From contig DASVDK010000177.1 in assembly GCA_036381125.1 (NCBI GenBank), positions 6,104 to 70,103 on the forward strand: a DNA stretch of 64,000 nt, read 5' to 3'. Each line of letters begins with the position of its first letter. The first letter of the stretch is position 1. The position numbers were made by a program, and so were the translations under genes. The notes beneath the pieces are model-generated. The model saw only the letters and a list, made by a program, of their open reading frames with translations. It ran no database searches and was not told the DNA's origin. Below are positions 1 through 64,000 of the stretch, one piece after another. The stretch comes from Thermodesulfobacteriota bacterium. Lineage in GTDB: Bacteria > DASVDK01.

Positions 1-855
1 TTCCAGGATCGCGTCGACGGCGAGGCGACCGAGACCGGGCCAGGAGAAGACCGTCTCCGTGAGGACGGCGCCGCCGAGCAGGGCCGGCAGCGAGAGGCCG
101 ACGGCGGTGACGACCGGGATGAGGCCGTTGCGCAGGGCGTGCCGGTAGAGGACAGCGCCGCGACCGGCTCCCTTGGCCTCCGCCGTGCGGACGTAGTCGC
201 GCCCGAGGGCGTCGAGCATGGAGGAGCGGGTGAAGCGGGCGAGCGCCGCGAACTGCGTGACGGCCAGCGTGACGGTCGGCAGGACGGCGTACCGGACCCG
301 CTCCAGGAGATCGCCCTCGAGCCCGTACGGCGCAATCCCGGCGGCCGGCAGCCACCCGAGAAGGCTCGAGAAGCCGAGGATGAGGAGGATCCCGAGCCAG
401 AAGCTCGGGAAGGAGACCCCGATGATCATCGCCGCCGACGCGAGGTGGTCGGTCGCGCGCCCCCGCCGCGCGGCCGCCGCCACGCCGAGCGGCACCGCCG
501 CGAGCACCGCGAGGAGAAGCCCCCCGGCCGTGAGCTGCAGCGTGGGGCCGAGGCGCTCGCGGATGTGGAGCATGACCGGTTGGCCGTCGCGGAACGAGCG
601 CCCGAAGTCCCCCCTCAGCGCCCCGGCCGCCCATCGGACGTACTGCACCGGAACCGGGTCGTCGAGACCGTACTGCCTCCGAAGGCTCTCCGCGACGGCC
701 GGATCGAACGTCTCGCCGACGAGCATGGCCTCGGGCCCGCCCGGCGCCGCGTGCATGATCGCGAAGAGGAGCACCGACACGCCGACGAGCAACACGGCCA
801 TGCCGGCCGCCCGGGCGGCGAGATACCGGATGCGGAGGAGCGCTCGGGTCTGCAC
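1..855 (-). CDS. ABC transporter permease, OppB/DppB-like (partial; C-terminus runs off the window start)
   Basis: Minus-strand translation reads ...VQTRALLRIRYLAARAAGMAVLLVGVSVLLFAIMHAAPGGP... near 855 and ...TETVFSWPGLGRLAVDAIL at position 1, which are hallmarks of peptide permeases. It is absent from the ORF track because it is truncated. The start is inferred as GTG near 855, with an alternative ATG at 801. Confidence 0.75.
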   Translation of the reverse strand, partial: MQTRALLRIRYLAARAAGMAVLLVGVSVLLFAIMHAAPGGPEAMLVGETFDPAVAESLRRQYGLDDPVPVQYVRWAAGALRGDFGRSFRDGQPVMLHIRERLGPTLQLTAGGLLLAVLAAVPLGVAAAARRGRATDHLASAAMIIGVSFPSFWLGILLILGFSSLLGWLPAAGIAPYGLEGDLLERVRYAVLPTVTLAVTQFAALARFTRSSMLDALGRDYVRTAEAKGAGRGAVLYRHALRNGLIPVVTAVGLSLPALLGGAVLTETVFSWPGLGRLAVDAILE

Positions 856-905
856 GCCGTCCCTTGCGGCCGCCTCGCGCCCCGCCGGCGCCCGGGAGGC
901 TCGCG

Positions 906-2062
906 TCACACCCGGACGTCTCGTGGGAAGGGCGTCCAGAGTTCGGTGCCGGTGTCGGTGACGACCACGACGTCGGAGTGACGGAAGCCGCCGAGGCCCG
1001 GCACGTAGATGCCCGGCTCGACCGAGTTGACCATGCCGGGCGCGAACCGTCCACCATTGTAGACGCGGATCTCTCCCAGCTCCTCCCGGCTCGCGGCGCC
1101 GATCATGATGCCGTGCGCGTGCCCGGTCCCGTGACGGATGTAGTCGAAGTAGCCCTGCTCGCGCAGGTAGTCCCGCGTCAGCCGGTCCACGTCGGCGAAG
1201 CGCACGCCCGGTTTCACCGCGGCCTTGCCCATGTCGAAGGCGGCGTTCACGGCGTCGAGCGCGCGCTGCTGCTCGCGGGTCGGGTCGCCGAAGACGAAGG
1301 TCCGTTCGAGCTCCATGCAGTAGCCCCAGATGACCGGGAACACGTTGAGGGCGATCAGCTCCCCTTTGCGGATCCGCTTGCCGGTCGGGTGGAGGTGGGG
1401 CGTGAGCGTGTTGAGACCGGTCTGGCAGTAGGCGTACGTGCTCGACCCGCCCTCCGGGTAGCGCTTCGCCAGCTCGACGTTCATGGCGTGCACGGCGTGC
1501 GAGGCGACCTCGAGCTCCGTCGTCCCGTCCCGCAGCGCCTCGAGGAACGCCTTCGCCCCCACCTGGGCGATCTCGCCCCCGAGCTTGAGGAGCCGCTGCT
1601 CCTCGGCCGACTTGATGATCCGCAGCCCCATGATCGCGGGCGTGACGTCGACCAGCTCGGCGTCGGGGAGCGCCTCGCGCAGGAGCCGCTCGGTGCCCCG
1701 GGAGAGGTAGTCCATCTCGACGCCGACGCGACCCCGGCCGTGCCCCTTCCGCTTCACGAAGTCCGCGATCAGGCGGATGGCGGCGACCCAGACGTTCTCC
1801 TCGTCGGCGTACGCGCGGACGTCGCCGAGCCAGGTGTCGCGCTCGGCGTTCTCCTTCTCGATCATCGCGCAGGCGATGGTCCCCTCGCCGTCGGACGCGA
1901 CGGCGACGACGGCCGGCCGCCCCCAGGCCGAGAGGAGCGGCAGGCCGCTCAGGTAGAAGGCGTTGTCGGCCGTGTGGCAGACGACCGCGTCCACGCGCGC
2001 GGCCCCCATCGCCTCCCGGAGGCGCGCCACGCGGCCCTTCATCTCCGCCGTGCTGAAGATGC

Positions 2063-2066
<4 letters not shown>
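906..2066 (-). CDS. M24-family metallopeptidase (Xaa-Pro aminopeptidase/creatinase-like)
   Basis: A 386 aa ORF with a creatinase-like N-domain and a pita-bread C-domain (…HGTGHAHGIMIGA…, …EPGIYVPGLGGFRHSDVVVVT…). It is co-directional with the upstream liv genes and overlaps livF by 4 nt. Confidence 0.85.
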
Positions 2067-2817
<751 letters not shown>

Positions 2818-2821
<4 letters not shown>

Positions 2822-3588
2822 GCCGGGCCCCCGAGGTAGGCGTCGAGCACGAGCGGGTCGCGCTGGACCTCGTCGGGGGTGCCGGCGGCGATGACGCGCC
2901 CCTCGGCCATCACGATCACCCGGTGGCAGAGCGACATGACGAGGTCCATGTCGTGCTCGATGACGAGGAAGGTCGTCCCCTCCTGGTTGCGCGCGCGGAT
3001 CGTCTCGACGATGCGGGCCATGAGGGCCGGGTTCACGCCGGCGCCCGGCTCGTCGAGCAGGGCCAGCCTGGGCCCCGCCATCAGCGTGCGGGCCAGCTCG
3101 AGGAGCTTCTTCTGGCCCCCCGAGAGGCGGCCCGCCGGGGCGTCGGCGTGGGAGGCGAGGCCCGTCAGCTCGAGGATCGCTTCGGCGCGCCGCCGGTGCG
3201 GCGCCTCCTCCGCGAGGACCCGGCCGAGCGAGACGATCGCCGGGAGGAGCCGCTCGCCCCGGCGGGCGGGGGCGGCCACGAGGAGGTTGTCGAGGACCGA
3301 GAGCGCGGCCAGCTCCCGCGGGACCTGGAAGCTGCGCACGAGCCCCCGGCGGGCCCGTTCGTGCGCGGGGAGGCCGTCGATCCGCCGGCCGTCGAACCAG
3401 ATCTCGCCCGCGTCGGGCCGCAAGAGCCCCGCGACGAGGTGGAAGGCGGTGCTCTTGCCCGCGCCGTTGGGTCCGATGAGACCGGTGATGCTGCCGGCCT
3501 CGACGTCGAGGTCGAGACCGTCCACAGCCCTGATGCCGCCGAAGCGCCGCGTGAGCCCGCGAGTCGAGAGGAGGCCGGACGGGCTCAC
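2818..3588 (-). CDS. livG: branched-chain amino acid ABC transporter ATP-binding protein (LivG-like)
   Basis: GPNGAGKSTAF, LSGGQKKLLELARTL and LLDEPGAGV motifs. GTG start inferred at 3588, overlapping the livM stop (GTGA). The ORF track fuses this gene into a 625 aa read-through frame. Confidence 0.85.
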
Positions 3589-4469
3589 GGCGCCTCCCGG
3601 CGCGCCATCGCCTCGGGGCGCCAGAGGCAGAGCGCCACGAGCGCGGCGCCGATGACCATCAGCCGGAGCGCGGCGAGCTGGACCCCGTCGATCCCCGGCA
3701 GGTAGTCCTTGAGGAAGCGGGTGCCCTCGAGGATGACCGCCACGACGACGGCGCCGAGGACGGTGCGGGCGTGGCTGCCGCCGCCGGCCGCCAGGACGGC
3801 CACGAGGACGAAGACGCTCACCTGCGCGGTGAACATCTCGGGCGCGATGTAGCGCAGGTAGTGGACGTAGAGGCTCCCCCCGAGGCCCGCGGCCGCGGCG
3901 CCGAGCACGAACGCCTGGGCCTTCAGGCGAAGCACCGACTTGCCGACCGCCTGCGGAACGACCTCGTCCTCCCGGACGGCTCGTAGCAGCCGGCCGATCG
4001 GCGCGCGGGTGATCCGGCTGAAGACCCAGCCGGTGACGGCGAGGGCGGCGACGGTGAGCGCGGCGTACGCGGCGGTGTACGCGCCGTCGGGCACGACCCC
4101 CCGCAAGGGCTGGGGGAGGTCCACGAGGCCGCGGGCGCCGCCCCCGATCCAGGCCTCGTTGAGCAGGACCAGGCGGATCGCCTCGCTGAAGCCGAGCGTG
4201 ACGATGGCCAGGTAGTCCTCGCGAAGCCTGGGGGTCACGGCGACCAGGAGGACGCTCGATGCCCCGGCGGCGGCCGCCGCCGCGGGGATCGCGAACCAGA
4301 ACGGCCACCCGGCCAGCGCGAGAAGCGCCGAGGTGTAGGCGCCGATCGCCATGAAGCCGACCTGACCCAGGTTGACGAGCCCGGTCTCGCCCCACTGGAG
4401 GTTGAGGCCGAGGGCGACGACGGCGTAGATGGCGGTGAAGGTGACGATGGCGATGGCGTACTCGAGCAT
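3585..4469 (-). CDS. livM: branched-chain amino acid ABC permease (LivM-like)
   Basis: A 294 aa polytopic membrane protein. Position in the liv operon supports the call. Confidence 0.85.
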   Translation of the reverse strand: MLEYAIAIVTFTAIYAVVALGLNLQWGETGLVNLGQVGFMAIGAYTSALLALAGWPFWFAIPAAAAAAGASSVLLVAVTPRLREDYLAIVTLGFSEAIRLVLLNEAWIGGGARGLVDLPQPLRGVVPDGAYTAAYAALTVAALAVTGWVFSRITRAPIGRLLRAVREDEVVPQAVGKSVLRLKAQAFVLGAAAAGLGGSLYVHYLRYIAPEMFTAQVSVFVLVAVLAAGGGSHARTVLGAVVVAVILEGTRFLKDYLPGIDGVQLAALRLMVIGAALVALCLWRPEAMARREAP

Positions 4470-4472
4470 CGC

Positions 4473-5342
4473 CTACCGCCCCGACGGTCTGGCGCGGCCG
4501 AGGAGGCCAGACGGGCGCCAGAGGAGGATGGCCGCGAGGATGACGAACGCCACGAGGTTCTTGTACGTGGCGGGCAAGAGGAGCGTGCTCCACTCCTGCG
4601 CGAGCCCGACGATCAGGGCGCCGACGAGGGCGCCGCTCAGGCTGCCGAGGCCGCCGAGGACGGCGACGGCGAAGACCGGCAGCAGGAGGTTCCACCCCAT
4701 GAGCGGCGACACGACGGTCTCCAGCGCCAGGAGCCCGCCCGCGACGCCGGCCAGGATCCCCGTGGCGAACCAGACGATCCGGGCCACCCGCTCGGCGTCG
4801 ATGCCGGAGGCCAGCGCCACTTCCGGGTTGTCGGCCGTGGCCCGGATCGCCTTGCCGATCCGCGTGCGCGCGAGCAGCAGGTGGCCGACGACGAGCAGGA
4901 CGACGGAGACGCCGACCATCACGAGCTGATAGGGCCCGATCCTGAGCCCGAGGACCTCGAGCGGCCGGAGCACCGGCAGGTCGAACGCCCGCATCCGATT
5001 GCCCGCGACGAACCGCACCGCGTTCTGCAGGATGAACATGACCCCGATCGACATGAGCAGGGGCGGGAGCGGGCCGTAGCGGCGCACGCGCCGGAAGAGG
5101 CCCTGGTCGAGCCCCGTGGCGAGCGCGCCGACGAGCAGGCCGGCGCCGCCCACGGCGAGCGGCAGCGGAACGCCGACGACCTGGAGCGCGACGGCGACGT
5201 ACGCGCCGACCATGACCAGCTCCGCAATGGCGAAGTTGGGGTAGTGGAGCAGGCCGTAGACGAGCGTCAGCGCCGAGGCCGGCAGCGCGAGGATGCTGGC
5301 CGAGACGAGGCCGTAGAGGGCGTACTGGGCGAGGAGGTCCAT
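4473..5342 (-). CDS. livH: branched-chain amino acid ABC permease (LivH-like)
   Basis: The C-terminal part of the 950 aa track ORF starts MDLLAQYALYGL... and is hydrophobic. ATG inferred at 5342. Confidence 0.85.
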   Translation of the reverse strand: MDLLAQYALYGLVSASILALPASALTLVYGLLHYPNFAIAELVMVGAYVAVALQVVGVPLPLAVGGAGLLVGALATGLDQGLFRRVRRYGPLPPLLMSIGVMFILQNAVRFVAGNRMRAFDLPVLRPLEVLGLRIGPYQLVMVGVSVVLLVVGHLLLARTRIGKAIRATADNPEVALASGIDAERVARIVWFATGILAGVAGGLLALETVVSPLMGWNLLLPVFAVAVLGGLGSLSGALVGALIVGLAQEWSTLLLPATYKNLVAFVILAAILLWRPSGLLGRARPSGR

Positions 5343-5407
5343 GGGCCGCGCCGGAGGAGTGGACGCGCGGGCGGACGGCATGCCGTCCGCCCGCCGCCCG
5401 GGAGCCG

Positions 5408-6631
5408 CTACCGCAGGGAGACGGTGATCGTCTTGCCGGTCTCGACGATGCGGCCCTGCTCGACCTTCGCGACGCTGAAGTTCCCGCGGCTGATGTTGCC
5501 GTGCTCGTCGAAGTCGATGGGGCCGCTCGCCCCTTCGTAGTTGATCCGCTGGCCCTCCCGGAGCCGCTTCGCGCCCTCCTCGAACCCGACGACCGCGACG
5601 CCGTCCGGACCGGACACCTGGCGCATCGTCCGGTTGATCGCCTCGCCGGAAGCCGTCCCGGCCGCCTCGATGGCGAGCGCCACGAGCTGGATCTGGTCGT
5701 ACGCCTGGGAGGCGAAGGGGTACGGCTTGCGCTCGCCCATGAGCGCGAGGAAGGCCTCGTGGGCCCTGCTGCCGCCCGCCACGCCCTCGTTGAGCATGAC
5801 GAGCCCCTCGGCCGGGCCTCGGCCGACGTTCGCGAGGAGGTCGGCCGTGACGGAGAAGCCGGGGGCGAGGAACTGCCCCTTGAAGCCTGCCTGGTACGCG
5901 TCCTTCAGGATCTGCGCCGTGTCCGGCTCGTACCCGGCGACGAGGACGACCTCCGCGCGCGACCGCACCACGCGGTCGACCTCGGCGCGATAGTTCGGCT
6001 GGTTCTCGGCGTAGGTCACCCGCTCGGCGAACTGCCCGCCGCCGGCCTCGATGCCCGCGCGGAAGGCGGCCACCATGCTGTCCGCGTAGGGGACCTGCAG
6101 CTCGAGCGCGGCCGTGCGCCGCGCGCCGCTGCCGAGCGCGTACTGGGCGAACGCCCGGCCGAAGAAGGCGTCGTCGGGCTCGGTGCGGTAGACGAAGCCG
6201 CGCTTCTGGATCTCCGTGATGCGGCTCGCGCCCGACGTGCTCATCTGCACGACCTTGTTCTCGATGCAGATGGGCGCGACGGCGAGCGTCTCGCCGCTCG
6301 CCCAGCTCCCGATCACGGCGACGACCCTGTTCACGTCGATGAGCTTCTTCACGCCGCGAACGGCCGCCTCGGGGTTGGTTTGCGAGTCCTCGACGAAGAG
6401 CCGGATCCGCCGGCCGAGGGGGCCGCCGGCCGCGTTGATCCGCTCGACGGCGCCCGTGATGGCCTTCTGCATCTCGGCCCCGAAGGGGCCGCCCGCGCCG
6501 GTGAGGGGGGTGAGGACGCCGACCGGGATCGGGTCCGCCGCCGCCGCGAATGCCCGCAGCGGCGAGGCGCCCGCGAGTCCGGCCGCCGCCGCGGCGAGCA
6601 CCGTCCGTCGAGAAACCGTCCACGTGGCCAT
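5408..6631 (-). CDS. livK: branched-chain amino acid ABC transporter substrate-binding protein (LivK-like)
   Basis: Starts MATWTVSRRTVLAAAAAGLAGASPLRAFAA (Tat/Sec-like signal) and has a periplasmic binding fold. An AGGAGG SD precedes the ATG at 6631. Confidence 0.85.
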   Translation of the reverse strand: MATWTVSRRTVLAAAAAGLAGASPLRAFAAAADPIPVGVLTPLTGAGGPFGAEMQKAITGAVERINAAGGPLGRRIRLFVEDSQTNPEAAVRGVKKLIDVNRVVAVIGSWASGETLAVAPICIENKVVQMSTSGASRITEIQKRGFVYRTEPDDAFFGRAFAQYALGSGARRTAALELQVPYADSMVAAFRAGIEAGGGQFAERVTYAENQPNYRAEVDRVVRSRAEVVLVAGYEPDTAQILKDAYQAGFKGQFLAPGFSVTADLLANVGRGPAEGLVMLNEGVAGGSRAHEAFLALMGERKPYPFASQAYDQIQLVALAIEAAGTASGEAINRTMRQVSGPDGVAVVGFEEGAKRLREGQRINYEGASGPIDFDEHGNISRGNFSVAKVEQGRIVETGKTITVSLR

Positions 6632-6761
6632 CGGGCGCCTCCTTGCCTGCTCGCCGCTTGCCGGCGACTCCCGGATAGGGTAGATGTAACCCCGTTCTGG
6701 CTCGTGGGTCAAGGTCGACTTCAAAATATTGAACTCCTGCCGGAGGGGATCGATTCCGCCG

Positions 6762-7385
6762 ATGGACGCCACCATGGCCCGCCGCCTGCGCGAGCTGCGG
6801 CACGCGAGCGGTCTGACGCTTGCCGAGGTCGCCCGGGCCACACGCCTGTCCCCGTCGTTCGTGAGCATGGTCGAGACGGGAAAGACCGACATCTCGCTCG
6901 CGCGGCTCCTCTCGCTGGTGACCGCGTACGGGGTGACCATCCACGACCTGTTCGCCGACAGCGCGACCCCTGCCGGGCGCCGGGAGGCGCGCGTGATCCG
7001 CCGCTCCGGCTACGTGTCGGTGCCGCTCGCCGACCGGGGCGTGCGGCTCCTCCTCCTGGCGCCGGCAGCCGAGCGCCGGCTCGAGCCGGTGTTGATCGTG
7101 ATCGACCCGGGGGCGGGGCTCGGCGCGCCGCTCAGGCACGAGGGGGAGGAGTTCGTGTACGTAATCGAGGGGGAGGTGACGCTGACGGTCGGACGCCGCC
7201 GCCACCGGCTCGGGCGGGGCGAGACGGCCTACTACTCGTCCACGCTGCCCCACCGGTTCGCCAACCCGGGGCGGCGGCGGGCGGTGCTCCTCGGGGGCGC
7301 CACCTACTCGCCGCTGCACGTGCACGGCATCGGCCGGGGCGTGGGTGCGCCCGCTACGCCACCGCGAGACGGACGCCGGCGGTGA
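6762..7385 (+). CDS. XRE-family HTH plus cupin domain transcriptional regulator
   Basis: HTH LRELRHASGLTLAEVARATRLSPSFVSMVETGK followed by a cupin (…EFVYVIEGEVTLTVG…). It is divergent from livK. Start chosen at MDATM because an SD-like ccggagggga precedes it. Confidence 0.75.
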   Translation: MDATMARRLRELRHASGLTLAEVARATRLSPSFVSMVETGKTDISLARLLSLVTAYGVTIHDLFADSATPAGRREARVIRRSGYVSVPLADRGVRLLLLAPAAERRLEPVLIVIDPGAGLGAPLRHEGEEFVYVIEGEVTLTVGRRRHRLGRGETAYYSSTLPHRFANPGRRRAVLLGGATYSPLHVHGIGRGVGAPATPPRDGRRR

Positions 7386-8067
7386 GGCCGGGGTCGAGCG
7401 GGCCGCGCGGCGCGCCCGCTCGCGCCGCGAGCGTGACGGCGAGCGGCCCGGCCGCGCCGACCGCGGCCACGTACTCGAGCCGGTGCGGGCCGAGCGTCAC
7501 CTCGAGGCCCGACCGCGTCGGGTCGAGGCCCGCGGCCGCGGCGACGACGGCGGCGATGCGGGCGGGGTCCCGGGCGCCGATGGTGACCGCGACGAGCCCG
7601 GTGACGCCGTTGGCGTGCGGGGCGGCGGCCGGCACGCGCGCCTCGCGGGGCGTGTCGTCCTCGATCAGGAAGGGCGCGACGCCGAGATCGGCCGGCGGCG
7701 GGAAGGCGAGCCGCCACCGCAGCGTGTAGCCGTCCGGCCTGACCCGCGTCCAGGGGGCCGGGTCGGTGTAGCGCAGGCCCGCGCGGTCGAAGGCGGCCAG
7801 GTCCGCCGCGAAGTCGGTCGTCCGCAGACAGACGTCCACGAGCCCGCCGCCCCGCTGGCCGGCGGGCCACCAGCGGTGCTCGGGGGCCGGCTCGAAGAAG
7901 GCGACGAGCTCGAGGTAGGAGCCGTCCTCGAAGGGGACGAGCGCGTTGTTCGTGCCGCGCGCATGGCGTCCGCCGGGCACGACGGTGAAGCCGAGCCGCG
8001 CGTACCGGTCCTCGGCCTCCGCGAGGTCGCCGACGAGGACCACGACGTGATCGATCCCGGCGAGCAT
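7354..8067 (-). CDS. VOC/glyoxalase-family protein
   Basis: N-terminus MLAGIDHVVVLVGDLAEAEDRYARLGFTV is typical of glyoxalase/bleomycin-resistance folds. Its ATG overlaps the stop of the upstream GntR gene (ATGA). Confidence 0.7.
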   Translation of the reverse strand: MLAGIDHVVVLVGDLAEAEDRYARLGFTVVPGGRHARGTNNALVPFEDGSYLELVAFFEPAPEHRWWPAGQRGGGLVDVCLRTTDFAADLAAFDRAGLRYTDPAPWTRVRPDGYTLRWRLAFPPPADLGVAPFLIEDDTPREARVPAAAPHANGVTGLVAVTIGARDPARIAAVVAAAAGLDPTRSGLEVTLGPHRLEYVAAVGAAGPLAVTLAARAGAPRGPLDPGLTAGVRLAVA

Positions 8068-8786
8068 CAGCGCGGAGGCGGCAGGGCGAGGACCATGCGG
8101 TGACGGTCGGCCCTGGAAAAGACCTGGCTGAAGAACACCGGCCGACCGTCGGCGTCGAGGTACCGGCGCTCGGCCTCGAGGACCGGCGCGCCGACCTCGA
8201 TGCCGAGCGCGGGCGCGAAGGCCGGGTCGGCAAGCCCCGCGGAGATCGTCTGGTGCACCGACGCGACCGCCACGCCGAAGCGCCGCGACAGGAGGGCGAC
8301 GATCCGCGTGCGCGCCAGTTCGGCCTGCGCGTCGAGCACCTTCAGGCCGAGGGCGTGAGGCAGGTAGGCGACGACGAAGGCGATGGGCGCCCGGGCGAGA
8401 TACGCGACGCGGTCGATCGCGACGACCGGGGCTTCCGGCGCGAGCGCGAGCCGCTCGGCGATGCGCGGCGTCGCGCGCACGGTCCGATGGTCGACCACGC
8501 GCAGGGCGTCGCCCTCGCCGCGCATCAACTCGACGAGCCCGCCCGGCGGCGTCTCGATGCGGTCCCTCGGCGCGCCGATGTAGAACGTCCCGCGCCCCTG
8601 CTCGCGCCGGATCGTCCCGTCACGCTCGAGCACGCGCAGCGCCTGCTGGATGGTGATGCGGCTGACGTCGAACTCCGCGCAGAGGTCCGTCTCGGACGGC
8701 AGCCGGTCGCCGGGGGTGTACTCGCGCTCGAGCCGCGCCTCGATGATGCGCTTGATCACATAGAACTTGGCGACGAGGGGGCGCAC
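8067..8786 (-). CDS. GntR-family (HutC/UTRA-type) transcriptional regulator
   Basis: wHTH PSETDLCAEFDVSRITIQQALRVLERDGTIRREQGRGTFY plus a C-terminal UTRA-like domain. Confidence 0.8.
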   Translation of the reverse strand: MRPLVAKFYVIKRIIEARLEREYTPGDRLPSETDLCAEFDVSRITIQQALRVLERDGTIRREQGRGTFYIGAPRDRIETPPGGLVELMRGEGDALRVVDHRTVRATPRIAERLALAPEAPVVAIDRVAYLARAPIAFVVAYLPHALGLKVLDAQAELARTRIVALLSRRFGVAVASVHQTISAGLADPAFAPALGIEVGAPVLEAERRYLDADGRPVFFSQVFSRADRHRMVLALPPPR

Positions 8787-8932
8787 GCCGTCGATCCTAA
8801 CATGCGGCGCCGCGACGACGTCAACGGTTGCGCGGCGCCGCGCGTCGTCTCGAGCGATGCGTTCGCCGCTTCCGCGAGGGACCGCCTACGCCATCGGCCG
8901 AGCGACGATCGCCCGTCGCCGGCGGCCGGCCG

Positions 8933-9997
8933 TCAGTAGCGGTCGTTCGGCCGCCCGAACGCGGCGCGCACGAGGGCGCCGAGCGCGCCCCGGTCCACCT
9001 GCCTGGGTATCGAGAAGCGCGTCGGCTCCGCGACGAGCCGGCCCGCGGCGTCGAACACGCCGCGAACGCCCCAGAAGCCCCGCTCGTTGCCGCCGGGCAG
9101 CCCGTACCGCAGGTCGGTGAGTTCGACCACGGCGCCTCCCCGCTCCGCCGGCCGCACCACGGCGAGCGTCTCGCCGCTCGTGAACCATTCGAACGTCCGG
9201 CCGGCCTCCGTGGCGCGCACGCGGTCGACGAGCGGGCTCTCCGGGACCGGGTAGCGGGTCCAGCGAATCGGCCGCGGCGACCAGGTGGAGACGAAGCCGA
9301 CCCACACCTCGTCCGGCCTCCGCACGACGACCCGGCGCAGCCAGATCTGGAAGATCGTCGTGTAGACGCGAACGCGGTCGTAGCGCACCCCTTCGGCGGC
9401 GAGCTGCCGCCGGGCCTCGGCTTCGGCGCGCGCGTTCTGGGCGAGACCGAGGAAGAGGTAGCCGGTCCCCACAATGAGCGCCGCGCAGGCGGCCGCGGCG
9501 GCGAGCCGCGCGCGCGCGGGGCGCAGCAACCCGACCGCCAGGGCGGCGACCAGGATCCCCGTGTAGACCGGGTCGATGATCGGCACGGCCGAGAGCGCGA
9601 AGCGCCGGGTCGAGAAGGGCGCCAGGAGTTGCGTGCCGTAGACCGTGAGGACGTCGAGGAGCGGGTGCGTGACGAGCGCGAGGACGAGGAGCGCGATCCA
9701 CGCCCGCACCCGCCCCGGGTCCGCGCCGGGGGCGGGGCCCGGGGCGCGGCGCGTCTCCCAGCGGGCGATCGCGGCGCCGAGCACCGGACCGAGCACCAGG
9801 CCGAACCAGAGCGCGTGGGTGATGCCGCGGTGGTACCGCCACTCGGCAAGCGGGCCCATGAAGGCGACCGGCACGACGTCGAGGTCCGGCAGCAGGGCGG
9901 CGACGGCGCCGACGAGCGCCGCGCGGCGGCCGAGGCGCCGGCGGAAGCCGGCCTGTCCCACGGTTGCGCCGAGGGCCATCTGGGTCAGCGGATCCAT
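8933..9997 (-). CDS. membrane-bound metal-dependent hydrolase (YdjM/DUF457-like) with C-terminal extension
   Basis: MDPLTQMALGATVG…HRGITHALWFGLVLGP…THPLLDVLTVYGTQLLAPFS matches the LexA-regulon YdjM-type hydrolase. Start moved to MDPL at 9997, internal to the 386 aa track ORF. Confidence 0.6.
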   Translation of the reverse strand: MDPLTQMALGATVGQAGFRRRLGRRAALVGAVAALLPDLDVVPVAFMGPLAEWRYHRGITHALWFGLVLGPVLGAAIARWETRRAPGPAPGADPGRVRAWIALLVLALVTHPLLDVLTVYGTQLLAPFSTRRFALSAVPIIDPVYTGILVAALAVGLLRPARARLAAAAACAALIVGTGYLFLGLAQNARAEAEARRQLAAEGVRYDRVRVYTTIFQIWLRRVVVRRPDEVWVGFVSTWSPRPIRWTRYPVPESPLVDRVRATEAGRTFEWFTSGETLAVVRPAERGGAVVELTDLRYGLPGGNERGFWGVRGVFDAAGRLVAEPTRFSIPRQVDRGALGALVRAAFGRPNDRY

Positions 9998-10122
9998 ACG
10001 CGGCTCAGGATGGCAGGCGGGAGAGAGGCCGGCAACCGGCCGTCCGGCCCGGCGGCCCGGCCGGCGTGCACGCCGCGGCCGAGCGTGCCACACTCGAGCC
10101 GAGCGAGCACCTGGAGGACGAC

Positions 10123-11562
10123 ATGCCGCTGGCTCGAGACCCCGACGTCTGTTTCCTTTCCGCCGGCGACCTCGTGCGCCGCTTTCGCGCCAGGCGCCTG
10201 TCGCCGACGGAGGTCGTGCAGGCGGTCCTCGCCCGGATCGACGCCCTGAACCCCCGACTCTGCGCGATGGTGACCGTGGACCGGGAGGGGGCGCTCGCCG
10301 CGGCCCGGCGAGCCACGGCGGCGCTCGGGCGAGGCCGTGCGCTGCCGCCGCTGCACGGCGTGCCGGTCACCGTCAAGGACGTGATCCCGACCAGGGGCAT
10401 GCGCACGACCTGGGGCTCCAGGATCTACGAGCGCCACGTCCCCGACGAGGACGCGCTCGTCGTCGAGCGGCTCAGGGCGGCCGGCGCCATCGTGATCGGC
10501 AAGACCAACACGCCGGAGTTCGCCGCGGGCGCCAACACGTTCAACGCCGTCTTCGGCGCCACGCGGAACCCGTGGGATCTCCGGCTCACCTGCGGCGGCT
10601 CGAGCGGTGGGGCCGCCGTCGCGCTCGCGACCGGCATGGGGCCGCTCGCGCTCGGCAGCGACCTCGGCGGCTCGCTCCGCATCCCGGCGGCCTTCTGCGG
10701 CGTCGTCGGCTTCCGGCCCACGCCGGGCCTCGTGCCCGTCTACCCGACGGTCCTCGCGTGGGACACGTTGAGCGTGCAGGGGCCCATGGCGCGTACCGTC
10801 GACGACGCCGCGCGCCTCCTGGCCGTCATCGCCGGGCCGGACGACCGCGCCCCGATCTCCTATCCGGTGGACCCGCGCGAGTTCCTCCGGGCCGTGCGCT
10901 CGCCGTCCGTGCGCGGCTGGCGGGTGGCGTTCAGCGCCGACCTGAACGGGCTCGTCCCGATGGACCCGGAGGTGGCGAGCGTGGCCGAGGGCGCGATCGC
11001 CGTCTTCCGCTCGCTCGGCGCCCGCGTCGAGAGGGGGGCGCCGGACTTCGACGGCCTCCACGAGATCGTGCTCGCCACCCGCGGCCTGTCCATGGTGGCC
11101 CGGCACGCGGAGAAGCTGCCGCGCTGGCGCGACGAGATGCAGGCCGGGCTCGTGCGGAACATCGAGCAGGGTCTCTCGCTCGACCCGTCGACCATCGGTC
11201 GGGCCGAGCGGCTGCGGACGGCGCTCTGGCATCGCGTGCGGGCCTTCATGGCGGAGCGAGACCTCCTGCTCCTGCCGACCACCTCGCTGCCCCCTTTCCC
11301 GGTGGAGCAGCCGTACCCGACCGAGGTCGCCGGCCGCCGGCTCGAGACCTACGTCCAGTGGATCTACCCGACCTACGCGGTCTCGGTCGTCGGCCTGCCG
11401 GCCATATCGGTGCCGTGCGGCTTCACGCGGGGGGGGCTGCCGGTCGGCCTGCAGATCGTCGGCCGTCGCATGCAGGACGCGGCCGTGCTGCGGGCCGCCG
11501 CCGCCTTCGAGCGGGCGGCGCCGTGGGCCGGCGCCGTGCCGCCGGTCGTGCGCGGCGCGTGA
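10123..11562 (+). CDS. amidase (amidase-signature family)
   Basis: GGSSGGAAVALATG and GSDLGGSLRIPAAFCGVVGFRPT signature motifs. ATG at 10123 with a ggagg SD. Confidence 0.85.
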   Translation: MPLARDPDVCFLSAGDLVRRFRARRLSPTEVVQAVLARIDALNPRLCAMVTVDREGALAAARRATAALGRGRALPPLHGVPVTVKDVIPTRGMRTTWGSRIYERHVPDEDALVVERLRAAGAIVIGKTNTPEFAAGANTFNAVFGATRNPWDLRLTCGGSSGGAAVALATGMGPLALGSDLGGSLRIPAAFCGVVGFRPTPGLVPVYPTVLAWDTLSVQGPMARTVDDAARLLAVIAGPDDRAPISYPVDPREFLRAVRSPSVRGWRVAFSADLNGLVPMDPEVASVAEGAIAVFRSLGARVERGAPDFDGLHEIVLATRGLSMVARHAEKLPRWRDEMQAGLVRNIEQGLSLDPSTIGRAERLRTALWHRVRAFMAERDLLLLPTTSLPPFPVEQPYPTEVAGRRLETYVQWIYPTYAVSVVGLPAISVPCGFTRGGLPVGLQIVGRRMQDAAVLRAAAAFERAAPWAGAVPPVVRGA

Positions 11563-11568
11563 CGGCTC

Positions 11569-12279
11569 GTGCTCCGCCTTCTCCTCGCCGACCCGGACCT
11601 GGCCGAGACGGTGGCGCGGGCCCGTCTCTTCCGCAATCAGCCGAACGCGCGCATCGTGTCGGCGCGCGGTCGGGCCGAGCTGCTCTCCGCGGCGAGGAGC
11701 GAGCGACCGCAGCTCGTCGCCGTGGACGCCGACCTCTACCGGAGCCGGATCGACGACCTCGTGCGCACCCTGCGCCGCGTGCCGGTCCTGCGATCCGTCC
11801 CGATCATCGTGACCACGGCGAAGTGGCGCGAGTCGTTGCAGGAGCTGCTGCTCGGCGCCGGCGCCAACGCGCTCCTCGTCAAGCCGGTGCGCGTGCAGCA
11901 GATCTACGATCTCGTTCGCGCCGCCGGGCCGGCCATGGCCCTCGACGTCCGCGTGCCGGTCGGCGCCGAGGCGGCCTTCCGGGTGGGGAATCGGGAGCGG
12001 CGGGGGCGGATCGTGAACGTGTCCAGGGGCGGCCTCTACCTCGAGTGCGAGGCGCCGCCGGCCGTGGGGACGCGCGTGCGGGTGGCGCTGTCGCTGCCGG
12101 CCTTCACGAACGTCGTGCAGATCGACGGCGTCGTCACCTGGACCAACGACGGCCGGACCGCCGCCGTCTCCCACGTCCCGCGCGGGGTGGGCGTCAGGTT
12201 CGTCGACGCGCCGCTCGTGGCGCGCAAGACGATCGCGCTCTACGTCTCGATGTCGAAGACGGTCGTCCGGGTGACGTAG
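11569..12279 (+). CDS. response regulator receiver domain fused to a PilZ (c-di-GMP binding) domain
   Basis: REC features: acidic pocket, D in QLVAVDADL, T in IIVTTAKW, K in LLVKP. PilZ motifs RERRGR (RxxxR) and NVSRGG (D/NxSxxG). GTG start follows the amidase stop by 6 nt. Confidence 0.75.
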   Translation: MLRLLLADPDLAETVARARLFRNQPNARIVSARGRAELLSAARSERPQLVAVDADLYRSRIDDLVRTLRRVPVLRSVPIIVTTAKWRESLQELLLGAGANALLVKPVRVQQIYDLVRAAGPAMALDVRVPVGAEAAFRVGNRERRGRIVNVSRGGLYLECEAPPAVGTRVRVALSLPAFTNVVQIDGVVTWTNDGRTAAVSHVPRGVGVRFVDAPLVARKTIALYVSMSKTVVRVT

Positions 12280-12345
12280 GCCCCCGCCGGATGAGACGCG
12301 CGAAACCGCGCGGACGCCGCCCGGCGCGCCGCGTATGATCGTCGC

Positions 12346-13053
12346 ATGAGGATCGAGGACCGACTTGCCGCGTACGACTGGGCCGCCGTCGAGCGGAGCC
12401 TCGCCGAGCGGGGCTACGCCCGCCTTCCCGGCCTGCTCACGCCCGACGAATGCGCCGGCGTCGCCGCCCTGCACGGCGATGCCGGCCGCTTCCGCAGCCG
12501 CATCGACATGGCTCGCTACCGCTTCGGCGTCGGCGAGTACGGGTACTTCGCCCAGCCGCTGCCGCCGATCGTCCAGGCGCTCCGCACGCACGCCTACACG
12601 CCCCTCTCGGCGGTGGCGAACCGCTGGATGGCGGCCCTCGGCGGCCGGGAGCGCTTTCCCGGCGACCTCGAGACCTTCCTGGCCCGCTGTCGCGCCAGGG
12701 GCCAGCGGCAGCCGACGCCGCTCCTGCTGCGCTACGAGGCGGGCGGCTACAACTGCCTGCACCAGGACCTCTACGGCGACGTGGCGTTCCCGCTGCAGAT
12801 CGCCATCGTCCTCTCGCGACGGGACGTGGACTACGAGGGCGGGGAGTTCCTGCTCGTCGAGCAGCGGCCGCGGGCCCAGTCCCGCGGCGAGGCGATCGCG
12901 GTCGACCAGGGAGAGGGGATCGTCTTCACGACGCGCTACCGCCCGGCCCAGGGAGCCCGGGGCGCCTACCGGGTGAGCGTGCGCCACGGCGTCAGCACGA
13001 TCCGCCGCGGCGTCCGCTTCACCCTCGGCATCATCTTCCACGACGGGAAGTGA
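12346..13053 (+). CDS. 2OG-Fe(II) oxygenase family protein
   Basis: HQD…H-type jelly-roll motifs (NCLHQDLYGD, VSVRHGVSTI) and overall similarity to prolyl-hydroxylase-like oxygenases. Confidence 0.7.
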   Translation: MRIEDRLAAYDWAAVERSLAERGYARLPGLLTPDECAGVAALHGDAGRFRSRIDMARYRFGVGEYGYFAQPLPPIVQALRTHAYTPLSAVANRWMAALGGRERFPGDLETFLARCRARGQRQPTPLLLRYEAGGYNCLHQDLYGDVAFPLQIAIVLSRRDVDYEGGEFLLVEQRPRAQSRGEAIAVDQGEGIVFTTRYRPAQGARGAYRVSVRHGVSTIRRGVRFTLGIIFHDGK

Positions 13054-13160
13054 TCCGTTCGCACCCGAGCGCCGCTCCGCTCCGGCCCGAGCGAGTGGCG
13101 GAATGGCGAGGTCGCGCCGCGTCGGCGGCGCGACGTGCCGTGGCCCGTGACGACCGGACG

Positions 13161-13415
13161 CTAGCGCCCGCCGCCGTGGTCGAGGTCGTAGGGGGCGGGG
13201 CGCGAGACCAGCCGGACCGCGTCGAGCCGGGCCGGCGCCTGGGCCGAGTCGATCTCGCCGTTGACGATGCGGCCGGCGCCCGGCAGCGGCGCGGGCGCGC
13301 TCACGACCTGCACCGGGGCGTCCTTCTCCATGGCGACCTCGTCCATCGCGCCGGCGAACGCCGGGGTGGCCGAGAGGGTGACGAGCGCGGCGGCGGCAAA
13401 GAGCAGGGGCTTCAT
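13161..13415 (-). CDS. small secreted protein, paralog A (84 aa)
   Basis: Signal peptide MKPLLFAAAALVTLSATPAFAGA. A strong SD aggaaggag precedes the start. Paralogous to 17827..18084 (shared PLP/AGxxVNGExD core). Confidence 0.6.
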   Translation of the reverse strand: MKPLLFAAAALVTLSATPAFAGAMDEVAMEKDAPVQVVSAPAPLPGAGRIVNGEIDSAQAPARLDAVRLVSRPAPYDLDHGGGR

Positions 13416-13685
13416 GGCGGGGCTCCTTCCTCGTATCGGGGGCGCGGCCTGCACGACCGCGCCGCGTGATCTCCTGCGCGGGAGCGAGAGCAGGAGCCGT
13501 GCCGGTCCCGGTGCGCGGGGCGGGAGACGGTCGAAAAGGGACGTGCGGACGAGGAGTTGCGGAGATGTCGCCGGTGCGGCCCGGCCGCGGCGACCGCGCC
13601 GCGGCCGGCGGCGTGCTTCACGCTGCAACGCGAGTGCTCCAGATCGGATCAGGGGAGCCCGATCCGGATCGCCGACGGCGAGCCG

Positions 13686-14105
13686 CTACCGCGCGGCGTA
13701 CCGGCGGGCGAGGTGGCCGGCGAGCATGCCGAGCGCGTAGAGGAGGCTCGAGGCGCTCCACCAGAAGACGAGCCCCCCGATCCAGAACGTGGCGCCCGCG
13801 TCCTCGGGGACGCGCGCGGCGGCGCTCCCCGGGTCGAGCATCGCCGGCACGAAGCGGAACGCGACGAGGACCAGGGAGGCGCCCCAGCCGAAGCCGAGGA
13901 CCTCCCGGAACGTGCGCAGGCGGATGCCGAAGGCGAGGACGACCAGCAGGCGCGGCGCGAGGATCGCCGCCGCACCGGCTCCGAGCGGGTAGAGCACCTG
14001 CTCGCCGAGGACGATGGCCGCGGCCAGGGCGGCGAGGCTCGCGAGGAACCAGCCGACCGGGAAGGGGGCCTCCGGGGGGGGCGCGCCCCCGGTCGGACCG
14101 GACAC
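13686..14105 (-). CDS. small hypothetical membrane protein (about 139 aa, 4 predicted TM)
   Basis: Hydrophobic ORF whose GTG start abuts the ilvD stop (taGTG). Only this part of the 262 aa track ORF avoids overlapping ilvD. Confidence 0.45.
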   Translation of the reverse strand: MSGPTGGAPPPEAPFPVGWFLASLAALAAAIVLGEQVLYPLGAGAAAILAPRLLVVLAFGIRLRTFREVLGFGWGASLVLVAFRFVPAMLDPGSAAARVPEDAGATFWIGGLVFWWSASSLLYALGMLAGHLARRYAAR

Positions 14106-15784
14106 TAGCCGGTCACCGCCCCTTCGGACGCGGACGACACGAGCTTCGCGTACTTCGCGAGCACGCCGGTCGTGTACATCGGCTTCGGCGGCTTCACCGC
14201 CTTGAGGCGGCGCTTGAGCTCGGCGGCGGAGAGCTCCACGTCGAGCCGCCGCTTCTTGATGTCGATCGCGATGACGTCGCCGTTCCTGATCGCGGCGATC
14301 GGTCCCCCGTCGGCCGCCTCGGGCGCCACGTGGGCGATCATGAAGCCGTGCGTGGCCCCGGAGAAGCGTCCGTCGGTGATGAGGGCGACCGAGCCGCCGA
14401 GGCCGGCCCCCTGCAGGGCGGCGGTCACGTGCAGCATCTCGCGCATGCCGGGGCCTCCCTTCGGCCCCTCCCACCGGATGACGACCACGTCACCCGGCTT
14501 GATCTTGCCCGCCTTCACCGCCGCGAAGGCGTCCTCCTCGCGCTCGAAGACGCGGGCGGGGCCGCGGTGGGCGTCGCGGCTCTGGCCCGAGACCTTCGCC
14601 ACGCACCCGTCGGGGGCGAGGTTGCCCCTGAGGATGACGAGGCCGCCGTAGCTCTTGAGCGGCTGGTCGACGGGGCGGATGACCGTCTGCCCCTCGGGCT
14701 CGCGCGCCGCGCGCGCCTCCTCGCCGATCGTCCGGCCCGTGACCGTCTTCTCGTCGGGGTGGAGGAGGCCCGCCTCGAGCAGGCGCTTCGCCACGACCGC
14801 CATGCCGCCCGCCTCGTACATCTCCGGCGCGGTGTAGCGGCCCCACGGCTTCATGTCGGCGAGGACCGGCACCTTGCGGGCGATGCGGTCGAAGTCGTCG
14901 ATGGAGAGCCTGACGCCCGCTTCGCGCGCGACGGCGAGGAGGTGCAGGACGGCGTTCGTGGAGCCGCCGGTCGCCATCACGCCGGCGATCGCGTTGAAGA
15001 GCGCCTTGCGGGTGATGATCTGCCGCGGGAGCAGGCCGCTCCTCAGCACCTCCATCATGATCCGACCGGTCTCGAACGCCGCGCCGCCCTTGTCCTTGTG
15101 GAGCGCGGGGACGCCGTTGGCGCCCATGGGCGACACGCCGAGCATCTCGAACGCGGTCGCCATCGTGTTGGCCGTGAACTGGCCGCCGCACGCCCCGGCG
15201 CCGGGGCAGGCCCGGCTCTCGATCTCGCCGAGTTCGCAGGCGTCGATCCGCTTCGCGTTGTACGACCCGATCGCCTCGAAGACGTCCTGGATCGTGAGCC
15301 GCCGGTCCTTGTACTCCCCGTACATGATCGAGCCGCCGTAGAGCAGGACCGACGGGATGTTCAGGCGCGCCATGGCCATGGCCATGCCCGGGATGGTCTT
15401 GTCGCAGCCGGCGATGCCGACGAACCCGTCGAGCCCGTGACCACGCACCACCAGCTCCACGGAGTCGGCGACCAGCTCCCGGCTGACGAGGGACGCCTTC
15501 ATCGCCTGGGTACCCATGGAGATGGCGTCGTTCACCGAGATCGTGTTGAACTCGATCGGCGTGCCGCCGTTCGCGCGGATGCCGTCCTTCACCTTCTCGG
15601 CCACCGCCCGGTGGTTGAAGTTGCAGGGGGCGATCTCGATCCAGCAGTGCGCGACCCCCACCAGGGGCTTGCGGAGGTCGTCGTCGGTGAAGCCGATCGC
15701 CTTGAACATGGCTCGGGCGGCCGCGCGGTCCGCGCCGTCGAGCAGGACACGGCTCTTGTGCCGGGCGTCGAAGGCCACGGTCAC
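14105..15784 (-). CDS. ilvD: dihydroxy-acid dehydratase
   Basis: 559 aa with the CPGAGACGG Fe-S cluster motif. Full-length and recognised as IlvD along its whole length. Confidence 0.95.
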   Translation of the reverse strand: MTVAFDARHKSRVLLDGADRAAARAMFKAIGFTDDDLRKPLVGVAHCWIEIAPCNFNHRAVAEKVKDGIRANGGTPIEFNTISVNDAISMGTQAMKASLVSRELVADSVELVVRGHGLDGFVGIAGCDKTIPGMAMAMARLNIPSVLLYGGSIMYGEYKDRRLTIQDVFEAIGSYNAKRIDACELGEIESRACPGAGACGGQFTANTMATAFEMLGVSPMGANGVPALHKDKGGAAFETGRIMMEVLRSGLLPRQIITRKALFNAIAGVMATGGSTNAVLHLLAVAREAGVRLSIDDFDRIARKVPVLADMKPWGRYTAPEMYEAGGMAVVAKRLLEAGLLHPDEKTVTGRTIGEEARAAREPEGQTVIRPVDQPLKSYGGLVILRGNLAPDGCVAKVSGQSRDAHRGPARVFEREEDAFAAVKAGKIKPGDVVVIRWEGPKGGPGMREMLHVTAALQGAGLGGSVALITDGRFSGATHGFMIAHVAPEAADGGPIAAIRNGDVIAIDIKKRRLDVELSAAELKRRLKAVKPPKPMYTTGVLAKYAKLVSSASEGAVTG

Positions 15785-15847
15785 ACCTCCCGTCGTGAGA
15801 AATGGTGGCTGCGGGGAAAACGCCGGAATTCTAGCACCAGGCGGGGC

Positions 15848-16774
15848 TCACGCGACGCTCGCCGGGTCGGTGTTGCCGCCGCAGACGAGGACGGCCACCC
15901 GCTCGCCGGCGCCCGGCCGGTAGGCCCCCGACGTCACGGCGGCCAGCGCCGCGGCGCCGCCCGGCTCCGCCACCACCCGGAGCGCCTCCCAGAGGGCGCG
16001 CTGGGCGGCGCGGATCGCCTCGTCGTCGACGAGCACCACCCGCTCGACGTGCGCCCGGGCCAGCGCGAACGCGAGGTCACCAACGCGCCTGGCGCCGAGG
16101 CTGTCGGCCGCGATCCCGCCCACCTCCACGTCCACCGGCCTGCCCACCGCCAGCGCCGCGTGCAGGGTTGGGGCCCGGACCGGCTCGACCCCGATCACGC
16201 GCACCCGGCCGGCGAACCAGGCGGCGGCGCCCGCGACGAGGCCGCCGCCCCCGACGGCGACGACCACCGTGTCGAGCCCGCCGGCCTGCCGGTCGAGTTC
16301 TCGGAACAGGGTCCCCTGGCCGGCCACGACCTCCGGCTGGTCGTAGGCGTGGACCACCAGGGCGCCGCTCTCCGCGGCCCGCCGGTCGGAGGCGGCCTTG
16401 GCGTCGGCGTAGGTCGCGCCGGTGACCGTCACGGCCGCGCCGTAGCGCCGGAGCCGCTCGACCTTCACGGGCGAGGCGACCTCCGGGACGAAGATCTCCG
16501 CCCGGTGGCCGAGCACGCGGGCCGCCCAGGCCACGGCCGCGCCGTGGTTTCCGCCGGAGGCGGCGATGACGCCGGCCGCCGGCACCTCGGCCGAGAGGAT
16601 CCGGTTCAGGGCGCCGCGCGGCTTGAAGGAGCCGGTGTGCTGGAGCGACTCGAGCTTGAGGACGAGCGGCGCGGCCGCGCCCAGGGCCCCTCCCTCCAGC
16701 GCGATCACGGGGGTCTCGCGCACGCGGCCGGCGATGCGATGCGCGGCCGCGTCGATGGCGTCTCGATCGACCAT
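15848..16774 (-). CDS. PLP-dependent threonine/serine dehydratase
   Basis: PLP lysine motif in ESLQHTGSFKPRGAL, plus the GGGGLVAG glycine loop. Confidence 0.85.
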   Translation of the reverse strand: MVDRDAIDAAAHRIAGRVRETPVIALEGGALGAAAPLVLKLESLQHTGSFKPRGALNRILSAEVPAAGVIAASGGNHGAAVAWAARVLGHRAEIFVPEVASPVKVERLRRYGAAVTVTGATYADAKAASDRRAAESGALVVHAYDQPEVVAGQGTLFRELDRQAGGLDTVVVAVGGGGLVAGAAAWFAGRVRVIGVEPVRAPTLHAALAVGRPVDVEVGGIAADSLGARRVGDLAFALARAHVERVVLVDDEAIRAAQRALWEALRVVAEPGGAAALAAVTSGAYRPGAGERVAVLVCGGNTDPASVA

Positions 16775-16838
16775 GCGGCTAGCCTAGCGCGGGTTCGGCC
16801 TGCTAGACTCCGCCACCGCGCGCCCGAGGAGGAGGACC

Positions 16839-17645
16839 ATGGTCGAACTCTGTCGCCGCATCGCCGAACATCCGGCGTTCCAGCACGTGATCCTGGTGGT
16901 CATCCTCGTCAACGCCGTCGTGATCGGCTTCGAGACGTCGCCCGCGGTCATGGCCCGGTGGGGCGGGTTCCTGCTCGGGCTCGGCACGGCGATCCAGGCG
17001 CTCTTCGTCGTGGAGATCCTCGTTCGCCTCGTCGCCTACTGGCCGCGGCTCGGCCGCTTCTTCACCGACGGCTGGAACGTCTTCGACTTCCTCGTCGTCG
17101 CGATCTCGCTCGCGCCGCAGGCCGGCCCGTTCTCGACCGTGGTCAGGCTCGCGCGGGTGCTGCGCGTCGCGCGCCTGCTGTCGGTGGTGCCGGAGCTGCG
17201 GCTCATCATCGGCACGATGCTCCGCTCGATCCCCTCCATGGGGCACGTGATCGCGCTCCTGTCGCTCCTCCTGTACATCTACGCCGTCGTCGGCTTCTAC
17301 CTCTTCGGCCGTCACGACCCGTCCCACTGGGGTTCGCTCTCGCAGGCCTTCCTCACTCTCTTCCAGATGCTCACGCTCGAGGGGTGGGTGGAGATCCAGG
17401 CGACCAGCATGGAGGCGGTGCCGCTCGCCTGGATCTACTACGCGAGCTTCGTCGTGGTCGCGGTCTTCGTCGTGATCAACCTGTTCATCGCGGTCGTCCT
17501 CAACAACCTCGAGCGGGCGAAGGACGAGGAGCAGGCGGAAGCCGACCGCAAGAGCCCGCAGGGCGCGCTCATCGAGCAGGTCGAGCGGCTCAAGGCCGAG
17601 CTCGCGCGGCTCGAGCGGGACCTGAGGGCGTCGGGGAGGTCCTGA
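16839..17645 (+). CDS. bacterial voltage-gated ion channel (BacNaV/NaChBac family), selectivity filter TLEGWVE
   Basis: 6TM architecture. S4 sensor VRLARVLRVARLL has Arg at every third position. The pore helix and filter read FQMLTLEGWVEIQ, and a C-terminal coiled-coil is present (ERLKAELARLERDLRA). Confidence 0.85.
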   Translation: MVELCRRIAEHPAFQHVILVVILVNAVVIGFETSPAVMARWGGFLLGLGTAIQALFVVEILVRLVAYWPRLGRFFTDGWNVFDFLVVAISLAPQAGPFSTVVRLARVLRVARLLSVVPELRLIIGTMLRSIPSMGHVIALLSLLLYIYAVVGFYLFGRHDPSHWGSLSQAFLTLFQMLTLEGWVEIQATSMEAVPLAWIYYASFVVVAVFVVINLFIAVVLNNLERAKDEEQAEADRKSPQGALIEQVERLKAELARLERDLRASGRS

Positions 17646-17826
17646 CTCCGGGGGGCGCGCTCGCCTCGTCCTCGTCGGCGAGGCGTTCCGTGCGATGCAG
17701 GCCCGTCGCTTCCGGGCGTCGGCGCTCCGATCTCCGGATGATGGCCCGTCAGTCACGCGGCCCGAGATCACCGATCTCCGCGACCCGGCGCCCGTCGTCG
17801 TGCGGGTGGAGAGCCCCCCGAGGGAT

Positions 17827-18084
17827 TTACCGGTCGCGATCGGTCGCCGGGCGCAGGTCGCTCGGGTACGTCGCCACGCGCTTGCGTTCCGCGCGGGACG
17901 GGGCGCCGGAGCCGTCGCTCTCGCCGTTCACCGTCTTGCCGGCCGGCATGGCCAGGGGCGAGGGGGCGGCGGTCTCGATTACCATGCGCCGGTCCCGGGC
18001 GATCTCCTCGATGGGCCTGGCGGCGGCAGGCGTGGCGGCGATGGCCGCGAGCGCGACGGCAAGCGCGACGAACGGGGTCTTCAT
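17827..18084 (-). CDS. small secreted protein, paralog B (85 aa)
   Basis: Signal peptide MKTPFVALAVALAAIAATPAAA. The core PLAMPAGKTVNGESDGSGAPSRAE aligns with paralog A. ATG inferred at 18084 inside the 143 aa track ORF. Confidence 0.6.
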   Translation of the reverse strand: MKTPFVALAVALAAIAATPAAARPIEEIARDRRMVIETAAPSPLAMPAGKTVNGESDGSGAPSRAERKRVATYPSDLRPATDRDR

Positions 18085-18530
18085 GGCGGCGGTCCTCGGG
18101 GAGGTACGCCCGCCCGGGGAGCATGCTTCGTGCCGGGGCGGGCAGTCACGCAAGAAATCGAAGAGAGACGGCCGCTTACGTGACACTCCTGTGAGGATCG
18201 CGGACTTCCCGCTGCGGCACGGCATTGCGAAACGGAACGACGCCCGCTCCACATGCAACAGAGCCTCGGCCCTCCGAATCGGAGCCTGCGTCGATCAGGG
18301 GCGGAAGCGCTGTACATTGGAGCCTCGCGAAGGTCCACATGGGACGATCGGAGTGACCGTATGGCCTGCGAGACGCCTTTCGTGCCCGCTTCTGGGGGCT
18401 CGTGTGCGATCGCTGGCGCGCGTGGAGCATCGGAGAAGCGCCCGTGTCCCTCTCCGAACTGGATCCCGAGATCGTCGCCGAACACGGTCCCGTGAATGCC
18501 AGCTTGCCGAGGCTCGTCCAGGCGCGGCCG

Positions 18531-19118
18531 CTACCCGGCCTGGAGGAGCCGCACGGCCCGCCCTTCTCGTGCGATCCGCCCCTCGGCCTCGAGCGCGGCG
18601 AGGGTCCGGTAGAGCGCTTCGTGCGTGAGGCCGATCTCGGCCGCGACCTGCTTGAGCGGACGATCGCCGCCGATCGCGCCGCGCGGGGCCAGGGCGAGGT
18701 ACTGGAGGACGCGCGCCCGCGCCGATCGGACGTTGCGCAGCTCGAGGCGCGCACGGAGCACCTGGATCTGCGCCGCCATCTGCCGCATGAAGCCTTCGGC
18801 GACCTCCGGGTCCGCGCGCAGGGCGCGCCTCACGGCCGCCCGGGGCAGCACCGCGACGCGCGAGGGGACCTCGGCCACGGCGTCGCAGTGGTAGCGGTCG
18901 GAGAAGAGCGCCGCCTCGGCGAACGTCTCGCCCGGGCGAGCCACGTGCACCGTCACGCCGACCCCCTCGCTCGTGTGCCGGACGAGCAGCACCCGCCCCG
19001 CCTCGACCACGAAGATCGCGGTCGTCGCGTACCCCTGTCGGAAGAGGGCTTCTCCGGCCGCGAGGTCGCGCCGCCGCGCGGAGTCGAGGAGCGCGGCGAA
19101 GGGGTCGGCCGCCGTCAT
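18531..19118 (-). CDS. Crp/Fnr-family transcriptional regulator
   Basis: cNMP-binding domain followed by a C-terminal HTH (QVAAEIGLTHEALYRTLAALEAEG). ATG at 19118 overlaps the stop of the upstream decarboxylase (ATGA). Confidence 0.8.
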   Translation of the reverse strand: MTAADPFAALLDSARRRDLAAGEALFRQGYATTAIFVVEAGRVLLVRHTSEGVGVTVHVARPGETFAEAALFSDRYHCDAVAEVPSRVAVLPRAAVRRALRADPEVAEGFMRQMAAQIQVLRARLELRNVRSARARVLQYLALAPRGAIGGDRPLKQVAAEIGLTHEALYRTLAALEAEGRIAREGRAVRLLQAG

Positions 19119-19891
19119 GCGGCCGGCAGGGACAGGACGGCGCCGCGGGCCACGCCGAAGGCGTCGAGGTGACCGGTCACCGTCCGCCCGGGGTCGAGCA
19201 GGTGGACGTGGATCCGCTCGCCCGGGTGGCTGATGACCCCCTCGAGCGCCGCGCCGGAATGGAAGCCCACCAGGTCGGCCGCCATCCGATCGCCCCGCCG
19301 GACGACCCGGGCCGCGGCGGCGTGCCTGCCGCGACCGCCGTGCCCACCTCGGCCGCCGTGCCCGCCGCCCGGCGGCTCGCCGGGACCGGCCAGCACGTGC
19401 CAGGCGTAGCCGGTGACGACGCCCCGCACGAGGAAGGGGAAGGGGCGGGAAACGTCGATGCCGCGGCGCCCCGCCGTCGCGGCGACCGCCGCCTCGAGCG
19501 CGGGCATGGAGGCGAGGTCGGCCTCGACCGGCTCCGCCGTCCAGCGGTCCACCCGGGCGGTCACGAGGAGGGCCGCCTCGGCGTCGCGAGGCGCCGGCAC
19601 GATCCTGCCGTCGGCTCGCCGACCGTAGCTCACGAAGAGGCGGCTCCCCTCCGCGGTCACCTCGCCCTCGAGGCCCGCCAGGGCGCCGACGGCGTAGACG
19701 CCGGGCGCGGCGACCGCATCGGCGAGCCTCACCCGCCCGGCGACGGCGCCGTCGCGCATCATCCGCTCGAAGTGGCCGTAGACGCGGATGTCGAAGGGCA
19801 GGTCGTCGGCGGCGCGGGCGAGGCGGGGCGGCGCCGCGAGGCTGCCGGCGGCCACGGCGAGGAGCGTGCGGCGAGTGAGCCGAGCGCGCAT
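19115..19891 (-). CDS. alpha-acetolactate decarboxylase family protein with a Tat signal and a Gly/His/Arg-rich insert
   Basis: Twin-arginine motif TRRTLLAVAAGSLAAP…ARA. ALDC-like blocks GVYAVGALAGLEGEVTAEGSRLFVSYG and ADLVGFHSGAALEGVISHPGERIHVHLLD. A strong SD GGGAGGAT sits 5 nt before the ATG at 19891. Confidence 0.7.
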   Translation of the reverse strand: MRARLTRRTLLAVAAGSLAAPPRLARAADDLPFDIRVYGHFERMMRDGAVAGRVRLADAVAAPGVYAVGALAGLEGEVTAEGSRLFVSYGRRADGRIVPAPRDAEAALLVTARVDRWTAEPVEADLASMPALEAAVAATAGRRGIDVSRPFPFLVRGVVTGYAWHVLAGPGEPPGGGHGGRGGHGGRGRHAAAARVVRRGDRMAADLVGFHSGAALEGVISHPGERIHVHLLDPGRTVTGHLDAFGVARGAVLSLPAA

Positions 19892-19948
19892 GGGGTATCC
19901 TCCCGGTGCGGGTCCGCCGGCCACTCTGCCGCGGGCCGTCCGGCTCGC

Positions 19949-19966
19949 ATATGATCCGGATCATAT
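19949..19966. promoter_or_regulatory. perfect 18-bp palindrome ATATGATCCGGATCATAT (FNR/CRP-like TGAT-N4-ATCA box)
   Basis: Seen directly. Its centre lies about 66 nt upstream of the decarboxylase ATG, and a Crp/Fnr regulator gene is the second gene of the same operon. Confidence 0.55.
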
Positions 19967-20293
19967 CATCCGGCGGAGGTCGGCGCGGCCAGCGCCCTGG
20001 GAGTGGACGTGTCCGAGCGGATGCTGGCGCGTGCGAAGGCGGAGACCCGGGACGCGGCGATCTCGTATATCAGGGCCGACCTGGAGGGCCTTCTGGGCAG
20101 GGTCCACGCGGCGCTTGCGCCCGGCGGCCATCTGCTCTTCTCGGTCGAGCACCCGATCGTTACCGCGCCCACCGATCCAGGCTGGTCGGTCGATGCCGCG
20201 AGACGCGCGGCGTGGCCCGTCCGCGGGTACCCCGACGAGGGCCCCCGTCGCACGGATTGGCTCGTGGCGTGCCGCTGTTCGACCTACCGGTAG
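19955..20293 (+). pseudogene. 5'-truncated class I SAM-dependent methyltransferase remnant
   Basis: The frame reads …GVDVSERMLARAKAETRDAAISYIRADLEGL…LAPGGHLLFSVEHP… (post-I and motif II regions). The GxGxG motif I is missing because an in-frame stop lies at 19952-19954. Confidence 0.5.
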
Positions 20294-21072
20294 CCGGTCG
20301 CGTCCGCCGGTCTGCCGGCCTCCTGAACCTCCCGGATGTAGCGCCAGCAGTCCGGTTGCGATCCGTCGAGGTCGGTGAAGCCGTAGACCTTCGCGAGCCC
20401 GCCGCTCGAGAGCGACTGTCCCGTCCAGCGGGCCTTCTGCGGGTCGGCGGCGAGCGCGGCGACGGCGCGTCCGACGAAGCGCGGGGACTCGGAGATCACG
20501 AAGTGGGGCGACCTGGCCGTGGCGTCGCGCCAGTTCTCCTCGGTGACGCCGTAGGTGTCGAGCATCATCTCGGAGCGCATCCACCCCGGCGTGATCGACA
20601 CCGCCGTGGCGCCGTGGCGCGCGAGGTCCCTGGCGTGCGCCCAGGCCATCCGTATGGCGGCGACCTTGGCGAGGTCGTAGAAGACCGACAGGCGGTAGTG
20701 GTCCGCGTTGTACTCCGCCGTGCCGCCGGTCACCTCGACCATGAGGCCGCCGGGGTTCGCGATTCGAACAGGCGTTCGCCGCCCCAGATGTCGTTCACCA
20801 GGACGTCGAGCCGTCCCGTTCCGTCCGGATTCGCGCGACCAGCGCTTCGACCTCGCTCGGGACGAGATGGTCGACGCGAACCGCGATGCCCTCGCCGCCG
20901 GCCCCGGTGACCAACGCCGCGGTCTCCTCGATGGTCTCGGGACGGCCGTACTCCGACATCTGGCTTCGGGTGGTGCGGCCGGTCACGTAGACCGTGGCGC
21001 CTGCCGCGCCGAGCTCGATCGCGATTCCGCGCCCCGCGTCGCGCCGGCGACGAGCGCCACCTTTCCCTCGAG
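20284..21072 (-). pseudogene. SDR-family oxidoreductase disrupted by frameshifts and an internal deletion
   Basis: The N-terminus MRSLEGKVALVAGATRGAG reads in one frame. …GRGIAIELGAAGATVYVTGR…RIRTERDG reads in a second. RLDVLVNDIWGGERLFE reads in a third. …GGLMVEVTGGTAEYNADHYRLSVFYDLAKVAAIRMAW… is in yet another frame. About 40 expected residues between WGGERLFE and PGGL are missing. Confidence 0.55.
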
Positions 21073-21263
21073 CGATCGCATCCGTTCGCCCCGATCTCGC
21101 GCGCGTGTCGCGCGCGGCCTCCGTGACCTGCCCCCCGGCTCGGACGTCTCCGGGCGCCCGGGTCTCCTGGGTGCAGGGTGGCGCCGGCGGGCCGGGCGGC
21201 CAACGCACGCGGCGCCTGCGACGGGCCCCCGCGCCGGTCGAGGACCTGACCTGGTCCCCGGAC

Positions 21264-22055
21264 CTAGGCCCCGTCCCCCTTCGCCAGCACGCGTGCGAGG
21301 AAGCGCCGCGTCCGGTCGTGGCGCGGGTTGCCGAGCACCTCGTCGGGCGGCCCCTCCTCGACGATCACGCCCCCGTCCATGAACACGACCCGGTCGGCCA
21401 CCTCGCGGGCGAAGCCCATCTCGTGCGTCACGACCACCATCGTCATGCCGTCGGCGGCGAGCCCGCGCATCACCTTGAGCACCTCGCCGACGAGTTCCGG
21501 GTCGAGCGCGGAGGTGACCTCGTCGAAGAGCATGATCTCGGGCTCCATCGCCAGCGCACGCGCGATGGCCACCCGCTGCTGCTGCCCGCCCGAGAGGCGC
21601 GAGGGGTACTGGTCCGCCTTCTCGGCGAGGCCGACCCGGGCGAGCTACCGCCGGCCGATCTCGAGCGCCTGCTCCCGGGGGAGCTTGCGGACGACGAGCA
21701 GCGCCTCGATGACGTTGCCGAGGGCGGTCCTGTGCGGCCAGAGGTTGTAGGCCTGGAAGACGATGCCGATCCGCTGGCGCATGGCGTTGAGGCGAGCCGC
21801 CGAGTCGCGCACCCAGCCGCCGGCCGGGCCCTCGCGCAGGCCGATCGGCTCGCCGTTGATGTACACCATCCCCCGGGTCGGCTCCTCGAGGAAGTTGATG
21901 CAGCGCAGCAGCGTGCTCTTGCCGGAGCCCGAAGGGCCGATCAGGCAGAGGACCTCGCCCCGCCCGATCTCGAGGTCGATTCCCCTCAGCACCTCGAAGC
22001 TGCCGAAGGACTTGTGGAGGCCGACGATCTTCACGGCGGGGACGTCGGCAGTCAT
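21264..22055 (-). pseudogene. polar amino acid ABC transporter ATP-binding protein (GlnQ-like) with an in-frame amber stop
   Basis: Walker A GPSGSGKSTLL. After …LEIGRR a TAG sits at 21645-21647 where a Tyr codon is expected. The same frame then continues [42 protein letters not shown]…. Confidence 0.6.
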
Positions 22056-22714
22056 CAGCGGAGATGCCTCGTCACGCGGCGCTCGAGGACCCGGCCGCCC
22101 CACGCGACGACGTCCGTGAGCGCCCAGTACATGAGCCCCGAGAGGATCAGGGCCTCGAAGGGGGCGTAGCTCTCGGCGATGACCTGGTAGGCGCGGTAGG
22201 TCAGCTCCGGCACGGTGATGACCGACAGGATCGAGGACCACTTGAGGACGCCGGTGAACTCGTTCGTCAGGGCGGGCGTCACGAGGGCGGCCATGATCGG
22301 CACCGTGACGCGGCGCAGCGTCTGCCAGTAGCTCATGCCGAGCGACCGTGCCGCCTCGATCTGCCCCTTGTGCACCGCCGTGATCCCCGCCCGGAAGATC
22401 TCCGACGTGTACGCGCCGACGTAGAGGGACAGGGACGTCACGCCGGACACGACCGGGGGCAGGGTGAGGTGATAGTAGGGGGCCGCCGCGTACAGGAAGT
22501 AGACCTGGACGAGGAGCGGCGTCCCCCGGATCAGCTCGACGTAGCCGCGGGCGACGAGCCGAAGCGGCCGCCACGGCGAGAGGCGCGCGACCGCCGTGAG
22601 GAGGCCGAGGGCCAGGCCGATCGCCATGGAGAGGACGGAGATCCACACCGTCGTCACGGAGGCGCGCACGAACAGGGGCCAGATCTCGGCGAGGAGCGCC
22701 TGGTCGAGGACCAT
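22055..22714 (-). CDS. polar amino acid ABC transporter permease
   Basis: MVLDQALLAEIWPLF…, an EAA-like loop and a polytopic profile. Its stop overlaps the ATG of the downstream ATPase gene. Confidence 0.8.
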   Translation of the reverse strand: MVLDQALLAEIWPLFVRASVTTVWISVLSMAIGLALGLLTAVARLSPWRPLRLVARGYVELIRGTPLLVQVYFLYAAAPYYHLTLPPVVSGVTSLSLYVGAYTSEIFRAGITAVHKGQIEAARSLGMSYWQTLRRVTVPIMAALVTPALTNEFTGVLKWSSILSVITVPELTYRAYQVIAESYAPFEALILSGLMYWALTDVVAWGGRVLERRVTRHLR

Positions 22715-23394
22715 CAGCGGTGCGCCACGAGGCGCCGCTCGAGCGCGTGCGACGCCCAGAAGATGGCCGCGTTGACGAGCAGGTAGAGGAGCGCCACCGC
22801 GAAGTAGATCTCGAGCGGGCGCAGGAGGCGGCCGACGAGCTGGTGGCCGGCGCGCGTCAGCTCGATGATGGCCAGCACCGAGATCAGGGAGGAGCCCTTG
22901 AGGAGGCTCGCCGCCTCGTTCGTGAGGGCCGGCAGGACGTTGCCGACCACCTGGGGGAGCACGATGCGACGGACCGCCTGCCACTGCGTCATGCCGAGCG
23001 AGCGCGCGCTCTCCACCTGGCCCTTCGGGAGGGCCACGATCCCGCCCCGCAGGATCTCGGCCGTGTACGCGCCGCCGTTCAGGCCGAGGGCGAGCACCGC
23101 CGACTGGAGCGGGGTGAGGTCGATCCCGACGAGCGGGGGCAGGTAGAAGATGGCGTAGAGCTGGATGAGGAGCGGCGTGCCCCGGACGGCGTCGACGTAG
23201 AGGAACGCAAGTGCCCGGACGGCACGCGAGGCCGACAGCCGCGCGAAGGCGACCGGGACCGCGAGGACGCCCGCCAGCAGGATCCCGAGCGCCGAGATCT
23301 GAAGGGTGACGAGAGCCCCCCGGACGAGGACCGGGAGGCTCTCGACGACGACGCCCGGGTCGAACCCGGGCAGAACGTCCGCAAAGCCGGCCAC
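22714..23394 (-). CDS. polar amino acid ABC transporter permease
   Basis: 226 aa HisM/GlnP-like permease. Its stop overlaps the start of the next permease. Confidence 0.8.
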   Translation of the reverse strand: MAGFADVLPGFDPGVVVESLPVLVRGALVTLQISALGILLAGVLAVPVAFARLSASRAVRALAFLYVDAVRGTPLLIQLYAIFYLPPLVGIDLTPLQSAVLALGLNGGAYTAEILRGGIVALPKGQVESARSLGMTQWQAVRRIVLPQVVGNVLPALTNEAASLLKGSSLISVLAIIELTRAGHQLVGRLLRPLEIYFAVALLYLLVNAAIFWASHALERRLVAHR

Positions 23395-23397
23395 CGC

Positions 23398-24240
23398 CTA
23401 CTTGGCGTAGACCACCTGGTCGGGTACGTCCATGGGCCCGCCGAACCACTTGATCTGCAGCTCTCGCAGCGTGCCGTCCTTCTTGAGGGCGAGGATGCGC
23501 TGGCTGAACCAGTCGGCCAGCTCCTGGTCCTCCTTGCGGGTCGCCCACGAGAAGAAGGTCTGCTCGCCGAGCTGCCCGGCCGTCTTGTACTTGCCCGGCT
23601 GCTGCTTGATCAGGTAGAGCGCGTTCGGCAGGCCGTTCAGCGTGGCGTCGAGCCGGCCGTTCTCCACGTCGGTGTAGATCTCGGCGAAACCGACGTACTC
23701 GCGCAACTCCTTGATCGGCGCCCGCCCCTTGCGCGCCAGGTCCTCGCTGAGCGCCCTGGCGGCGGCGAGGTAGCGCGTGCCCTGCGGCGCGCCGACCACC
23801 TTGCCCGACAGGTCCTCGGGCTTCGTCACCGCTGCGTTGTCCGCCCTGGTGATGATCGTGGCCGTGCCGACCGCCGTGGGAACGGTGAACGCGAAGCGGC
23901 GCGCCCGCTCCTCGGTGGCGAAGAGCGCGGTCACCACGGCGTCGAACTTCTTCCCCTGGAGCCCTGCGAGGAGGGACTGGAAGGGGACGTCGAGCTGGGT
24001 GATCTTCACCCCCTGCTCGGTGAGGTCCTTCATCACCAGCGCGAAGAGATCGGCGTGGTAGCCGATGATCTTGCCGTCCTTCACGAACTCGAACGGCGCG
24101 TAGCCGGCCTCCGTCCCGACGACGATCTCCTTCCTGGCCTTGATCTCGTCGAGGATGCCGGCCGTGGCGGGGGCGGCGGAGAGGGCCGCCGCCAGCGCGA
24201 GGGCCGCCGCCGTCGTCCAGGGCGCGAGCAGTCTCGTCAT
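23398..24240 (-). CDS. polar amino acid ABC transporter substrate-binding protein (family 3)
   Basis: Signal peptide MTRLLAPWTTAAALALAAALSAAPATAG followed by a periplasmic binding fold. Confidence 0.85.
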   Translation of the reverse strand: MTRLLAPWTTAAALALAAALSAAPATAGILDEIKARKEIVVGTEAGYAPFEFVKDGKIIGYHADLFALVMKDLTEQGVKITQLDVPFQSLLAGLQGKKFDAVVTALFATEERARRFAFTVPTAVGTATIITRADNAAVTKPEDLSGKVVGAPQGTRYLAAARALSEDLARKGRAPIKELREYVGFAEIYTDVENGRLDATLNGLPNALYLIKQQPGKYKTAGQLGEQTFFSWATRKEDQELADWFSQRILALKKDGTLRELQIKWFGGPMDVPDQVVYAK

Positions 24241-24300
24241 GCAACCCTCCTCTCCCGGTGGTTGTTAGGATACATGAAAATACGTCTTCGGAGGCGGCTC

Positions 24301-25131
24301 ATGACGGAGAACCTCTGGCCCTCGGGCACCCGCTGCCCGGTCACGCTCACGGTGGACGTGGACGGCATGTCGGTCTGGCTCAACCGGGGGCCCGAGTTCG
24401 CCCGACTGCCGTCCATCTGCTCCATGGGGGAGTACGGCCCGAACGTGGGCGTCCCGCGGATCCTCGACCTGCTCGACGCCGAGGGGGTGAAGGCCACCTT
24501 CTTCGTGCCCGGCTTCGAGGCGGAGCACCACCCGGCGCTCGTGCGGGACATCCTTGCCCGCGGGCACGAGGTCGCCCACCACGGCTACAAGCACGAGCAC
24601 GTCTGGAAGCTCTCGCCCGAGGCGGAGCGGGAGGTGTTCCTGCGCGGCCTCAAGGCCTTGCAGGACGTGACCGGCCAGACCCCGCGCGGCTGGCGCGCGC
24701 CAGGCGGGGAGATGAGCCCCCACTCGATCGACCTCCTCGCCGAGCACGGCTTCCTCTACTCGAGCAGCCAGATGGGGAACGACGTTCCCTATCCGGCGAG
24801 CGAGCGGCAGCCGGAGATCGTCGAGGTGCCGATCCACTGGATGCTCGACGACTACAGCTACTTCTTCTACCAGCCGTGGGTGGGGGCGGGCGCTCCGCCC
24901 GCCACGCCGGACCACGCCTTCGCGGCCTTCTCGGCGGAGTTCGACGGGCTCTACCGGTTCGGCCGCATGTTCATGGTCGTCATGCACCCCGAGATCACGG
25001 GGCGGGCGTCGCGACTGACGGTGCTCGAGCGGATCATCCGGCACGCCAGGAGCCGGCCGGGTGTCCGCTTCATGCGGGTCGTGGACCTCGTCGAGACCTG
25101 GGTGGCGACCCGGGCCGGGGGGCCTCGCTAG
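24301..25131 (+). CDS. polysaccharide deacetylase family protein (NodB homology domain)
   Basis: NodB-type blocks LTVDVD, ATFFVPG and HGYKHEH. ATG at 24301 with a GGAGG SD, inside a larger artifactual track ORF. Confidence 0.8.
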   Translation: MTENLWPSGTRCPVTLTVDVDGMSVWLNRGPEFARLPSICSMGEYGPNVGVPRILDLLDAEGVKATFFVPGFEAEHHPALVRDILARGHEVAHHGYKHEHVWKLSPEAEREVFLRGLKALQDVTGQTPRGWRAPGGEMSPHSIDLLAEHGFLYSSSQMGNDVPYPASERQPEIVEVPIHWMLDDYSYFFYQPWVGAGAPPATPDHAFAAFSAEFDGLYRFGRMFMVVMHPEITGRASRLTVLERIIRHARSRPGVRFMRVVDLVETWVATRAGGPR

Positions 25132-25737
25132 GGGCGGCCGGCGGCCGCGTTGCCGAAGGCGCGTTCGGCATCGGCCACCGTCGTGAGGCGGCAGAAGACG
25201 TGCGAGAGGCAGAGGAGCGCGGCGCGGTGGCGCTCGAGACTCGTGGCGGCCACGCCGTCCTCGACGAGGAAGACGCGGTAGTCGAGGTTCCGGGCGCGCT
25301 GGACGGTCGCGCTCACGCAGACGTCGGTGCAGACGCCGGCGACGACGAGCTGGCGGACGCCGAGCATGCGCAGCAGGCCGTCGAGGTCGGTCCCCTCGAA
25401 GGCGTCGTACCGGCGCTTGCTCGTGATGTGGTAGTCCCCGGGCGCGACCGCGAGGCCGGCAACGAGGTCGGCGCCGGGCGTGCCTTCGATGCAGTGGATC
25501 GCCTCGTACTCGAGCTCGATGCCGAAGTCCGAGAGGTCCGGCCGGTGGCGTTCGTGCGTGAAAATCACCGGCACGCCGGCCGACCGGGCGGCGGCGGTGA
25601 GGCGGTTGATCCGGGGGACGAGGGCGAGGCCGTCCAGCGTCTCCGCCGGCGCGCCGGGGTCGAGGAAGTCGCGTTGCATGTCGATGACGAGCACTGCGGC
25701 ACCTTCCGCGGAGAGCGGGGGCGACGGTCGTACGGGT
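25128..25737 (-). CDS. isochorismatase-family cysteine hydrolase
   Basis: AAVLVIDMQRDF…IFTHE…CVSATVQRA is the Asp/Lys/Cys triad layout. The GTG start is approximate. Confidence 0.7.
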
Positions 25738-25802
25738 CGTGGCACGGCGATCCCTCGTCGAGGCCACGATTGTAGCCGGCGGTCCGCCGAGAAGGGAGAG
25801 AG

Positions 25803-26513
25803 ATGCACGAGGACGACATCTACCGGCAGCTCAAGGCCGCGATCGTCGGCCATCGTCTGCCTCCCGGGACGCGGCTCGCGGAGGAGTCGCTGGCCGAGGC
25901 CTTCGGCGTGAGCCGGACGCCGATGCGCAACGTCCTGCGCCGGCTCTCCTACGAGCGGCTCGTCGTGATCGAGCGCAACCGGGGCGCGTCGGTCTGCTCG
26001 CCGTCCCCCCAGGACGCCCGCGAGGTCTTCGAGATGCGCCGGATCCTCGAGGACGCGGTCGTGCAGCGGATCGCCTCGCGGCTCGGCCCGGACGATCTCG
26101 CGAGGCTCAGGGAGATCGACGCGGCCGACGCCGCGGCCGCGGCCCGGGGCGACTTCCCGGCCTCGGTGCGCATCGCCGTCGACTTCCACCTGACGCTCGC
26201 CAGGTTCACCGGCAACAGCCTGCTCGTGCGCAGCCTCACGGAGCTGGTCGACCTCACCTACGTCATCATCGCCCTCTACGGGCAACGGTTCGAGGAGATC
26301 GGCCGGACGGAGGGGCACGAGGCGCTCCTCGCCGCGCTCGAGGCGCGCGACGAGGCTCGCGCCCGCGCCGTCATGCGCGAGCACCTCGACCGGCTGGTCG
26401 CCGATCTCGACTACTCGCGTCCGGCCAGCCGGGAGATCGACTTCCGGCGCCTCTTCGCCCCGGCCTGGCAGAGCCGCCGGGGGGTCATCGGCGCACGCGG
26501 AAGAGGGCGCTGA
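25803..26513 (+). CDS. GntR-family (FadR/FCD-type) transcriptional regulator
   Basis: wHTH ESLAEAFGVSRTPMRNVLRRLSYERLV plus a helical FCD domain. SD gaagggagag. Divergent from the isochorismatase gene. Confidence 0.8.
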   Translation: MHEDDIYRQLKAAIVGHRLPPGTRLAEESLAEAFGVSRTPMRNVLRRLSYERLVVIERNRGASVCSPSPQDAREVFEMRRILEDAVVQRIASRLGPDDLARLREIDAADAAAAARGDFPASVRIAVDFHLTLARFTGNSLLVRSLTELVDLTYVIIALYGQRFEEIGRTEGHEALLAALEARDEARARAVMREHLDRLVADLDYSRPASREIDFRRLFAPAWQSRRGVIGARGRGR

Positions 26514-28017
26514 GGAGCCGCTTCACGCCCGGCGTGAGCTTCCTCCGACGCCACGCGTCCGCGGCCTTCCTCACGACCTCGGCCTGGGTGGGGTAGGGGT
26601 GGATCGTCCGGGCGATGGCGCCGAGGCCGATGCCGGCCGTGCAGGCGAGCGCGAGTTCGCCGACGATGTCCCCCGCGTGCTCGGCCACGATCGTGGCGCC
26701 GAGGATCCGATCGCCGCCGGCCTCGACGTGCACGCGCAGGAACCCCTCCGTCGCGCCGTCGAGCACGGCGCGGTCGACCTCCTCGAGCGGCACGGTGATG
26801 GTCTCCGCCGGGATGCCGGCCCGCGCCGCATCCGCTGCGGACATCCCGACGTGAGCGACCTCCGGGCTCGTGTAGGTGCACCGGGGCACCACGAGGCGCG
26901 AGGCCTTGCCGCGGCCGAAGAAGAGGGCGTTGGCCACGACGAGGCGCGCCTGGGCGTCGGCCACGTGGGTGAACTGGAGGCGCGAGCAGACGTCGCCGAT
27001 GGCGTAGACCCTCGGGTTCGTCGTGCGGAGCCGGTCGTCCACCGTCACGCCGCCCGGGCCGCAGGCGACGCCCGCCCGGGCGAGGTCGAGCGACTCGACA
27101 TTGGGCGTGCGGCCGGTCGCGACGAGGATCGCGTCCGCGACGACGGTCTCCAGCCGGCCGCCCTGTCGGACGTGGATCGCCGCCCCGGCGCCGCGCCGCT
27201 CCACCCGCTCGAGCGCGACCCCCGCCTGCACGACGACGCCGTCGCGCGTCATCGAGGCCTCGACCAGGCGCGCGGCGTCGGGGTCCTCCCGGGGCAGGAT
27301 CCGGGGCGCGGCCTCGAGCAACGTCACCCGGCTGCCGAACCGGGCGAACGCCTGCGCCAGCTCGCAGCCGGCGGCGCCCGCGCCGATCACCGCGAGGCGT
27401 TCGGGCAGGGACTCGAGCGAGAAGACGGTCTCGTTGGTGAGGGGGGCGGCTTCGGCGAGGCCGGGGACGGGCGGAATCGTGGGGCGCGCGCCGGTGGCGA
27501 TGACGCAGCGCCGGAAGACGAGCCGCGCGCCGTTCACCTCGACGGCGTCCGGGCCGGCGAAACGCCCCTCGCCGAGGAACACGTCCACGCCGAGGTCGCG
27601 GTAGCGACGGACGCTGTCGGTCTTCGAGAGGTCGGCGCGCAGCCGGCGCATGCGGCGCATCGCCGCGCCGAAGTCGCCCGGGCCCGAGACCGCCGGTGCG
27701 CCGAAGGCCTCGGCGCCGCGGCGGGTCTCGTGCCACGCGCGCGCCGCGCGAATCAGGGCCTTCGAGGGGACGCAGCCCACGTTGAGGCAGTCGCCGCCCA
27801 TGAGACGGCGCTCGACGAGCGCCACGCGAGCCCCGAGGGCGGCGGCCGCCGCCGCGGTGACGAGCCCGCCCGGCCCCGCGCCGATGACGACCAGGTGGTA
27901 GCGCGACTTCGGGTCGGGGTTGACGTAGCCGTCCGGGTGGACGTTGGCGAGGTGTCGGCGGTTCGCCTCGTCGAGCGGGTGGACGAGGCCGGGCGGACTA
28001 CCGTCCCGCGGCGGCAT
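26485..28017 (-). CDS. FAD-dependent pyridine nucleotide-disulfide oxidoreductase (mercuric reductase/dihydrolipoamide dehydrogenase family)
   Basis: FAD fold VVIGAGPGG, redox-active disulfide GGDCLNVGCVPSK and a C-terminal dimerisation domain. Confidence 0.8.
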   Translation of the reverse strand: MPPRDGSPPGLVHPLDEANRRHLANVHPDGYVNPDPKSRYHLVVIGAGPGGLVTAAAAAALGARVALVERRLMGGDCLNVGCVPSKALIRAARAWHETRRGAEAFGAPAVSGPGDFGAAMRRMRRLRADLSKTDSVRRYRDLGVDVFLGEGRFAGPDAVEVNGARLVFRRCVIATGARPTIPPVPGLAEAAPLTNETVFSLESLPERLAVIGAGAAGCELAQAFARFGSRVTLLEAAPRILPREDPDAARLVEASMTRDGVVVQAGVALERVERRGAGAAIHVRQGGRLETVVADAILVATGRTPNVESLDLARAGVACGPGGVTVDDRLRTTNPRVYAIGDVCSRLQFTHVADAQARLVVANALFFGRGKASRLVVPRCTYTSPEVAHVGMSAADAARAGIPAETITVPLEEVDRAVLDGATEGFLRVHVEAGGDRILGATIVAEHAGDIVGELALACTAGIGLGAIARTIHPYPTQAEVVRKAADAWRRRKLTPGVKRLLSALFRVRR

Positions 28018-28771
28018 CGGTCGCCTCCTGGAGCGCTCGCCGGGCGATGCGCGTGACGAGCATCGTCGCGGCGAGCGTCGCGACGAGTCCCAGCGCCAGC
28101 ACCGCGTAGTATCCCACGCCTCGCGGCATCGCCGTGCCGGACGCCAGCCGCGCCAGGTCGCCGGCCACCGTGCCGTAGTACACGTAGAGGACCATGCCCG
28201 GAAGCATACCGACCGAGGCGACGAGGTAGTCGACGAAGCGGACGCGCGTGAGGCCGAGGGCGTAGTTCAGGACGGTGAAGGGAAAGACCGGCGACAGGCG
28301 CAGGAGCAGCACGATCGTCCGTCCGTTTCGCCCGATCGCCCGATCGATGGCGGCGAGCCGGTCGTCGCCCGCGAGCCGCCGCTCCACGGCCCCGCGGGCC
28401 GCGTATCGCGCGATCAGGAACGCGGCGCAGGCGCCCGCGGTGGCGCCGATGGCGACGTAGAGGATCCCCGCGAGGCCGAAGAGCGCCCCGGCCGCCAGGG
28501 TGAGGACCGAGCCGGGCACGAAGGCGACCGTCGCGAGCGCGTAGCCGACCACGAAGGCGGCCGGCGCGGCGCTGCCGAGGCGGTCCACCCAGCCGAGGAC
28601 CCACTCGACGTGCGCCCCGACCGCGTGGCCGAGGGCGAGCACGAGCGCGCCCAGGAGGGCGGCGCCGACGGCGGCCAGGGCGGTCCTGCGCCCGATCACG
28701 ACGCGTCTCCCATCGGTCGTGATGCTTGCACATGGCCGCGCCCTTGACAGGGCCGTCCGTCCCGACGGCAA
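27998..28771 (-). CDS. DedA/TVP38-TMEM64 family membrane protein
   Basis: Polytopic protein with the conserved …RLSPVFPFTVLNYALGLT… block. The start is uncertain and there is a 20 nt overlap with the reductase gene. Confidence 0.65.
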   Translation of the reverse strand: MPSGRTALSRARPCASITTDGRRVVIGRRTALAAVGAALLGALVLALGHAVGAHVEWVLGWVDRLGSAAPAAFVVGYALATVAFVPGSVLTLAAGALFGLAGILYVAIGATAGACAAFLIARYAARGAVERRLAGDDRLAAIDRAIGRNGRTIVLLLRLSPVFPFTVLNYALGLTRVRFVDYLVASVGMLPGMVLYVYYGTVAGDLARLASGTAMPRGVGYYAVLALGLVATLAATMLVTRIARRALQEATDAAAGR

Positions 28772-28944
28772 GCGCCGCCACGCCCGCGGCCGGCGGAGTC
28801 GGGCGCCCGACCGTCGTGACCATCGGGCCGGAGGGCCCGCCCCGGCCGGCGCGGTGGTTGCCGGGGGCTCCGGGCGCCGGCGGCCCTCCCGTCGACGGTC
28901 GTCCGGGCGGCCTGCGTCGTCCTCGCCGGCGCGAACCTCTCGCG

Positions 28945-28974
28945 GCTGCCGTGCCGGTTGCTGCCGTGCCGGTT
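28945..28974. repeat. perfect 15-bp tandem duplication GCTGCCGTGCCGGTT x2
   Basis: Seen directly in the DedA/SulP divergent intergenic region. Confidence 0.7.
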
Positions 28975-29046
28975 CATGTCGTACCCGGCGTTCCCCTCGG
29001 GCACCTGGCCTCGATCCCGCTCCGGCGTCTGCCCGGGCTCGTCGAG

Positions 29047-29075
29047 CATTGACACCATCACCGGGGCGCTGTACG
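29047..29075 (+). promoter_or_regulatory. sigma70-like promoter candidate TTGACA-N17-TACGCT upstream of the sulfate permease
   Basis: Hexamers and spacing seen directly. It lies about 110 nt upstream of the SulP ATG. Confidence 0.35.
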
Positions 29076-29185
29076 CTCCCGCCGCCATTCGGTCACTCGC
29101 GGAGTCAGGTCGCTCGACCGCGTCGTCAGTCATTCGTATCGCAAAGTCAGGCACCGGGACCGCGCTCGCCGCAGGAAGGCCCCTC

Positions 29186-30898
29186 ATGTTCATCCCCAAG
29201 CTCGTGGTCACCTTGCGGGAGGGGTACACCCGCGCCCAGTTCACGTCCGACGTCGTCGCCGGGGTCATCGTCGGCATCGTCGCGCTGCCGCTCGCGATGG
29301 CGTTCGCCATCGCCTCCGGCGTGCCGCCCGAGCGCGGCCTCTACACGGCCATCGTGGCGGGGTTCCTCATCTCGGCGCTCGGCGGCAGCCGGGTGCAGAT
29401 CGGCGGGCCGACCGGCGCCTTCGTCGTGATCGTCGGCGCCATCGTCCACCAGTACGGCTACACGGGGCTCGCCGTCGCCACGTTCATGGCCGGCCTGGTG
29501 CTGATCGGCATGGGCATCGCGCGGCTCGGCGGCACCATCAAGTTCATCCCCTTCCCCGTGACGACCGGCTTCACCTCCGGGATCGCCGTCATCATCTTCT
29601 CCTCGCAGATCAAGGACCTCCTCGGGCTCCGGATGGCCGAGGTCCCGCTCGAGTTCGTCGAGAAGTGGGAGGCCTACTGGGCGAACCTCGCGACCGTTTC
29701 CTGGCCGACCGCGGCGCTCTCGGCCGGGTGCCTCGCCCTGATCCTGCTGTGGCCGAGGGTCACCCGGCGGATACCGGGCGCGGTGGTCGTGCTCGTGGTC
29801 GCGACCGCCGCGTCGGCGGCCCTCGGGCTGCCGGTGGAGACGATCGGCTCGCGATTCGGGCAGATCCCGCACGGGCTCCCCGAGCCCGAGGTGCCCGCCA
29901 TCGGGGTGACCGAGGTCCTCGACCTCGTCGGGCCGGCGCTCACCATCGCCATGCTGGCCGCGATCGAGTCGCTCCTCTCGGCCGTCGTGGCCGACGGCAT
30001 GATCGGCGGCCGCCACAAGTCGAACATGGAGCTGGTGGCCCAGGGCGTGGCCAACATCGCGTCGCCGATCTTCGGCGGCATCCCCGCCACGGGGGCCATC
30101 GCCCGCACCGCCACCAACGTGAAGAACGGGGCGCGGACGCCGGTGGCCGGAATCGTGCACGCGCTGACGCTCCTGCTCATCCTCGTCGCCTTCGGCGGGC
30201 TCGCGAAGTACGTGCCGCTCGCCGCGCTCGCCGCCATCCTCGTCGTGGTGTCGTACAACATGAGCGAGTGGCGCTCGTTCCGGGCGCTCCTGCGCGGGCC
30301 GAGGAGCGACGTCGCGGTCCTCCTGGCCACCTTCGGCCTCACGGTCCTCGTGGACCTCACGGTCGCCGTGGCGGTCGGCATGGTCCTCGCGGCCTTCCTC
30401 TTCATGAAGCGGATGGCGGACGTGACGGACATCCACGCGATCACCAAGGAGTTCCGCGAGGCCGACGACCTGAACGGCGCCGACCCGATGTCGATCGAGA
30501 AGCGGACGGTACCGAAGGAGGTCGAGGTCTACGAGGTGAACGGGCCCTTCTTCTTCGGCGTGGCCGACCGGGTGAAGGACATCCTGTCGGTCATCGGCAC
30601 GCCGCCGCGGGTCTTCATCCTGCGCATGCGCAACGTGCCGGCCATGGACGCGACCGGGATGAACGCCCTCATGGACCTCCACGCCAAGTGCGTGCGCCAG
30701 GGCACGACGCTCATCCTGTCGGGCATCCACGCCCAGCCGCTCGTCGCGCTCGAGAAGTCGGGCAACGTCGAGCGGATCGGCCGCGAGAACCTCGCCGCCG
30801 ACATCGACGCGGCGCTCGCCCGCGCCCGCGACATCCTCGAGGGGCGGGTCCCCGAGGTCGCCGCCCGCGCGCCCGCCGCCGCGCCGACGCACCGGTAG
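29186..30898 (+). CDS. SulP-family sulfate/anion permease with C-terminal STAS domain
   Basis: MFIPKLVVTLREGYTRAQFTSDVVAGVIVGIVALPLAMAFAIASGV… followed by a STAS domain. SD aggaagg. Start is internal to the 646 aa track ORF. Confidence 0.85.
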   Translation: MFIPKLVVTLREGYTRAQFTSDVVAGVIVGIVALPLAMAFAIASGVPPERGLYTAIVAGFLISALGGSRVQIGGPTGAFVVIVGAIVHQYGYTGLAVATFMAGLVLIGMGIARLGGTIKFIPFPVTTGFTSGIAVIIFSSQIKDLLGLRMAEVPLEFVEKWEAYWANLATVSWPTAALSAGCLALILLWPRVTRRIPGAVVVLVVATAASAALGLPVETIGSRFGQIPHGLPEPEVPAIGVTEVLDLVGPALTIAMLAAIESLLSAVVADGMIGGRHKSNMELVAQGVANIASPIFGGIPATGAIARTATNVKNGARTPVAGIVHALTLLLILVAFGGLAKYVPLAALAAILVVVSYNMSEWRSFRALLRGPRSDVAVLLATFGLTVLVDLTVAVAVGMVLAAFLFMKRMADVTDIHAITKEFREADDLNGADPMSIEKRTVPKEVEVYEVNGPFFFGVADRVKDILSVIGTPPRVFILRMRNVPAMDATGMNALMDLHAKCVRQGTTLILSGIHAQPLVALEKSGNVERIGRENLAADIDAALARARDILEGRVPEVAARAPAAAPTHR

Positions 30899-31081
30899 CG
30901 CCGCGCCGGCGCCTCGGTATCCGGGTCGGATGGGGCCTCTCACCACAGGGAGCTCCTCGCCCCGGCCGTCGCGCGAGCCGCGTGCCGAGCAGGCGTGCGC
31001 CCCCGGCGGTCACTGCGCTCGTCCCCGCGCACCGGCCGCAAGCGGCAGGCCCTGTCTCCGAACGTCCCCGGCGTCGTGCGC

Positions 31082-31450
31082 TCAGCGGTGCTCGTAGCGC
31101 TCGACTGTCAGGGCGTAGTCGTTCGACAGGACTTCCTCGAGGCGGCGAACGAGGCCGTCGATCTCGGCGCGCACCTCCGGCCGCCTGCCGTCGGCGCGCC
31201 TCAGACCGAAGTTGACCAGGTATCCCACCGGCCGGTTCTTCGTCGCGGTCGTATACCAGCACGTGGAGATCGTCACGGGCTCCTCGATGCTCGCCAGGCG
31301 CCGCGTGAAGTATCGGCAGTTCGCGGGCTGCTGGGTGATGCGAATCTCCTCCGCGTCGCCGAGGCGGAGGACGGCTTGCGCCAGCGTCTCGTCCGGTCGA
31401 GGCGGCAGCACGCTCGACCGCACGCCGGCGTTGCAGGTAGGGGCGTGCAC
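31082..31450 (-). CDS. hypothetical small protein downstream of glgP
   Basis: An open frame after the glgP stop with no recognisable family. Start codon choice (GTG) is weak. Confidence 0.3.
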   Translation of the reverse strand: MHAPTCNAGVRSSVLPPRPDETLAQAVLRLGDAEEIRITQQPANCRYFTRRLASIEEPVTISTCWYTTATKNRPVGYLVNFGLRRADGRRPEVRAEIDGLVRRLEEVLSNDYALTVERYEHR

Positions 31451-31470
31451 GCCGCGACCGATGCCAGCAC

Positions 31471-33975
31471 CTACGCGATCCCCCAGATCCCCCTGGCGTA
31501 CTCGAGGATCGTCCGGTCGCTCGAGAAGAAGCCGGCGCGCGCGATGTTGACGAGGGCGGAGCGGGCCCAGCCGTGCCGGTCGGCGTAGCGCTGCACGGCC
31601 TGCGACTGCGCCGCCGCGTAGGCCGGCAGGTCGGCCAGGACGAAGTAGCGGTCGCCGTGGACCATGAGCGCGTCGTGAATGGGGGCGAAGAGCGAGGGGT
31701 CGCCGCCGTTCAGCCAGCGGCTCCGGAGCGCCTCCACCGCCTGGGCGACCTCGGGATGGCGGCTCGCCACCTCGGCCGGACGGTAGCTGCCGGCCGACCG
31801 CATCGCGGCCACCTCCTCGGTCCTGAGGCCGAAGATGAAGATGTGCTCGGGGCCCACGCGCTCGAGGATCTCGACGTTCGCGCCGTCGAGCGTGCCGATC
31901 GTCAGCGCCCCGTTCATCTGGAACTTCATGTTCCCGGTGCCGGAGGCCTCGTGGCCGGCGGTGGAGATCTGCTCGGACAGGTCGGCGGCCGGAATGATCT
32001 TCTCGGCGAGCGACACGCGGTAGTTCGGGACGAACACGACCGAGAGCCGGCCGCGGCAGTCGGGGTCGGCGTTGATCACCTCGCCGAGCCGCGTGAGGAG
32101 CCGGATGACGAGCTTGGCCATGTGGTAGCCCGGCGCGGCCTTCGCCGCGAACACGAACGTCTGCGGCTGCACGTAGTCGCGCGGCCTGGCCTTGATGCGC
32201 TGGTAGAGCACGAGGATGTGCAGCGCGTTGAGGAGCTGTCGCTTGTACTCGTGGAGCCGCTTCACCTGGACGTCGAAGAGCGAGTCGGGCTCGACGGCGA
32301 CCCTGCACTCCTGCCGGATGATCGCGGCGAGCTGCTCCTTCTTGCGCCGCTTGACCGCGAGGAACTCGCTCCGGGTGTCGAAGTCGTCGGCGTAGGGCTC
32401 GAGGCGCGCGAGCTGCTCGAGGTCGGTCACCCAGCGGTCGCCGATGCGGCTCGTGATGAGCGCGGACAGCTCGGGGTTCGCCGCGAGGAGCCACCGGCGC
32501 GGCGTCACGCCGTTGGTCTTGTTGCTGAAGCGCTCGGGCCAGAGCTCCGCGAAGTCGGGGACGAGCTGGGTCGCGACGAGGCGCGAGTGGAGCGCCGACA
32601 CGCCGTTCACCGCGTGGCTCCCCGCGATGGCGAGGTTGGCCATGCGGGCGCGCTTCTCGTTCCCCTCCTCGATGAGCGACATGCGGCGCAGCCTCGCCGG
32701 GTCGTTCGGCCAGCGGCGCCGCACCTCGGCGAGGAGCCACTCGTTGATGTCGTAGATGATCTGGAGGTGGCGGGGGAGGAAGCGCGAGACCATCTCGATC
32801 GGCCAGCTCTCGAGCGCCTCGGGCATGAGCGTGTGGTTCGTGTAGCCGAACGTCCGCGTCGTGAGCTGCCAGGCCTCGTCCCAGTCGAGCCCTTCCTCGT
32901 CGAGGAGGACGCGCATCAGCTCCGGGATCGCCAGCGCGGGGTGGGTGTCGTTCAACTGGATCGCCACCTTGTCGGCGAACTCGAGCAGGTACGGGTCGCC
33001 GGGCCGCTCGCGCTTGTAGCGGCGGACGATGTCCTGGACGGCGCACGCGACGAAGAAGTACTCCTGCTTGAGGCGCAGCTCCTGGCCGCTGCGCACGGAG
33101 TCGGACGGGTAGAGGATCTTCGAGATCGTCTCGGAGAGCGCCTTGTCCTCGACGGCGCCCACGTAGTCGCCCCGGTTGAACTTGACGAGGTCGAGCTCGT
33201 TCGAGGCCTTGGCGGCCCAGAGCCGCAGGCGGTTGACGGTCTTGCCGCCGTAGCCGACGATCGGCATGTCGTACGGGACGCCGAGGATCGTCTCGCCCCC
33301 CACCCATCGGGGGCGGTAGCGGCCCCGGGCGTCGACGTCGTCCTCGAGCCGCCCGAAGAACCTGACGGTGACCGTGTCGTCGGGGCGCACGACCTCCCAC
33401 GGGTTGCCGTACCGCAGCCAGTGGTCCGGGTCCTCCACCTGGAACCCGTCGACGATCCGCTGCTCGAACATCCCGTACTCGTACCGGAGGCCGTAGCCGT
33501 GCCCCGGCAGCCCGAGCGTGGCGAGCGAGTCGAGGAAGCAGGCGGCGAGGCGGCCGAGGCCTCCGTTGCCGAGCCCCGCGTCCAGCTCCTCCTCCAGCAC
33601 GTCGTCGAGGTCGACGCCGAGGTCGGCGAGGATCTCGCGCGCCGTGTCGCGGATGCCGAGGTTGATGAGGTTGTTGCCGAGCAGGCGGCCGACCAGGAAC
33701 TCCATCGACAGGTAGTAGACCTGCTTGCGATCGGCGGCCCGGGTCTCCTGCTCGGTGCGCAGCATCCGCTCGACGAGGCGGTCGCGCACGGTGAGCGAGA
33801 GGCTCACGAGCCGGTCGAGGTTGGTCGACTCGCTCCACCGCTTGCCGAGCGCGCACTTGAGGTAGCGGATGAACGAGCGCTCGATCGCCGCACGGTCGGT
33901 GCCGAGCGAGGCCTCCTGCCAGATGGCCGGTTCGCTGGCGAACGGCGACGAGGTACGGGTGACGGCGCGGCTCAT
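31471..33975 (-). CDS. glgP: glycogen/alpha-glucan phosphorylase
   Basis: 834 aa with the PLP-binding region …EASGTGNMKFQMNGALTIGTLDGANVEI…. Phosphorylase-like along its whole length. Confidence 0.95.
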   Translation of the reverse strand: MSRAVTRTSSPFASEPAIWQEASLGTDRAAIERSFIRYLKCALGKRWSESTNLDRLVSLSLTVRDRLVERMLRTEQETRAADRKQVYYLSMEFLVGRLLGNNLINLGIRDTAREILADLGVDLDDVLEEELDAGLGNGGLGRLAACFLDSLATLGLPGHGYGLRYEYGMFEQRIVDGFQVEDPDHWLRYGNPWEVVRPDDTVTVRFFGRLEDDVDARGRYRPRWVGGETILGVPYDMPIVGYGGKTVNRLRLWAAKASNELDLVKFNRGDYVGAVEDKALSETISKILYPSDSVRSGQELRLKQEYFFVACAVQDIVRRYKRERPGDPYLLEFADKVAIQLNDTHPALAIPELMRVLLDEEGLDWDEAWQLTTRTFGYTNHTLMPEALESWPIEMVSRFLPRHLQIIYDINEWLLAEVRRRWPNDPARLRRMSLIEEGNEKRARMANLAIAGSHAVNGVSALHSRLVATQLVPDFAELWPERFSNKTNGVTPRRWLLAANPELSALITSRIGDRWVTDLEQLARLEPYADDFDTRSEFLAVKRRKKEQLAAIIRQECRVAVEPDSLFDVQVKRLHEYKRQLLNALHILVLYQRIKARPRDYVQPQTFVFAAKAAPGYHMAKLVIRLLTRLGEVINADPDCRGRLSVVFVPNYRVSLAEKIIPAADLSEQISTAGHEASGTGNMKFQMNGALTIGTLDGANVEILERVGPEHIFIFGLRTEEVAAMRSAGSYRPAEVASRHPEVAQAVEALRSRWLNGGDPSLFAPIHDALMVHGDRYFVLADLPAYAAAQSQAVQRYADRHGWARSALVNIARAGFFSSDRTILEYARGIWGIA

Positions 33976-33984
33976 CGGGCGTAT

Positions 33985-34002
33985 CCTCCGGACGGCCGGA
34001 GG
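33985..34002 (-). promoter_or_regulatory. SD-sequestering hairpin CCUCCGG-N4-CCGGAGG at the glgP ribosome binding site
   Basis: A 7-bp GC-rich inverted repeat. On the mRNA its 3' arm contains the GGAGG SD located 9 nt from the AUG, and its 5' arm is the anti-SD mimic CCUCC. Confidence 0.4.
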
Positions 34003-34097
34003 GTAGTGAGAGGGGGGGCCGCTGTCAACCAGGCCGACAGCCGGGCGCGGGAAAGTGCTTTCCGAACGCCTGCGAAGTGTAATAAAGTCGGCAGTCG

Positions 34098-35009
34098 ATG
34101 GCCCGGCCGATCAAGCTGTCGGTTGTCATCCCGACCTACAACCGGGGCTGGCGGATCGTCCAGTGCCTCGACGCGCTGGCCCGGCAGGCGGGCGGCTGGG
34201 ACGAGGCCGAGGTCATCGTCGTCGACGACGGGTCGACGGACGATACGCTCGATCGGCTGCGGAGCTACCCGCCGCCCCCCTTCCGCCTTCGGGTGCTCAC
34301 GAAGCCCAACGGAGGGTGCGGGAGCGCCCGGAACCTCGGGCACGCGAAGGCGCGAGGCGAGTGGGTGGCCTGCCTGGACGACGACTGCGTCGTCCCGCCC
34401 GACTGGCTCCGGACGGCGCTGGCGGCCATTGCCGCGAACCCCGATGCGGCCGCCGTCGGCGGTCTCGTCGAACCGATCTCGGCCGACGGTCTGGTGAGCC
34501 GGTACACCCGCGCGCGCCGCGTCCTGGCCGGTCCGTCGATCATCGGGGATCGGGTGGTCGCGGTCGTCACCGCCAACGCGCTCTTCCGCAAGGCGTCCCT
34601 CGACGCCATCGGCGGGTTCGACGAGCGCTTCCGATTCCCGGGGGGCGAGGACGTGGACGTGTGCCAGCGCCTCCTGGCCGCCGGGGGCCGCCTGGTCGCC
34701 GACACGCGCCTGGTCGTGCGTCACCACCACCGGCAGGGGCTGCGTCCGCTGCTCGCCCAGGTCTACTGGTACGGACACGGGTCGGGGCTGCTCAACTGCA
34801 AGGCGCGGCGCCGGCCGCTGCGGCTGCACGCGCCGGTCAAGGCCCTCTCCGCCGCGGGTTTTCTCCTGATGACGCCCCTCTACGCCGCCCGGTACGCGGC
34901 CAGTCGGGCCGATCGCCTCGAGGGCGCCGCCTTCGGCTGCATCGAGGGCTTCAGGCGAGCCGCCTACGCGCTCGGCAAGGCCCGCGGGCTCTGGCGGGGC
35001 TTCGCCTGA
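34098..35009 (+). CDS. family 2 glycosyltransferase
   Basis: LSVVIPTYNR…VIVVDDGSTDDT…ACLDDD (DxD) defines a GT-A fold. Confidence 0.85.
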   Translation: MARPIKLSVVIPTYNRGWRIVQCLDALARQAGGWDEAEVIVVDDGSTDDTLDRLRSYPPPPFRLRVLTKPNGGCGSARNLGHAKARGEWVACLDDDCVVPPDWLRTALAAIAANPDAAAVGGLVEPISADGLVSRYTRARRVLAGPSIIGDRVVAVVTANALFRKASLDAIGGFDERFRFPGGEDVDVCQRLLAAGGRLVADTRLVVRHHHRQGLRPLLAQVYWYGHGSGLLNCKARRRPLRLHAPVKALSAAGFLLMTPLYAARYAASRADRLEGAAFGCIEGFRRAAYALGKARGLWRGFA

Positions 35010-35047
35010 GCGCGAAGGCCCACGCGGCGCCCGCTATACTTCGGGCC

Positions 35048-35710
35048 ATGCGACCCCCGTCCGTCCGTCCGGCCGTGGATGACCCGGCGTTCTGGGAGGC
35101 CCTCTACGCGAGCGGCCGCGACGGCTGGGACCTCGGCGGCCCGACGCCGATCCTCGAGCGGGTGATCGGCGAGGGGGCGCTTCCCCCCGGCGCCCGCGTG
35201 GCCGTGCCGGGGTGCGGCCGCGGGTACGACGCTCGCCTGCTCGCCGACCTGGGATACCCGACATGGGGCTTCGACTTCGCCCCCAGCGCGGTGGCCGAGG
35301 CGCGGCGGCTCGCCGGCGCCGCGTTCGCGGCCTCGGGGCCAGGCCCCGCGCCGCTCGTCTTCGAGTCGCGCGACGTCTTCACCCTGCCCGGCGCCTACGA
35401 CGGGGCCTTCGACGCGGTCTGGGAGTACACATGCTTCCCGGCCATCGACCCGGCGCGCCGCGCCGAGTACGTCGAGGTACTGCGGCGGATCCTCGCGCCG
35501 GGCGGTCGCCTGCTCGCCCTCTTCTTCCCGGTGGAGGAGGCCCCGCGCAGCGAGGGGCCGCCCTTCGCCTCGACGCGGGGCGAGGTCCGCGCGCTGCTCG
35601 AACGGGCGTTCCGGATCGACGCGGCGGAGGATCCGCCCGACTCGATCCCGCTGCGGCGGGGCAAGGAGTGGCTCGTACGGGCGACGCGGCTGGACCAGGA
35701 CCCATGGTGA
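35048..35710 (+). CDS. SAM-dependent methyltransferase, thiopurine S-methyltransferase (TPMT)-like
   Basis: FWEALYASGRDGWDLGGPTPIL…RVAVPGCGRGYDARLLADLGY…VWEYTCFPAI is the TPMT-family pattern. ATG at 35048. Confidence 0.7.
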   Translation: MRPPSVRPAVDDPAFWEALYASGRDGWDLGGPTPILERVIGEGALPPGARVAVPGCGRGYDARLLADLGYPTWGFDFAPSAVAEARRLAGAAFAASGPGPAPLVFESRDVFTLPGAYDGAFDAVWEYTCFPAIDPARRAEYVEVLRRILAPGGRLLALFFPVEEAPRSEGPPFASTRGEVRALLERAFRIDAAEDPPDSIPLRRGKEWLVRATRLDQDPW

Positions 35711-35815
35711 GCGTGGCCATCGGGCAACCTTGGGGCGCGAATGGCGAGACTTCCAGAATGGATGCCAGACGGATGCTGGGCGAGCGCGCCCGACCTGTCG
35801 GCGAGGCGGCAGCCC

Positions 35816-36710
35816 GATGAGCCGTTCGGAAGCGCCCCCGCGCGCGGTCGCCGACCTGGCCGATCGGGTCTCGACCGAGGGGGGCCAGGTCGTCGGGGTA
35901 TACCGCGAGCCGGTGGGCGGCCACTGGCACGTCTTCGCCCTGATCCCGGTCGACCGGCTCGAGCCGACGCCGTTCCAGCGCGATCGCTCGAAGCCGCACG
36001 TCGAGCGCCTGCGGACCGTGATCGCCCGGCTCGACCGCTTCGTGGACCCCCTCGTGGCCGTCCCGGCGCCGGAGCCGGGGCGCTACTGGGTGCCGAACGG
36101 CAGCCACCGGCTCGCGGCGCTCGAGAAGCTCAGGGCGCGGCGGGCGCCGGTGATCCTCGTGCCCGAGGTCGACACCGCCTACGAGATCCTCGCCCTCAAC
36201 ACCGAGAAGGCCCACACGCTCAAGGAGAAGTCGCTCGAGGTCGTCCGGATGCTCCGGGGCCTGGCCGAGGCGCGCCCGCGCGCCACCGAGGCGTCGCTGG
36301 CCGCGGTCTTCGAGGCGCCCCACTTCGCCACGCTCGGCCTTCTCTACGAGGCGAAGCCGCGCTTCGCCGGCGGCGCGTTCGCCCCCATCCTCCGGCGGGT
36401 GGACCGGTTCCTCGACCTCACGCTCCCGAAGGCGCTCGCCGAGCGGGAGCGCCGGGCAGACCTCGTCTCCACCGCGGACGACCACCTCACCGCGCTCGTG
36501 GCGAAGCTCAGGCGCCGAGGCGTCACGCATCCGTACGTCAAGCCCTATCTCCTCGCCCGCTGCTCGCCGCTCACGCGCGCTCGCAAGCGGCTCCCCTCGT
36601 TCGACCAGACCTTCGAGCGGCTGGCCGAGGCGCTCGCGGCCTTCGACGTGGCCTCGGTGCGCGCGGACGCCATCGCGCGCGCGGCCATGGCCCCTCCGGC
36701 CGCCGAGTAG
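35816..36710 (+). CDS. ParB/sulfiredoxin-fold (ParB N-terminal nuclease-like) domain protein
   Basis: IPVDRLEPTPFQRDRSKPHVERLRTVIARLDRF…VPNGSHRLAALEKL resembles ParB-N box motifs, followed by a helical C-terminal region. Confidence 0.6.
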
Positions 36711-36749
36711 GCCGAGCATCCGCCCGCGCTGCCGGGTACAATCGCCTCC

Positions 36750-37532
36750 ATGCCGACCGACCTCGACCTTGCACGCGCGCTCACCACCGCTCGCCGGGCC
36801 GTCTCCGCCGCCGCCGAGGCGAGCCTCAAGTACTTCCGGCGCGGCGTCGCCGTGGAGACCAAGCCGGACCGCACGCCGGTCACCGCGGCCGACCGGGAGG
36901 CCGAGGCCGCCATCGTGGCCGTCATTCGCGACGCCTTCCCCGACCACGGGATCCTCGGCGAGGAGAGCGGGGTGCACGCGGCCGGCTCGGCCTGCCGCTG
37001 GATCGTCGATCCCCTCGACGGCACCCGCGGCTTCAGCCGGGGCGGCATCTTCTGGGGGCCGCTCGTGGCGCTCGAGCAGCGCGGCGAGATCGTCGCCGGC
37101 GCCATGGCGCTGCCGGTGCTCGGCGAGACCTACTGGGCCGCGAAGGGGCAGGGCGCCTTCCGCAACGGGGAGCGGCTGCGCGTCTCGAGCATCGCCGACT
37201 GGCGCGAGGCGACGGTGAGCTTCGGCGAGCTCGGCCGCCTGCTGGAGCCCCCGTACCAGGGCGGCGTCGGCGAGCTGGCCCGAACGGCCGCCTCGGCGCG
37301 CTGCTACGGCGACCTGGCCGGAGCCGTCCTCGTCCTGACCGGTCGGGCCGAGGCCTGGATCGAGTGCGGGGTCAAGGTCTGGGACGTGGCCCCCGTGAAG
37401 ATCCTGGTCGAGGAGGCGGGGGGGCGCTTCACGGACATGGCCGGGGCGGGCTCGGTCGAGAGCGGCCACGCCGTCGCCACCAACGGCCGCGTCCACGACC
37501 ACGTGCTGCGGACCCTGCGCGCCGGGGCCTAG
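36750..37532 (+). CDS. inositol monophosphatase family protein (IMPase/CysQ/HisN-like)
   Basis: EESG…WIVDPLDGTRGF…WDVAP metal-binding motifs. Confidence 0.8.
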   Translation: MPTDLDLARALTTARRAVSAAAEASLKYFRRGVAVETKPDRTPVTAADREAEAAIVAVIRDAFPDHGILGEESGVHAAGSACRWIVDPLDGTRGFSRGGIFWGPLVALEQRGEIVAGAMALPVLGETYWAAKGQGAFRNGERLRVSSIADWREATVSFGELGRLLEPPYQGGVGELARTAASARCYGDLAGAVLVLTGRAEAWIECGVKVWDVAPVKILVEEAGGRFTDMAGAGSVESGHAVATNGRVHDHVLRTLRAGA

Positions 37533-39001
37533 AACCTGAGCGTGACGCCGGCGTTCAGGCGGCCCTCCTCCGGATACTCGCGGCCGTCGTAGGTCGTCCG
37601 GTCGACCGCCACCGCGCCCTCGACGTCCACGGTGAGCCAGGGGACGCCGACGGCCAGCCCTGCGGTCAGGACCGGGCTGCTGCCCGACTCGGCCAGGTTC
37701 GTGTAGGCGCCGCCGCGCAACCGGAACCACTGGAAGGGCGCGAGCTCCACGCCGCCGCCGAGGATCCGGCTCCGCACCCCCGCGAGGGCCGTCTCGTTCT
37801 CCGTCAGGTCGATGTCCGCCGCGAGCGAAAGCCACCGGAGCGGCGCCCAGGAGACGCCGGCCCGCACCTGGGGGTCGACCTCGAGGTCGGGGCCGATCGG
37901 CGCCTCGAACCTCGGGCCGTTGAGGTGCTTGCCGACCACGCCGACGCCGATCGTCCGGTTCGGCCACCAGACCGCTCCCAGGTCGAGGCCGAACGCCGTG
38001 CTGTCGCGGTAGGACTCCCGGAGCTCGTCGAGCGCCTCCCCCGCGTCGGTGCCGAAGACCTCGATCTCCGAGACGTACACCCGACCCCGCATGAGCTTCA
38101 CCGACGCGCCGAGCCCGAGGCTGCCCAGGCGCCCGAGGCGGATCGGGTGGCCGTACGACAGCGGCACCTCGACGAGGCCGATGCCGCGGTTGCGCAGGAC
38201 CGAGGCGTTGGCGTCGATCGGGCCTCCGGAGCCGAGCGCCTCGGCAAGGGCGACGAGCGCGTCGGTCGCCTCGGCCGGCGTGACGCCGGCCTCGTTGGAG
38301 CCGTCGAGCTCGGCGTCGAACGCGCTCACCACATCGGCCGGGTTCGCGACGCCGGCCGCGGCGAGCGCGGCCTCGATCTCGGCGCGTTGGGCCGGCGAGA
38401 AGAAGGCGTTCGAGGGCGGCGCGCCGACGCCGAGCGCGCTCATGGCGGCGGCGTCGATGGGCGCGCCGCCCGCCTCCGGCAGGACGTTGGTCGTGTCGAT
38501 GTCGGGCAGCAGCGCCGCCTCGCCCGTCCCGTAGACGCCGAAGCCGAGGCGCCGGACGTGCAGCCCCGCGAGGGCGTTGGCGCGGACCGACAGCGCCCCC
38601 TCGCTCCGATCGATCTTCCGAAGCAGCGCGAGCATCTGCACGGCGTCGGCTGCGACGCCCCGGTCGGTCGCCGGCGATCCGGTGAAGTCGGCGATGGCCT
38701 CGACGTCGATGCGCGAGAGCCGGTCGAGGTCGTCGACGATGTCGTCGTGCGCGGCGGCGCCGACGCCCGCGCCGAGGCGAGCGGCGACCCGGCGGTTGAA
38801 CGCCAGGGCGGCGGGGTTCCAGTAGGGTGCGAGCCCGTCCGGCGGCCGGGCGACGCCCGCGCCGCCCATGCCGAGCGTGCCGAGGGGCTGGAACTCGACG
38901 GCGGCAGCCGGGGCGGCGGCAGCGAGGCCGAGGGCGGCGGCGAGAGCCGCCGCAGGGGCGAGCGGCCACCGGCCCGCCCATCGGTCCGGGGTTCGGTGCA
39001 T
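37529..39001 (-). CDS. outer membrane beta-barrel protein (TraF_2-like family)
   Basis: Signal peptide MHRTPDRWAGRWPLAPAAALAAALGLAAAAPAAA, alternating amphipathic strands and a C-terminal …GVTLRF ending in Phe. Confidence 0.55.
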   Translation of the reverse strand: MHRTPDRWAGRWPLAPAAALAAALGLAAAAPAAAVEFQPLGTLGMGGAGVARPPDGLAPYWNPAALAFNRRVAARLGAGVGAAAHDDIVDDLDRLSRIDVEAIADFTGSPATDRGVAADAVQMLALLRKIDRSEGALSVRANALAGLHVRRLGFGVYGTGEAALLPDIDTTNVLPEAGGAPIDAAAMSALGVGAPPSNAFFSPAQRAEIEAALAAAGVANPADVVSAFDAELDGSNEAGVTPAEATDALVALAEALGSGGPIDANASVLRNRGIGLVEVPLSYGHPIRLGRLGSLGLGASVKLMRGRVYVSEIEVFGTDAGEALDELRESYRDSTAFGLDLGAVWWPNRTIGVGVVGKHLNGPRFEAPIGPDLEVDPQVRAGVSWAPLRWLSLAADIDLTENETALAGVRSRILGGGVELAPFQWFRLRGGAYTNLAESGSSPVLTAGLAVGVPWLTVDVEGAVAVDRTTYDGREYPEEGRLNAGVTLRF

Positions 39002-39143
39002 GGGTCCCTCCCGCGAAGCGGCGGGACCTTACGCCAGGCGGGCCGGCGATGCAAGCGGAACCTGGTCTCGATCGTGAGGGACAGGCTCGGGCCGGAGTCG
39101 CACGCCGCGAGCCGGTGGACGGCGGTCGTTCGGCAGGGCGGCG

Positions 39144-40025
39144 TCAGCGTCCCGGCGCCCGCGCCTCCCCGCGAAGGGGCCCCCGCGCCTCGTCCTCCTC
39201 GCGGGCCGACCAGATGAGGAAGACGGTGGTGAGGGCGAAGAGCCAGAAGAACCCGCCCGCCACCCACATGATGAGCGCCCCGAGCTGCTGGTCGTAGAGG
39301 GCCGTCATGTCCGTGACCCGCGGCGCCTCGGCGTACCAGGGATAGAGCGGCTCGGTGGCGAGGGCGATGATCGCGCCCACGAGGGAGCCGGGCACGATCT
39401 GGAAGAAGAGATAGAGCATGGCGACCGGCGGCGCGAGCCTCGGCCAGCCGGGGACGCCGAGGGGGCCGCTGACGGGCCACCACATGATCACCGCGGTCAC
39501 CAGGTAGGCGAGGTGAAGCGCGATGTGGAAGTCGTGGTTCCGCATCTGCAGCTCGTACACGGGCACCACGTGGGAGACGGCGAAGAGGACGTTGAAGATC
39601 AGGAAGGCCGGCACCGGCCGCGTCACCCGGCGGCCGAGGGGGCCGATCACCCGCATGCGCGCGAGGGGCCGGAACGCCCAGGCCGGCATTCCGGCGAGGA
39701 GGAGCGGCGCCACGACCAGCGTCACGAGGAGGTGCTGCACCATGTGGACGCTGAAGAGGCAACAGTCGCCGTACTCGTGGATCGGACCGCTGAGCGCACC
39801 GAACATGACGGCGACCCCGGCCACGAAGGCCGCCTGCCGCGCGCGGTGAACCGGCGCCGACCCGGCGATCCGCGCGCGTCCCGGTCCGACGAGCCAGAAG
39901 TACCCGGCGAGAAGGGCGAGGCACCCGATGACGATGCTCGGGTGCCCGAGCCAGACGGTGAGCCCGTCGGGGACCGTGTAGGTCCCCGACGACGGGTCGA
40001 GGACGAGCGGATGGGAGAGGAGCAC
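39144..40025 (-). CDS. ctaG: cytochrome c oxidase assembly factor CtaG (Caa3_CtaG family) membrane protein
   Basis: Polytopic protein last in the cox operon. HMVQHLL…YELQMRNHDFHIALHLAYL motifs. Confidence 0.65.
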   Translation of the reverse strand: MLLSHPLVLDPSSGTYTVPDGLTVWLGHPSIVIGCLALLAGYFWLVGPGRARIAGSAPVHRARQAAFVAGVAVMFGALSGPIHEYGDCCLFSVHMVQHLLVTLVVAPLLLAGMPAWAFRPLARMRVIGPLGRRVTRPVPAFLIFNVLFAVSHVVPVYELQMRNHDFHIALHLAYLVTAVIMWWPVSGPLGVPGWPRLAPPVAMLYLFFQIVPGSLVGAIIALATEPLYPWYAEAPRVTDMTALYDQQLGALIMWVAGGFFWLFALTTVFLIWSAREEDEARGPLRGEARAPGR

Positions 40026-40029
40026 CCCG

Positions 40030-40356
40030 CTACCAGAGCCCCTTGAAGAGGGCGATGAAGGACAGGATCGTCGCCGTCGCCACCATGAGGCCGAAGAGGA
40101 AGAAGCCCGAGAAGATCCGGCTGTCGAACTTGAGGTGCATGTAGTAGGCGACGACGAGGGCGAACTTCAACGTGCCGAGCGCGAGGATCGTCGGGACGAG
40201 GATCGGCCGCAGGAAGGTCGCGTAGTAGGTCCAGACCTCGACCGCCGTGACGACGGTGAGGATGACGGCGATCTTCCAGTAGGTCGCGTCCGACGCGTGC
40301 GTCTGGTGCGCCGCCTGGTGGCCCGTCTGCGAGATGGCGTTGCCGTGGTCGCTCAT
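40030..40356 (-). CDS. cytochrome c oxidase subunit IV (prokaryotic CoxIV family)
   Basis: A 108 aa two-TM protein with YWKIAVILTVVTAVEV…, sitting between coxC and ctaG. Start inferred at MSDHG. Confidence 0.7.
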   Translation of the reverse strand: MSDHGNAISQTGHQAAHQTHASDATYWKIAVILTVVTAVEVWTYYATFLRPILVPTILALGTLKFALVVAYYMHLKFDSRIFSGFFLFGLMVATATILSFIALFKGLW

Positions 40357-40367
40357 GCGCGTGGCTC

Positions 40368-41000
40368 CTACGGGATCAGGTAGATGATCGCGAAGAGGAC
40401 GATCCAGACGATGTCGACGAAGTGCCAGTAGAGGCCGCAGATCTCCACGTTGATGGCGTTCGCCGGCGTGAGGCGGCCGGTGAACGACCAGAGGAAGAGG
40501 GAGAGCAGCCAGACGACCCCCACCGTCACGTGCGCGCCGTGGAACCCGGTCAGGGTGAAGAAGGTCGCGCCGAAGAGGTTGCCGCCGAGCGAGAGCCCCT
40601 TGTGATAGAACTCCGTGAACTCGTAGACCTGGAAGCCCACGAAGATCGAGCCGAGGGCGGCGGTCATGAAGATCCAGAAGCGGAACTTCCGCATGTTGCC
40701 GGCGGTGATGCCCGAGAGCGCCAGCACCATGGCGAGGCTGCTCATGAGGAGCACGAACGCGCTCACCGACGTGAGCGGGATGTTCAGGATCCCCTCGCCG
40801 AGCGCCGTCGTGTGCGGCGTCGGTCCGACGGCGTCCCGCCCCTTGTAGACGAGATAGGTCGCGATGAGCGACCCGAAGAACATGCAGTCCGAGCCGAGGA
40901 ACGCCCACCAGAGCATCTTGCGGTGGTCGAGCCCCGTTGCCGTCGCGTGCTCGACGCCGTGCGCGTCGAGGTGGGCGGTGGCGGAATGGGTTGCGGACAT
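40368..41000 (-). CDS. coxC: cytochrome c oxidase subunit III
   Basis: 210 aa with …FFGSLIATYLVY… and …TGFHGAHVTVGVVWL…. Confidence 0.9.
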   Translation of the reverse strand: MSATHSATAHLDAHGVEHATATGLDHRKMLWWAFLGSDCMFFGSLIATYLVYKGRDAVGPTPHTTALGEGILNIPLTSVSAFVLLMSSLAMVLALSGITAGNMRKFRFWIFMTAALGSIFVGFQVYEFTEFYHKGLSLGGNLFGATFFTLTGFHGAHVTVGVVWLLSLFLWSFTGRLTPANAINVEICGLYWHFVDIVWIVLFAIIYLIP

Positions 41001-41031
41001 GGGTTGTCGTCTCCTCGAGATGTCGTTCGGC

Positions 41032-42849
41032 CTAGCTGGCCGGCTCGAAGGCCCACGCGAAGAAGCCCGCGAGCATGATCCCCACGCCGGTCAGGAAGAC
41101 CGGCACCGAGTGCGAGACGCCGCCGGCGCCCATGGCCAGCAGGCCCACGGCGGCGAACGCCGGCCAGAACGACGGGTTCGGCAGGTGGATGCCGTGACCG
41201 TCGCCGGCCGTGACCCCGGTCTGGCTCCGCTCCTCCCAGAGCGGGTAGCGGCTCTGCACCGTCGGGACCACGGCGAAGTTGTAGGCCGGAGGCGGTGAGG
41301 GGATCGACCACTCGAGGGTCGGCGCGTCCCACGGGTTGACCGGCGCGCGGTCGCCGCTGCGCAGGCTCTTCATGAGGGTCCAGATGAAGACCAGGAACGC
41401 CAGCATGAGCACGAAGGCGCCGATGGTCGAGGCCATGTTGAGGCCGCCGAGCCCGAGCTCCTCGTGGTACGTGTAGATGCGGCGAGGCATCCCCAGGAGC
41501 CCGATCATGTGCATCGGGAAGAAGGTGAGGTTGAACCCGATCAGGGCGAGCCAGAACACCACCTTCCCGAGCTTCTCGTCGAGCATCTTCCCCGTCATCT
41601 TCGGGAACCAGTAGTGGAAGCCCCCGAGGAGGGCGAAGAGCGCCCCGCCGAACAGCACGTAGTGGAAGTGGGCGACGATGTAGTACGTGTCGGTCTGCTG
41701 CAGGTCGGCCGGCGGCGAGGCGTGGTGCACGCCCGACAGCCCGCCCATCGTGAACATCGCGATGAAGGCGACCCCGTAGAGCAGCGGCGTCCGCATCGCG
41801 ATGGACCCGCCCCAGAGCGTCGCGAGCCAGTTGAAGATCTTGACGCCGGTCGGGATGGCGATCGCCATCGTCGTGACGGCGAAGATCGCGTCGGCGAGCG
41901 GCCCCATGCCGACCGCGAACATGTGGTGCGCCCAGACGCCGAAGCCGAGCACGGCGATCCCGATGCCCGAGAGGATGACGAAGGGATAGCCGAACAGCGG
42001 CTTGCGCGCGAACGTCGGCAGCACCTCGGAGATGATGCCGAAGGCCGGCAGGATCAGGATGTAGACCTCCGGGTGGCCGAACACCCAGAAGAGGTGCTGC
42101 CAGAGCACCGGATCACCGCCGCCCTGCGGGATGTAGAAGTGCGTCCCGAAGTACCGGTCGAACGTGAGGAGGATCAGCGCGACCGTGACGACCGGAAACG
42201 CCAGGGCGACCAGGACGTTCGTGATGAGCGTCATCCAGACGAACGGCGGCATCCGCATCAGCCGCATGCCCGGCGCGCGGAGGTTCACGATCGTCACGAT
42301 GAAGTTGAAGGCCGAGGCGAGCGACGAGACGCCGAGGATCTGGAGCCCCACGAGCCAGTAGTCCACCGACTTGCCCGGCGAGTACTGCGGCGAGGTGAGG
42401 TTCGCGTAGCCGAACCACCCCGTGTCCGGCGCCGCCCCCGCGATCCAGCTCCAGTTCAGCACGAGCGCCCCGGCGAGGAAGACCCAGTAGCTGAACGCGT
42501 TGAGCCTCGGAAACGCCACGTCCCGCGCGCCGATCATGAGCGGCACGAGGTAATTGAAGTACATGGCGTTGAGCGGCATGATCGCCAGGAAGATCATCGT
42601 CGTGCCGTGCATCGTGAAGAGCTCGTTGTAGGTCTGAGCCGTCACGAGGTCGTTGTTCGGCACGGCGAGCTGCGTGCGGATGATCAGCGCCTCGATGCCT
42701 CCGAGCAGGAAGAAGACGAAGGCGCTCACACCGTAGAGGATGGCGATCCGCTTGTGGTCGACGGTGGTGATCCAGCTCCACACGCCGCCGGCGTACGGGC
42801 TCACCGCCGGGGCGGCGGCGGCCGTTGCGCCCATGGCTCTCGTCGTCAT
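41032..42849 (-). CDS. coxA: cytochrome c oxidase subunit I
   Basis: WFGHPEVYILILPAFGIISEV and HHMFAVGM copper/heme ligand motifs. ATG at 42849 overlaps the coxB stop (ATGA). Confidence 0.95.
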   Translation of the reverse strand: MTTRAMGATAAAAPAVSPYAGGVWSWITTVDHKRIAILYGVSAFVFFLLGGIEALIIRTQLAVPNNDLVTAQTYNELFTMHGTTMIFLAIMPLNAMYFNYLVPLMIGARDVAFPRLNAFSYWVFLAGALVLNWSWIAGAAPDTGWFGYANLTSPQYSPGKSVDYWLVGLQILGVSSLASAFNFIVTIVNLRAPGMRLMRMPPFVWMTLITNVLVALAFPVVTVALILLTFDRYFGTHFYIPQGGGDPVLWQHLFWVFGHPEVYILILPAFGIISEVLPTFARKPLFGYPFVILSGIGIAVLGFGVWAHHMFAVGMGPLADAIFAVTTMAIAIPTGVKIFNWLATLWGGSIAMRTPLLYGVAFIAMFTMGGLSGVHHASPPADLQQTDTYYIVAHFHYVLFGGALFALLGGFHYWFPKMTGKMLDEKLGKVVFWLALIGFNLTFFPMHMIGLLGMPRRIYTYHEELGLGGLNMASTIGAFVLMLAFLVFIWTLMKSLRSGDRAPVNPWDAPTLEWSIPSPPPAYNFAVVPTVQSRYPLWEERSQTGVTAGDGHGIHLPNPSFWPAFAAVGLLAMGAGGVSHSVPVFLTGVGIMLAGFFAWAFEPAS

Positions 42850-43889
42850 TTGAGGCTCCCGAGGTAGGCGACCAGGGCCTGCACGGTCTCGTCGTTCAGG
42901 TTGAGGTTGGGCATCTTCGACCCGGGCTTCACCGCCGGCGGGTTCCTGAGCCACCGCGCGAGGTTCTCCGGGGTGTTCGGCATCATGCCTGCCGCGATGG
43001 TGTGGCGGCGGGCGAAGTACGTGAGGTCGGGCCCGATGACGCCGGCAGCGGGCGTGCCCGCGATCCGGTGGCACCCGATGCAGGCGCTGGTGATGAACGC
43101 CTGAGCACCTTTGGCCGCGAGCGGATCGGTCGTGTCCGGCGGCTTCGGGGCCTTGAAGTCCTGGACCCAGCGGTCGAACTCCGCCGGCTCGGCGACCACC
43201 ACGCGGAAGCCCATGTTGGCGTGCGAGGCGCCGCAGAACTCCGCGCACTGGCCCCAGAAGAGGTCGGCGACCTGCGGGGTCAGGCTGATGTGGTTCACGT
43301 GGCCGGGAACGAGGTCACGCTTGCCGCCGAGCTTCGGCGCCCAGAAGCTGTGGATCACGTCCGCCGACTCGAGGGCGATGTCGACCTTGCGCCCCCTGGG
43401 GAGCCAGAGGTCGTTCGCCGTGACGATGTCGAGCTGCGGGTAGCGGAACTCCCACCACCACTGGTGCCCGATCGCACGGACCTGCAGGTTCTCCTCGGCG
43501 GGCGGCGCCTGGGTGTCGAAGATCGTCTGCACGGTCGGCACCGCCACCGACGCCAGGATGAGCGCCGGGGCGAGCGTCCACGCGATCTCGATCCGGGTGT
43601 TGCCGTGGACCTGGGCCGGAAGCGGCTGGCCGGGCCTGCGGCGGAACCGGAAGATCGCATAGATCAACAGGACCTCGACCAGGATGAAGATCACGATGGA
43701 CCACCAGATGATGGTCCAGAAGAGGTCGTTGATGGTATGCGCGAAGTCCGAGTGCGGATCCATGGCGTTCTGGACGTACTCGCCAGCGCAACCGGACAGC
43801 AGGATCGTCAGAGCCGGGAGGACGACACCGGACAGGAAGCGGACCCGTCCGGGCCGCGCGTATGTGCCGTGTGCCACGCTGTGGACCAC
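42846..43889 (-). CDS. coxB: cytochrome c oxidase subunit II with fused C-terminal cytochrome c domain (caa3-type)
   Basis: CuA site HSFWAPKLGGKRDLVPG…CAEFCGASHANM, then CIGCHRI heme-binding in the C-terminal extension. Lipoprotein-like N-terminus. Confidence 0.9.
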   Translation of the reverse strand: MVHSVAHGTYARPGRVRFLSGVVLPALTILLSGCAGEYVQNAMDPHSDFAHTINDLFWTIIWWSIVIFILVEVLLIYAIFRFRRRPGQPLPAQVHGNTRIEIAWTLAPALILASVAVPTVQTIFDTQAPPAEENLQVRAIGHQWWWEFRYPQLDIVTANDLWLPRGRKVDIALESADVIHSFWAPKLGGKRDLVPGHVNHISLTPQVADLFWGQCAEFCGASHANMGFRVVVAEPAEFDRWVQDFKAPKPPDTTDPLAAKGAQAFITSACIGCHRIAGTPAAGVIGPDLTYFARRHTIAAGMMPNTPENLARWLRNPPAVKPGSKMPNLNLNDETVQALVAYLGSLK

Positions 43890-44191
43890 CTTCGCAAGAG
43901 AGGGTGACGGTCAGTTTGCTGGAGACCAGGGTAGTTTTGATCTGAAACAGTAGCCCGGTCAAGTGATACCTGGCACATGCTTGGTTTTGCACGACTTTAT
44001 CGGCGCCGGGCCTCTCCGGAAAGCTCCGTAACCGCTCGAAGCGTCCGCCTGTCGAGTCAGCGGGCCGACGGGCCCGGCCCTGCGGGGCTGTCGCGGCGCC
44101 CGCGGCTGCGGCGGGCGAGGGTGCGGCGCTGTCCCGGGTGGGGCGTGTCTCGGGGAGGCGGGCCGGCTGGCGCCGGCCCGCCAGATGGGCG

Positions 44192-44752
44192 CTACTTGCC
44201 CTTGAGGGAGAGGATGTAGGCTACGAGGGCGTGCCGGTCGGCCTCCGGGAGCGAGGCCCAGGAGACCATCGCCGTTCCGGGCACCCCGTTGGTAATGGTC
44301 TGAAAGATCTGGTCCGGCGAGCCGCCGTGCTTCCACTCGTCGTCGGTCAGGTCCTGCGGCTTCGGGTTGAGGGCCGCGGCGGCCGGCCCGTCGCCGTGCC
44401 CGCTGGCGCCGTGGCAGGTGGCGCAGTTCTGGGCGAAGAGCTGCTGGCCGCGCTGGACGTCACCGCCGCCACCGCCACCGCCCGCCGGGGCCGCCGCGAC
44501 CTGCGTGCCGCCGCCTGCCCCGGGGCTCGCCTCGGTGGTCGCGCCGGCGGGCGACTCATCGGCGGCCGGTGCTGCAGGGGAGGCGGCGGCCGTGGGGCCT
44601 GCCGGGGACGTCGCCGCCTGCGGGCTCGAGGCGGCCTGACCGCCCGGCGCCGGAGATTCGCCCTGGCTGCAACCGGCGGCGAGCCCGCCGCCGAGCAGGG
44701 CCGATGCCATCAGTGCTGCCACGCGCCCGGAAACCGGGAAGAGCTGTCGCAT
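44192..44752 (-). CDS. lipoprotein cytochrome c (class I) with Ala/Pro/Gly-rich linker
   Basis: Lipobox LAAGC, a low-complexity linker of about 80 aa, then heme-binding CATCHG and …AMVSWASL…. Confidence 0.8.
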   Translation of the reverse strand: MRQLFPVSGRVAALMASALLGGGLAAGCSQGESPAPGGQAASSPQAATSPAGPTAAASPAAPAADESPAGATTEASPGAGGGTQVAAAPAGGGGGGGDVQRGQQLFAQNCATCHGASGHGDGPAAAALNPKPQDLTDDEWKHGGSPDQIFQTITNGVPGTAMVSWASLPEADRHALVAYILSLKGK

Positions 44753-44988
44753 GTGAGTCCTCCTTACGGGAGACCAGGTGAGTTAATTAGAGGAGACGCT
44801 GCCGGGGGGCGCGGTCTCGAGGACCGGGTGAACAGGCGAGCAAGAAGCGCGCCGGCCTGTCGCGAGCCTGGGTGGCGCTATCCTATCGCGTCCGGACGCT
44901 CGCTGCCGGTAGCCGGTCAGGGGATCTGCCCCACGTCCTGCGGCGCAGCGCCGGGTCCGTGCTCGGGCGAGCGATCGGGAGAGGCCCA

Positions 44989-45951
44989 GTGAAGCTGCGC
45001 GGATGTCGGATCGCTGCCGGAGTCGTGCTGGCCGCCCTGGTCGCCGGGTGCGGCGGCGCCAGCGGGGACGACGCCGGCACGTTCAGCCTCCAGATCGGCG
45101 ACACACCGATCGACGGTACGTCGCGCGCGGTGGTGACGTTCGACCGGGTGGAACTGGTCGGTGAAGGGGGGCGGCTCACGGTCTGGCAGGGGTTCGAGAC
45201 GGTCGACCTCCAGCGGCTCGGCGGCTGCGTCCTCTTCGACCTCGTCCCGCCGACCACGGTCCCGGCCGGGACCTACGCGGAGATCCGGCTCGGCATCGTC
45301 GCGCAGGACGACCCGCGGTTCCGATCGACCGACGAGCTGCCCCACCCGAGCTTCGTCGACCTCGGCGGCGCCGACGTCCGGCTGCTCAGCGTGCCGGGCG
45401 GCGGGCAGGCCGAGGCCAGGATCCCGGGGCCGTTCGTCGTCCCCGACGGCGGCTCGCTCGGCGTCCTGGCCGACCTCGACCTGCGCCGGTCGATTCGCAC
45501 CGTCGCGTCCGGCGCGGGCGCCCGGTACATCCTCCGGCCCGTCCTCAGGACGGTCGAGGACGCGCAGGCCGCCGCCATCCGGGGGACGGTCCGCAAGGCC
45601 GACGGCTCGGCCTTCTCCGCCGCGGAGGCGCCCGTGGTCTACGCGTGGCGGGGCACCGGCTCGCTCGTCGATCCCACGACCGACTTCGTGGATGCGGCGA
45701 AGGTGGTCGCGTCGGCCATCCCGCGGCCGGCCGGCGATCCGGCCGAGGGGGAGTACTGCCTCGGGCCGCTCGAGCCGGGCACCTACCGGGTGACGGCCGT
45801 GGCGGGGGTCGAGACGGTGGCCGCGCTCGACGGTGCGCTCCTCGACCGGTGGGACGGCCGCTACGCGCCCGCCGAGGTCGACGCGCCCGTGACGGTCGGC
45901 GCGGCGCAGACCGCCGACGGCGTCTCGTTCACGCTCTCCCCCCTCTACTGA
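44989..45951 (+). CDS. lipoprotein, paralog 1 (DUF4382-like N-domain plus CarbReg-like C-domain)
   Basis: Lipobox LVAGCGG. Conserved VVTFDRVELVG…DLVPPTTVPAGTYAEIRL. GTG start at 44989 with a gggagagg SD. The ATG at 44872 in the track would add an implausible 39 aa leader. Confidence 0.6.
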   Translation: MKLRGCRIAAGVVLAALVAGCGGASGDDAGTFSLQIGDTPIDGTSRAVVTFDRVELVGEGGRLTVWQGFETVDLQRLGGCVLFDLVPPTTVPAGTYAEIRLGIVAQDDPRFRSTDELPHPSFVDLGGADVRLLSVPGGGQAEARIPGPFVVPDGGSLGVLADLDLRRSIRTVASGAGARYILRPVLRTVEDAQAAAIRGTVRKADGSAFSAAEAPVVYAWRGTGSLVDPTTDFVDAAKVVASAIPRPAGDPAEGEYCLGPLEPGTYRVTAVAGVETVAALDGALLDRWDGRYAPAEVDAPVTVGAAQTADGVSFTLSPLY

Positions 45952-46889
45952 TCCGTCCCTCGAGAGCGCCCGTCAGACCGCCCGATCGCCGGGGAGCGGC
46001 GCTGGCGCTCGCCGCTGCGCTGGCGGGCTGCGGCGCCGGCGAGGAGCAGGGGACCGGGACCTTCGGCCTGCGGATGGGGGACGCGCCGATCGAGGGCGCG
46101 GAGCGCGTCGTCGTCACGTTCGACCGCGTCGAGCTCGTCGGCGCGCCGGGCCGGGTGACGGTGTGGGAGGGCCGACGGTCGGTCGACCTCCTCGAGTTCC
46201 GGAACTGCGAGCTCTTCGACCTCGTGCCGCCGACCAGCGTGCCGGCCGGCGTCTACGAGCAGGTGCGGCTCCACATCGTCGGCCCGAGCGGCCGGGACCC
46301 GATGCCGAACTACGTCGAGTTCGCCGGCGGCCGGCGCGAGGCGCTCGAGGTCCCGAGCGGCGGGCAGTCGGGCGCCAGGATCCCGGGGCCGTTCGTCGTC
46401 CCCGCCGGCGGCTCGCTCGGCGTCCTGGCCGACTTCGACCTCGGCAAGTCGATCCACCTCGTCGAGACGGGGAGCGGGAAGTACCTCCTCCGCCCGGTCC
46501 TGCGCGCGGTCGAGGACGTGCGGGCCGCGGCCGTCCGCGGCACGGTGACGGCGGTCGGGGGCGAGCCCCTGGCGCTCGAGGACGCCCCCGTGGTCTACGC
46601 GTGGCAGGGGACCGGCCCGCTCGTCGACCCCGCGACGCGCATCGTCGCCGCCGAGAAGGTGGTCGCCTCGGCCGCGCCGAGGGTCGACGGGAGCTACTGT
46701 CTCGGCCCCCTCGGGGCCGGAACCTACCAGGTCACGGCGCTCGCCGGGGTCCATCGGGCCCCGGTCGGAGACACCCTCGTGGACCAGTGGGACGGCCGCT
46801 TCACGCAGGAGACCTGGCCCGTCCCGCTGGCGCTCGAGTCGGGCGAGGAGGCGACGGGCGTGGACTTCTCTCTCTCGCCGATCCCGTAG
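45951..46889 (+). CDS. lipoprotein, paralog 2 (tandem duplicate of 44989..45951)
   Basis: …RRGAALALAAALAGCGAGEEQGTGTFGLRMGDAPIEGAERVVVTFDRVELVG… is about 55% identical to paralog 1. No ATG/GTG/TTG lies between paralog 1's TGA and the lipobox, so the start is unresolved. Confidence 0.5.
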   Translation: MRPSRAPVRPPDRRGAALALAAALAGCGAGEEQGTGTFGLRMGDAPIEGAERVVVTFDRVELVGAPGRVTVWEGRRSVDLLEFRNCELFDLVPPTSVPAGVYEQVRLHIVGPSGRDPMPNYVEFAGGRREALEVPSGGQSGARIPGPFVVPAGGSLGVLADFDLGKSIHLVETGSGKYLLRPVLRAVEDVRAAAVRGTVTAVGGEPLALEDAPVVYAWQGTGPLVDPATRIVAAEKVVASAAPRVDGSYCLGPLGAGTYQVTALAGVHRAPVGDTLVDQWDGRFTQETWPVPLALESGEEATGVDFSLSPIP

Positions 46890-46906
46890 CGTCGGCGCCG
46901 CGGCGC

Positions 46907-48280
46907 TCAGCGCCTCGCCTCCCACGCGTTCATGCCGCCCACCACGTTGAACACCTCGCGGAAGCCGGCGCGGGCGAGGAGGCTCGCCGCGACACTCGAC
47001 CGGTAGCCGCTCTGGCAGACGACGGCCAGGGGCGCGTCGCGCGGGGGGAGCCCCTCGCCCGACGCCAGCCTCGCCGGCAACTCGCCGAGCGGCAGGTGTC
47101 GGGCGCTCTCGAGGTGCCCCCCGCTCCACTCCGGCGGCCGCCGCACGTCGAGCACGAGCGGTGCACGCGCCGGGTCCTCGAGCCGGCGCGCCAGCTCGTC
47201 GGCCGGCATCTGCGCCAGCGTCGCCACGGGGCGGCCGGCGGCCGCCCACGCCGCGAGCCCTTCCTCGAGCACGCCGACCACCCGCTCGATGCCGACCCGC
47301 GCGAGCCGGATGCGCGCCTCCTCGGCGCGCTGCGGGTCCTCGGCCACGAGCACGACGGGGGTGTCGAGGCCGATCACGGCGCCGGCCCACGCGGCGAACT
47401 GCCCGCCGAGGCCGATGTTGACCGAGCCGGGCAGATGCCCGGCGCCGAACCGGGCCGGATCGCGCGTATCGAGCACGACGGCGCCGGCGGCCAGCTCGCG
47501 CGCCGCGGCCTCGGGCGAGAGGGGGGCGGGGGGCGGCAGGCCGGTGAGGAGGGGCGGACCGCTCCGGTTGATCTCGGCGTCGCGCCCGAAGTAGCCCGGC
47601 AGCTCGGGGAGGTCGGTCGTCATCATCCGGACGAACACCTCGCGCGACATCGGCGCGAGGGCGTAGTTGAAGCGGCGCTCGCGGCCGATGGTCGAGCGGG
47701 TGTCGGAGGAGAGGTTGCGGCCGCAGAGCGATCCCGCGCCGTGCGCCGGATAGACCACGACGTCGTCGGGCAGCGCGAGGAGCGTGCCGTGGAGGCTGTC
47801 GTAGAGCTGCCCGGCCAGGGTCTCGGCCGAGACGCCGCGCGCGGCCACGAGATCGGGCCGCCCCACGTCGCCGATGAAGAGGGTGTCGCCGGTGAGGACC
47901 GCAACCGGCCGGCCGCCCTCCACGACGAGCAGCGAGATGCTCTCCGGCGTGTGCCCCGGCGTCTCGAGGACGCGCAGGCGCACGCCGCCGAGCGCGATCT
48001 CGTCGCCGTGGCGGGCCGCCATGTGGGGGAAGGCGACCCCGGCACGGTGTCCGAAGACGATCGTCGCGCCCGTGCGCGCGGCCAGCTCCCGGTGGCCCGA
48101 GACGAAGTCGGCGTGGACGTGCGTCTCGACGACGTAGCGGATCTCGAGGCCGTGCCGCGCCGCCGCCTCCAGGTACGGGTCGACGTCGCGCCGGGGGTCG
48201 ACGACCGCCGCGACGCCGCCGTCGCCGACGAGATAGGAGGCCTGGGCGAGACAGCCGAGGTAGATCTGCTCGAGGACCAT
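46907..48280 (-). CDS. MBL-fold persulfide dioxygenase fused to two rhodanese domains (CstB-like)
   Basis: HVHADFVSG metal site. First rhodanese contains …AGHLPGSVNI…. Second rhodanese has the catalytic Cys in VVCQSGYRS. ATG at 48280 with a ggagg SD. Confidence 0.8.
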   Translation of the reverse strand: MVLEQIYLGCLAQASYLVGDGGVAAVVDPRRDVDPYLEAAARHGLEIRYVVETHVHADFVSGHRELAARTGATIVFGHRAGVAFPHMAARHGDEIALGGVRLRVLETPGHTPESISLLVVEGGRPVAVLTGDTLFIGDVGRPDLVAARGVSAETLAGQLYDSLHGTLLALPDDVVVYPAHGAGSLCGRNLSSDTRSTIGRERRFNYALAPMSREVFVRMMTTDLPELPGYFGRDAEINRSGPPLLTGLPPPAPLSPEAAARELAAGAVVLDTRDPARFGAGHLPGSVNIGLGGQFAAWAGAVIGLDTPVVLVAEDPQRAEEARIRLARVGIERVVGVLEEGLAAWAAAGRPVATLAQMPADELARRLEDPARAPLVLDVRRPPEWSGGHLESARHLPLGELPARLASGEGLPPRDAPLAVVCQSGYRSSVAASLLARAGFREVFNVVGGMNAWEARR

Positions 48281-48551
48281 GGGGCACCTCCGGGGAGGCG
48301 TCCGGGCCGGGCCCGTGCCGGCAGAGTCTCGGGGGAGGGCTCCGGCAGGGGCCTCCCGCCGCGCCACGTCGTTCGACCGCCCCCGCTCGGCGGGGGACGA
48401 TACGGCTCCTGTCCCGGCGTGCCGCCCACGGACCGGCGTCACGGCGCCCGGGCCTTTGGCCCGGGGCCGCTTGCGCGGCCCGCCTCAACGCTCCGGTGCC
48501 GGCGGCCGCCGCGTTCCGGCCGGTCCCGCAACCGGCCGCTGCGGACGGGCC

Positions 48552-49244
48552 CTAGAGCGCGGCCGGCCGCTCGGGGGCGTCGAGATCGAGGCAGCCCTCG
48601 GGCGCGCGGCCGTCGAGGAGGGCGCTCACCACGTCCCGGTACCGCGCCTCGTCCGCGACGCCGGCGAGGACGAACCGCTCGTCGAAGACCACGGTCGGCA
48701 CGCCGGTGAAGCCGAGCGCCCGGGCGCCGGCGTCGTCGGCGAACGCGTCGGGCAGGAACGCACCCTGCTCGAGCCCGATGGCGAGCGGCGTCGGGTCCAG
48801 GCCGACCGCCGAGGCGCACTGCAGGATGACGCCGGGGTTGCCCGTGTCGCGCCCTTCGACGAAGAGCGCCTCCTGCAGGCGCCGCAGAAGCACGAGGTGC
48901 GCCGCCATCCCGGCGATCTCCTCGGCCCCCTTGACGGCCGCGGCCGCCGGCAGGGAGAGCGGCATGCGCGCGAGCTGCCGGCGCGCCCGGTCCGGGTCGA
49001 TCGCCTCGCCGCCCGGCTGCGCCTTCGCCCGCGCCCACCCGGCCAGGATCGCCTCGGTCCGCGCGGCCTGGTCGGGCCATCGCCTGAGCGCCTCGGTCTC
49101 GTCGCGGGCGAGCAGGAACACCTTCCCGGCGAGCGTCACCCGGTCGCCGAACGCCTCCGCCACGCGCCGCAGCCGGACGGCCGAGAGGAACGACCAGACG
49201 CAGACCGGATCGTGGAAGAGGAGGATGCGGACCGGATCGCCCAT
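48552..49244 (-). CDS. DsbA-like thioredoxin-fold protein (FrnE/HCCA isomerase-like), single Cys
   Basis: …ILLFHDPVCVWSF… has a thioredoxin-fold N-terminus without a CxxC motif. Start inferred at MGDPV. Confidence 0.65.
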   Translation of the reverse strand: MGDPVRILLFHDPVCVWSFLSAVRLRRVAEAFGDRVTLAGKVFLLARDETEALRRWPDQAARTEAILAGWARAKAQPGGEAIDPDRARRQLARMPLSLPAAAAVKGAEEIAGMAAHLVLLRRLQEALFVEGRDTGNPGVILQCASAVGLDPTPLAIGLEQGAFLPDAFADDAGARALGFTGVPTVVFDERFVLAGVADEARYRDVVSALLDGRAPEGCLDLDAPERPAAL

Positions 49245-49274
49245 GACGGCAGAGGGTAGCGCTACCCTCCGGGG

Positions 49275-49841
49275 ATGCCCTCCCCGCTGGGACACGCACT
49301 CGCCGGGCTCGCCCTGGCCGTCGCCCTCGCGCCCGGGGCCCGCGTCGCGTCGGCGGCCGTTCTCGCCGTCGCGGCGAGCCTGTCGCCCGACCTGGACTTC
49401 GTCCCGGGCCTCCTCGTCGGCGACCCCGGACGCTACCACCACCACGGGGCGAGCCACAGCGTGGGGGCCGCCGCCGCGGCGGCCCTCCTCGGCGGCGCGC
49501 TCGCGGCCTCCCCTTACGGGCGGGCAACCGGTCTCGCCTCCGTCGGCGCGGGACGCGCGGCGCTCCTCTGCGGGCTCGCGGTGCTCGCGCACGTCGTCCT
49601 CGACGCGCTCGCCGTCGACACGTCGCGGCCGTACGGGGTCGCCCTCCTCTGGCCGTTCGACGGCGCGTACCTGATCAGCCCGTGGACCCCCTTCGCCGAC
49701 ATCCAGCGCGAGGAGAGCGACGCGTCCGCCTTCTTCCGGACGCTCGCGAGCTCGCACAACCTGCGCGCCGTGGTCGTCGAGGCGGCCCTGATCGGCCCGC
49801 TCGTCCTCCTCGCGGTGTTGGCCCGCCGCCGGACGCGATGA
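49275..49841 (+). CDS. membrane-bound metal-dependent hydrolase (YdjM/DUF457-like)
   Basis: …SPDLDFVPGLLVGDPGRYHHHGASHS… and …HVVLDAL…. Same family as 8933..9997. Confidence 0.6.
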   Translation: MPSPLGHALAGLALAVALAPGARVASAAVLAVAASLSPDLDFVPGLLVGDPGRYHHHGASHSVGAAAAAALLGGALAASPYGRATGLASVGAGRAALLCGLAVLAHVVLDALAVDTSRPYGVALLWPFDGAYLISPWTPFADIQREESDASAFFRTLASSHNLRAVVVEAALIGPLVLLAVLARRRTR

Positions 49842-50326
49842 CCGACGACGCGCGGTTCATGGCAATGGCCCTGCGGGAGGCCAGGCGGGCGGCCCGCCTC
49901 GGCGAGGTCCCGGTCGGGGCCGTGCTCGTCGGGCCGTCGCCCGACGGCGCGGCGGTCGTGCTCGCGGCCGGCCACAACCTGCGAGAGGCCCGCCAGGACC
50001 CCACCGCGCACGCCGAGATGCTCGCCATCCGCCGCGCGAGCCGCCGCCTCGGCGCCTGGCGCCTCACCGGGACCACGCTCTACGTGACGCTCGAGCCGTG
50101 CCCCATGTGCGCGGGCGCGCTCGTTCTGGCACGCGTCGCGCGCCTGGTCTTCGGCTGCCGCGACCCCAAGGCGGGGGCCGTGGGGTCGCTCTACGACCTC
50201 GCCCGCGACCGGCGGCTCAACCACCGCCTGAGCGTCACCGAGGGGGTCCTCGGCGACGAGGCGGCGGCGCTTCTCAGCGACTTCTTCCGGGCGCGGCGGC
50301 GCGGCGGCGAGGCGGCCCGACGCTGA
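49837..50326 (+). CDS. tadA: tRNA-specific adenosine deaminase
   Basis: HAEMLAI…TLEPCPMCAGAL zinc motifs. Its ATG overlaps the upstream stop. Confidence 0.9.
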
Positions 50327-50422
50327 AAAAACGGAGCGATTTCGAGGCTTTCGGAGACATCGCGCGCTTGACGCCCCCGGACGCCGGTGGTACAGTCCCC
50401 TACCAGTTTTCGCCGGTTGCGC

Positions 50423-50515
<93 letters not shown>

Positions 50516-50563
50516 TCTGTGGAGGCGGGGTGCCCGGGGCGCCCCGCGTCGCCTGCATGCCCC

Positions 50564-50657
50564 GGAGAGATGTCCGAGTGGTTGAAGGAGCACGCCTGGA
50601 GAGCGTGTAGGCTGGCTCAAACCGGCCTCGAGGGTTCGAATCCCTCTCTCTCCGCCA
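50564..50657 (+). tRNA. tRNA-Ser (anticodon GGA)
   Basis: Same acceptor stem, anticodon loop CUGGAGA, long variable arm, TTCGAATCC T-loop and a 3' CCA. Confidence 0.9.
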
Positions 50658-50689
50658 GACACGCAGCAGCCCCGCCAGGCCGGCGCCGT

Positions 50690-50803
50690 GAGCGGTGGTC
50701 GCTGGGTCCTTCGCAACGGAGCGCGGCGAACCCCGCCAGGTCCGGAAGGAAGCAACGGTACCCGTTTCCTCCGTGTGCCGAAGGGGTGCCTAGCGATCAC
50801 CCT
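50690..50803 (+). ncRNA. ffs: signal recognition particle RNA (4.5S/ffs-like)
   Basis: Contains CAGGUCCGGAAGGAAGCA (helix 8 motif) and GUGUGCCG. The 5' GGUGGUCGCUGGGUCC can pair with the 3' GCCUAGCGAUCACC. It sits upstream of dnaX as in scr-dnaX-ybaB-recR arrangements. Ends are approximate. Confidence 0.7.
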
Positions 50804-50858
50804 TGACGGCGTCGGCCGGGCCCGGGGCGACCCGGACCCTGGCCGACCCGGAGTACCG

Positions 50859-52655
50859 ATGGCCGACACCGGCGCCGCCTACCAGGTCATTGCCCGCAAG
50901 TGGCGTCCACCGACGTTCGACGACCTCGTCGGGCAGCGGCACGTCGCCCGGACGCTGCAGAACGCCATTCGCACCGGCCGTCTCGGCCACGCCTTCCTCT
51001 TCACCGGTCCGCGCGGGGTCGGCAAGACGTCGGCCGCGCGCATCCTGGCGAAGGCGCTCAACTGCACCGCCGCCCCCGGGCCCAACCCGACCCCCTGCGG
51101 CGCCTGCGCCTCGTGCGAGGCGGTCGCGGCCGGCACCGCGGTGGACGTCGTCGAGATCGACGGCGCGTCGAACAACGGCGTCGACGAGGTGCGGGAGCTG
51201 CGGGAGAACGTCAAGTACCTGCCGGCCTCGTCGCGCTTCAAGGTGTACATCATCGACGAGGTCCACATGCTGTCGACGGCGGCCTTCAACGCCCTCCTCA
51301 AGACCCTCGAGGAGCCGCCGGCGCACGTGAAGTTCGTCTTCGCCACGACCGAGGTCCACAAGGTCCCGGCCACCATCCTCTCGCGCTGCCAGCGGTTCGA
51401 CTTCCGCCGCATCCCGCTCGACGAGGTGACCGCGCGCCTCGGGACGATCACCGAGGCCGACGGCGTCAAGGCGGACGTCCGGGCCCTGCGCCTCATCGCG
51501 CGCCAGGGGGAGGGGAGCATGCGCGACGCGCAGAGCCTCCTCGACCAGGTCATCGCCTACGCGGGCAGCGGCGAGGTGACCGAGGCAATGGTGCGCGAGG
51601 TGCTCGGCATCTCGGACCGCGCCGCGGTCCGCGACCTCGCCGACGCGGTCCTCGCGCGCGACGCGGCGGCGGCCCTGGTCGGGCTCGACGCGCTCTACCG
51701 GGGCGGCTCGGACCTCCGGCAGCTCGCGCGGGACCTCCTCGAGCACTTCCGGCACCTGCTCCTCGCCCGCGTCGCCGGCGCGAAGGCGCTCGAGGCGGAG
51801 CTCGGGCCGGACGACGCCGCCGAGGTGGTCCGCCGTGCGGAGGGGCACGGCGTCGACGAGCTGCAGGCGCTCGTCGGCCTCCTCGTCAGGGGCGAGGAGG
51901 AGCTCTCCCGCGCGCCGGCCCCGCGGCTCGCCTTCGAGGTCACGCTGATCCGCATGGCGCGCGTGGCCGAGCTGCGATCGCTCGGCGACATCCTGGCCGA
52001 CCTCGACCGTCTCGGCGCCCGCCTCGGCGGCGGCGACGGGACGGCCGGCTCGGGGAGCGGTCCGGACGGCGGCAAGCGCGGGCCCGGCTCGGCCGGGCCA
52101 GGCCGCGGGGGTGCCGGGCACCCGGCCGAGAGGTCGGGTGCCACGGGCGGAACGCCGCGGAGCAGCGCCGCCCGGGCGTCCACGGGCGAAGGCGGGCCTG
52201 CGCGCGGCGGCCGCGGGGCAGGGGCCGCGGCGCCCATCGAGCTGACGCCCGAGCGGTGGGTCGACGCCGTGCAGTTCGTGGCGTCGCGGAAGCCGGCCCT
52301 CGGCGCGATCCTTGAAGAGGCCGTGCTGCTCGAGGCGGCGCCCGGCCGGGTTTCGCTCGGCATGCCCGAGGGCAACCCCTTCCACGAGGACACGCTTGCC
52401 GACGCGGCGCGTTCCGGGGTCCTCACCGACCTCCTCGCGCAGGCGACCGGCCGGCGCTACGAGGTGCGGGTGGGGCGACTCACGGCCGGCATGTCGCCTC
52501 TCGCGCCGTCGGTGGCCGAGACCGCCGAGGCCAGGGCGAGGCGCGAGCGGGACGCGCTCCTCGCCGAAGCGCTCGCGCACCCGGTGGTGCAGGCCGCGGC
52601 CGAGGTCTTCGAGCTTGCGCCCGACGCCCTCGCCGTGAAGCCGCTCGCGAGCTAG
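50859..52655 (+). CDS. dnaX: DNA polymerase III subunits gamma/tau
   Basis: AAA+ Walker A GPRGVGKTS and zinc module CGACASCE, then a Gly/Pro-rich tau linker. Confidence 0.95.
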   Translation: MADTGAAYQVIARKWRPPTFDDLVGQRHVARTLQNAIRTGRLGHAFLFTGPRGVGKTSAARILAKALNCTAAPGPNPTPCGACASCEAVAAGTAVDVVEIDGASNNGVDEVRELRENVKYLPASSRFKVYIIDEVHMLSTAAFNALLKTLEEPPAHVKFVFATTEVHKVPATILSRCQRFDFRRIPLDEVTARLGTITEADGVKADVRALRLIARQGEGSMRDAQSLLDQVIAYAGSGEVTEAMVREVLGISDRAAVRDLADAVLARDAAAALVGLDALYRGGSDLRQLARDLLEHFRHLLLARVAGAKALEAELGPDDAAEVVRRAEGHGVDELQALVGLLVRGEEELSRAPAPRLAFEVTLIRMARVAELRSLGDILADLDRLGARLGGGDGTAGSGSGPDGGKRGPGSAGPGRGGAGHPAERSGATGGTPRSSAARASTGEGGPARGGRGAGAAAPIELTPERWVDAVQFVASRKPALGAILEEAVLLEAAPGRVSLGMPEGNPFHEDTLADAARSGVLTDLLAQATGRRYEVRVGRLTAGMSPLAPSVAETAEARARRERDALLAEALAHPVVQAAAEVFELAPDALAVKPLAS

Positions 52656-52698
52656 GGTCACGGAGGACGCCGGAGCGGACGCCGGCCGCGAGCCGTTA

Positions 52699-53052
52699 AT
52701 GGAGATTCGCATGAACAAGAACATCGGCCAGCTCCTCAAGCAAGCCCAGAAGATGCAGCAGAAGATGCAGGAGCTGCAGGAGGAGCTGGGGAAGAAGACC
52801 ATCGAGGCGACGGCGGGCGGCGGCATGGTCACGGCCGTGGTCAACGGCAAGCAGGAGCTGGTGTCGCTCAGGATCGAGAAGGAGGTGATCGACCCGAACG
52901 ACGCCGCCATGCTCCAGGACCTCGTGGTCGCCGCCGTCAACGAGGCGATGGGCAAAGCCCGTCAGCTCGTGGCCGACGAGATGGGGAAGCTCACCGGCAG
53001 TCTCGGGCTGCCCGGCCTCGGGGGCCCGGGCGGTGGAGGGTTTCCCTTCTGA
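52699..53052 (+). CDS. ybaB: nucleoid-associated protein YbaB/EbfC
   Basis: …[21 protein letters not shown]…[27 protein letters not shown]…. Confidence 0.9.
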
Positions 53053-53648
53053 TCCCCTACGCCGGCCCCATCGCGGCCCTCATCGCCGAGCTGGCCAAGC
53101 TGCCGGGGGTGGGGGAGAAGACCGCCTCGCGGCTCGCCTTCCACATCCTGCGCGCCCCCCGGGGGGACGCCGACGCGCTGGCGCACGCCATCTTGCGGGT
53201 CAAGGACGAGATCCGGCTCTGCGGCACCTGCTTCAACGTGACCGACGTCGATCCCTGCCGCATCTGCGCGGACCCGAAGCGGGATCCGGCGCTCATCTGC
53301 GTCGTCGAGGAGCCGCCCGACCTCCTGGCCATCGAGCGGACGCGCGAGTACCGGGGGCGCTACCACGTGCTGCACGGCGCCCTCAACCCCATCGAGGGGG
53401 TCGGGCCGGAGGCGCTGCGCATCCGGGAGCTGCTCACGCGCCTCGCCGACGGCGAGGCGCGTGAGGTCATCCTCGCCACGAACCCGAACGTCGAGGGGGA
53501 GGCCACCGCCATCTATCTGTCGAAGCTCCTCAGGCCGCTCGGCGTGACGGTCAGCCGCATCGCCCACGGGGTGCCGATGGGGGGCGAACTGGAGTACGCC
53601 GACGAGGCGACGCTCGCGCGCGCCCTCGAGGGGCGCCGCGCGTTCTGA
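53052..53648 (+). CDS. recR: recombination protein RecR
   Basis: Hh[18 protein letters not shown], zinc finger [16 protein letters not shown] and a Toprim domain. Conserved N-terminal residues ([16 protein letters not shown]) start at 53052, but the first canonical start is the GTG at 53109. Confidence 0.8.
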
Positions 53649-53784
53649 CCCTCGCGCCGAGCGCCGCGACCGACCGACGGCCGCCCGCGGAGTTGCGGGC
53701 GAAGCCGGGGCCGCGGGCCCGGCGGCGGCCGGAAGGTCTCGTTCGGCTTACGGTTTCGTCCCCCTTCCCGCCCCTTCCCGCCGC

Positions 53785-53811
53785 TTGACAACCCCCACGG
53801 CCTGGTATAGT
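53785..53811 (+). promoter_or_regulatory. sigma70-like promoter candidate TTGACA-N15-TATAGT upstream of mglBA
   Basis: Near-consensus hexamers seen directly. It is preceded by a tandem CCCTTCCCGC x2 and followed by a GCGCGCC-N3-GGCGCGC hairpin at 53829-53845. It lies 69 nt before the mglB ATG. Confidence 0.45.
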
Positions 53812-53879
53812 GTCCGCGCCCACTTGCCCGAGAGCGCGCCCCGGGCGCGCCCCGAGTCGGCTCCGGAGAATGATCGCGC

Positions 53880-54368
53880 ATGGCTGGTCCGTCGCTCGTC
53901 ATGTATGAGGGTGAGTTCAAGCAGATCAACGCCCTCATCGAGAAGCTGTGCCGGGAAGCCAACGCCAAGGTCGTCTTTCTGGTCGACAAGAACGGTCAGC
54001 TCATCGCGGCCACCGGCGAGACCAACGGCCTCGACACGACCTCCCTCGCCTCCCTCACCGCCGGCAACATCGCCGCGACCGGCGGCCTCGCGAAGCTGAT
54101 CGGCGAGAAGGAGTTCTCCGTCCTCTTCCACGAGGGCGAGCGCGACCACATCCACATCACGCTCGTCGGCTCGCGCGTGATCCTGGTGGTCATCTTCGAC
54201 CAGCGCTCCTCGCTCGGGCTCGTGCGGCTCAGGGTCAAGAAGGTGGCCGACGAACTCGGGACGATCTTCGGCGCGCTGCTCAAGAAGGTGGAGGCGACCA
54301 ACCACGACGCCGACTCGCCGTTCGCCGAGATCACCGACGACGACATCGACAACCTCTTCCGGGAGTAG
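53880..54368 (+). CDS. mglB: Roadblock/LC7 GTPase-activating protein MglB
   Basis: …VMYEGEFKQINALIEKLCREANAKVVFLVDKNGQLIAATGET…SLASLTAGNIAATGGLAKLIGE… closely matches my recollection of M. xanthus MglB (no alignment run). Confidence 0.95.
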   Translation: MAGPSLVMYEGEFKQINALIEKLCREANAKVVFLVDKNGQLIAATGETNGLDTTSLASLTAGNIAATGGLAKLIGEKEFSVLFHEGERDHIHITLVGSRVILVVIFDQRSSLGLVRLRVKKVADELGTIFGALLKKVEATNHDADSPFAEITDDDIDNLFRE

Positions 54369-54377
54369 GCGGCCGCG

Positions 54378-54970
<593 letters not shown>

Positions 54971-54971
<1 letters not shown>

Positions 54972-54987
54972 GGTCCCGCGCGGACCC
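54971..54987 (+). terminator. candidate intrinsic terminator hairpin after mglA
   Basis: GGGTCC-gcgc-GGACCC directly follows the mglA stop. No U-tract, as is common in high-GC genomes. Confidence 0.3.
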
Positions 54988-55104
54988 GCACGCCCGCTCG
55001 GACGCGATCGCCGCCCGGTTGCTCCGGCCGGCGGCATACCGCTCGCCTTCCGGCCGCCGGCCCCCGTCCGGCGCGCGCTACGATTCCCCCGAGACGAGAG
55101 CCGA

Positions 55105-56229
55105 ATGCGTTCGCATCGCGCGCACGACTCGCCGGCCTTTCGCCTCGAGTGGGCCGAGCCTGCCGACGGCCGGGCGCGCCTGCGCATCACCGGTGCCCTC
55201 GTGCTGCGGGATGCCGCTGCCTTCTCGAGGGAGGTCCGCCGCCTGCCGCCCGACGCGAAGGTCGTGCTGGACCTCGCCGGGCTCACCCGCGTCGACGCCG
55301 GCACGGCGGCGCTCCTCGTGCGCCTCGCGTCCGCACGCGGGACGGGCGACATCGTCGGCGCGTCGGGTCAGGTCGCGGCGATGCTCGCGCTGGTCGCGCC
55401 GCGCGGCACGGTCCTCCCCCCCGCGCCGCCGCCCACGGGCCTCCTCGAGCAGATCGGTGGAGGCCTCCTCAACCTGCGGGACGAGGCGAAGGCGACGCTC
55501 GGCTTCCTCGGGGACGCCGTCGTCGCGGCGGGTGCGGCCATCGGCGCGCCGCGGTCCGTTCGCTGGCGCGACGTCGCGCCGCTCATGGAGCGCGCGGGCG
55601 CCGAGGCGGTGCCGATCGTCGCCCTCGTCAACTTCCTCGTCGGCCTCATCCTCGGCTTCCAGGCGGCGGTCCAGCTCCGCCAGGTCGGCGGCAGCATCTT
55701 CGTCGCCGACCTGGTGGGCATCGCCATGACGCGGGAGCTGGGACCGCTCATGACGGCGATCGTCGTGACCGGCCGCTCCGGCGCCGCGTTCGCGGCCGAG
55801 CTCGGCACCATGGCGGTGAACGAGGAGGTCGACGCCCTCGAGACGCTCGGCCTCGACCCGCATCGGTTCCTCGTCCTGCCGCGCACCCTCGCGCTCGTCC
55901 TCGTCGCGCCGCTCCTCACGGTCATCGCCGACGTCATGGGCATCCTCGGGGGCCTCGGCGTCGGCGTCGGCGGGCTCGACCTCACGGCCCTCGCGTACCT
56001 CACCGAGACCCGGCAGGCGCTCACGCCGTGGGACGTCGGCTCCGGCCTCCTCAAGTCGGTCGTCTTCGCCCTCATCGTGGCCCTCGTGGCGTGCGGCCGC
56101 GGGCTCGCCACGCGGGGCGGGGCGGCCGGCGTCGGGCGGTCGACGACAGCGGCCGTCGTGTCGATCCTCTTCCTCCTCGTTGCGGCCGACGCGGTCTTCA
56201 CCGCGCTCTTCCACGTCTTCGGGCGCTAG
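55105..56229 (+). CDS. MlaE-family ABC permease with N-terminal STAS domain
   Basis: STAS region …VVLDLAGLTRVDAGTAALLVRL…, then the MlaE core …LGPLMTAIVVTGRSGAAFAAELGTMAVNEEVDALETLGLDP…. Confidence 0.8.
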   Translation: MRSHRAHDSPAFRLEWAEPADGRARLRITGALVLRDAAAFSREVRRLPPDAKVVLDLAGLTRVDAGTAALLVRLASARGTGDIVGASGQVAAMLALVAPRGTVLPPAPPPTGLLEQIGGGLLNLRDEAKATLGFLGDAVVAAGAAIGAPRSVRWRDVAPLMERAGAEAVPIVALVNFLVGLILGFQAAVQLRQVGGSIFVADLVGIAMTRELGPLMTAIVVTGRSGAAFAAELGTMAVNEEVDALETLGLDPHRFLVLPRTLALVLVAPLLTVIADVMGILGGLGVGVGGLDLTALAYLTETRQALTPWDVGSGLLKSVVFALIVALVACGRGLATRGGAAGVGRSTTAAVVSILFLLVAADAVFTALFHVFGR

Positions 56230-56312
56230 CGGGGGGATGCGTCCGTCCGGGTCGTTCACGCCGCTCCGCGGGTCCGGGCGGCGACGTGCGACCCGGCGGG
56301 TCTAGCCCGGCC

Positions 56313-57047
56313 ATGGCCGTCATCGAGGTCGAGGACCTGGCGATCGGCTACGACGACGAGCCGGTCCTCGAGCACCTCACCTTCGAGGTCGCGGACGGGG
56401 ACATCTTTTTCGTCATCGGGGGCAGCGGCTCCGGGAAGTCGACCCTCCTCAGGGCCCTCGTCGGCCTCCTCCCGCCGCTCCGCGGTCGGGTCCGGGTCGC
56501 GGATGGCGAGTCCGCCGCGGCGCGGCGAGCGCCGCCGTCCCTCGGCGTCGTCTTCCAGTCGGGCGGGCTCTTCGGCTCGATGACGCTCGCCGAGAACGTG
56601 GCCCTCCCGCTCGAGGCCTGGACGGACCTCGACGCGGCCGCCATCGAGACGATCGTGTGCAGCAAGCTCGACCTCGTCGGCCTGCGCGGGGCGGAGCACC
56701 GGCTGCCGGCCGAGGCCTCGGGGGGGATGGTCAAGCGAGCGGGCATCGCCAGGGCCCTGGCGCTCGAGCCGCGGCTGCTCGTCCTCGACGAGCCCTCCGC
56801 CGGGCTCGACCCGGTCGTCTCGGCCGAGATCGACGACCTCGTCCTCGCGCTCAACCGGAGCCTCGGCACGACGTTTGTGATCGTGTCCCACGAGCTCGCG
56901 AGCATCCTGACCATCGGCCGGCACTGCATCATGCTCGACCGCGAGGCGCGCGGCATCATCGCGCGGGGCGACCCGCGGCAGCTCGCGGCCCGTGCCGAGG
57001 ACCCGAGGGTGCGGCGCTTCTTCGACCGGATGCCGGCACGGAGGTGA
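56313..57047 (+). CDS. MlaF-like ABC transporter ATP-binding protein
   Basis: GGSGSGKSTLL, ASGGMVKRAGIARAL and VLDEPSAGLD motifs. Confidence 0.85.
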   Translation: MAVIEVEDLAIGYDDEPVLEHLTFEVADGDIFFVIGGSGSGKSTLLRALVGLLPPLRGRVRVADGESAAARRAPPSLGVVFQSGGLFGSMTLAENVALPLEAWTDLDAAAIETIVCSKLDLVGLRGAEHRLPAEASGGMVKRAGIARALALEPRLLVLDEPSAGLDPVVSAEIDDLVLALNRSLGTTFVIVSHELASILTIGRHCIMLDREARGIIARGDPRQLAARAEDPRVRRFFDRMPARR

Positions 57048-57051
57048 CGCC

Positions 57052-58056
57052 ATGGCGACGACCCCCGCCACCAGGTGGAAGCTCGGCCTCTTCGTCGTCG
57101 TCGGGCTCGCGCTGGCGATCGGCGCTCTCTTCTGGCTCGGCGTGAGCGCCGTCGGCCGAGAGACGCTGACGATCGTGACCTACTTCGACGAGTCGGTGCA
57201 GGGTCTGAGCGTCGGCTCGGCGGTCACGTTCCGCGGCGCGCCGATCGGAACCGTCTCGCGCATCAGCGTCGCGCCGGACCGCCGCCGCATCGAGGTCGAG
57301 TGCAGCATCCTGGTGGACAGCCTCGAGCGCCTCGGGCTCGTCGAGCCGAGGGCCCTCTTCGACAGCAAGACGCGGGAGATGCCGGCCGAGCTCCGCACGC
57401 AGCTCACGCTGGCCGGTCTCACGGGCCTCGCGCTCGTGCGGCTCGACTTCTTCGACCCGGAGGCCTACCCTCCGCCGGCGCTCCCGTTCCCGACGCCGCC
57501 CAATTACATCCCGTCGGTGCCGTCGGTGTTCCGGGACATCCGCGAGGCCGTCCTGGTGGCGCTCGCCCGGTTGCCGGACCTCGAGGCACGGCTCACGGGC
57601 GTCCTCGGGAACACCGACGATGTGCTCGCGGAGGTCAAGGGCCTCGTGCGGTTCCTCGGCGCGGAGGACGGCCCGCTCGTCCGGCTCCTCACGCGGTTCG
57701 ACCGGGTCGGCGGCTCGCTGGACCGACAAGTCCAGGAGGCGCACCTCGGCAAGACCGCTGCGTCCGTGCGCGGCGCGGCGGACGCCCTCGCCGAGGCTGC
57801 GCGCAGGCTCGGGGCCGCCAGCGCCGAGTTCGACCGGGCCGCGCAGCGCGTCGCCGACGCCTCCGAGCAGGTCGGCCGCAACGCCGACGGCGTCGCCGCG
57901 GACCTGCGCGGGACGCTCGAGGACCTCGGCGAGTCGGCCGAATCGATCCGCGCGCTCGCCGACTACCTCGAGCGCGATCCCGGCGCGTTGCTGAGGGGCC
58001 GAGCGCCGGGCTCGGCCGGGCCTCCCGGCGGGGTGCGCGACGCGGGGCGGCGATGA
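57052..58056 (+). CDS. MCE/MlaD-family substrate-binding protein
   Basis: N-terminal TM …WKLGLFVVVGLALAIGALFWLG…, an MCE domain and a helical C-terminus. Confidence 0.8.
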   Translation: MATTPATRWKLGLFVVVGLALAIGALFWLGVSAVGRETLTIVTYFDESVQGLSVGSAVTFRGAPIGTVSRISVAPDRRRIEVECSILVDSLERLGLVEPRALFDSKTREMPAELRTQLTLAGLTGLALVRLDFFDPEAYPPPALPFPTPPNYIPSVPSVFRDIREAVLVALARLPDLEARLTGVLGNTDDVLAEVKGLVRFLGAEDGPLVRLLTRFDRVGGSLDRQVQEAHLGKTAASVRGAADALAEAARRLGAASAEFDRAAQRVADASEQVGRNADGVAADLRGTLEDLGESAESIRALADYLERDPGALLRGRAPGSAGPPGGVRDAGRR

Positions 58057-58700
58057 CCCGCCCCGTCCGGCGCCGAGGCGGCCGGTGGGGCCCCGCCGGG
58101 ATCGCGGCGGCGCTGGCGCTGTCCGGCTGCCTCTCGGGGCTCGTGCCGGCCCCGCCCGAGACGCCGCGGTACTTCCGCCCCGATTTCCTCGAGACCGAGC
58201 CGGCCGGTACGAGCGGAGCGGCCGGCGTGGCCGGGCGGGCCGGCCTGCCGCTGCGGCTCCGGGAGGTGCGTGCGAGCGGCAGCCTCGGCGAGCGGATCGC
58301 GTGGCGCGCCTCCGACGTCGAGGTCGGCTTCTACGAGATGCTCAGGTGGACGGACCCGCCGGCGGCCCTGGTCGAGCAGGCGCTCGCGCGCGAGTTCTAC
58401 GAGCGGCGGGGCTTCCAGCGGGCCGTGTCGGGCCAGGCTCCGGCGCTCGCCGTCACGGTGCTTGCCTTCGAGGAGGTCGTGGCCCCGGCCCACGAGGGGC
58501 GCGTCGCCCTGGCCGTGCTCCTGACCGAATCGGGCCGCGCCGTCGTCGACCGCGTCGTCGTCACCCGGCGGCCGGTGCCGGACCACGAGGCCTCGTCGCT
58601 CGCCCGGGCCCTCGGCGACGCCCTTGCCGAAGCGGTCGAGGAGATCGGCGCCCAGGTCGAGGAGGCGCTCCACGCCGCGCGGGCGGGGCCGGCGCCTTGA
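58053..58700 (+). CDS. ABC-transport auxiliary lipoprotein (YmbA/LptM-like)
   Basis: Lipobox ALSGC. Its ATG overlaps the upstream stop (ATGA) and it is last in the mla-like operon. Confidence 0.65.
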   Translation: MTRPVRRRGGRWGPAGIAAALALSGCLSGLVPAPPETPRYFRPDFLETEPAGTSGAAGVAGRAGLPLRLREVRASGSLGERIAWRASDVEVGFYEMLRWTDPPAALVEQALAREFYERRGFQRAVSGQAPALAVTVLAFEEVVAPAHEGRVALAVLLTESGRAVVDRVVVTRRPVPDHEASSLARALGDALAEAVEEIGAQVEEALHAARAGPAP

Positions 58701-58779
58701 CACCGGACGGCCCGGCTCTTACCATGACCTCTCTTCGCGCGCCCAACCCCACGGCGCGCCAGCCGTTATTCCTCGGTAG

Positions 58780-58854
58780 CTCAATGGTGGAGCAAGCGGC
58801 TGTTAACCGCAAGGTTGCAGGTTCGAGTCCTGCCCGAGGAGCCAACTGACCAGG
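58780..58854 (+). tRNA. tRNA-Asn (anticodon GTT)
   Basis: TCCTCGG acceptor, D-arm GCTCAATGGTGGAGC, anticodon loop CUGUUAA, T-arm GGTTCGAGTCC and a 3' CCA. Confidence 0.9.
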
Positions 58855-58859
58855 AGCCC

Positions 58860-59257
58860 CGATCGCGGCGCCGCGATCGGGGCTTCGCGTTTCTCGCGCG
58901 GCGCGGTCGAGGCGCCGAGCCTCAGTCCCGAAGGATCACAAGGTCTCGGCCACGGAAACCGCCCCGCGGACCTCGCTCGGTGCCCCCGCCGCCACGGCTG
59001 CGCCGTCGGCCGGACCACGGCCTCCGGGTCGAGCAGCGCGAGAAGCACGTCGAGGTCGCCGCTGCGCGAGCCGCGAGGGAGGCCCGGACGAATTCCCGCC
59101 GGCGCGTGAGATCGGCATCGGACACCGTGGCCACGCCCTGTACCCGGCGGCGCGCACGGTTGGCGAGCTGCCGTGCCGCCGTCGGGGAGCGTCCCAGCCG
59201 TGCTGGCCAAAGCCGAACGCGCCGGCGGCAGGATCGCCGGGCCGGCGCAGACTGCAA
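58860..59257 (-). pseudogene. remnant of an ECF sigma factor C-terminus with a SnoaL-like extension (5'-truncated and frameshifted)
   Basis: Region-4-like …TAARQLANRARRRVQGV… is followed by …SDADLTRRREFVRASLAARAA, and GDLDVLLALLDPEAVV continues in another frame. No sigma region 2 lies upstream. The track ORF in this frame runs through tRNA-Asn. Confidence 0.35.
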
Positions 59258-59340
59258 CCTCGGGCGGATACTTCGGCCACTTCACCGATCCAGACGGCTG
59301 CCTCTGGAAAGTCGCGAAGGGTTACGGGAAGGAGCCGTTC
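59170..59340 (+). pseudogene. C-terminal fragment of a VOC/glyoxalase-family gene
   Basis: …PAVLAKAERAGGRIAGPAQTATSGGYFGHFTDPDGCLWKVAKGYGKEPF… with no N-terminal half. Confidence 0.3.
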
Positions 59341-60158
59341 GCCGCGGAATGGCCCGTGCCGCCGCTCTGGCGCCGGCCGGCGAGCCCGAGCATCACGGTC
59401 CACCGGGGAGGCTCGATCCCCACGTCGCGGAGCCGGCGCGGCACGGCGCGCGACGTCGAGGTCGCCAGGCGACGGACGTCGACGCCGAGCGCCACGAGGA
59501 GCGGGACGGTGGCGGCGACGGTCCGGAGGTTGAGCCACATGGCCCGCGACACCGCCCGCCGGGCCGCGTGCACCCCGCGCGGGTCGGCCCGGAGGAGGCG
59601 GCGGGCCCACTCGGCGCCGCCGCTCACGTGGCGCCCCTCGTCCGCGTGGATCGCCGCGAGGACCGCTCCGGTGTCCGGGTCCACGAGGTCGCGCAGGGCG
59701 GCATAGAGGTGCAGCGAGAGCGCCTCGATCGTCAGGTGGGTGGTGGTGAGCCGCTCGGCCCAGGTGGGGGCGTCGTCCTGCCAGTCCATGAGCCGGACGA
59801 TGCTGCGGGGCGGCGATGGTAGCCGCGGGTGACGATCCGGCCGGCGGGCGGCCGAGACGGCGCCGCCCGGCGGCATGGGAATCCCCCGCCGCACGAGCCA
59901 GTCCGCCCAGAGAGCGGCGTGCCGCCGCTCGTCGTCCACCTGGCCCGCCAGGAAGCCGATGAAGTCCGCCTCGACCTCCGGCGGCCCGCCGTCGCGGCGC
60001 GCCTCCTCGAGCCACCGCGCCATGGTCTCGGCGCCGCGTGCCTCGCCGTACCAGAACACGCCGCCGGCAAGCCGTACGAGCGCCTCGTCGGCACGGGAGC
60101 GGAGTCGTCCGTCGGGCAGGTCGGTCGAGGCGCGGGGGTGCAGGCGGGACAGCATCAT
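59322..60158 (-). CDS. ferritin-like diiron-carboxylate domain protein with C-terminal TM segment
   Basis: Two ExxH motifs (DDERRH, ADEGRH). The last ~80 nt of its coding end are repeated at 63925..64000. Confidence 0.5.
   Translation of the reverse strand: MMLSRLHPRASTDLPDGRLRSRADEALVRLAGGVFWYGEARGAETMARWLEEARRDGGPPEVEADFIGFLAGQVDDERRHAALWADWLVRRGIPMPPGGAVSAARRPDRHPRLPSPPRSIVRLMDWQDDAPTWAERLTTTHLTIEALSLHLYAALRDLVDPDTGAVLAAIHADEGRHVSGGAEWARRLLRADPRGVHAARRAVSRAMWLNLRTVAATVPLLVALGVDVRRLATSTSRAVPRRLRDVGIEPPRWTVMLGLAGRRQSGGTGHSAANGSFP
59375..59453. repeat. diverged direct repeat, copy 1, of the ferritin-like gene 3' end
   Basis: gagcccgagcatcacggtccaccggggaggctcgatccccacgtcgcggagccggcgcggcacggcgcgc matches 63929..64000 with about 7 mismatches. 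Confidence 0.6.
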
Positions 60159-60307
60159 CCGGGTCCGGTCCTCCAGAGCCTACGTCCGGCGCGAGCCGTC
60201 CCACAAGAGGCGGTGCGTGGCCTGCCGGGCAAGAGAGGGTCGGCCGACGCGGCACGCGGCCGCGCTACGGTGAGCGTGACGAGAACGGCGAGTACCAAGG
60301 AGGCCCT

Positions 60308-60772
60308 ATGCGTGACACATCCGCGATACGGTCGGTGCCGGTCTGGTCCGCCCGGCGCGCCGGCCTTGCGTTCGTTGCCGGGTTCGTGTCGGTCCTGATC
60401 TTCCACCAGCTCATGTTCGCCCTCCTCTACGCCGTCGGGCTGGTCCAGGCGGCCCCCTACAACCTCCAGCCGGTCCCGCCCTTCGGCGTCCCGGCGGTGC
60501 TGTCGGCGGCCTTCTGGGGCGGCGTCTGGGGCATCGTGTTCGCCCTCGTGGAGCCGCGCTTTCCACGCGGCCCGGGCTACTGGGTCGCGGCCGTGCTGTT
60601 CGGCGCCGTGGCCCTGACGGTGGTGTTCTGGTTCGTCGTGGCCCCGCTCAAGGGCTTGCCGGTGGGCGGCGGCTGGCGGGCGGCGGCGTGGGTGCCGGGG
60701 CTGCTGGTCAACGGCGCCTGGGGGCTCGGCACCGCCCTGCTCCTGCGGGCGTTCGCCCGGCCTGCTCGCTGA
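60308..60772 (+). CDS. hypothetical membrane protein (154 aa, 4 TM)
   Basis: MRDTSAIRSVPVWSARRAGLAFVAGFVSVLIFHQL…, with an aggagg SD. Confidence 0.5.
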   Translation: MRDTSAIRSVPVWSARRAGLAFVAGFVSVLIFHQLMFALLYAVGLVQAAPYNLQPVPPFGVPAVLSAAFWGGVWGIVFALVEPRFPRGPGYWVAAVLFGAVALTVVFWFVVAPLKGLPVGGGWRAAAWVPGLLVNGAWGLGTALLLRAFARPAR

Positions 60773-61451
60773 CGCGGGCGGCCGCCCCGGCGCACGGTCG
60801 CCAGGGGGAGCCGGCGAGGCGCGCCGCCGTGCCGTCGAGGGCGTCGAGGAGCCGGTCTACCACCCAGGGGCGGCCGGTGGCTGTTGGTCTTCCAGGCCGC
60901 CGGCCTGCGCGCCTGCAATCGGCTCGTCCCGGTCCGGTACCGGCATCGGTTTGCGGGTGAGCCGGCCGACCTGCCGCCCGGGCCCCCGACCGCGGTCCCC
61001 TGGCCAGCGGGGCTTTCGGCTCGAGCCACCTCGTACGCGCATCCTCGCCGCCGACGACGCGACCGGACTCGGCCATCCGCTTTCGCATTCTTGCGGAATA
61101 GTACGGACGCGTGCAGCCCACCCATCCCATGCGGCCGTCACAACACCGAGGCGCCCACGACCACACGCTAGACCCGCCCAACGGGCCTGTCGCCTGGTGG
61201 CAGTACCGCGAGAACGGCGTAGTGACGTCGGTGGGGATGTGCTGCCCTTCGATGGCCCGGAGTCCGGAGATTGCGTGACAGCTCCTCGAGCAGCACAGGC
61301 CCAGTCCTCTGAGGGCGCCCCGATAGCACCATGATAAGGGAGCTGGCGGCCCCACGCCTGGCGGCGTGGCGGCCGCCGGCGTGGACGTGGCGCCGGCAGT
61401 GGTCCAGGCCGACGGCCAACCCGTGAGCGCGCGCGAGGAAGGACACGCACG

Positions 61452-62207
61452 ATGAAGATCGTCGTTGTCGGCGGCACCGGCCTGATCGGCTCGAAGACCG
61501 TCGCCATTCTGCGCCAGGGCGGCCACGAGGTCGTCGCCGCCTCGCCCGGTACCGGCGTCAACACCATCACCGGCAAAGGCCTCGAGGAGGCCATGGCCGG
61601 CACGCAGGTGGTGATCGACCTCGCCAATTCGCCTTCGTCCGAGGACAGGGCGGTGCTGGAATTCTTCGAGACCTCCGGCCGCAATCTTCTCGCGGCGGAG
61701 GCCGCAGCCGGCGTCCGGCACCATGTCGCGCTCTCCATCGTCGGAACCGACCGGATGCCCGACAATGGCTATTTCCGCGCCAAGGTCGCCCAGGAGAAAC
61801 TGATCGAGGGGTCGGGTATCCCCTACACCATCATCCGCTCGACCCAGTTCCTGGAGTTCCTCGGCAACATCGCCGCTTCGGCTACGGATGGAAACACGGT
61901 CAGGCTTTCGCCCGGCCTGTTCCAGCCTATCGCAGCGGACGACGTTGCCGCCATCGTCGCCGATGTGGCGCTCGCGGCGCCGCGAAACGGGATCGTCGAG
62001 ATCGCCGGCCCGGAACGAGCACCGTTGAACGAGATCGTCGCCCGCTATCTGAAGGCGCTCGGCGACCCGCGCGTCGTCGTGAGCGGCCCCGAGGCCCGAT
62101 ACTTCGGCGGCCGGGTCGAGGAGCGCTCGCTCGTGCCGCTGGGCGAAGCGCACCTCGGCCGCATCGGTCTCGACGAATGGCTCCGCCGCCCACAGGCACG
62201 AGCCTGA
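61452..62207 (+). CDS. NAD(P)H-binding SDR-family oxidoreductase (NmrA/YbjT-like)
   Basis: MKIVVVGGTGLIGSK… Rossmann fold. It shows lower GC and atypical codons (GTT, ATT, AAT, CTT) relative to the rest of the window. Confidence 0.8.
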   Translation: MKIVVVGGTGLIGSKTVAILRQGGHEVVAASPGTGVNTITGKGLEEAMAGTQVVIDLANSPSSEDRAVLEFFETSGRNLLAAEAAAGVRHHVALSIVGTDRMPDNGYFRAKVAQEKLIEGSGIPYTIIRSTQFLEFLGNIAASATDGNTVRLSPGLFQPIAADDVAAIVADVALAAPRNGIVEIAGPERAPLNEIVARYLKALGDPRVVVSGPEARYFGGRVEERSLVPLGEAHLGRIGLDEWLRRPQARA

Positions 62208-62239
62208 TCCTGCATCCGCCAACCGAAGGAGAGGACTCC

Positions 62240-62656
62240 ATGAAACGCGCCCTCTGTGCGCTGCTTGTCGCCGCCCTGCCGCTCGGCAGCGTCCTCGCCG
62301 CCGAACCGAAGTCGAAGAACGCCAAGGTGACCCTCGTCTACCAGCACGAGCTGCCGAACGTTCCCGGCAAGAGCATCAAGGGCGTGCTCGTCGAATACGG
62401 CCCGGGCGGGTACTCGCCTGCCCACACGCATGCCAGATCCGCCTTCATCTACGCGACCGTGCTCGAGGGGGCGATCCGCAGTCAGGTCAACGACGGACCG
62501 GTGACGACCTACCGGGCGGGCCAGAGCTGGTCCGAACTGCCCGGCGACCGCCACCGCGTCAGCGCCAACGCCAGCGAGACGAAGCCGGCCAGGCTCCTCG
62601 CGGTGTTCGTGGTGGACACGAACGAGACGGAACTGACGATCCCATCCGGGACCTGA
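62240..62656 (+). CDS. secreted cupin-domain protein
   Basis: Signal peptide MKRALCALLVAALPLGSVLAA and cupin motif …GPGGYSPAHTHARSAFIYATVLEG…. SD gaaggagagg. Same atypical composition as the preceding SDR gene. Confidence 0.7.
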   Translation: MKRALCALLVAALPLGSVLAAEPKSKNAKVTLVYQHELPNVPGKSIKGVLVEYGPGGYSPAHTHARSAFIYATVLEGAIRSQVNDGPVTTYRAGQSWSELPGDRHRVSANASETKPARLLAVFVVDTNETELTIPSGT

Positions 62657-62861
62657 CGTCCTGGCGGTGCAGCAAGGTGCCAGGATGACGACGGACACGG
62701 TGACAGTCGAGGAGGCCGGGCGCTGTCAGATGACCGGGCGAGACCGCCCGGGCTCTCTTGTTCCGCCGACATGCAGGTAGAACGGCGCCGACCTCGTCGT
62801 GCGCCTGCCCAATCCGGCCGTAACGAGGAGGTCGGCGATGCCATTGCACTGGGCGTGAGTT

Positions 62862-63504
62862 TCTGAGCGGGGTCGCCGATCGGTTCGGCCTGTGGGGCCC
62901 GGCAGGCGCCGTGAACGTTGCCTGGGGCGACTTCCAGCACTTCACCGCGTACACCGCTCGACTGAACCCATGGGCGCCGACGCCGGCAGCGCCGGCGCTG
63001 GCCTGGGCCGCCACCGTCGCCGAACTCGTCCTCGGCGTTGCCCTCATCCTGGGGTTCTTCACCCGGTGGTCGGCGCTTCTGAGCGGAGTCCTCCTGCTCC
63101 TGTTCGCCTTCGGGATGACCGTCGGCACCGGGCTCAAGTCCGCTCTGGGCGCTTCTGTCTTCTCTGCGGCGGCCGCGGGATTCGCGCTCGCAGTTCTGGG
63201 GCCGGGGCTCTGGACCGCGGACGGCCGGCTCGGGGATCGCCACGAGGTCGCGCGAGCACCCGGCGGCGCGGTACCCCTCGGCCCTCCCGAGCGTCCCCGG
63301 CGATCCTCGGTGGTCTCGATCCGGGAGCGCGCCGCGGTCACCCGCGCCCGCGCGCTCGGCGCGGCGGCTCCTCGACCAGTCCACGCAGACGCTCGATCGC
63401 GCGATCCCAGCCTGCGGAGATCGCATCGAGGAACGCCCGCGCCTCGTCGAGTCGGCGCGCATCGAGCGCGTAGAGCACCTCCCGGCCGCGCCTCTCGTGC
63501 GTGA
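62862..63504 (+). pseudogene. DoxX-family membrane protein remnant (N-terminal half missing)
   Basis: The frame reads FLSGVADRFGLWGPAGAVNVAWGDFQHFTAYTARLNPWAP…LILGFFTRWSALLSGVLLLLFAFGMTVGTG, which is only the C-terminal half of the family. There is no plausible start, and the ORF over-runs into arsR by about 165 nt. Confidence 0.45.
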
Positions 63505-63691
63505 CCAGGCCGGCAGCCTCGAGCACCTGCAGGTGCTTCACGATCGCCTGTCGGCTGACCTTCGCCCCGTCGGAGAGCGAGGTGGCCGACAGGGCTCCGT
63601 CGGCCCTCAGCCTGGTCACCACCGAGAGCCTCGTGCCGTCGCCGAGCGCGAAGAACACGTCGGCGATCGTCTGCTCAGCTCCCCTCGACAT
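63338..63691 (-). CDS. ArsR/SmtB-family transcriptional regulator
   Basis: wHTH …ADVFFALGDGTRLSVVTRLRADGALSATSLSDGAKVSRQAIVKHLQVLEAAGLV…. Confidence 0.8.
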   Translation of the reverse strand: MSRGAEQTIADVFFALGDGTRLSVVTRLRADGALSATSLSDGAKVSRQAIVKHLQVLEAAGLVTHERRGREVLYALDARRLDEARAFLDAISAGWDRAIERLRGLVEEPPRRARGRG

Positions 63692-63899
63692 ACCTCTTGA
63701 CGTTCTCCGCCTGCCCGGCCCAGCCCCCCTCGTTCATGCGGAAGGCCCGCTCACGTCGGTGCGGCGGCACCTTGTCGAATCCGGACTCCACGATCGTGAG
63801 GAGCGTCCCCTCGGCGACCGCCTCGAGGCGGAACTCGACGAGCGTCGATGATGGCGGCTTCGTCGTAGCAGGATGCCAGGGGGTCGGGACTATGTGCAA
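63675..63899 (-). pseudogene. C-terminal fragment of an SRPBCC (Aha1/activator of Hsp90 ATPase-like) domain protein
   Basis: …STLVEFRLEAVAEGTLLTIVESGFDKVP…MNEGGWAGQAENVKRYVEG is the usual C-terminus of ArsR-associated SRPBCC proteins. Only 74 aa are present. Confidence 0.45.
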
Positions 63900-63900
63900 C

Positions 63901-64000
63901 TCATTTGTTGCATGTCTCGGAGGCGGCCGCGAGCCCGAGCGTCACGGTCCATCGGGGCGGCTCGATCCCCACGTCGCGGAGCCGCCGCGGCACGGCGCGC
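63901..64000 (-). CDS. second ferritin-like paralog (partial; only the C-terminus lies inside the window)
   Basis: The minus frame reads …RAVPRRLRDVGIEPPRWTVTLGLAAASETCNK followed by a stop. This parallels …RAVPRRLRDVGIEPPRWTVMLGLAG… of 59322..60158. Confidence 0.45.
   Translation of the reverse strand, partial: RAVPRRLRDVGIEPPRWTVTLGLAAASETCNK
63925..64000. repeat. diverged direct repeat, copy 2
   Basis: gagcccgagcgtcacggtccatcggggcggctcgatccccacgtcgcggagccgccgcggcacggcgcgc. Confidence 0.6.

Follow-up and report, generated by a model that had tools for sequence, protein, structure and literature searches.

We have asked whether two small genes for secreted proteins, lying a few kilobases apart on the minus strand of a Thermodesulfobacteriota contig, are under common control and, if so, through which sequences. 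An initial annotation of the 64-kb stretch analysed here (the window) had described them as paralogs with Sec signal peptides, bracketing a group of other genes, and had proposed that they form a co-regulated pair by virtue of a string common to their upstream regions. The two open reading frames are indeed found where they had been placed, A at 13161..13415 (84 aa) and B at 17827..18084 (85 aa), both on the minus strand and separated by 4669 bp from start to start, in keeping with the ca. 4.6 kb given. Each is preceded by a Shine-Dalgarno sequence: GGAAGGAG for A (13423..13430, minus strand), located 7 nt 5' of the ATG and invariant in four orthologs, and GAGGA for B (18093..18097, minus strand), conserved in the related loci L013, L002, and L014. 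Orthologs of A have the same length, at 88, 79, and 71% identity, those of B are at 84, 76, and 65%, and dN/dS is below 1 in both (0.3–0.8 for A and 0.3–0.75 for B). These are real genes. Their paralogy was confirmed by BLASTP (35% identity across 52 aa, E=2e-7), and the core that had been ascribed to them, AP.PL..AG..VNGE.D...AP, occurs in both proteins. The predicted Sec signal peptides have the N-terminal K/R, the hydrophobic stretch of ca. 15 residues, and the AxA cleavage motif; after MKPLLFAAAALVTLSATPAFA in A an acidic mature part of ca. 61–63 aa (pI 4.7) would remain, and after MKTPFVALAVALAAIAATPAAA in B a basic one of 63 aa (pI 9.7). A and B are diverged copies, probably of ancient origin and separately transcribed.

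The search for homologs, across billions of proteins, recovered a very small orphan family (ca. 19 cluster representatives) in which the ORFs are conserved. All members have 80–90 aa, a Sec-type signal peptide being followed by ca. 60 aa of mature sequence that is poorly structured and devoid of Cys, and this length and the signal peptide are maintained across homologs with only 35–45% identity. Sequence features of Sec export and SPase I cleavage (N-terminal basic residue or residues, a hydrophobic core of 12–17, and AxA at −3/−1) can be recognized in 19 of the 19. A scan of GTDB genome contigs detected one genome only, with a contig identical to that of L001, and two scans of metagenome contigs detected no relatives. 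Searches of Pfam, NCBIfam, and PDB sequences with A, B, and the family profile gave no relative, only noise at the level of the signal peptide, i.e., weak Pfam matches confined to that portion (PepSY_2, residues 2–27, and LPAM_1); a match to T4 Spackle (residues 1–53) was dismissed on the same grounds. Structure prediction, which had been suggested as a check, did produce a model (AlphaFold2, alignment of 16 sequences), but one without a fold (pLDDT 57, pTM 0.17, helix only in the signal peptide) and for that reason too poor for a fold search. With no relative in Pfam, NCBIfam, or PDB, the original reading of “unknown function” stands, and both are probably best described as orphan Sec-exported small proteins.

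The interval between A and B contains ilvD, the gene of a PLP-dependent serine/threonine dehydratase, that of an Ion_trans channel, and that of a 139-aa protein without family match, the putative small membrane protein of the initial annotation. Nothing was found in favour of a functional bracketing of the channel/ilvD module by the pair, as comparison of gene neighbourhoods found the A/B order kept only in close relatives (ca. 93–95% nucleotide identity), and distant family members (e.g., L018–L020 and L023) have unrelated neighbourhoods. A is co-directional with the ilvD and 139-aa genes and follows them at 273 bp, and no intrinsic terminator was detected. Upstream of B, comparison with L002 (blastn and its gene calls) identified the remnant of a 182-aa gene, an internal fragment at 18365..18524 (minus strand), that is intact in L002. 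The window also lacks another 948 bp present in L002, a 229-aa gene included; neither of these two L002 genes has a family match. A stretch upstream of B that had seemed unusually conserved with regard to L002 was dropped, because the entire locus is ca. 93–95% identical and upstream conservation between these two is thus uninformative.

The upstream regions of A and B do have a promoter motif of the sigma-54 type in common. For A it reads CGGCACGGCTCCTGCT (13489..13504, minus strand; GG at 13503–13502 and GC at 13491–13490) and is kept in L001, L012, and, with one mismatch, L006; for B it reads CGGCACGAAGCATGCT (18120..18135, minus strand; GG at 18134–18133 and GC at 18122–18121) and is kept in L013, L002–L005, and L024. 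Each agrees with TGGCACG-N4-TTGCW at 10 of 12 positions, with GG and GC exactly 10 nt apart. The motif fits the published sigma-54 consensus TGGcacg-N4-5-tGCtat (PMC2831329), with the −26 T and the −15 T of the consensus not retained. The pattern GGCACGNNNNNTGCT (cGGCACG-N5-TGCT) was found exactly twice in 64 kb (0.20 expected), on the correct strand and at 51 and 89 nt 5' of the two ATGs. It was also found exactly once per locus in 13 related loci, each time just upstream of a family gene, including L018–L020 and L023 with their unrelated neighbourhoods. The upstream DNA of the homologs is otherwise unalignable, yet this exact 11-base pattern is common to them. Variants were seen in L016 and L022 (TGGCGT/TGGCCT-N5-TTGCT), and the homolog L021 lacks the GG-N10-GC motif. 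A search with a generic sigma-54 consensus (two mismatches) gave 4 matches in the window versus 4.9 expected, i.e., no excess, so that the case for sigma-54 rests on conservation and placement and not on consensus strength. No sigma-70-like promoter was detected in 12900–18700. The positions of the motifs would put the transcription starts at ca. 13479 for A and ca. 18110 for B. We infer that both genes depend on RpoN (sigma-54); no gene for RpoN or for an enhancer-binding activator (bEBP) is encoded within the 64-kb window.

Further upstream of both promoters there is a candidate enhancer. When 6-mers were tested without bias for a conserved position in six independent upstream regions, GTTTCA (±1 mismatch) came up in all six within a single 34-nt window (p=7e-9; 0/100 shuffles equally good). 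In A the enhancer-like site is the dyad CGTTGCA-GCG-TGAAGCA (13614..13630, minus strand), 126 bp 5' of the promoter 16-mer and conserved in four A-type orthologs, and in B it is TGTTGCA-TG-TGGAGCG (18245..18260, minus strand), 125 bp 5' of the 16-mer, with a spacer of 2 nt versus 3 nt in A. B has a second half-site, GTTCCG (18233..18238, minus strand), 21 bp downstream of the dyad on the promoter-proximal side, and pairs of half-sites 20–21 bp apart are present also in L013 and L018. The A-group dyad is unique in the window and is matched at 12 of 12 positions in L018 and at 11 of 12 in B and in L002, at the same distance (0/200 shuffles each); the full dyad did not reach significance in L013, L016, and L022. 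Motif discovery on the upstream regions of homologs, a check proposed at the outset, has thus yielded a promoter motif and a dyad common to A and B. Because each gene has a sigma-54 type promoter and a matching enhancer-like site, A and B are probably switched on together. The co-regulation advanced by the initial annotation is therefore likely, by way of these two elements and not by way of the string or the inverted repeat on which it had been based.

Considering the homology, the conserved ORFs, the signal-peptide features, the promoter motif, and the conservation of the dyad, we think it fairly probable that A and B are transcribed from a separate sigma-54 promoter each, with common upstream activation and Sec export of the product. 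In such a scheme, a bEBP encoded outside the window would bind the dyad, CGTTsCA-N2-3-TGrAGCr, that precedes each promoter by ca. 125 bp (for B, it may also use the second half-site, two helical turns away), and would loop across the intervening T-rich stretch to drive open complex formation, so that one signal would induce both genes. The pre-proteins would then be exported and cleaved after AxA, which would release mature A (acidic) and mature B (basic) into the periplasm or the medium. One common bEBP, the export, and any role in envelope stress or nutrient limitation are what we infer.

There are other possible explanations. The one originally put forward was co-regulation through the string gccgc..gtgaNNctcctgNgNgga, with an inverted repeat of B acting as an extra operator or RNA hairpin. 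Both strings exist close to where they had been reported (GTGATCTCCTGCGCGGGA in A and GTGACACTCCTGTGAGGA in B), but they align only with indels and at a score no better than chance. The best local alignment of the whole upstream regions of A and B scores 22, less than dinucleotide shuffles do on average (23.3), and 341 of the 500 shuffles reached at least 22; the segment containing the string scores only 14. The positions are not equivalent either, with the string of A in the leader, at ca. +1 to +17 from the predicted start, and that of B ca. 35–60 bp upstream of −24, and the string is absent from the B ortholog L013. The inverted repeat, GTCACGCAAG-N20-CTTACGTGAC (plus-strand letters), is real and encloses a T-rich patch, downstream of the enhancer-like sites and upstream of the promoter, but it spans 18145..18184 (arms 18145–18154 and 18175–18184) and not 18144–18183, one position off. 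Its arms are 9/10 complementary around a loop of 20, and as RNA it folds with z=−2.4 (5/200 shuffles equally good). However, 1.44 repeats of equal quality are expected per shuffle of that intergenic region (60% of shuffles had at least one), the arms have decayed to 6/10 complementary in L002, and L013 lacks the repeat altogether, so that a conserved function for it is improbable. An exact palindrome search over the upstream regions found nothing common, and GC-rich palindromes at 13580–13611 and 18108–18143, the latter spanning the B promoter, were discarded since they are not kept in orthologs. Control through the string and the repeat is thus largely refuted, and we give it hardly any credence.

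It might also be that GG-N10-GC is coincidental or serves another use, with transcription depending on a sigma factor of the housekeeping or ECF kind or, for A, on readthrough from the ilvD operon. This would agree with a generic consensus match that does not exceed background in DNA of 73% GC, with the location of A, which follows the ilvD and 139-aa genes in the same direction at 273 bp with no intrinsic terminator found, and with L021, which seems to have another promoter. Yet every exact copy of the 11-base pattern in the window and the 13 loci lies upstream of a family gene, and no sigma-70-like site was found in 12900–18700, which makes this explanation unlikely. As for the leader of A, RNAalifold on the four A-type leaders predicts a 9-bp GC-rich hairpin or palindrome, GGCGCGGTC-N5-GGCCGCGCC (13441..13463, minus strand). 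The 3' end of the shared string in A overlaps with it. One could imagine that this leader (GCAGGAG plus the hairpin) is a cis-regulatory RNA, such as an attenuator, a riboswitch-like device, or a stability element, that dominates the control of A. All 9 pairs are kept in the four leaders, and GCAGGA near the predicted start appears also in L018 and L016. However, the changes are one-sided with no compensatory ones, the orthologs are too close for this conservation to be informative, Rfam gave no family over 13000–18700 (gathering thresholds and E<=1), B has no equivalent, and the element could as well be a DNA operator; we consider such a dominant RNA quite improbable. Finally, rather than being periplasmic proteins, A and B could be precursors from which bioactive peptides (bacteriocins, RiPPs, or peptide signals) are secreted. 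They are small, predicted to be exported, and fast-evolving (dN/dS up to 0.78), and form an acidic/basic pair with no predicted fold. Against this, none of the family members has a conserved neighbour coding for a modification enzyme, a dedicated transporter, or immunity, the signal is a standard Sec AxA type and not a double-glycine leader, and there are no clusters of Cys, Ser, or Thr. The RiPP/bacteriocin version was rejected, the neighbourhoods differing completely among family members, and precursors of this kind seem very improbable in general.

The sigma-54 architecture that we favour for A and B is reminiscent of RpoN promoters with bEBP enhancers (glnAp2/NtrC and prpBCDE/PrpR), namely in the GG and GC 10 nt apart, the candidate enhancer dyad ca. 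100–130 bp upstream, the T-rich stretch in between, and the lack of −35/−10 elements. The half-site CGTTsCA matches the PrpR enhancer CGTTTCATGAAACG (Table 1 in PMC4987338) at 6/7 positions per half, with a spacer of 2–3 nt in A and B versus none, and is to be taken only as a lead. Compared with canonical sigma-54 promoters, those of A and B have C for T at −26, no TT preceding the GC, and no adjacent activator.

As to the proteins, YhcN/BhsA (DUF1471) are small stress-induced periplasmic proteins, and like A and B they are made as Sec-signal precursors of ca. 85 aa, are present as multiple paralogs in a genome, and lack an enzymatic domain. A and B differ from them in having no Pfam match to DUF1471 and a different type of predicted promoter. 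ZraP feeds back on ZraS. A small exported periplasmic protein of enterobacteria, ZraP depends on sigma-54 and ZraR and has its own sigma-54 promoter (PMC4987338), and in being small, exported, and equipped with such a promoter it resembles A and B, for which a role as envelope-stress accessory proteins is plausible by this analogy. The similarity does not extend to sequence or fold, with no Pfam match and an AlphaFold2 model without helices beyond the signal peptide, nor is there a divergent sensor/bEBP operon beside A or B. Membership in the ZraP/CpxP/Spy chaperone family was discarded, since its helical LTXXQ-type domain went undetected by Pfam and NCBIfam and the mature part is modelled as helix-free (pLDDT 57).

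The promoter architecture proposed here is of a known, ordinary kind, and the genes behind it code for hypothetical secreted proteins. A bolder idea, to which we attach little weight, is that the acidic A and the basic B are partner subunits of a sigma-54-controlled extracytoplasmic module, for example a secreted or periplasmic heterodimer feeding back on the sensor of the bEBP system, or an intercellular signal; if true, the module would be previously undescribed and limited to a poorly sampled soil lineage. Short of that, the predicted RpoN promoter with its candidate enhancer makes the regulation of this orphan family of small proteins accessible to tests, in a high-GC soil lineage of which hardly anything has been sampled. 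The two copies likely respond to one signal, and the activator and that signal, if identified, would extend the sigma-54 repertoire of the lineage by one regulon.

The minus-strand genes A (13161-13415, 84 aa) and B (17827-18084, 85 aa) come from a metagenome-assembled genome labelled "Thermodesulfobacteriota bacterium" by NCBI (locus tags VF406_10310, VF406_10335), in a window of 73% GC. They are real and homologous, as the initial annotation implied in calling them paralogous. Each is preceded by a Shine-Dalgarno (SD) sequence, and both proteins start with a basic residue, followed by a run of ca. 15 hydrophobic residues and an AxA motif. The proteins share 35% identity across 52 residues (E=2e-7), an alignment that includes the conserved core noticed before (AP.PL..AG..VNGE.D...AP). 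Indels with lengths not divisible by three are present in the orthologous upstream regions, which makes the annotated ATGs the probable starts. The genes listed initially between A and B were also recovered, i.e., one for a 139-aa protein that matched no family, ilvD, a PLP-dependent serine/threonine dehydratase and, on the opposite strand, an Ion_trans channel. The pair is flanked by a Crp/Fnr-like regulator gene on the upstream side of B and by an Oxygenase-NA gene convergent with A.

Co-regulation of the pair had been proposed from a shared upstream string and an inverted repeat near B, but neither of these cis elements is meaningful. Indels are needed to align the strings (segment score 14), which lie at non-equivalent positions, in the predicted leader just past the promoter in A and upstream of the promoter in B; the string is missing from the B ortholog of locus L013. 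The best local alignment between the complete upstream regions scored 22, against a dinucleotide-shuffle mean of 23.3 (341 of 500 shuffles reached at least 22), so that the similarity is no better than chance, the very outcome named at the outset as speaking against the proposal. The inverted repeat does exist (arms 18145-18154 and 18175-18184, 9/10 complementary, loop of 20; z=-2.4 as an RNA fold), but 1.44 repeats of equal quality are expected per shuffle of the B upstream region, the arms have decayed to 6/10 complementarity in L002, and the repeat is absent from L013. The apparently strong conservation upstream of B between the window and L002 is uninformative, since the whole locus is ca. 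93-95% identical.

Alignment of orthologous upstream regions revealed instead an invariant block, cGGCACGgctccTGCt for A (13489-13504, minus strand) and cGGCACGaagcaTGCt for B (18120-18135, minus strand), with GG and GC doublets spaced exactly 10 nt. This architecture and the fit to the published consensus TGGcacg-N4-5-tGCtat (PMC2831329) are those of sigma-54 promoters, i.e., of an already known kind. The pattern GGCACGNNNNNTGCT has exactly two matches in the 64 kb (0.20 expected), both at these sites and on the correct strand. It was found in 13 of the 24 fetched loci, once in each and invariably a short distance before the family gene, including L018-L020 and L023 with their unrelated neighbourhoods. 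In L006 the pattern has one mismatch, and L016, L017 and L022 carry TGGCGT/TGGCCT-N5-TTGCT in its place. No such motif was found in L021, where the sequence might be read as a sigma-70-type alternative. A generic consensus search allowing two mismatches gave matches not above background, and the evidence for sigma-54 therefore lies in placement and conservation, not in consensus strength. Neither a sigma-70-like promoter nor an intrinsic terminator was detected in 12900-18700.

Another GG-N10-GC site, CGGCGCGCTTCTTGCT (44839-44854, minus strand), is located 87 nt before the well-placed ATG of an ORF with a strong SD (44192-44752, minus strand), the N-terminus of which, MRQLFPVSGRVAALMASALLGGGLAAGC, resembles a lipoprotein signal. 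The ORF may encode another exported protein under sigma-54 control; the CGTTsCA dyad described below is not visible ca. 125 bp upstream of the site.

An unbiased motif test on six independent promoter-anchored upstream regions, covering every 6-mer with one mismatch allowed and every positional window of 34 nt, picked GTTTCA-like words in all six, at ca. -141 to -108 relative to the promoter element (p=7e-9; none of 100 shuffled sets equalled this). The candidate enhancer sites are GTTGCA at -125 for A, and GTTGCA and GTTCCG at -124 and -103 for B; half-sites are paired in L013 and L018 (20-21 bp apart) and single in L016 and L023. In the A group the candidate is a dyad, CGTTsCA-N3-TGAAGCr, matched at the same promoter distance in L018 (12/12; 0 of 200 shuffles equal) and, with a 2-nt spacer, in B and L002 (11/12 and 0 of 200 shuffles in either case). 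The match is weaker in L023 and falls short of significance in L013, L016 and L022. The only occurrences in the window are at 13614-13630 (A) and 18245-18260 (B). The half-site is similar to the one in the PrpR enhancer CGTTTCATGAAACG (Table 1, PMC4987338), but the spacing is different, and the similarity is taken as no more than a lead. The window encodes no recognizable enhancer-binding activator of sigma-54 promoters (bEBP), by GAFTGA motif or by tblastn with the NtrC AAA+ domain. Directly upstream of the A dyad there is a GATCC-N5-GGATC palindrome (13634-13650, minus strand; GATCCGATCTGGATC in L001, L006 and L012, GGAGC in the window), possibly a second, degenerate enhancer site at a distance of 21 bp. 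Within the predicted leader of A, a 9-bp GC hairpin (13441-13463) is kept in four orthologs without compensatory changes; it could function in RNA stability or as a DNA operator, and Rfam gave no match. Elsewhere in the window there are two long-arm tRNAs followed by a small SRP RNA (50423-50798, the latter at 50700-50798) and a further tRNA at 58770-58841.

A and B belong to an orphan family that is uncharacterised. Among 5.8 billion clustered proteins, A and B each have just three further close homologs. A profile search run exhaustively over 1.84 billion representatives found only 10 clusters, and a second, word-indexed profile search raised the family to ca. 19 sequences; a single GTDB species genome has a member. 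Neither A nor B matches Pfam or NCBIfam, and the family profile has no relative in Pfam or among PDB sequences, signal-peptide noise aside. All members share the signal-peptide layout and a length of 80-90 aa (once one miscalled start is corrected), with a DEVA-like opening of the mature part, the core GxGxxV(T/N)(S/G)ExDG and, in most, the tail YPxxxRPxFDRGQ. Pairwise dN/dS is below 1 (0.3-0.8), yet clearly above that of neighbouring genes (0.1-0.25). The mature parts are rich in Pro, Gly, Ala and Ser and Cys-free except for one residue in P0019, the homolog encoded in L024; AlphaFold2 with the family alignment predicts no structure beyond the signal helix and a very small hairpin (pLDDT 57, pTM 0.17). 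The pI of the mature part is acidic (4-6) for the A-type and most relatives and basic (8.6-10.6) for the B-type of the window's clade; both types occur together in the same assemblies, e.g., GCA_040960095.1 and SRR34572451. The database start of P0019 (98 aa) falls inside the sigma-54 -12 element, tcATGCTcc (L024, 113-149); translation probably begins at the ATG at 141 or 147 instead, in which case the leader would be nearly absent and an SD lacking.

Gene order is the same in close relatives: channel, PALP, ilvD, 139-aa gene and A in L001, crp-like gene, B, channel and PALP in L002-L004, and ilvD, 139-aa gene and A in L006-L012. The member in L016 adjoins hydantoinase/SnoaL genes, that in L018 NifU/SelB/Peripla_BP_6 genes, and other distant members are on short contigs with other genes. 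Given these differing neighbourhoods the family is a stand-alone gene, and we saw no evidence that A and B functionally bracket the ilvD/channel module. In L016, ca. 1.5 kb upstream of the family member (6700-8196) has no called gene or convincing ORF. Two divergently oriented genes (182 and 229 aa, without Pfam or NCBIfam match) that separate B from the crp-like gene in L002 (1915-3173) are for the most part lost from the window (18365-18524), where all that is left is a 160-bp stretch from inside the 182-aa gene; L013 has neither.

Co-regulation of A and B is thus partly supported, by way of the sigma-54 type promoter and the candidate dyad. A bEBP responding to a signal sensed elsewhere would bind the dyads ca. 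125 bp upstream and activate RpoN-RNA polymerase at both promoters, and each gene would be transcribed as a monocistronic mRNA from a start near 13479 or 18110. The products would be exported via Sec and cut behind the AxA motif, so that the periplasm or the medium would receive an acidic and a basic polypeptide, each of ca. 60 aa. We consider the regulatory part of this mechanism quite probable; the biochemical role is a guess. A test of membership did not place A or B in the family of ZraP, a sigma-54-dependent periplasmic protein (PMC4987338). By analogy with ZraP as a sigma-54-dependent small exported protein, an accessory role in envelope stress or nutrient limitation would be plausible.

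Follow-up and report, generated by a model that had tools for sequence, protein, structure and literature searches.

The gene at positions 16839..17645 (+ strand) of the analysed stretch of DNA, a window of 64,000 nucleotides, encodes a complete one-domain voltage-gated cation channel of 268 amino acids with six transmembrane segments and of the AnclNav group, as indicated by the open reading frame, Pfam, PDB matches and Foldseek. Judged from its sequence, the channel is a member of the short-loop half of the AnclNavs. It carries the selectivity filter TLEGWVE, and we predict that it operates as a Ca2+-selective voltage-gated channel, a plausible candidate reading towards which the comparisons presented here lean. 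That it is a channel, and that it possesses the apparatus for sensing voltage, is established as firmly as sequence and predicted fold allow.

Results

An intact and maintained channel gene

The reading frame is uninterrupted, ATG-initiated and comprises 268 codons followed by a stop, as given in the list of open reading frames. Immediately 5' of the ATG, inspection of the sequence revealed a Shine-Dalgarno-like element, GAGGAGGAGGA (a GGAGG repeat; 16826..16836, + strand), and homologues of the channel align from residue 1, which supports the start at 16839. The exact protein carries the GenBank accession HEX7126158.1 and the title 'ion transporter [Thermodesulfobacteriota bacterium]'; the contig retrieved for it measured 1.4 kb and supplied no genomic context. 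This generic annotation is accounted for by the absence of an NCBIfam family, as the NCBIfam search of the protein returned no covering family and a spurious TRP match far under the cut-off. The Pfam family Ion_trans (PF00520) matches residues 11-231 over profile positions 1-240 of 241 with an E value of 4.7e-46, i.e. well past chance. Among the one-domain bacterial sodium channels, the PDB sequence search recovered 4bgn (5e-55), NaChBac (2e-52) and NavAb (~1e-46, entries recognised as NavAb through Foldseek); eukaryotic four-domain CaV and NaV entries outscore these because the scores of their four domains sum. In an AlphaFold model computed with 28 homologues as input (mean pLDDT 76.6), S1-S4, the S4-S5 linker, S5, P1, P2 and S6 can be recognised along with a long C-terminal helix; Foldseek matched this model best to NavAb, CavAb and NaChBac, each with a probability of 1.0.

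Comparison with the orthologue in a related metagenome-assembled genome (MAG), L002 (93% amino acid identity), yields a dN/dS of ~0.25, demonstrating that the gene is under purifying selection. The channel gene is real and maintained. In a six-frame search of the window for TLExW, the filter of the channel was the sole instance; the corresponding search for R..R..R..R was uninformative in this Arg-rich, high-GC DNA, leaving the TLExW search as the informative one.

The GC content of the window is 71-76%. Upstream of the channel, on the opposite strand, lie the genes for a dihydroxy-acid dehydratase (IlvD; 14105-15784) and a PLP-dependent enzyme (15848-16774), both transcribed divergently from it, and downstream a gene for a Crp/Fnr-type regulator is arranged convergently. 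The first-pass annotation had placed the channel in an amino-acid-metabolism neighbourhood of a Myxococcales-like genome. Both parts of this description had to be amended: GenBank labels the MAG as Thermodesulfobacteriota and the label of the closest relative lends no support either, and the neighbours are divergent, without an operon link and not conserved among homologues. All-against-all BLASTP of the open reading frames within 5 kb of 81 loci identified no neighbour recurring with TLEGWVE genes, and shared neighbours were confined to closely related gammaproteobacterial TLEDWTD loci, i.e. ordinary synteny. The absence of recurring neighbours means that no operon-based clue to the function of the channel is available, and, together with the divergent orientation, that the amino-acid-metabolism context carries no functional information. 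We rejected a functional link to IlvD and the PLP-dependent enzyme, since the genes are divergent and the arrangement was undetected beyond the 93%-identical relative. The channel gene stands alone, without a conserved partner gene. A promoter and terminator scan around the gene found nothing, and is uninformative at 74% GC.

Voltage sensor, pore module and C-terminal helix

The protein displays the NaChBac/NavAb-type BacNaV architecture that the first-pass annotation had described, with the S4 arginines, the pore helix and filter, and the C-terminal heptad helix all present. The voltage-sensor domain (S1-S4, residues 12-116; 16872..17186, + strand) is delimited by the AlphaFold helices. S4, with the sequence VVRLARVLRVARLL, harbours arginines at 103, 106, 109 and 112, thus at every third position as stated earlier; these gating charges (RLARVLRVAR; 17145..17174, + strand) correspond in sequence to R1-R4 of NavAb and CavMr. 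E32, E59 and D83 represent the counter-charges of the sensor and F56 the hydrophobic constriction residue, and all of these, along with the four arginines, align with the equivalent residues of NavAb, NaChBac and CavMr. The key residues of the voltage sensor and the filter are invariant in an alignment of 28 homologues with 60-84% identity to the channel (alignment A1). The S4-S5 linker helix (residues 118-129, PELRLIIGTMLR; 17190..17225, + strand) and S5 (residues 132-156; 17232..17306, + strand) follow the helices of the AlphaFold model, and the linker region includes ELRLI[IV][GS]TM, which ranks among the best-conserved segments in the family.

In the pore module, the P1 helix (residues 167-178, LSQAFLTLFQML; 17337..17372, + strand), again as an AlphaFold helix, contributes Gln176 at position -3 relative to the filter. 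Pore helix and filter, FQMLTLEGWVEIQ, together occupy residues 175-187 (DNA 17361-17399), with the filter itself, T179-L-E-G-W-V-E185 (positions 1-7; 17373..17393, + strand), assigned through in-register alignment to TLESWSM of NavAb and TLEGWVD of CavMr. T, L, E, G, W and the final E are invariant in alignment A1, and V is conserved to at least 90%. The TLEGW core (residues 179-183) conforms to the T-x-E/D-x-W signature that BacNavs carry between P1 and P2, and is in register with TLESW of NavAb and NaChBac. The P2 helix and a short P2-S6 turret (residues 186-193; 17394..17417, + strand) were located using MAFFT and a BLASTP alignment with an 18-residue gap relative to CavMr, and the pore-lining S6 helix (residues 197-226; 17427..17516, + strand) using the alignment and the AlphaFold helix starting at 197. 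Ala218 in S6, invariant in alignment A1, occupies the site of G229 in NaChBac and G240 in CavMr. We note that this native alanine is located at the slow-inactivation site, where G-to-A substitution slowed inactivation in CavMr and NaChBac.

The putative C-terminal coiled-coil segment (residues 243-263; 17565..17627, + strand), identified by sequence inspection and as an AlphaFold helix, has its hydrophobic residues L244, V248, L251, L255, L258 and L262 in a d-a-d-a-d-a heptad register. The AlphaFold model forms an unbroken helix over residues 240-265, and L255, L258, E259 and R263 are each retained by at least 90% of the sequences in alignment A1.

Filter register

The glycine highlighted by the first-pass annotation indeed lies within the filter register: in alignments to NaChBac, NavAb and CavMr, Gly182 is equivalent to Ser178 of NavAb, to the corresponding Ser of NaChBac and to Gly4 of CavMr (Gly186, with the filter numbered 183-TLEGWVD-189). 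MAFFT with 30 reference channels, BLASTP against CavMr and phmmer against domain I of Cav3 independently concur, and a glycine out of register was therefore rejected. Val184 represents filter position 6, the second CavMr determinant, which is thus also present in the channel, and Glu185 at position 7 provides an acidic residue in place of the CavMr aspartate. The canonical filter of Na+-selective BacNavs is absent, as Gly4, Val6 and Glu7 replace Ser, Ser/Ala and Met/Ser, respectively. The CavMr filter TLEGWVD with Gly4 as key determinant of selectivity, given in the earlier annotation, agrees with the published work (PMC7041947).

Placement among the AnclNavs

Neighbour-joining (NJ) trees were calculated with Kimura distances from the sequences deposited with the paper of Shimomura et al. 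2020. In these trees the channel falls within the AnclNav branch, which is set apart from both the Bacillus group and the NavAb-like group, and is paired with an 'Acidobacteria bacterium' AnclNav at 88.5% bootstrap; the deeper nodes are weak (43-56% support). The channel also exhibits the acidic position 7 (Glu185) that is typical of AnclNavs, whose filters are richer in acidic residues than the canonical TLESW[AS][SM], and, like AnclNav sequences, it has one residue fewer than NavAb between the filter Trp and the S6 Trp. CavMr and NavPp, the sole characterised AnclNavs, fall in the long-loop half of the group and each carry a Cys-containing P2-S6 insertion of ~18 residues. The short-loop half comprises the channel, Nitrosococcus and Mariprofundus sequences (TLEDWTD), a Pseudomonadales MAG (TLEGWVD) and Thaumarchaeota (TLEGWVE, TLEGWID).

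Within the short-loop sub-clade, the 'Acidobacteria bacterium' and 'Pseudomonadales bacterium RIFCSPLOWO2' AnclNavs carry TLEGWVD and share 55% and 45% identity with the channel, respectively, while the thaumarchaeal homologues possess TLEGWVE, identical to the channel (Nitrosocosmicus and Nitrosotenuis), or TLEGWID (Nitrososphaera). In Shimomura et al. 2020, the Acidobacteria, Pseudomonadales and thaumarchaeal sequences appear solely as source data, neither expressed nor individually discussed, and our search of a literature library found no paper text mentioning TLEGWVE. Nevertheless, the family, the role of the glycine and the sub-clade sequences are already present in the data of the 2020 study, and the channel is an uncharacterised addition, no surprise to the specialist, to a large and already sampled family that is frequent among uncultured soil bacteria.

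Distribution and covariation of filter types

TxEGW is found in 120/120 of the best database homologues (60-100% identity; pattern T[LMV]EGW[VIA][ED]), demonstrating that the Gly filter is no rarity and the channel no unusual variant; 113 of these 120 possess the exact TLEGWVE over seven residues. A search of representative sequences, in which the best 150 were mostly eukaryotic four-domain channels with summed domain scores, conveys little beyond the size of the family. A genomic scan that sampled one genome per GTDB species identified 80 relative loci, all from MAGs. They span Vicinamibacterales and other Acidobacteriota, Rokubacteria/Methylomirabilota, Binatia, Eisenbacteria, Chloroflexia, Gemmatimonadales, Planctomycetota, Polyangiaceae, and Beta- and Gammaproteobacteria. 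TLEGW[V/I/L][E/D] accounts for 51 of these loci and TLEDWTD for 22, with TLEGWPD, TLENWPD and TLDGWVD as singletons and four loci unmatched in the filter scan.

The filter positions covary. Among the 80 relatives and the references, Asp4 is accompanied by Thr6 and by Arg at -3 in 29/29 cases, as in NavPp, and Gly4 by V/I/L at position 6 in 61/73, as in CavMr, and by Gln/Glu at -3 in 64/73. The natural variation at positions 4 and 6 coincides with the positions that switch selectivity between CavMr and NavPp, and the pattern hence fits two functional classes. In a tree calculated after removal of the filter columns, a group with TLEGWV[D/E] (once Q) is placed between TLEDWTD groups among the beta- and gammaproteobacterial relatives. 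This placement suggests repeated interconversion, i.e. that the filter types have probably changed into each other more than once among these relatives.

Discussion

We propose that four copies of the gene product would assemble into a homotetrameric cation channel that is activated by depolarisation and operates as follows. The S4 arginines would move past E32, E59 and D83 across the F56 constriction, and this motion would pull the S4-S5 linker, so that the gate formed by S6 opens. The heptad helix at the C-terminus likely assembles into a four-helix bundle keeping the tetramer together. In the filter, a ring of four glutamates at position 3 would be widened and exposed by Gly4, with Val6 at position 6 and a second, outer ring of acidic residues at position 7. 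Ca2+ would then be conducted in preference to Na+ and K+, allowing voltage-triggered Ca2+ entry into the cell.

The prediction of Ca2+ selectivity builds on CavMr of Meiothermus ruber (ZP_04038264), for which the wild-type filter TLEGWVD yields a PCa/PNa of 218 (PMC7041947). The property that defines a CaV of this type is a high measured permeability to Ca2+ over Na+, with a PCa/PNa above 100. Mutation lowers this ratio to ~12 (G4S), ~8 (G4D) and ~40 (V6T), while D7M retains 144, and in G4S, G4D and V6T the exclusion of monovalent ions collapsed, with PK/PNa of ~0.7-1.5 (PMC7041947). As Gly4 and Val6 are present in the channel, and as its D7E exchange affects a position at which even D7M is tolerated, the CavMr-type filter appears complete. 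NavPp provided with the CavMr filter residues becomes Ca2+-selective, with a PCa/PNa of 215 (PMC7041947), and the authors concluded that filter sequence predicts selectivity within the AnclNavs (PMC8677417). The covariation of the filter positions and the identical filter in domain I of Cav3.3 were likewise taken as points in favour. We have also counted features against the Ca2+ reading. The pore module is 44% identical to CavMr and 41% identical to NavAb, and the Gln at -3 is common to the channel and NavAb, with Ser in CavMr. The P2-S6 loop of the CavMr/NavPp type, which a review suggested may tune selectivity (PMC10120453), is missing.

These features are compatible with the channel being voltage-gated and monovalent-selective despite the glycine, for Na+ or possibly for Li+ over Na+, with Ca2+ as a poor permeant or a blocker. 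We regard this as unlikely, although it represents the most serious of the alternatives. Its main precedent is NavAb S178G ('LivAb', PDB 9UC3, TLEGWSM), reported in 2026 by the same laboratory as the CavMr paper, which shares the TLEGW core, has a PCa/PNa of <0.01 and, with a PLi/PNa of 2.2, prefers Li+ over Na+ (PMC12919392). That this mutant is impermeable to Ca2+ despite TLEGW implies that glycine alone is insufficient and that the right pore background is needed, and the channel resembles NavAb-type channels in the Gln at -3 and the short turret, the pore identity to NavAb and CavMr being about equal. However, NavAb S178G retains Ser6 and Met7, in contrast to the CavMr-like Val6 and Glu7 of the channel, and M181A alone lifts the Ca2+ permeability of NavAb ~tenfold (PMC12919392), showing that Met at position 7 contributes to the exclusion of Ca2+ in NavAb. 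Moreover, the phylogeny locates the channel in the AnclNavs, outside the NavAb-like group, and in AnclNav backbones selectivity followed the filter sequence.

Somewhat less probable still is a poorly selective cation channel, through which Ca2+ (and Sr2+), Na+, K+ and Cs+ would pass with a PCa/PNa of ~1-15, akin to CavMr G4S or the CavMr-Pp mutants, because the short-loop scaffold would miss the CavMr geometry. The collapse seen upon single changes in CavMr illustrates how readily such behaviour can arise, and position 7, position -3 and the entire P2-S6 loop set the channel apart from CavMr. Nonetheless, TLEGWVE is strictly kept across phyla, as in the 113 best homologues mentioned above, and the filter types are discrete, which speaks for a filter adapted to one particular selectivity and against drift.

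That the protein is no voltage-gated plasma-membrane channel on its own, i.e. non-conducting, partner-dependent or merely a voltage sensor or leak, we consider very improbable: of four AnclNavs that were cloned in 2020, the two from Halomonas and Teredinibacter produced no current that could be detected in Sf9 cells, but such a lack of current upon heterologous expression carries little weight, no conserved neighbour gene hints at a partner, and gating charges, counter-charges, filter and S6 residues are invariant under purifying selection.

Returning to the favoured reading of a Ca2+-selective channel, we tentatively extend it to the clade, a proposal that we consider close to evenly balanced. 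All short-loop channels with TLEGW[V/I/L][E/D], distributed in Acidobacteriota, Rokubacteria/Methylomirabilota, Binatia, Chloroflexia, Thermodesulfobacteriota, Burkholderiales and ammonia-oxidising Thaumarchaeota, may be Ca2+-selective and voltage-gated, and the TLEDWTD sister lineages Na+ channels, with selectivity toggled repeatedly via the coupled positions -3, 4 and 6. If so, voltage-triggered Ca2+ entry would be frequent among uncultured soil prokaryotes and no mere curiosity of Meiothermus. A minimal homotetramer devoid of the CavMr loop would then bear the exact filter of domain I of T-type CaV channels.

The channel itself, if Ca2+-selective, would represent a second native prokaryotic CaV, distant from CavMr and with a shorter loop, yet with the same Gly4/Val6 filter, and it would test whether this filter alone sets Ca2+ selectivity across the AnclNav scaffold. 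It would further suggest that signalling by voltage-gated Ca2+ entry is widespread in soil bacteria and archaea. If it is instead Na+-selective or non-selective, it would, together with NavAb S178G, provide evidence of the pore background overriding the filter. The two filter classes that occur in nature, G/V and D/T, supply paired variants for comparisons of selectivity. Being short and loop-less, with a native alanine at the slow-inactivation site, the channel is a good experimental candidate, and it is also a possible smaller template for structural work, as no AnclNav was present among the PDB matches listed from the sequence search and Foldseek.

Comparison with known channels

CavMr, which a description of February 2026 still names as the sole native CaV identified in prokaryotes (PMC12919392), shares 41% identity and 63% similarity with the channel over 267 amino acids (BLASTP E value 8e-60). 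The filters match at 6/7 positions, including Gly4 and Val6, and the same four S4 arginines and counter-charges are present in both. In contrast, CavMr possesses a Cys-containing P2-S6 loop of ~18 residues, whereas the channel lacks the loop along with the Cys pair (an 18-residue gap in the alignment); the two belong to the long-loop and short-loop halves of the AnclNavs, respectively. Further differences concern Asp7, Ser at -3 and Gly240 in CavMr, which are replaced by Glu7, Gln at -3 and Ala218 in the channel.

NavPp of Plesiocystis pacifica, an AnclNav like the channel and ~37% identical to it, conducts Na+ and is blocked by Ca2+. It differs through Asp4, Thr6 and Arg at -3, where the channel has Gly4, Val6 and Gln at -3, and its filter, TLEDWTD, is the alternative found in many close relatives of the channel's clade. 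NavAb S178G is, as the channel would be, a homotetrameric BacNav with a TLEGW core and a short turret. However, it is an engineered member of the NavAb-like group with Ser6 and Met7, while the channel is a natural AnclNav with Val6 and Glu7. A NavAb chimera with the full CavMr filter gave no current (PMC7041947), which we count against the Ca2+ reading of the channel.

A filter counterpart outside prokaryotes is found in the T-type channels (Cav3.1-3.3). Domain I of human Cav3.3, FQVITLEGWVEI, and the channel, FQMLTLEGWVEI, are identical over the seven-residue filter TLEGWVE, and the P2-S6 spacing of this domain is nearly equal to that of the channel. Eukaryotic channels, however, combine four domains with asymmetric filters, whereas in the channel the same residues would be contributed by all four subunits.

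Genomic context of the channel gene

The channel gene is overlapped by an open frame of 1720 codons (13466-18628, + strand), which also spans ilvD and the gene for the PLP-dependent enzyme. This frame is not a gene but an artefact of the 74% GC content, at which stop codons are rare; many similar overlapping long ORFs occur all over the window.

At 39144-43889 (- strand) the GC content shows a local dip, to 0.63-0.70 against a background of approximately 0.74, over a gene cluster for a caa3-type cytochrome c oxidase that encodes subunit IV, COX1, a COX2-cytochrome c fusion and an assembly factor, CtaG. The dip probably reflects the composition of hydrophobic membrane proteins rather than foreign DNA, and the cluster indicates an aerobic respiratory chain in this MAG, labelled Thermodesulfobacteriota. 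Among the RNA genes, the one for the small bacterial SRP RNA (RF00169 in Rfam, 74.8 bits) comes immediately after two genes for tRNA-Ser with the anticodons CGA and GGA; the whole group occupies 50423-50798 (+ strand). ARAGORN also called an 84-nt tRNA-Arg (GCG; 27318-27401, - strand), which the Rfam tRNA model did not recover at the gathering threshold; the call may be spurious or may represent an atypical tRNA.

Channel loci in relatives

Two paralogous channel genes (loci L010 and L030) are located on different contigs of the same MAG, Candidatus Binatia SMAG_U13297, hence the channel can be duplicated within a single genome. Both carry the TLEGWVE filter and are ~60% identical to the query. 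Channel genes with the TLEDWTD filter (L025, L029, L038-L045 and other gammaproteobacterial loci) share a conserved neighbourhood with, as judged by motifs, guaB-, guaA-, xseA- and secreted-peptidase-like ORFs upstream and a ferrochelatase-like ORF downstream. These flanks appear to represent lineage synteny, not a functional operon.

Comparison with NaChBac and CavMr

The S6 residue Ala218 (codon 17490-17492) is natively alanine in the query and invariantly so at the matching position in the family, whereas NaChBac and CavMr possess glycine there (G229 and G240, respectively). It is at this equivalent site that the substitutions G229A in NaChBac and G240A in CavMr were engineered to slow inactivation, and by analogy the native query channel may inactivate slowly.

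Follow-up and report, generated by a model that had tools for sequence, protein, structure and literature searches.

What does an 18-bp perfect palindrome, ATATGATCCGGATCATAT, at positions 19949–19966 of a 64-kb window (by which we mean the whole stretch of DNA analysed, 64,000 nucleotides), do upstream of a pair of genes, the second of which encodes a Crp/Fnr-family regulator? A preliminary description had read it as an FNR/CRP-type site controlling an autoregulated, possibly oxygen- or redox-responsive unit that joins a Tat-exported acetolactate decarboxylase to the regulator. From comparative analysis of related loci, the palindrome is almost certainly the site bound by the Crp/Fnr-type regulator of the same operon, because its conservation, its co-occurrence with the regulator gene, protein–DNA covariation and promoter geometry all point to this protein. 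The same four lines strongly support the idea of an autoregulated unit. The features on which the argument draws are listed here with the evidence for each.

19950–19965, no strand: predicted operator core of 16 bp, TATGAT-CCGG-ATCATA (uniqueness, family matrix and relatives)
19923–19928, minus strand: predicted −10 hexamer CAGAGT (+30 to +35 from the palindrome center)
19915–19917, minus strand: predicted transcription start (from the position of the −10 hexamer)
19898–19904, minus strand: Shine–Dalgarno sequence GGGAGGA with a 6-nt spacer to the ATG (read from the sequence; conserved in loci L002 and L129)
19115–19891, minus strand: first gene of the operon, an ALDC-fold protein of 258 aa, predicted to be secreted (weak PF03306 and TIGR01252 matches, family profile)
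18531–19118, minus strand: second gene downstream of the palindrome, a Crp/Fnr-family regulator of 195 aa (PF00027, PF13545, subfamily signature)
19967–20293, plus strand: remnant of a class I SAM-dependent methyltransferase, outside the unit (tblastn)
20284–21100, minus strand: decayed SDR gene of PRK08303 type, outside the unit (profile pieces in three frames)

Position, uniqueness and surroundings of the palindrome

The palindrome stands where it was first described, and its center, at 19957.5, precedes the A of the Shine–Dalgarno-led, minus-strand ATG at 19891 by 66.5 nt. The motif TGAT-N4-ATCA that it contains occurs once in the 64-kb window against 0.11 expected. The overall layout, TATGA-N6-TCATA, is two-fold symmetric, with 5-bp half-sites, 6 bp between them and a TGA/TCA core. 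A position weight matrix derived from 94 family sites gives the palindrome a score of 34.3, compared with 9.6 for the runner-up position in the window. A scan of the 64-kb window for ATGA-N6-TCAT with at most one mismatch gave nothing close, the second ATGA-N6-TCAT, at 30659, scoring 3.1. The preliminary description had looked to further copies of the palindrome as a check; the 64-kb window holds none, even with up to three mismatches allowed, and 100 shuffles likewise gave none.

The palindrome is the exact edge of conserved synteny, with decayed genes beyond it. Similarity between the window and the related locus L002 begins exactly at the palindrome and reaches the ATG, and blastn homology between the two resumes exactly at 19967, where the methyltransferase remnant starts at the palindrome's outer edge. 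This remnant is 41–50% identical by tblastn to plasmid-borne methyltransferase genes and aligns with approximately residues 64–191 of a 243-aa protein, skipping ~25 residues internally. Both the SAM motif at the N-terminus and the C-terminus are gone, and the remnant matches no Pfam or NCBIfam model even at E = 1. The earlier observation that the palindrome marks the point of methyltransferase truncation is thus borne out by the tblastn remnant and the blastn edge. Farther out, between an ABC transporter and the remnant, lies the decayed SDR gene, in which profile positions 17–93, 93–115 and 154–305 fall in three reading frames and positions 116–153 are absent.

Because the palindrome sits exactly at a synteny breakpoint beside two decayed genes, it might be read as non-regulatory, whether as an inverted repeat that arose by chance, a scar left by recombination or insertion, a mobile-element terminus, or a hairpin or terminator in the RNA. 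Many related loci, moreover, carry the site right after the stop codon of crp (the regulator gene), where a terminator might be expected. We nevertheless regard this whole group of explanations as extremely unlikely. Base identities, beyond the capacity for pairing, are kept in ~100 loci of different classes. There is no T-tract, and a terminator scan finds no terminator. The RNA folds no better than its shuffles (z = −1.04), the palindrome is not paired with itself in the minimum-energy fold, and there is no Rfam match. A mobile element would need a second copy of the palindrome, which the window lacks. The synteny edge fits the palindrome as the most upstream functional element of the unit.

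Products of the two genes

Judged by its sequence, the first gene product is a remote relative with the predicted ALDC fold and not a genuine acetolactate decarboxylase. The enzyme name given to it initially is too strong, because its scores fall below both relevant cut-offs (PF03306, 23.1 versus a Pfam cut-off of 25; TIGR01252, 16.8 versus an NCBIfam cut-off of 180.65). Precomputed PF03306 matches are present in many of its relatives, and a profile of the family matches ALDC structures in the PDB with E = 7.5e-9. Compared with BudA/AlsD (PF03306), the similarity is remote but extends over nearly the full length, and the protein preserves the GE motif as well as the HxH...GH zinc triad. H228, H230 and H241 align with the H-x-H...GH zinc-binding motif of the PDB ALDCs and, together with E77, are invariant among 30 sequences of the family; the triad is retained alongside a His/Gly-rich loop, GGHGGRGGHGGRGRH. 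BudA/AlsD is a cytoplasmic enzyme; the differences from it are a signal peptide, the His/Gly-rich insert and a neighborhood free of acetolactate synthase or butanediol genes. Genes of this family instead have as neighbors the Crp regulator, a SoxH-like MBL protein, transporters and similar genes. In ALDC, the Arg of the HTRTV motif has a catalytic role; in the HMMER alignment, a nearly invariant His of the family aligns with it.

The original name also included Tat export. The N-terminus, MRARLTRRTLLAVAAGSLAAPPRLARA, carries the twin-arginine pattern T-R-R-x-L-L followed by AxA, a match of pattern only, and LTRRTLLAVAAGSLAAPPRLARA combines the twin-arginine motif with a hydrophobic stretch and an AxA site for cleavage, so that export by Tat is predicted. 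Signal-like N-terminal sequences are found in all 44 homologues of the family; a close relative (P0001) has SRRALL, and most of the remaining members lack RR and look Sec-type.

The regulator gene begins within an ATGA overlap with the stop codon of the first gene (19118 versus 19115), confirming the overlap noted initially. Its product matches PF00027, the cNMP-binding-like beta-roll at the N-terminus, with 65.6 bits (cut-off 27.5), and PF13545 with 21.7 bits, a score under that model's own cut-off from an alignment over the Crp-type helix-turn-helix at the C-terminus. All of its sequence matches in the PDB are Crp/Fnr-family proteins, including the DNR protein 3dkw (E = 3.9e-11). Among NCBIfam models, the top match is FtrB, at 52.8 bits versus a cut-off of 211, and the FixK model scores far below its cut-off. 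The protein is identical to a database entry (P0045) named by NCBI 'Crp/Fnr family transcriptional regulator', from a MAG labelled Thermodesulfobacteriota. It belongs to a subfamily of >2,000 homologues that is also present in cultured Rhizobium strains (plasmids NZ_MK318989.1 and CP140861.1). No second Crp paralogue was found in the 64-kb window. A literature search on Crp/Fnr regulators tied to LTXXQ, chromate/ChrA, methionine-rich periplasmic proteins or the half-site strings returned nothing on the subfamily.

Two sequence signatures define this regulator. First, its recognition helix reads THEALYR, with the Glu and Arg invariant across the helices of the subfamily. Second, its sensor motif, AEAALFSDRYHCDA, contains an invariant Tyr-His-Cys-Asp (YHCD) where CRP binds the cAMP phosphate, and C78, inside this motif, is the only cysteine of the protein. 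The cAMP receptor CRP proper was rejected as an identity: the cAMP-phosphate contacts R82/S83 of CRP align with His/Cys, the cAMP-binding arginine is missing, the box has A for G, and the NCBIfam CRP model gives 27.9 bits versus a cut-off of 266. FNR proper carries a [4Fe-4S] cluster held by three N-terminal cysteines and one central cysteine. It too was rejected, since the regulator has one cysteine in place of four cluster cysteines, a box of ATGAT-N4-ATCAT and the helix HEALYR; aligned to E. coli FNR, it has no N-terminal extension, and the FNR cysteine cluster is missing. The suggestion of an FNR-like, oxygen-sensing unit is contradicted by these features: a single cysteine without a cluster, an E--YR helix and an invariant A in the box. 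They exclude oxygen sensing by an FNR-type mechanism.

At other loci the subfamily's targets include secreted proteins rich in His and Met, cytochrome c'-like and LTXXQ/Spy-like proteins, and ChrA; from these targets and the YHCD motif we would guess, with low confidence, at a signal of envelope or metal stress. None of the usual targets (a Met/His-rich protein, an LTXXQ protein, cytochrome c', ChrA or SnoaL) was found in the 64-kb window, and the main Met/His-rich target matches nothing in Pfam, NCBIfam or the PDB sequences. Some form of Cys-based or metal-based sensing by the regulator is possible. A more specific proposal, which we put forward tentatively and think somewhat doubtful, is that the His/Cys/Asp site directly detects either a metal ion or a signal that reacts with thiols or binds haem, and that the regulator then switches on the secreted His/Met-rich proteins. 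If true, the unit would belong to a metal-stress response of the envelope, with a periplasmic ALDC-fold protein repurposed for it, and the sensing chemistry would be new for a family known for cyclic nucleotides, Fe–S clusters, haem and 2-oxoglutarate.

A subfamily box and its predicted promoter

Conservation in orthologous loci, which the preliminary description had named as a check on its reading, is found: the close relatives L002 and L129 keep the site, as do ~90–100 further bacterial loci of different classes. In L002/L007, where the ALDC-like protein is 87% identical, the counterpart TATGATCGCGGTCATA lies 63.5 nt from the ATG, and L129 has ATATGATCCGGATCATCT. More broadly, the site accompanies the regulator gene. 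All of the ALDC-anchored loci with an adjacent Crp homologue (~18) carry YATGAY-N4-RTCATR, with zero to two mismatches to TATGA-N6-TCATA, whereas at ALDC-like loci without a Crp neighbor the best match has two mismatches (most have at least three) and none lies at the promoter position; the sole near-match there, in L035, is at a contig end. A second set of 83 loci, collected through the regulator alone and separately from the ALDC anchoring, contains 78 sites in 70 of the 83 loci, compared with 0.48 expected, located 22–62 nt upstream of crp or right after the crp stop codon, before the target gene. The ATGA and TCAT segments do not vary among 41 independent sites and hardly vary among 19 ALDC-linked ones. 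The alignments define YATGAT-N4-ATCATR as the predicted consensus box of the subfamily.

The outer base of the box covaries with the recognition helix. Regulators with a His helix have T at this position (TATGAT) in 76 of 82 half-sites; with an Arg helix, C (CATGAT, or G on the other strand) occurs in 40 of 60 half-sites and T in 19. Across 76 loci, the association between helix residue and outer base gives a Fisher p = 3e-15, a value that ignores phylogeny. The window, with a His helix and TATGAT in both halves, fits this pattern. There is precedent for such a rule, as the position of CRP R180 sets box specificity in the family, HcpR being an example (PMC545781).

These data bear on two proposals that would assign the palindrome to a different protein. 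The first is that it is an FNR box for a global, oxygen-sensing FNR encoded elsewhere. Each half-site matches TTGAT-N4-ATCAA at four of five positions, but the position that is T in FNR boxes and G in CRP boxes is A in every site of both anchored sets except for one G (L023). Moreover, the site and the gene of the local regulator stay together across phyla, the outer base of the site and the helix of that regulator covary, and the local regulator has one cysteine and no FNR cluster. We therefore find this proposal very improbable. The palindrome is as close to the CRP box (TATGA-N6-TCATA versus TGTGA-N6-TCACA) as to the FNR box and agrees with neither consensus. The second proposal, a site for a NikR-type nickel repressor, begins from half-sites shared with the NikR box of E. 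coli, GTATGA-N16-TCATAC, and from the same half-site in GTATGAT-[N13/14]-ATCATAC (PMC545781); the subfamily's targets and neighbors elsewhere also have a metal flavor. The TATGA cores in the window are N6 apart, however, as against N16, a misfit to the NikR tetramer, and the site goes with a Crp-family gene and varies in step with the helix of its product, leaving NikR with a next to negligible probability.

How might the local regulator act from this site? Target start codons in the family cluster 63–70 nt from the site center, with a mode of 66, and a −10-like element recurs at a fixed distance in between. At 19 ALDC-linked loci, TAnnnT or nAnAnT extends from +30/31 to +35/36 relative to the center, and an element with the same spacing is found at 41 independent loci with the order crp–site–target, its register varying by 1 nt; in GC-rich loci, its information content is modest. 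At the place of the window's CAGAGT, L002 has CAGACT and L129 has CAGAGT. A scan of the window for sigma-70 consensus promoters found none, and no −35 hexamer is recognizable in the window, where +7 to +12 reads TATGCG, or in the family alignment. The promoter therefore looks activator-dependent; we take the negative scan as compatible with such a promoter and not as proof that a promoter is absent. With the transcription start inferred from the −10 spacing, the site center would fall near −41.5, where class II activators bind, and a leader of ~25 nt would separate the predicted start from the ATG. Because a −10-like element without a −35 element accompanies a site predicted near −41.5, the regulator is most likely a class II activator.

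In the model that we propose, a dimer of the regulator would bind the half-sites TATGAT and ATCATA through the helix T-H-E-A-L-Y-R, with Glu and Arg (at the positions of CRP E181 and R185) reading the invariant TGA core and His (at the position of R180) reading the outer T. Bound ~41.5 bp upstream of the start of a promoter that has CAGAGT as its −10 element and no −35, the regulator would substitute for the −35 element and recruit RNA polymerase. Transcription from ~19916 would produce an mRNA with a 25-nt leader and a strong ribosome-binding site, followed by the ALDC-fold protein and then the regulator, whose translation would be coupled to that of the ALDC-like gene through the ATGA overlap. 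As the regulator is encoded in the operon that it would activate, autoregulation would be positive, and the window most likely contains a positively autoregulated two-gene operon. We consider it probable that this complete model holds, with the palindrome as operator of the same-operon regulator, class II activation, positive autoregulation and a start near 19916.

The principal competitor keeps the regulator and the site and reverses the sign: binding in the −35 region would block RNA polymerase until a ligand releases the protein, giving negative autoregulation. Crp/Fnr-family proteins can repress from sites overlapping promoter elements, as discussed for HcpR (PMC545781), and where crp is divergent the site covers its start codon or 5' end, resembling crp autorepression. 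Two features make the repressor improbable in our judgment. The lack of a recognizable −35 hexamer in the window or the family alignment suggests dependence on an activator, and the −10 spacing is fixed at the classic −41.5/−42.5 across ~60 loci, as activation would lead one to expect.

A site at −41.5 is in itself compatible with repression too. At many divergent loci, moreover, crp might use the half-site TATGAT as its −10 box, and the site may have two roles there.

A pair of divergent −10 boxes was also considered as the sole explanation of the palindrome and was rejected: the window, L002 and L129 keep both halves although their crp genes are not divergent, and the identity of the outer base follows that of the helix residue.

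Relation to known regulators and boxes

The analysis has several implications. An anonymous palindrome becomes part of a regulatory model that names the regulator, gives a consensus site and predicts both a promoter and a feedback loop. A widespread Crp/Fnr subfamily, whose gene pairs are at present annotated as 'Crp/Fnr family transcriptional regulator' beside 'hypothetical protein', gains a candidate box, a putative specificity rule (His reads T, Arg reads a C:G pair), a promoter geometry and a first sketch of its regulon. Finally, as the subfamily has cultured Rhizobium carriers, its signal and the role of its secreted His/Met-rich targets are open to direct work at the bench; a counterpart of the pair lies on plasmid pC6.5d of Rhizobium rhizogenes C6.5 (JL024_RS00190 with JL024_RS00195).

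One close parallel is E. coli CRP at class II promoters, where the site is TGTGA-N6-TCACA centered at −41.5. The protein architecture, the 5+6+5 palindrome layout and the TGA/TCA core are the same, the Glu and Arg at positions E181 and R185 are kept, and the inferred position relative to the −10 element is the same. The box differs (TGTGA in CRP, TATGA or CATGA here), as does the residue at the R180 position, which is His in the window protein. FNR, FixK and Dnr recognize TTGAT-N4-ATCAA and are usually class II activators. This group has the inner box TGAT-N4-ATCA and the protein fold in common with the window, whereas its helix is E--SR in place of E--YR, and the first base of the 5-mer is T in place of A.

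For the effector domain, the comparison is with CooA, a haem-based CO sensor in which the neighboring residues Cys75 and His77 replace the nucleotide. The likeness is that a His and a Cys are neighbors in the sensor domain of a Crp-family protein; the order and position of the motif differ, since YHCD occupies the position of the phosphate-binding cassette. The CooA box is TGTCA-N6-CGACA (PMC545781, Table 10). The HcpR regulon shares the line of evidence, having been worked out by comparative genomics from a co-localized regulator and target, a palindromic box and specificity at the R180 position (PMC545781). HcpR differs from the window subfamily in its box, in its sensor signature and in its targets, which are hcp and frdX for HcpR as compared with secreted His/Met-rich proteins here.

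The palindrome and the operon behind it

The perfect 18-bp palindrome ATATGATCCGGATCATAT is centered 66.5 nt upstream of an ATG that follows GGGAGGA and a 6-nt spacer, in agreement with the preliminary description of a Crp/Fnr-type repeat ahead of a strongly SD-led gene. It holds the only TGAT-N4-ATCA in the window (0.11 expected), a search for further copies across the 64 kb found none even allowing three mismatches, and dinucleotide-preserving shuffles gave no match (0/100). On a matrix built on 94 family sites it scores 34.3, against 9.6 for the runner-up window position. The features concerned are as follows.

20284–21100, minus strand: broken SDR gene (PRK08303 type), adjoining a methyltransferase remnant
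19949–19966: palindrome
19928–19923, minus strand: predicted −10 hexamer CAGAGT, from its spacing to the palindrome center
near 19916, minus strand: predicted transcription start (leader about 25 nt)
19891–19115, minus strand: ALDC-like ORF (258 aa), first gene
19118–18531, minus strand: crp ORF (195 aa), second gene, sharing an ATGA overlap with the first

The first gene had been called a Tat-exported acetolactate decarboxylase. A Tat-type sequence pattern is present, as the N-terminus (MRARLTRRTLLAVAAGSLAAPPRLARA) has a twin-arginine pattern followed by AxA, but the enzyme name does not stand, with matches to PF03306 (Pfam; 23.1 bits, cut-off 25) and TIGR01252 (16.8 bits, cut-off 180.65) that are weak. 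The family is small, and all 44 homologues share an N-terminal signal-like sequence, an invariant GE motif and an invariant HxH...GH triad, with a variable His/Gly-rich loop; a search with its profile retrieves ALDC proteins of known structure (E = 7.5e-9). Given the weak scores, signal-like N-termini and structure match, the window protein is, judged by sequence, a secreted, remote ALDC-fold relative and at most a putative decarboxylase.

The window and L002, a close relative, are collinear by blastn except for window 19968–21254 against L002 4592–4927, and similarity restarts at exactly the palindrome's outer edge, 19967. Past this edge the window, L002 and a third close relative, L129, all differ. 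In the window it is followed by what is left of a methyltransferase gene (approximately residues 64–191 of an enzyme of 243 aa, interrupted by a gap of ~25 residues), and the earlier remark that a methyltransferase gene is truncated at the palindrome was therefore correct. In the adjoining SDR gene, profile positions 17–93, 93–115 and 154–305 fall in three reading frames and 116–153 are missing. This is a pseudogene or else reflects indels in the assembly; the neighboring genes, for the ALDC-like protein, Crp and an ABC transporter, are unbroken. In L002 there are pieces of a metallo-beta-lactamase-fold gene, which in L129 is intact and divergent from the palindrome. L129 also keeps the palindrome, −10-like hexamer, ribosome-binding site and crp despite reduction of its ALDC-like gene to an in-frame 33-aa remnant, a signal peptide joined directly to the final 13 residues (MRARLTRRTL...GVARGAVLSLPAA; GCA_040960765.1, contig JBFOMR010007776.1, 4903–5004). 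Most simply, selection would reach upstream as far as the palindrome and no further, leaving the DNA beyond it free to decay or rearrange.

Two observations concern gene calling here. A small ORF downstream of crp (17827–18060, minus strand) has a signal-peptide-like start (MKTPFVALAVALAAIAATPAAARP...) and no family match, and is a candidate gene or operon member only. Spurious very long ORFs (for example, 1,720 aa) occur on both strands at ~72–80% G+C, including window 13466–18628, so ORF length alone is no evidence of a gene in the window.

The neighboring regulator as candidate reader of the site

The second gene encodes, as first described, a Crp/Fnr-family regulator, in which a cNMP-binding-like domain is combined with a Crp-type helix-turn-helix. 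It is identical to an NCBI ‘Crp/Fnr family’ regulator from a MAG labeled Thermodesulfobacteriota, and its top curated-family match is FtrB (52.8 bits, cut-off 211). The 120 best of >2,370 homologues at E ≤ 1e-10 all carry AEA(A/S)LF-x-x-YHCDA as sensor motif and (T/S)-(H/R/Q/P)-E-A-(L/F)-Y-R as recognition helix. The invariant YHCD motif occupies the phosphate-binding position of the pocket, where His and Cys align with CRP R82 and S83; we rejected a cAMP receptor on the basis of these replacements. We likewise rejected FNR, and with it an FNR-type basis for the oxygen response suggested earlier as possible, as the protein contains a single Cys, lacks the N-terminal cluster and has an E--YR helix.

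Site and regulator travel together. We compared ~40 ALDC-linked loci, drawn from contigs encoding homologues and from scanning a single genome for each species. The nearest relative (L002/L007; protein 87% identical) keeps the ALDC-then-crp order and has TATGATCGCGGTCATA 63.5 nt from the ATG; in the more distant L005, crp and the ALDC-like gene are divergently oriented and TATGACTGCAATCATA lies 65.5 nt from the ATG. A Crp homologue adjoins the ALDC-like gene in about 20 loci (tblastn), all with YATGAY-N4-RTCATR in the upstream region. In ALDC-like loci lacking this neighbor, the best match to TATGA-N6-TCATA has two mismatches, most have at least three and none is at the promoter position; the sole near-match, in L035, lies at the end of its contig, which would leave crp outside. 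Of 83 loci located by regulator homology only (80 from a metagenome scan with an alignment of the best homologues, plus three genome contigs; 299 kb), 70 contain a total of 78 sites, against 0.48 expected from shuffles; these fall either 22–62 nt before the crp start codon or directly past its stop codon, ahead of the downstream gene. Such sequence-level conservation, across ~100 loci in all, contradicts a chance repeat, scar, mobile-element end or RNA hairpin; for the hairpin, moreover, the fold is unremarkable (z = −1.04), with no terminator found and no Rfam match.

The outer base of the site also follows the regulator. Across 76 loci, His at the first recognition-helix residue, which aligns with CRP Arg180, accompanies outer T (TATGAT) in 76/82 half-sites, and Arg accompanies outer C (CATGAT; G on the other strand) in 40/60 (Fisher's test, p = 3e-15 without phylogeny correction). 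The window regulator has His, and both half-sites are TATGAT. There is published precedent in HcpR, where the same helix position sets box specificity in the Crp/Fnr family (PMC545781). This covariation is our strongest argument that the neighboring regulator, rather than another protein, would read the site and, with the co-occurrence, strongly favors the original proposal of a Crp/Fnr-type site for the operon's own regulator. Binding by a global FNR is contradicted by both lines of evidence and by the conserved A in the box.

Predicted promoter and direction of control

Loci were aligned on the palindrome center and oriented towards the target gene. An A-rich element with a terminal T spans +31 to +35/36 in 19 ALDC-linked loci, and a TAnnnT hexamer starting at +30 or +31 is clear in an independent set of 41 non-identical crp–site–target loci; target start codons peak 63–70 nt from the center (mode 66). 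If the hexamer is a −10 box, the site is centered at −41.5 or −42.5, where CRP and FNR act as class II activators and the factor stands in for the −35 box. The predicted window promoter has no −35-like hexamer and no sigma-70 consensus. We propose that the regulator binds the palindrome at this class II position, taking the place of the −35 box, and that the transcript from near 19916 would carry both genes. Activation would then imply positive autoregulation, and the comparative data favor the autoregulated unit envisaged earlier, with crp in the transcript of its own predicted site.

A repressor operator is possible. In divergent-crp loci, the first in-frame crp ATG either falls within the left half of the palindrome or directly adjoins it (CATGAT or CATATGAT; for example, L021 2816–2818, L025 1201–1203, L039, L029, L030 and others), so the site may repress crp there. 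The opposite half-site, TATGAT, would sit at the −10 position of a leaderless or near-leaderless mRNA, and the overlap could be a built-in autorepression device. For the window promoter, however, the −10-like spacing at a class II position and the missing −35 hexamer make activation more likely.

Targets elsewhere and known systems

Directly behind the site in other loci, the commonest targets are ~36 secreted Met/His-rich proteins, followed by ~10 LTXXQ/Spy-like periplasmic proteins, 3 cytochrome c'-like proteins, 2 ChrA transporters, and SnoaL-like and ALDC-like proteins. Pfam, NCBIfam and PDB sequence searches gave no match for the Met/His-rich family; its members join a Met/His-rich N-terminal stretch to a conserved domain (PGQDAFGAIQEIVRMLEADP...GLGFIG...HHQxHHLAMAKG) and possibly bind metal. 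Examples from the comparison loci are listed here.

L088 about 3620–4310, L125, L068, L131 3592–4275 (WP_200991955.1): Met/His-rich targets, secreted, ~200–235 aa
L045 2698–3912, L050: ChrA-type chromate transporter, divergent target of the box
L003 3226–4395: ChrA-type gene beside an ALDC-like gene without a Crp neighbor
L028 1986–2915, L031 about 3650–4598: ALDC-like and SoxH-related pair (~19 loci in all)

The ChrA-type genes, twice at the box and once beside a Crp-less ALDC-like gene, hint that chromate or oxyanion stress may be part of the same functional neighborhood. On Rhizobium rhizogenes plasmid pC6.5d, a regulator–target pair is flanked on one side by an RND efflux pump and on the other by a metal-sensing repressor, which adjoins a HupE/UreJ gene. 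Together, these neighbors and the target set point, weakly, to envelope or metal stress as the regulator's signal. Separately, the usual partner of the ALDC-like gene in Burkholderiales and Reyranella is a gene for a secreted SoxH-related metallo-beta-lactamase-fold protein (TIGR04559 at 160 bits, under cut-off; GGQDHR where HxHxDH is usual), in what looks like a conserved, putative two-protein periplasmic module.

A palindromic box centered at −41.5 and served by a Crp/Fnr-type factor is a textbook arrangement. NikR might be considered as a binder, since its E. coli box and our palindrome have a half-site in common, but the spacing differs (PMC545781). As far as the searchable literature shows, the predicted subfamily box, specificity rule, sensor signature and secreted target set, all drawn from comparisons in which the source genome is represented by the 64 kb window, appear to be new.

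Follow-up and report, generated by a model that had tools for sequence, protein, structure and literature searches.

In the window analysed here, a stretch of 64,000 nucleotides, the gene for the ATP-binding subunit of a polar-amino-acid ABC importer is interrupted by one in-frame amber codon, at codon 137. The importer operon comprises four genes, this being the last, and the stop is probably a real nonsense mutation of recent origin. An ordinary gene-killing mutation beside older dead genes is the most likely account, and not an unusual genetic code. An initial annotation of the region had offered recent mutation, sequencing error and suppression of the stop as the possible explanations; this is a fair list, and the evidence ranks the three in that order.

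The interrupted ATPase gene

The operon, and the parts of its last gene, are arranged as follows.

23398–24240, minus strand: periplasmic substrate-binding protein, 280 residues
22714–23394, minus strand: permease subunit 1, 226 residues, intact
22055–22714, minus strand: permease subunit 2, 219 residues, intact
21264–22055, minus strand: ATP-binding subunit, 263 codons including one in-frame TAG
21648–22055, minus strand: part before the stop, 136 codons, with Walker A GPSGSGKST (residues 40–48, G40–T48) and the Q-loop glutamine Q101
21645–21647, minus strand: the in-frame amber codon, codon 137 (CTA on the plus strand)
21267–21644, minus strand: part after the stop, 126 codons, in frame and undamaged, with LSGGQ (154–158), Walker B, D-loop and H211

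The ATG of the ATPase gene overlaps the TGA stop of the permease gene at 22055–22714 (ATGA). Read from 22055 down to 21264 on the minus strand, the frame contains exactly one internal stop besides its terminal TAG (21264–21266), which stands at the point where homologs end. The amber codon follows 136 sense codons in the context CGG CGG TAG CTC, C being the base after the stop; the reading frame is unchanged there, and homology is colinear on both sides. The coordinates and the homology across the stop confirm the initial description of a single amber codon at 21645–21647 with the frame continuing after it. The codon was also correctly placed ahead of the ABC signature region, the LSGGQ motif lying 17 codons beyond.

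The Pfam ABC_tran profile matches residues 23–182 over its whole length (positions 1–137 of 137), spanning the stop, and the NCBIfam TcyN profile matches residues 7–258 (positions 3–249 of 250, E = 1.6e-98). Structure matches include 4YMS_J (E = 5.7e-89) and HisP, 1B0U (E = 8.3e-81), and the solved ArtP, HisP and related structures align with the window ATPase end to end, with no gap at codon 137. The motif set of an ABC ATPase is present in one reading frame, with Walker A, Q101, LSGGQ, Walker B with its glutamate, and H211 each at an invariant column in an alignment of 23 sequences (the window and 22 homologs); Walker B and the catalytic glutamate form the MLFDE of residues 175–179, in the part after the stop. 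The ATPases ArtP/ArtN, HisP, GlnQ, TcyN and EhuA (PDB 4YMS, 2OLJ, 4U00, 1B0U) share with it the fold family, the motif set and a full-length alignment; the window gene differs from these known polar-amino-acid ATPases in being stopped at codon 137, so that it has no uninterrupted frame for a full-length subunit. Identity is 85% to the closest relative in a multiple alignment (P0001, on NCBI metagenome contig JBFOMR010058979.1) and 76–79% to many intact homologs. Residues from about 75 to 86 form a 12-residue insertion that is absent from the closest relative. The frame is not open by chance; all 240 homologs sampled are uninterrupted at the codon-137 column.

In the proposed sequence of events a single C-to-T change would have converted a glutamine codon, CAG, to TAG at codon 137. 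With normal termination the part before the stop is the only product to be expected, a fragment of 136 residues that would retain Walker A and the Q-loop and would be without LSGGQ, Walker B, the catalytic glutamate, the D-loop and the H-loop. By what is established for ABC ATPases, such a fragment lacks everything that is needed for ATP hydrolysis in the dimer. With the motifs after the stop lost, it should be incapable of building the ATP sandwich dimer, which would leave the permeases and the binding protein with no motor. Rescue by internal restart, and with it a split gene, can be ruled out: past the stop, the earliest in-frame ATG, GTG or TTG is a GTG at 21572 (codon 162), downstream of the signature motif. 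We infer that the ATPase has lost its function and that the stop arose by mutation and is no artefact.

The operon partners

The three partners of the ATPase read cleanly. The binding protein has a Pfam SBP_bac_3 domain and an N-terminal segment that resembles a signal peptide; permease 1 has a full-length domain match, and permease 2 matches BPD_transp_1 over positions 1–183 of 184 and has an identical counterpart encoded in Logan contig L082. The operon is thus composed of SBP_bac_3, two BPD_transp_1 proteins with the HEQRo 3-TM signature (TIGR01726) and ABC_tran, the same layout of one family-3 binding protein and two 3-TM-type permeases that is found in polar-amino-acid importers. Its genes overlap or stand 4 bases apart, with the ATPase gene last of the four. 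The binding-protein gene itself terminates in TAG, four bases ahead of the permease 1 start and in the same frame.

A substrate cannot be assigned, because no NCBIfam equivalog cut-off was reached when the ATPase was scored against those for TcyN (cystine), EhuA (ectoine), HisP and GlnQ. The scores were 328.9 against a cut-off of 406 for TcyN and 302.7 against 345.4 for EhuA, and the two scores in the HisP/GlnQ test were 292.4 against 466 and 289.8 against 379.

The ancestral codon

Among the 120 best full-length homologs, the column of codon 137 holds methionine in 65, leucine in 44, valine in 7, threonine in 3, glutamine in one and tyrosine in none. In a further 120 hits leucine predominates (78), with 12 methionines, 12 glutamines, 2 tyrosines and a few others. 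Over all 240 homologs there are 199 leucines or methionines, 13 glutamines, 2 tyrosines and no stop, and the solved ArtP-type structures have leucine at this position. The site lies in a helix, varies among homologs with hydrophobic residues in the majority, and has no special role.

In the closest relative the codons read CGG CGC CAG CTC, as against CGG CGG TAG CTC in the window, and the flanking residues EIGRR-LARVG are common to both proteins. A change from CAG (Gln) to TAG by one C-to-T transition is the likeliest and most economical origin suggested by these sequences, although the ancestral CAG depends on one close relative, and TTG (Leu) and TAC (Tyr) are also a single step from TAG. 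The initial annotation had derived the stop from a tyrosine codon, TAC. This derivation is not supported: tyrosine is found in only 2 of 240 homologs and in none of the best 120, the closest relative has CAG, and TAC at codon 137 has no support from any sampled relative. The more distant HisP presumably has tyrosine here, in a segment that we take to read ALKYLAKVG. C-to-T change is the commonest route to a nonsense codon. In Salmonella pseudogenes, nonsense mutations are mostly C-to-T and G-to-A transitions (Feng et al. 2022, Nucleic Acids Res, PMC9122581).

Age of the lesion

Homologs have a sense codon where the stop stands and align colinearly before and after it, as expected of a nonsense pseudogene. 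The lesion appears to be single and young, because homology is unbroken across the stop and all the catalytic motifs are intact; the ATPase gene has no second lesion. Relative to the closest relative, from which the window genes are separated by a dS of about 0.4–0.5, dN/dS is 0.12–0.24 for the binding protein and permeases, 0.18 for the ATPase gene, and 0.085 for the ATPase codons after the stop. This last value gives no sign of long neutral drift. The stop is very recent in relation to the divergence from the closest relative. The gene is like ordinary bacterial pseudogenes that arose through one nonsense mutation: one in-frame stop, colinear homologs, a probable C-to-T origin and older, more degraded pseudogenes adjoining. 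It has nothing distinctive in comparison with these, beyond being very young and free of a second lesion. An otherwise perfect gene has the look of a very young mutation and, equally, the look of an error.

Decay of the neighbouring genes

The initial annotation called the operon otherwise intact. This is correct for the binding protein and both permeases; it does not extend to the locus, which has a dehydrogenase pseudogene directly downstream of the ATPase gene and a methyltransferase remnant beyond it.

20284–21081, minus strand: short-chain dehydrogenase pseudogene, in four pieces of homology and three frames
19955–20290, plus strand: probable class I SAM methyltransferase remnant, with sub-threshold partial domain matches

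Compared by tblastn with an intact homolog of 316 residues (P0250), the dehydrogenase pseudogene matches residues 11–26 at 21075–21028, 24–98 at 21043–20825, 102–117 at 20816–20769 and 156–316 at 20772–20287. Residues 118–155 of the homolog have no counterpart in the window, so that the pseudogene has a deletion of about 38 codons in addition to three frame changes. Two of the closest database relatives (P0242 and P0246) also look garbled in their central part. The contig of the closest relative was considered as a source of the ancestral dehydrogenase sequence through synteny, and was set aside, as a different gene follows the ATPase gene there.

In the plus-strand remnant, residues 9–46 match positions 19–58 of a profile of 97, and residues 36–60 match positions 75–98 of one of 98, all below threshold. 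It is probably what is left of a methyltransferase gene, with the N-terminal SAM-binding part and an internal segment of the domain missing.

Intact genes flank the operon on its opposite side: they encode a polysaccharide-deacetylase family member, an isochorismatase family member and a GntR/FCD regulator. Every gene checked elsewhere in the window has a full-length domain match, so that the disruptions are restricted to some 2 kb at the operon's 3′ end. Since the disruptions are clustered and one of them is a large deletion, they point to local biological decay rather than to a noisy assembly; a deletion of about 38 codons is beyond what read error can produce. The presence of the dehydrogenase pseudogene and the methyltransferase remnant next to the operon shows that this stretch is already under relaxed selection.

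Near the end of the window, an 88-codon open frame at 63678–63941 (minus strand) matches only the C-terminal half of an AHSA1/SRPBCC domain (61–125 of 125). It adjoins an ArsR-type regulator (63341–63733) and may be a truncated or frameshifted gene.

Accuracy of the assembly

The main rival to a real mutation, and a somewhat unlikely one, is that the TAG is an artefact of sequencing, assembly or consensus calling, such as a base-calling or polishing error, or a minority allele of a mixed population in a consensus derived from a metagenome, the real gene being intact. This reading stays alive because the sequence is probably metagenome-derived: the lineage is known only from metagenomes, and the window matches only short Logan contigs. 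These contigs, which represent a near-identical strain in public run SRR25158368, were reached through look-ups of the permeases, the GntR regulator and a Crp-like gene. Three of them match the window, at 17981–19769 (100%), 21903–23647 (one mismatch) and 23647–27370 (100%). Their sequence leaves out 19770–21902 and with it the TAG; the breaks on both sides of this interval would fit low coverage or a variant bubble.

The one mismatch, a nonsynonymous C/T difference, lies within the ATPase gene.

21998, minus strand: T in the window (TTC, Phe20), C in contig L082 (CTC, Leu20)

The closest relative also has CTC at codon 20. As the compared sequence includes only 152 bases of the ATPase gene, the chance that a lone mismatch would fall there is about 2%. 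The mismatch is weak evidence for any of three things: continuing change of the gene in the window strain, a polymorphic population at this place, or an assembly that is less reliable here. For the artefact it would imply at least two haplotypes or one local error, and the lack of a second lesion in the ATPase gene is also in keeping with that explanation.

Against an artefact, the other 7,257 of the 7,258 bases compared with these contigs are identical. Of about 70 genes examined for frame breaks, the 43 that were also checked by Pfam all gave full-length domain matches; there is no other stop or frameshift in the window save for the clustered and clearly biological lesions that adjoin the operon. 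The assembly looks accurate, and what else is disrupted in the window falls in two adjoining genes. At such accuracy, a random substitution that makes a stop in one particular gene is improbable.

Several searches were made for further sequences from the locus. Exact look-ups of the binding protein, the N-terminal fragment of 136 residues, two candidate C-terminal fragments and the open reading frame downstream gave no match; 124 residues centred on the stop, used as a protein query, returned no fragment above 70% identity. Exact DNA patterns searched in JGI metagenomes gave no match apart from a single non-homologous chance match. In a scan of genome collections the best identity was 64–67% among the matches listed, and a literature search for the run and assembly accessions found none. 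Some of the uncultured, soil-type lineages that supply the nearest relatives of the ATPase bear the label Methylomirabilota. The window's RecR shows 98% identity to that of a metagenome-assembled genome labelled Thermodesulfobacteriota bacterium.

Use of TAG as a terminator in the window

A frame scan, guided by third-position G+C, predicts about 70 genes in the window, ending in TGA (36), TAG (31) or TAA (3); for the 43 genes supported by Pfam the counts are 23, 19 and 1. TAG thus accounts for about 44% of the terminators. This use of TAG seems high for a genome of 73% G+C, and TAA is almost absent. Povolotskaya et al. (2012, PMC3549826) reported no increase of bacterial TAG frequency with G+C content. 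The G+C content of the window, about 73% overall, falls to 0.66–0.67 in one stretch only, in which lies a cytochrome c oxidase cluster at 39144–43889 (minus strand) that encodes a subunit II–cytochrome c fusion, subunits I, III and IV, and the CtaG assembly factor.

Six stops in the window have coding signal on both sides, and the ATPase TAG is the only one of them that is internal to a gene. Four were rejected as internal stops, the same-frame junctions at 4473, 11560, 23398 and 36708 each separating two complete genes; the sixth has an antisense signal after it. No other gene-internal stop was found among the approximately 70 genes of the window. At 4470–4475 (minus strand), between two Liv-type permeases (BPD_transp_2), and at 23395–23400 (minus strand), between the binding protein and permease 1, the junctions have the same compact layout: a TAG, one codon and the next start in frame. 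Read-through at either would fuse the neighbouring proteins.

ARAGORN reports four tRNAs in the window. Rfam supports three of them, tRNA-Ser (CGA), tRNA-Ser (GGA) and tRNA-Asn (GTT), as well as an SRP RNA; no tRNA with a CUA anticodon is among the three found in these 64,000 nucleotides. The fourth call, an 84-nt tRNA-Arg (GCG) at 27318–27401 (minus strand), has no support from Rfam and is probably a false positive; it sits in a pyridine-nucleotide-disulphide oxidoreductase gene (26485–28017). The two serine tRNAs belong to a housekeeping cluster at 50423–53648 (plus strand), with the SRP RNA at 50700–50798 and recR at 53109–53648. Judged from reading the translations only, 50859–52655 resembles dnaX and 52699–53052 may be ybaB.

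Read-through of the stop

We consider it improbable that the TAG allele is real and yet accompanied by functional ATPase, whether some of the protein is made by tRNA-Gln decoding of UAG-C (giving Gln137) or the allele coexists with an intact one in the population. Coexisting alleles are hinted at by the difference at residue 20, leucine in SRR25158368 and phenylalanine in the window.

Leaky termination taken by itself is quite improbable. It would resemble the ‘pseudo-pseudogenes’ of Salmonella enterica (Feng et al. 2022, Nucleic Acids Res, PMC9122581), where UAG followed by C is the kind of stop read through most, as a rule as glutamine: near-cognate decoding of UAG-C, most likely by tRNA-Gln, would yield a little full-length and possibly wild-type ATPase, and the transporter would keep residual activity. 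This could coexist with a nonsense mutation as the origin of the stop. In Salmonella pseudogenes UAG makes up 68.6% of the read-through stops, and glutamine was inserted at four of the six UAG codons that were mapped; C is enriched at the base after the stop and favoured at the base before it (PMC9122581). The window stop is a UAG followed by C, and the ancestral residue at codon 137 was likely glutamine. The base before it, in contrast, is G and not the favoured C. Read-through of the Salmonella pseudogenes was reported as low-level expression (PMC9122581). The stop is found in no relative (0 of 240), so that nothing suggests selection for it, and the use of TAG to end 44% of the window genes argues for efficient termination at UAG in this organism. 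A low level of read-through is conceivable from this comparison as a by-product, not as a designed mechanism.

Dedicated amber suppression or recoding, by a CUA suppressor tRNA, insertion of pyrrolysine or reassignment of UAG, would make the TAG a sense codon. The window gene has in common with such systems an in-frame UAG inside a conserved protein-coding gene, and the perfect continuation of the frame past the stop is the sole point in favour. In other respects it is unlike them. UAG is a frequent and genuine terminator in the window, closing 19 of 43 Pfam-supported and 31 of about 70 predicted genes, the ATPase and binding-protein genes included, and read-through at the latter would fuse the binding protein to the permease; under reassignment TAG would be rare as a terminator and many in-frame TAGs would be seen, as against the single internal one here. 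The tRNAs of the window (Ser-CGA, Ser-GGA and Asn-GTT) include none with a CUA anticodon. With a stop in none of the 240 homologs at this column, the codon also lacks the conservation that programmed read-through would show, and a variable, mostly hydrophobic helix position offers no functional reason for a special residue. To our knowledge, pyrrolysine occurs in methylamine methyltransferases and not in ABC ATPases. This explanation is exceedingly improbable.

Implications

With a recent nonsense mutation as the preferred explanation, the ATPase gene is best annotated as a pseudogene or possible sequence error, and metabolic reconstructions of this uncultured, GC-rich lineage should leave the importer out of the functional transporters. 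Beyond annotation the finding matters little. Two minor uses can be named. The locus illustrates stepwise decay cleanly, with an old pseudogene of multiple lesions beside a brand-new nonsense allele. The UAG-C context, reported as prone to read-through in Salmonella, would also make the gene suitable for testing leaky termination in a genome with unusually frequent TAG terminators, should the organism or its DNA come to hand; if read-through does occur, the transporter would be turned down rather than off.
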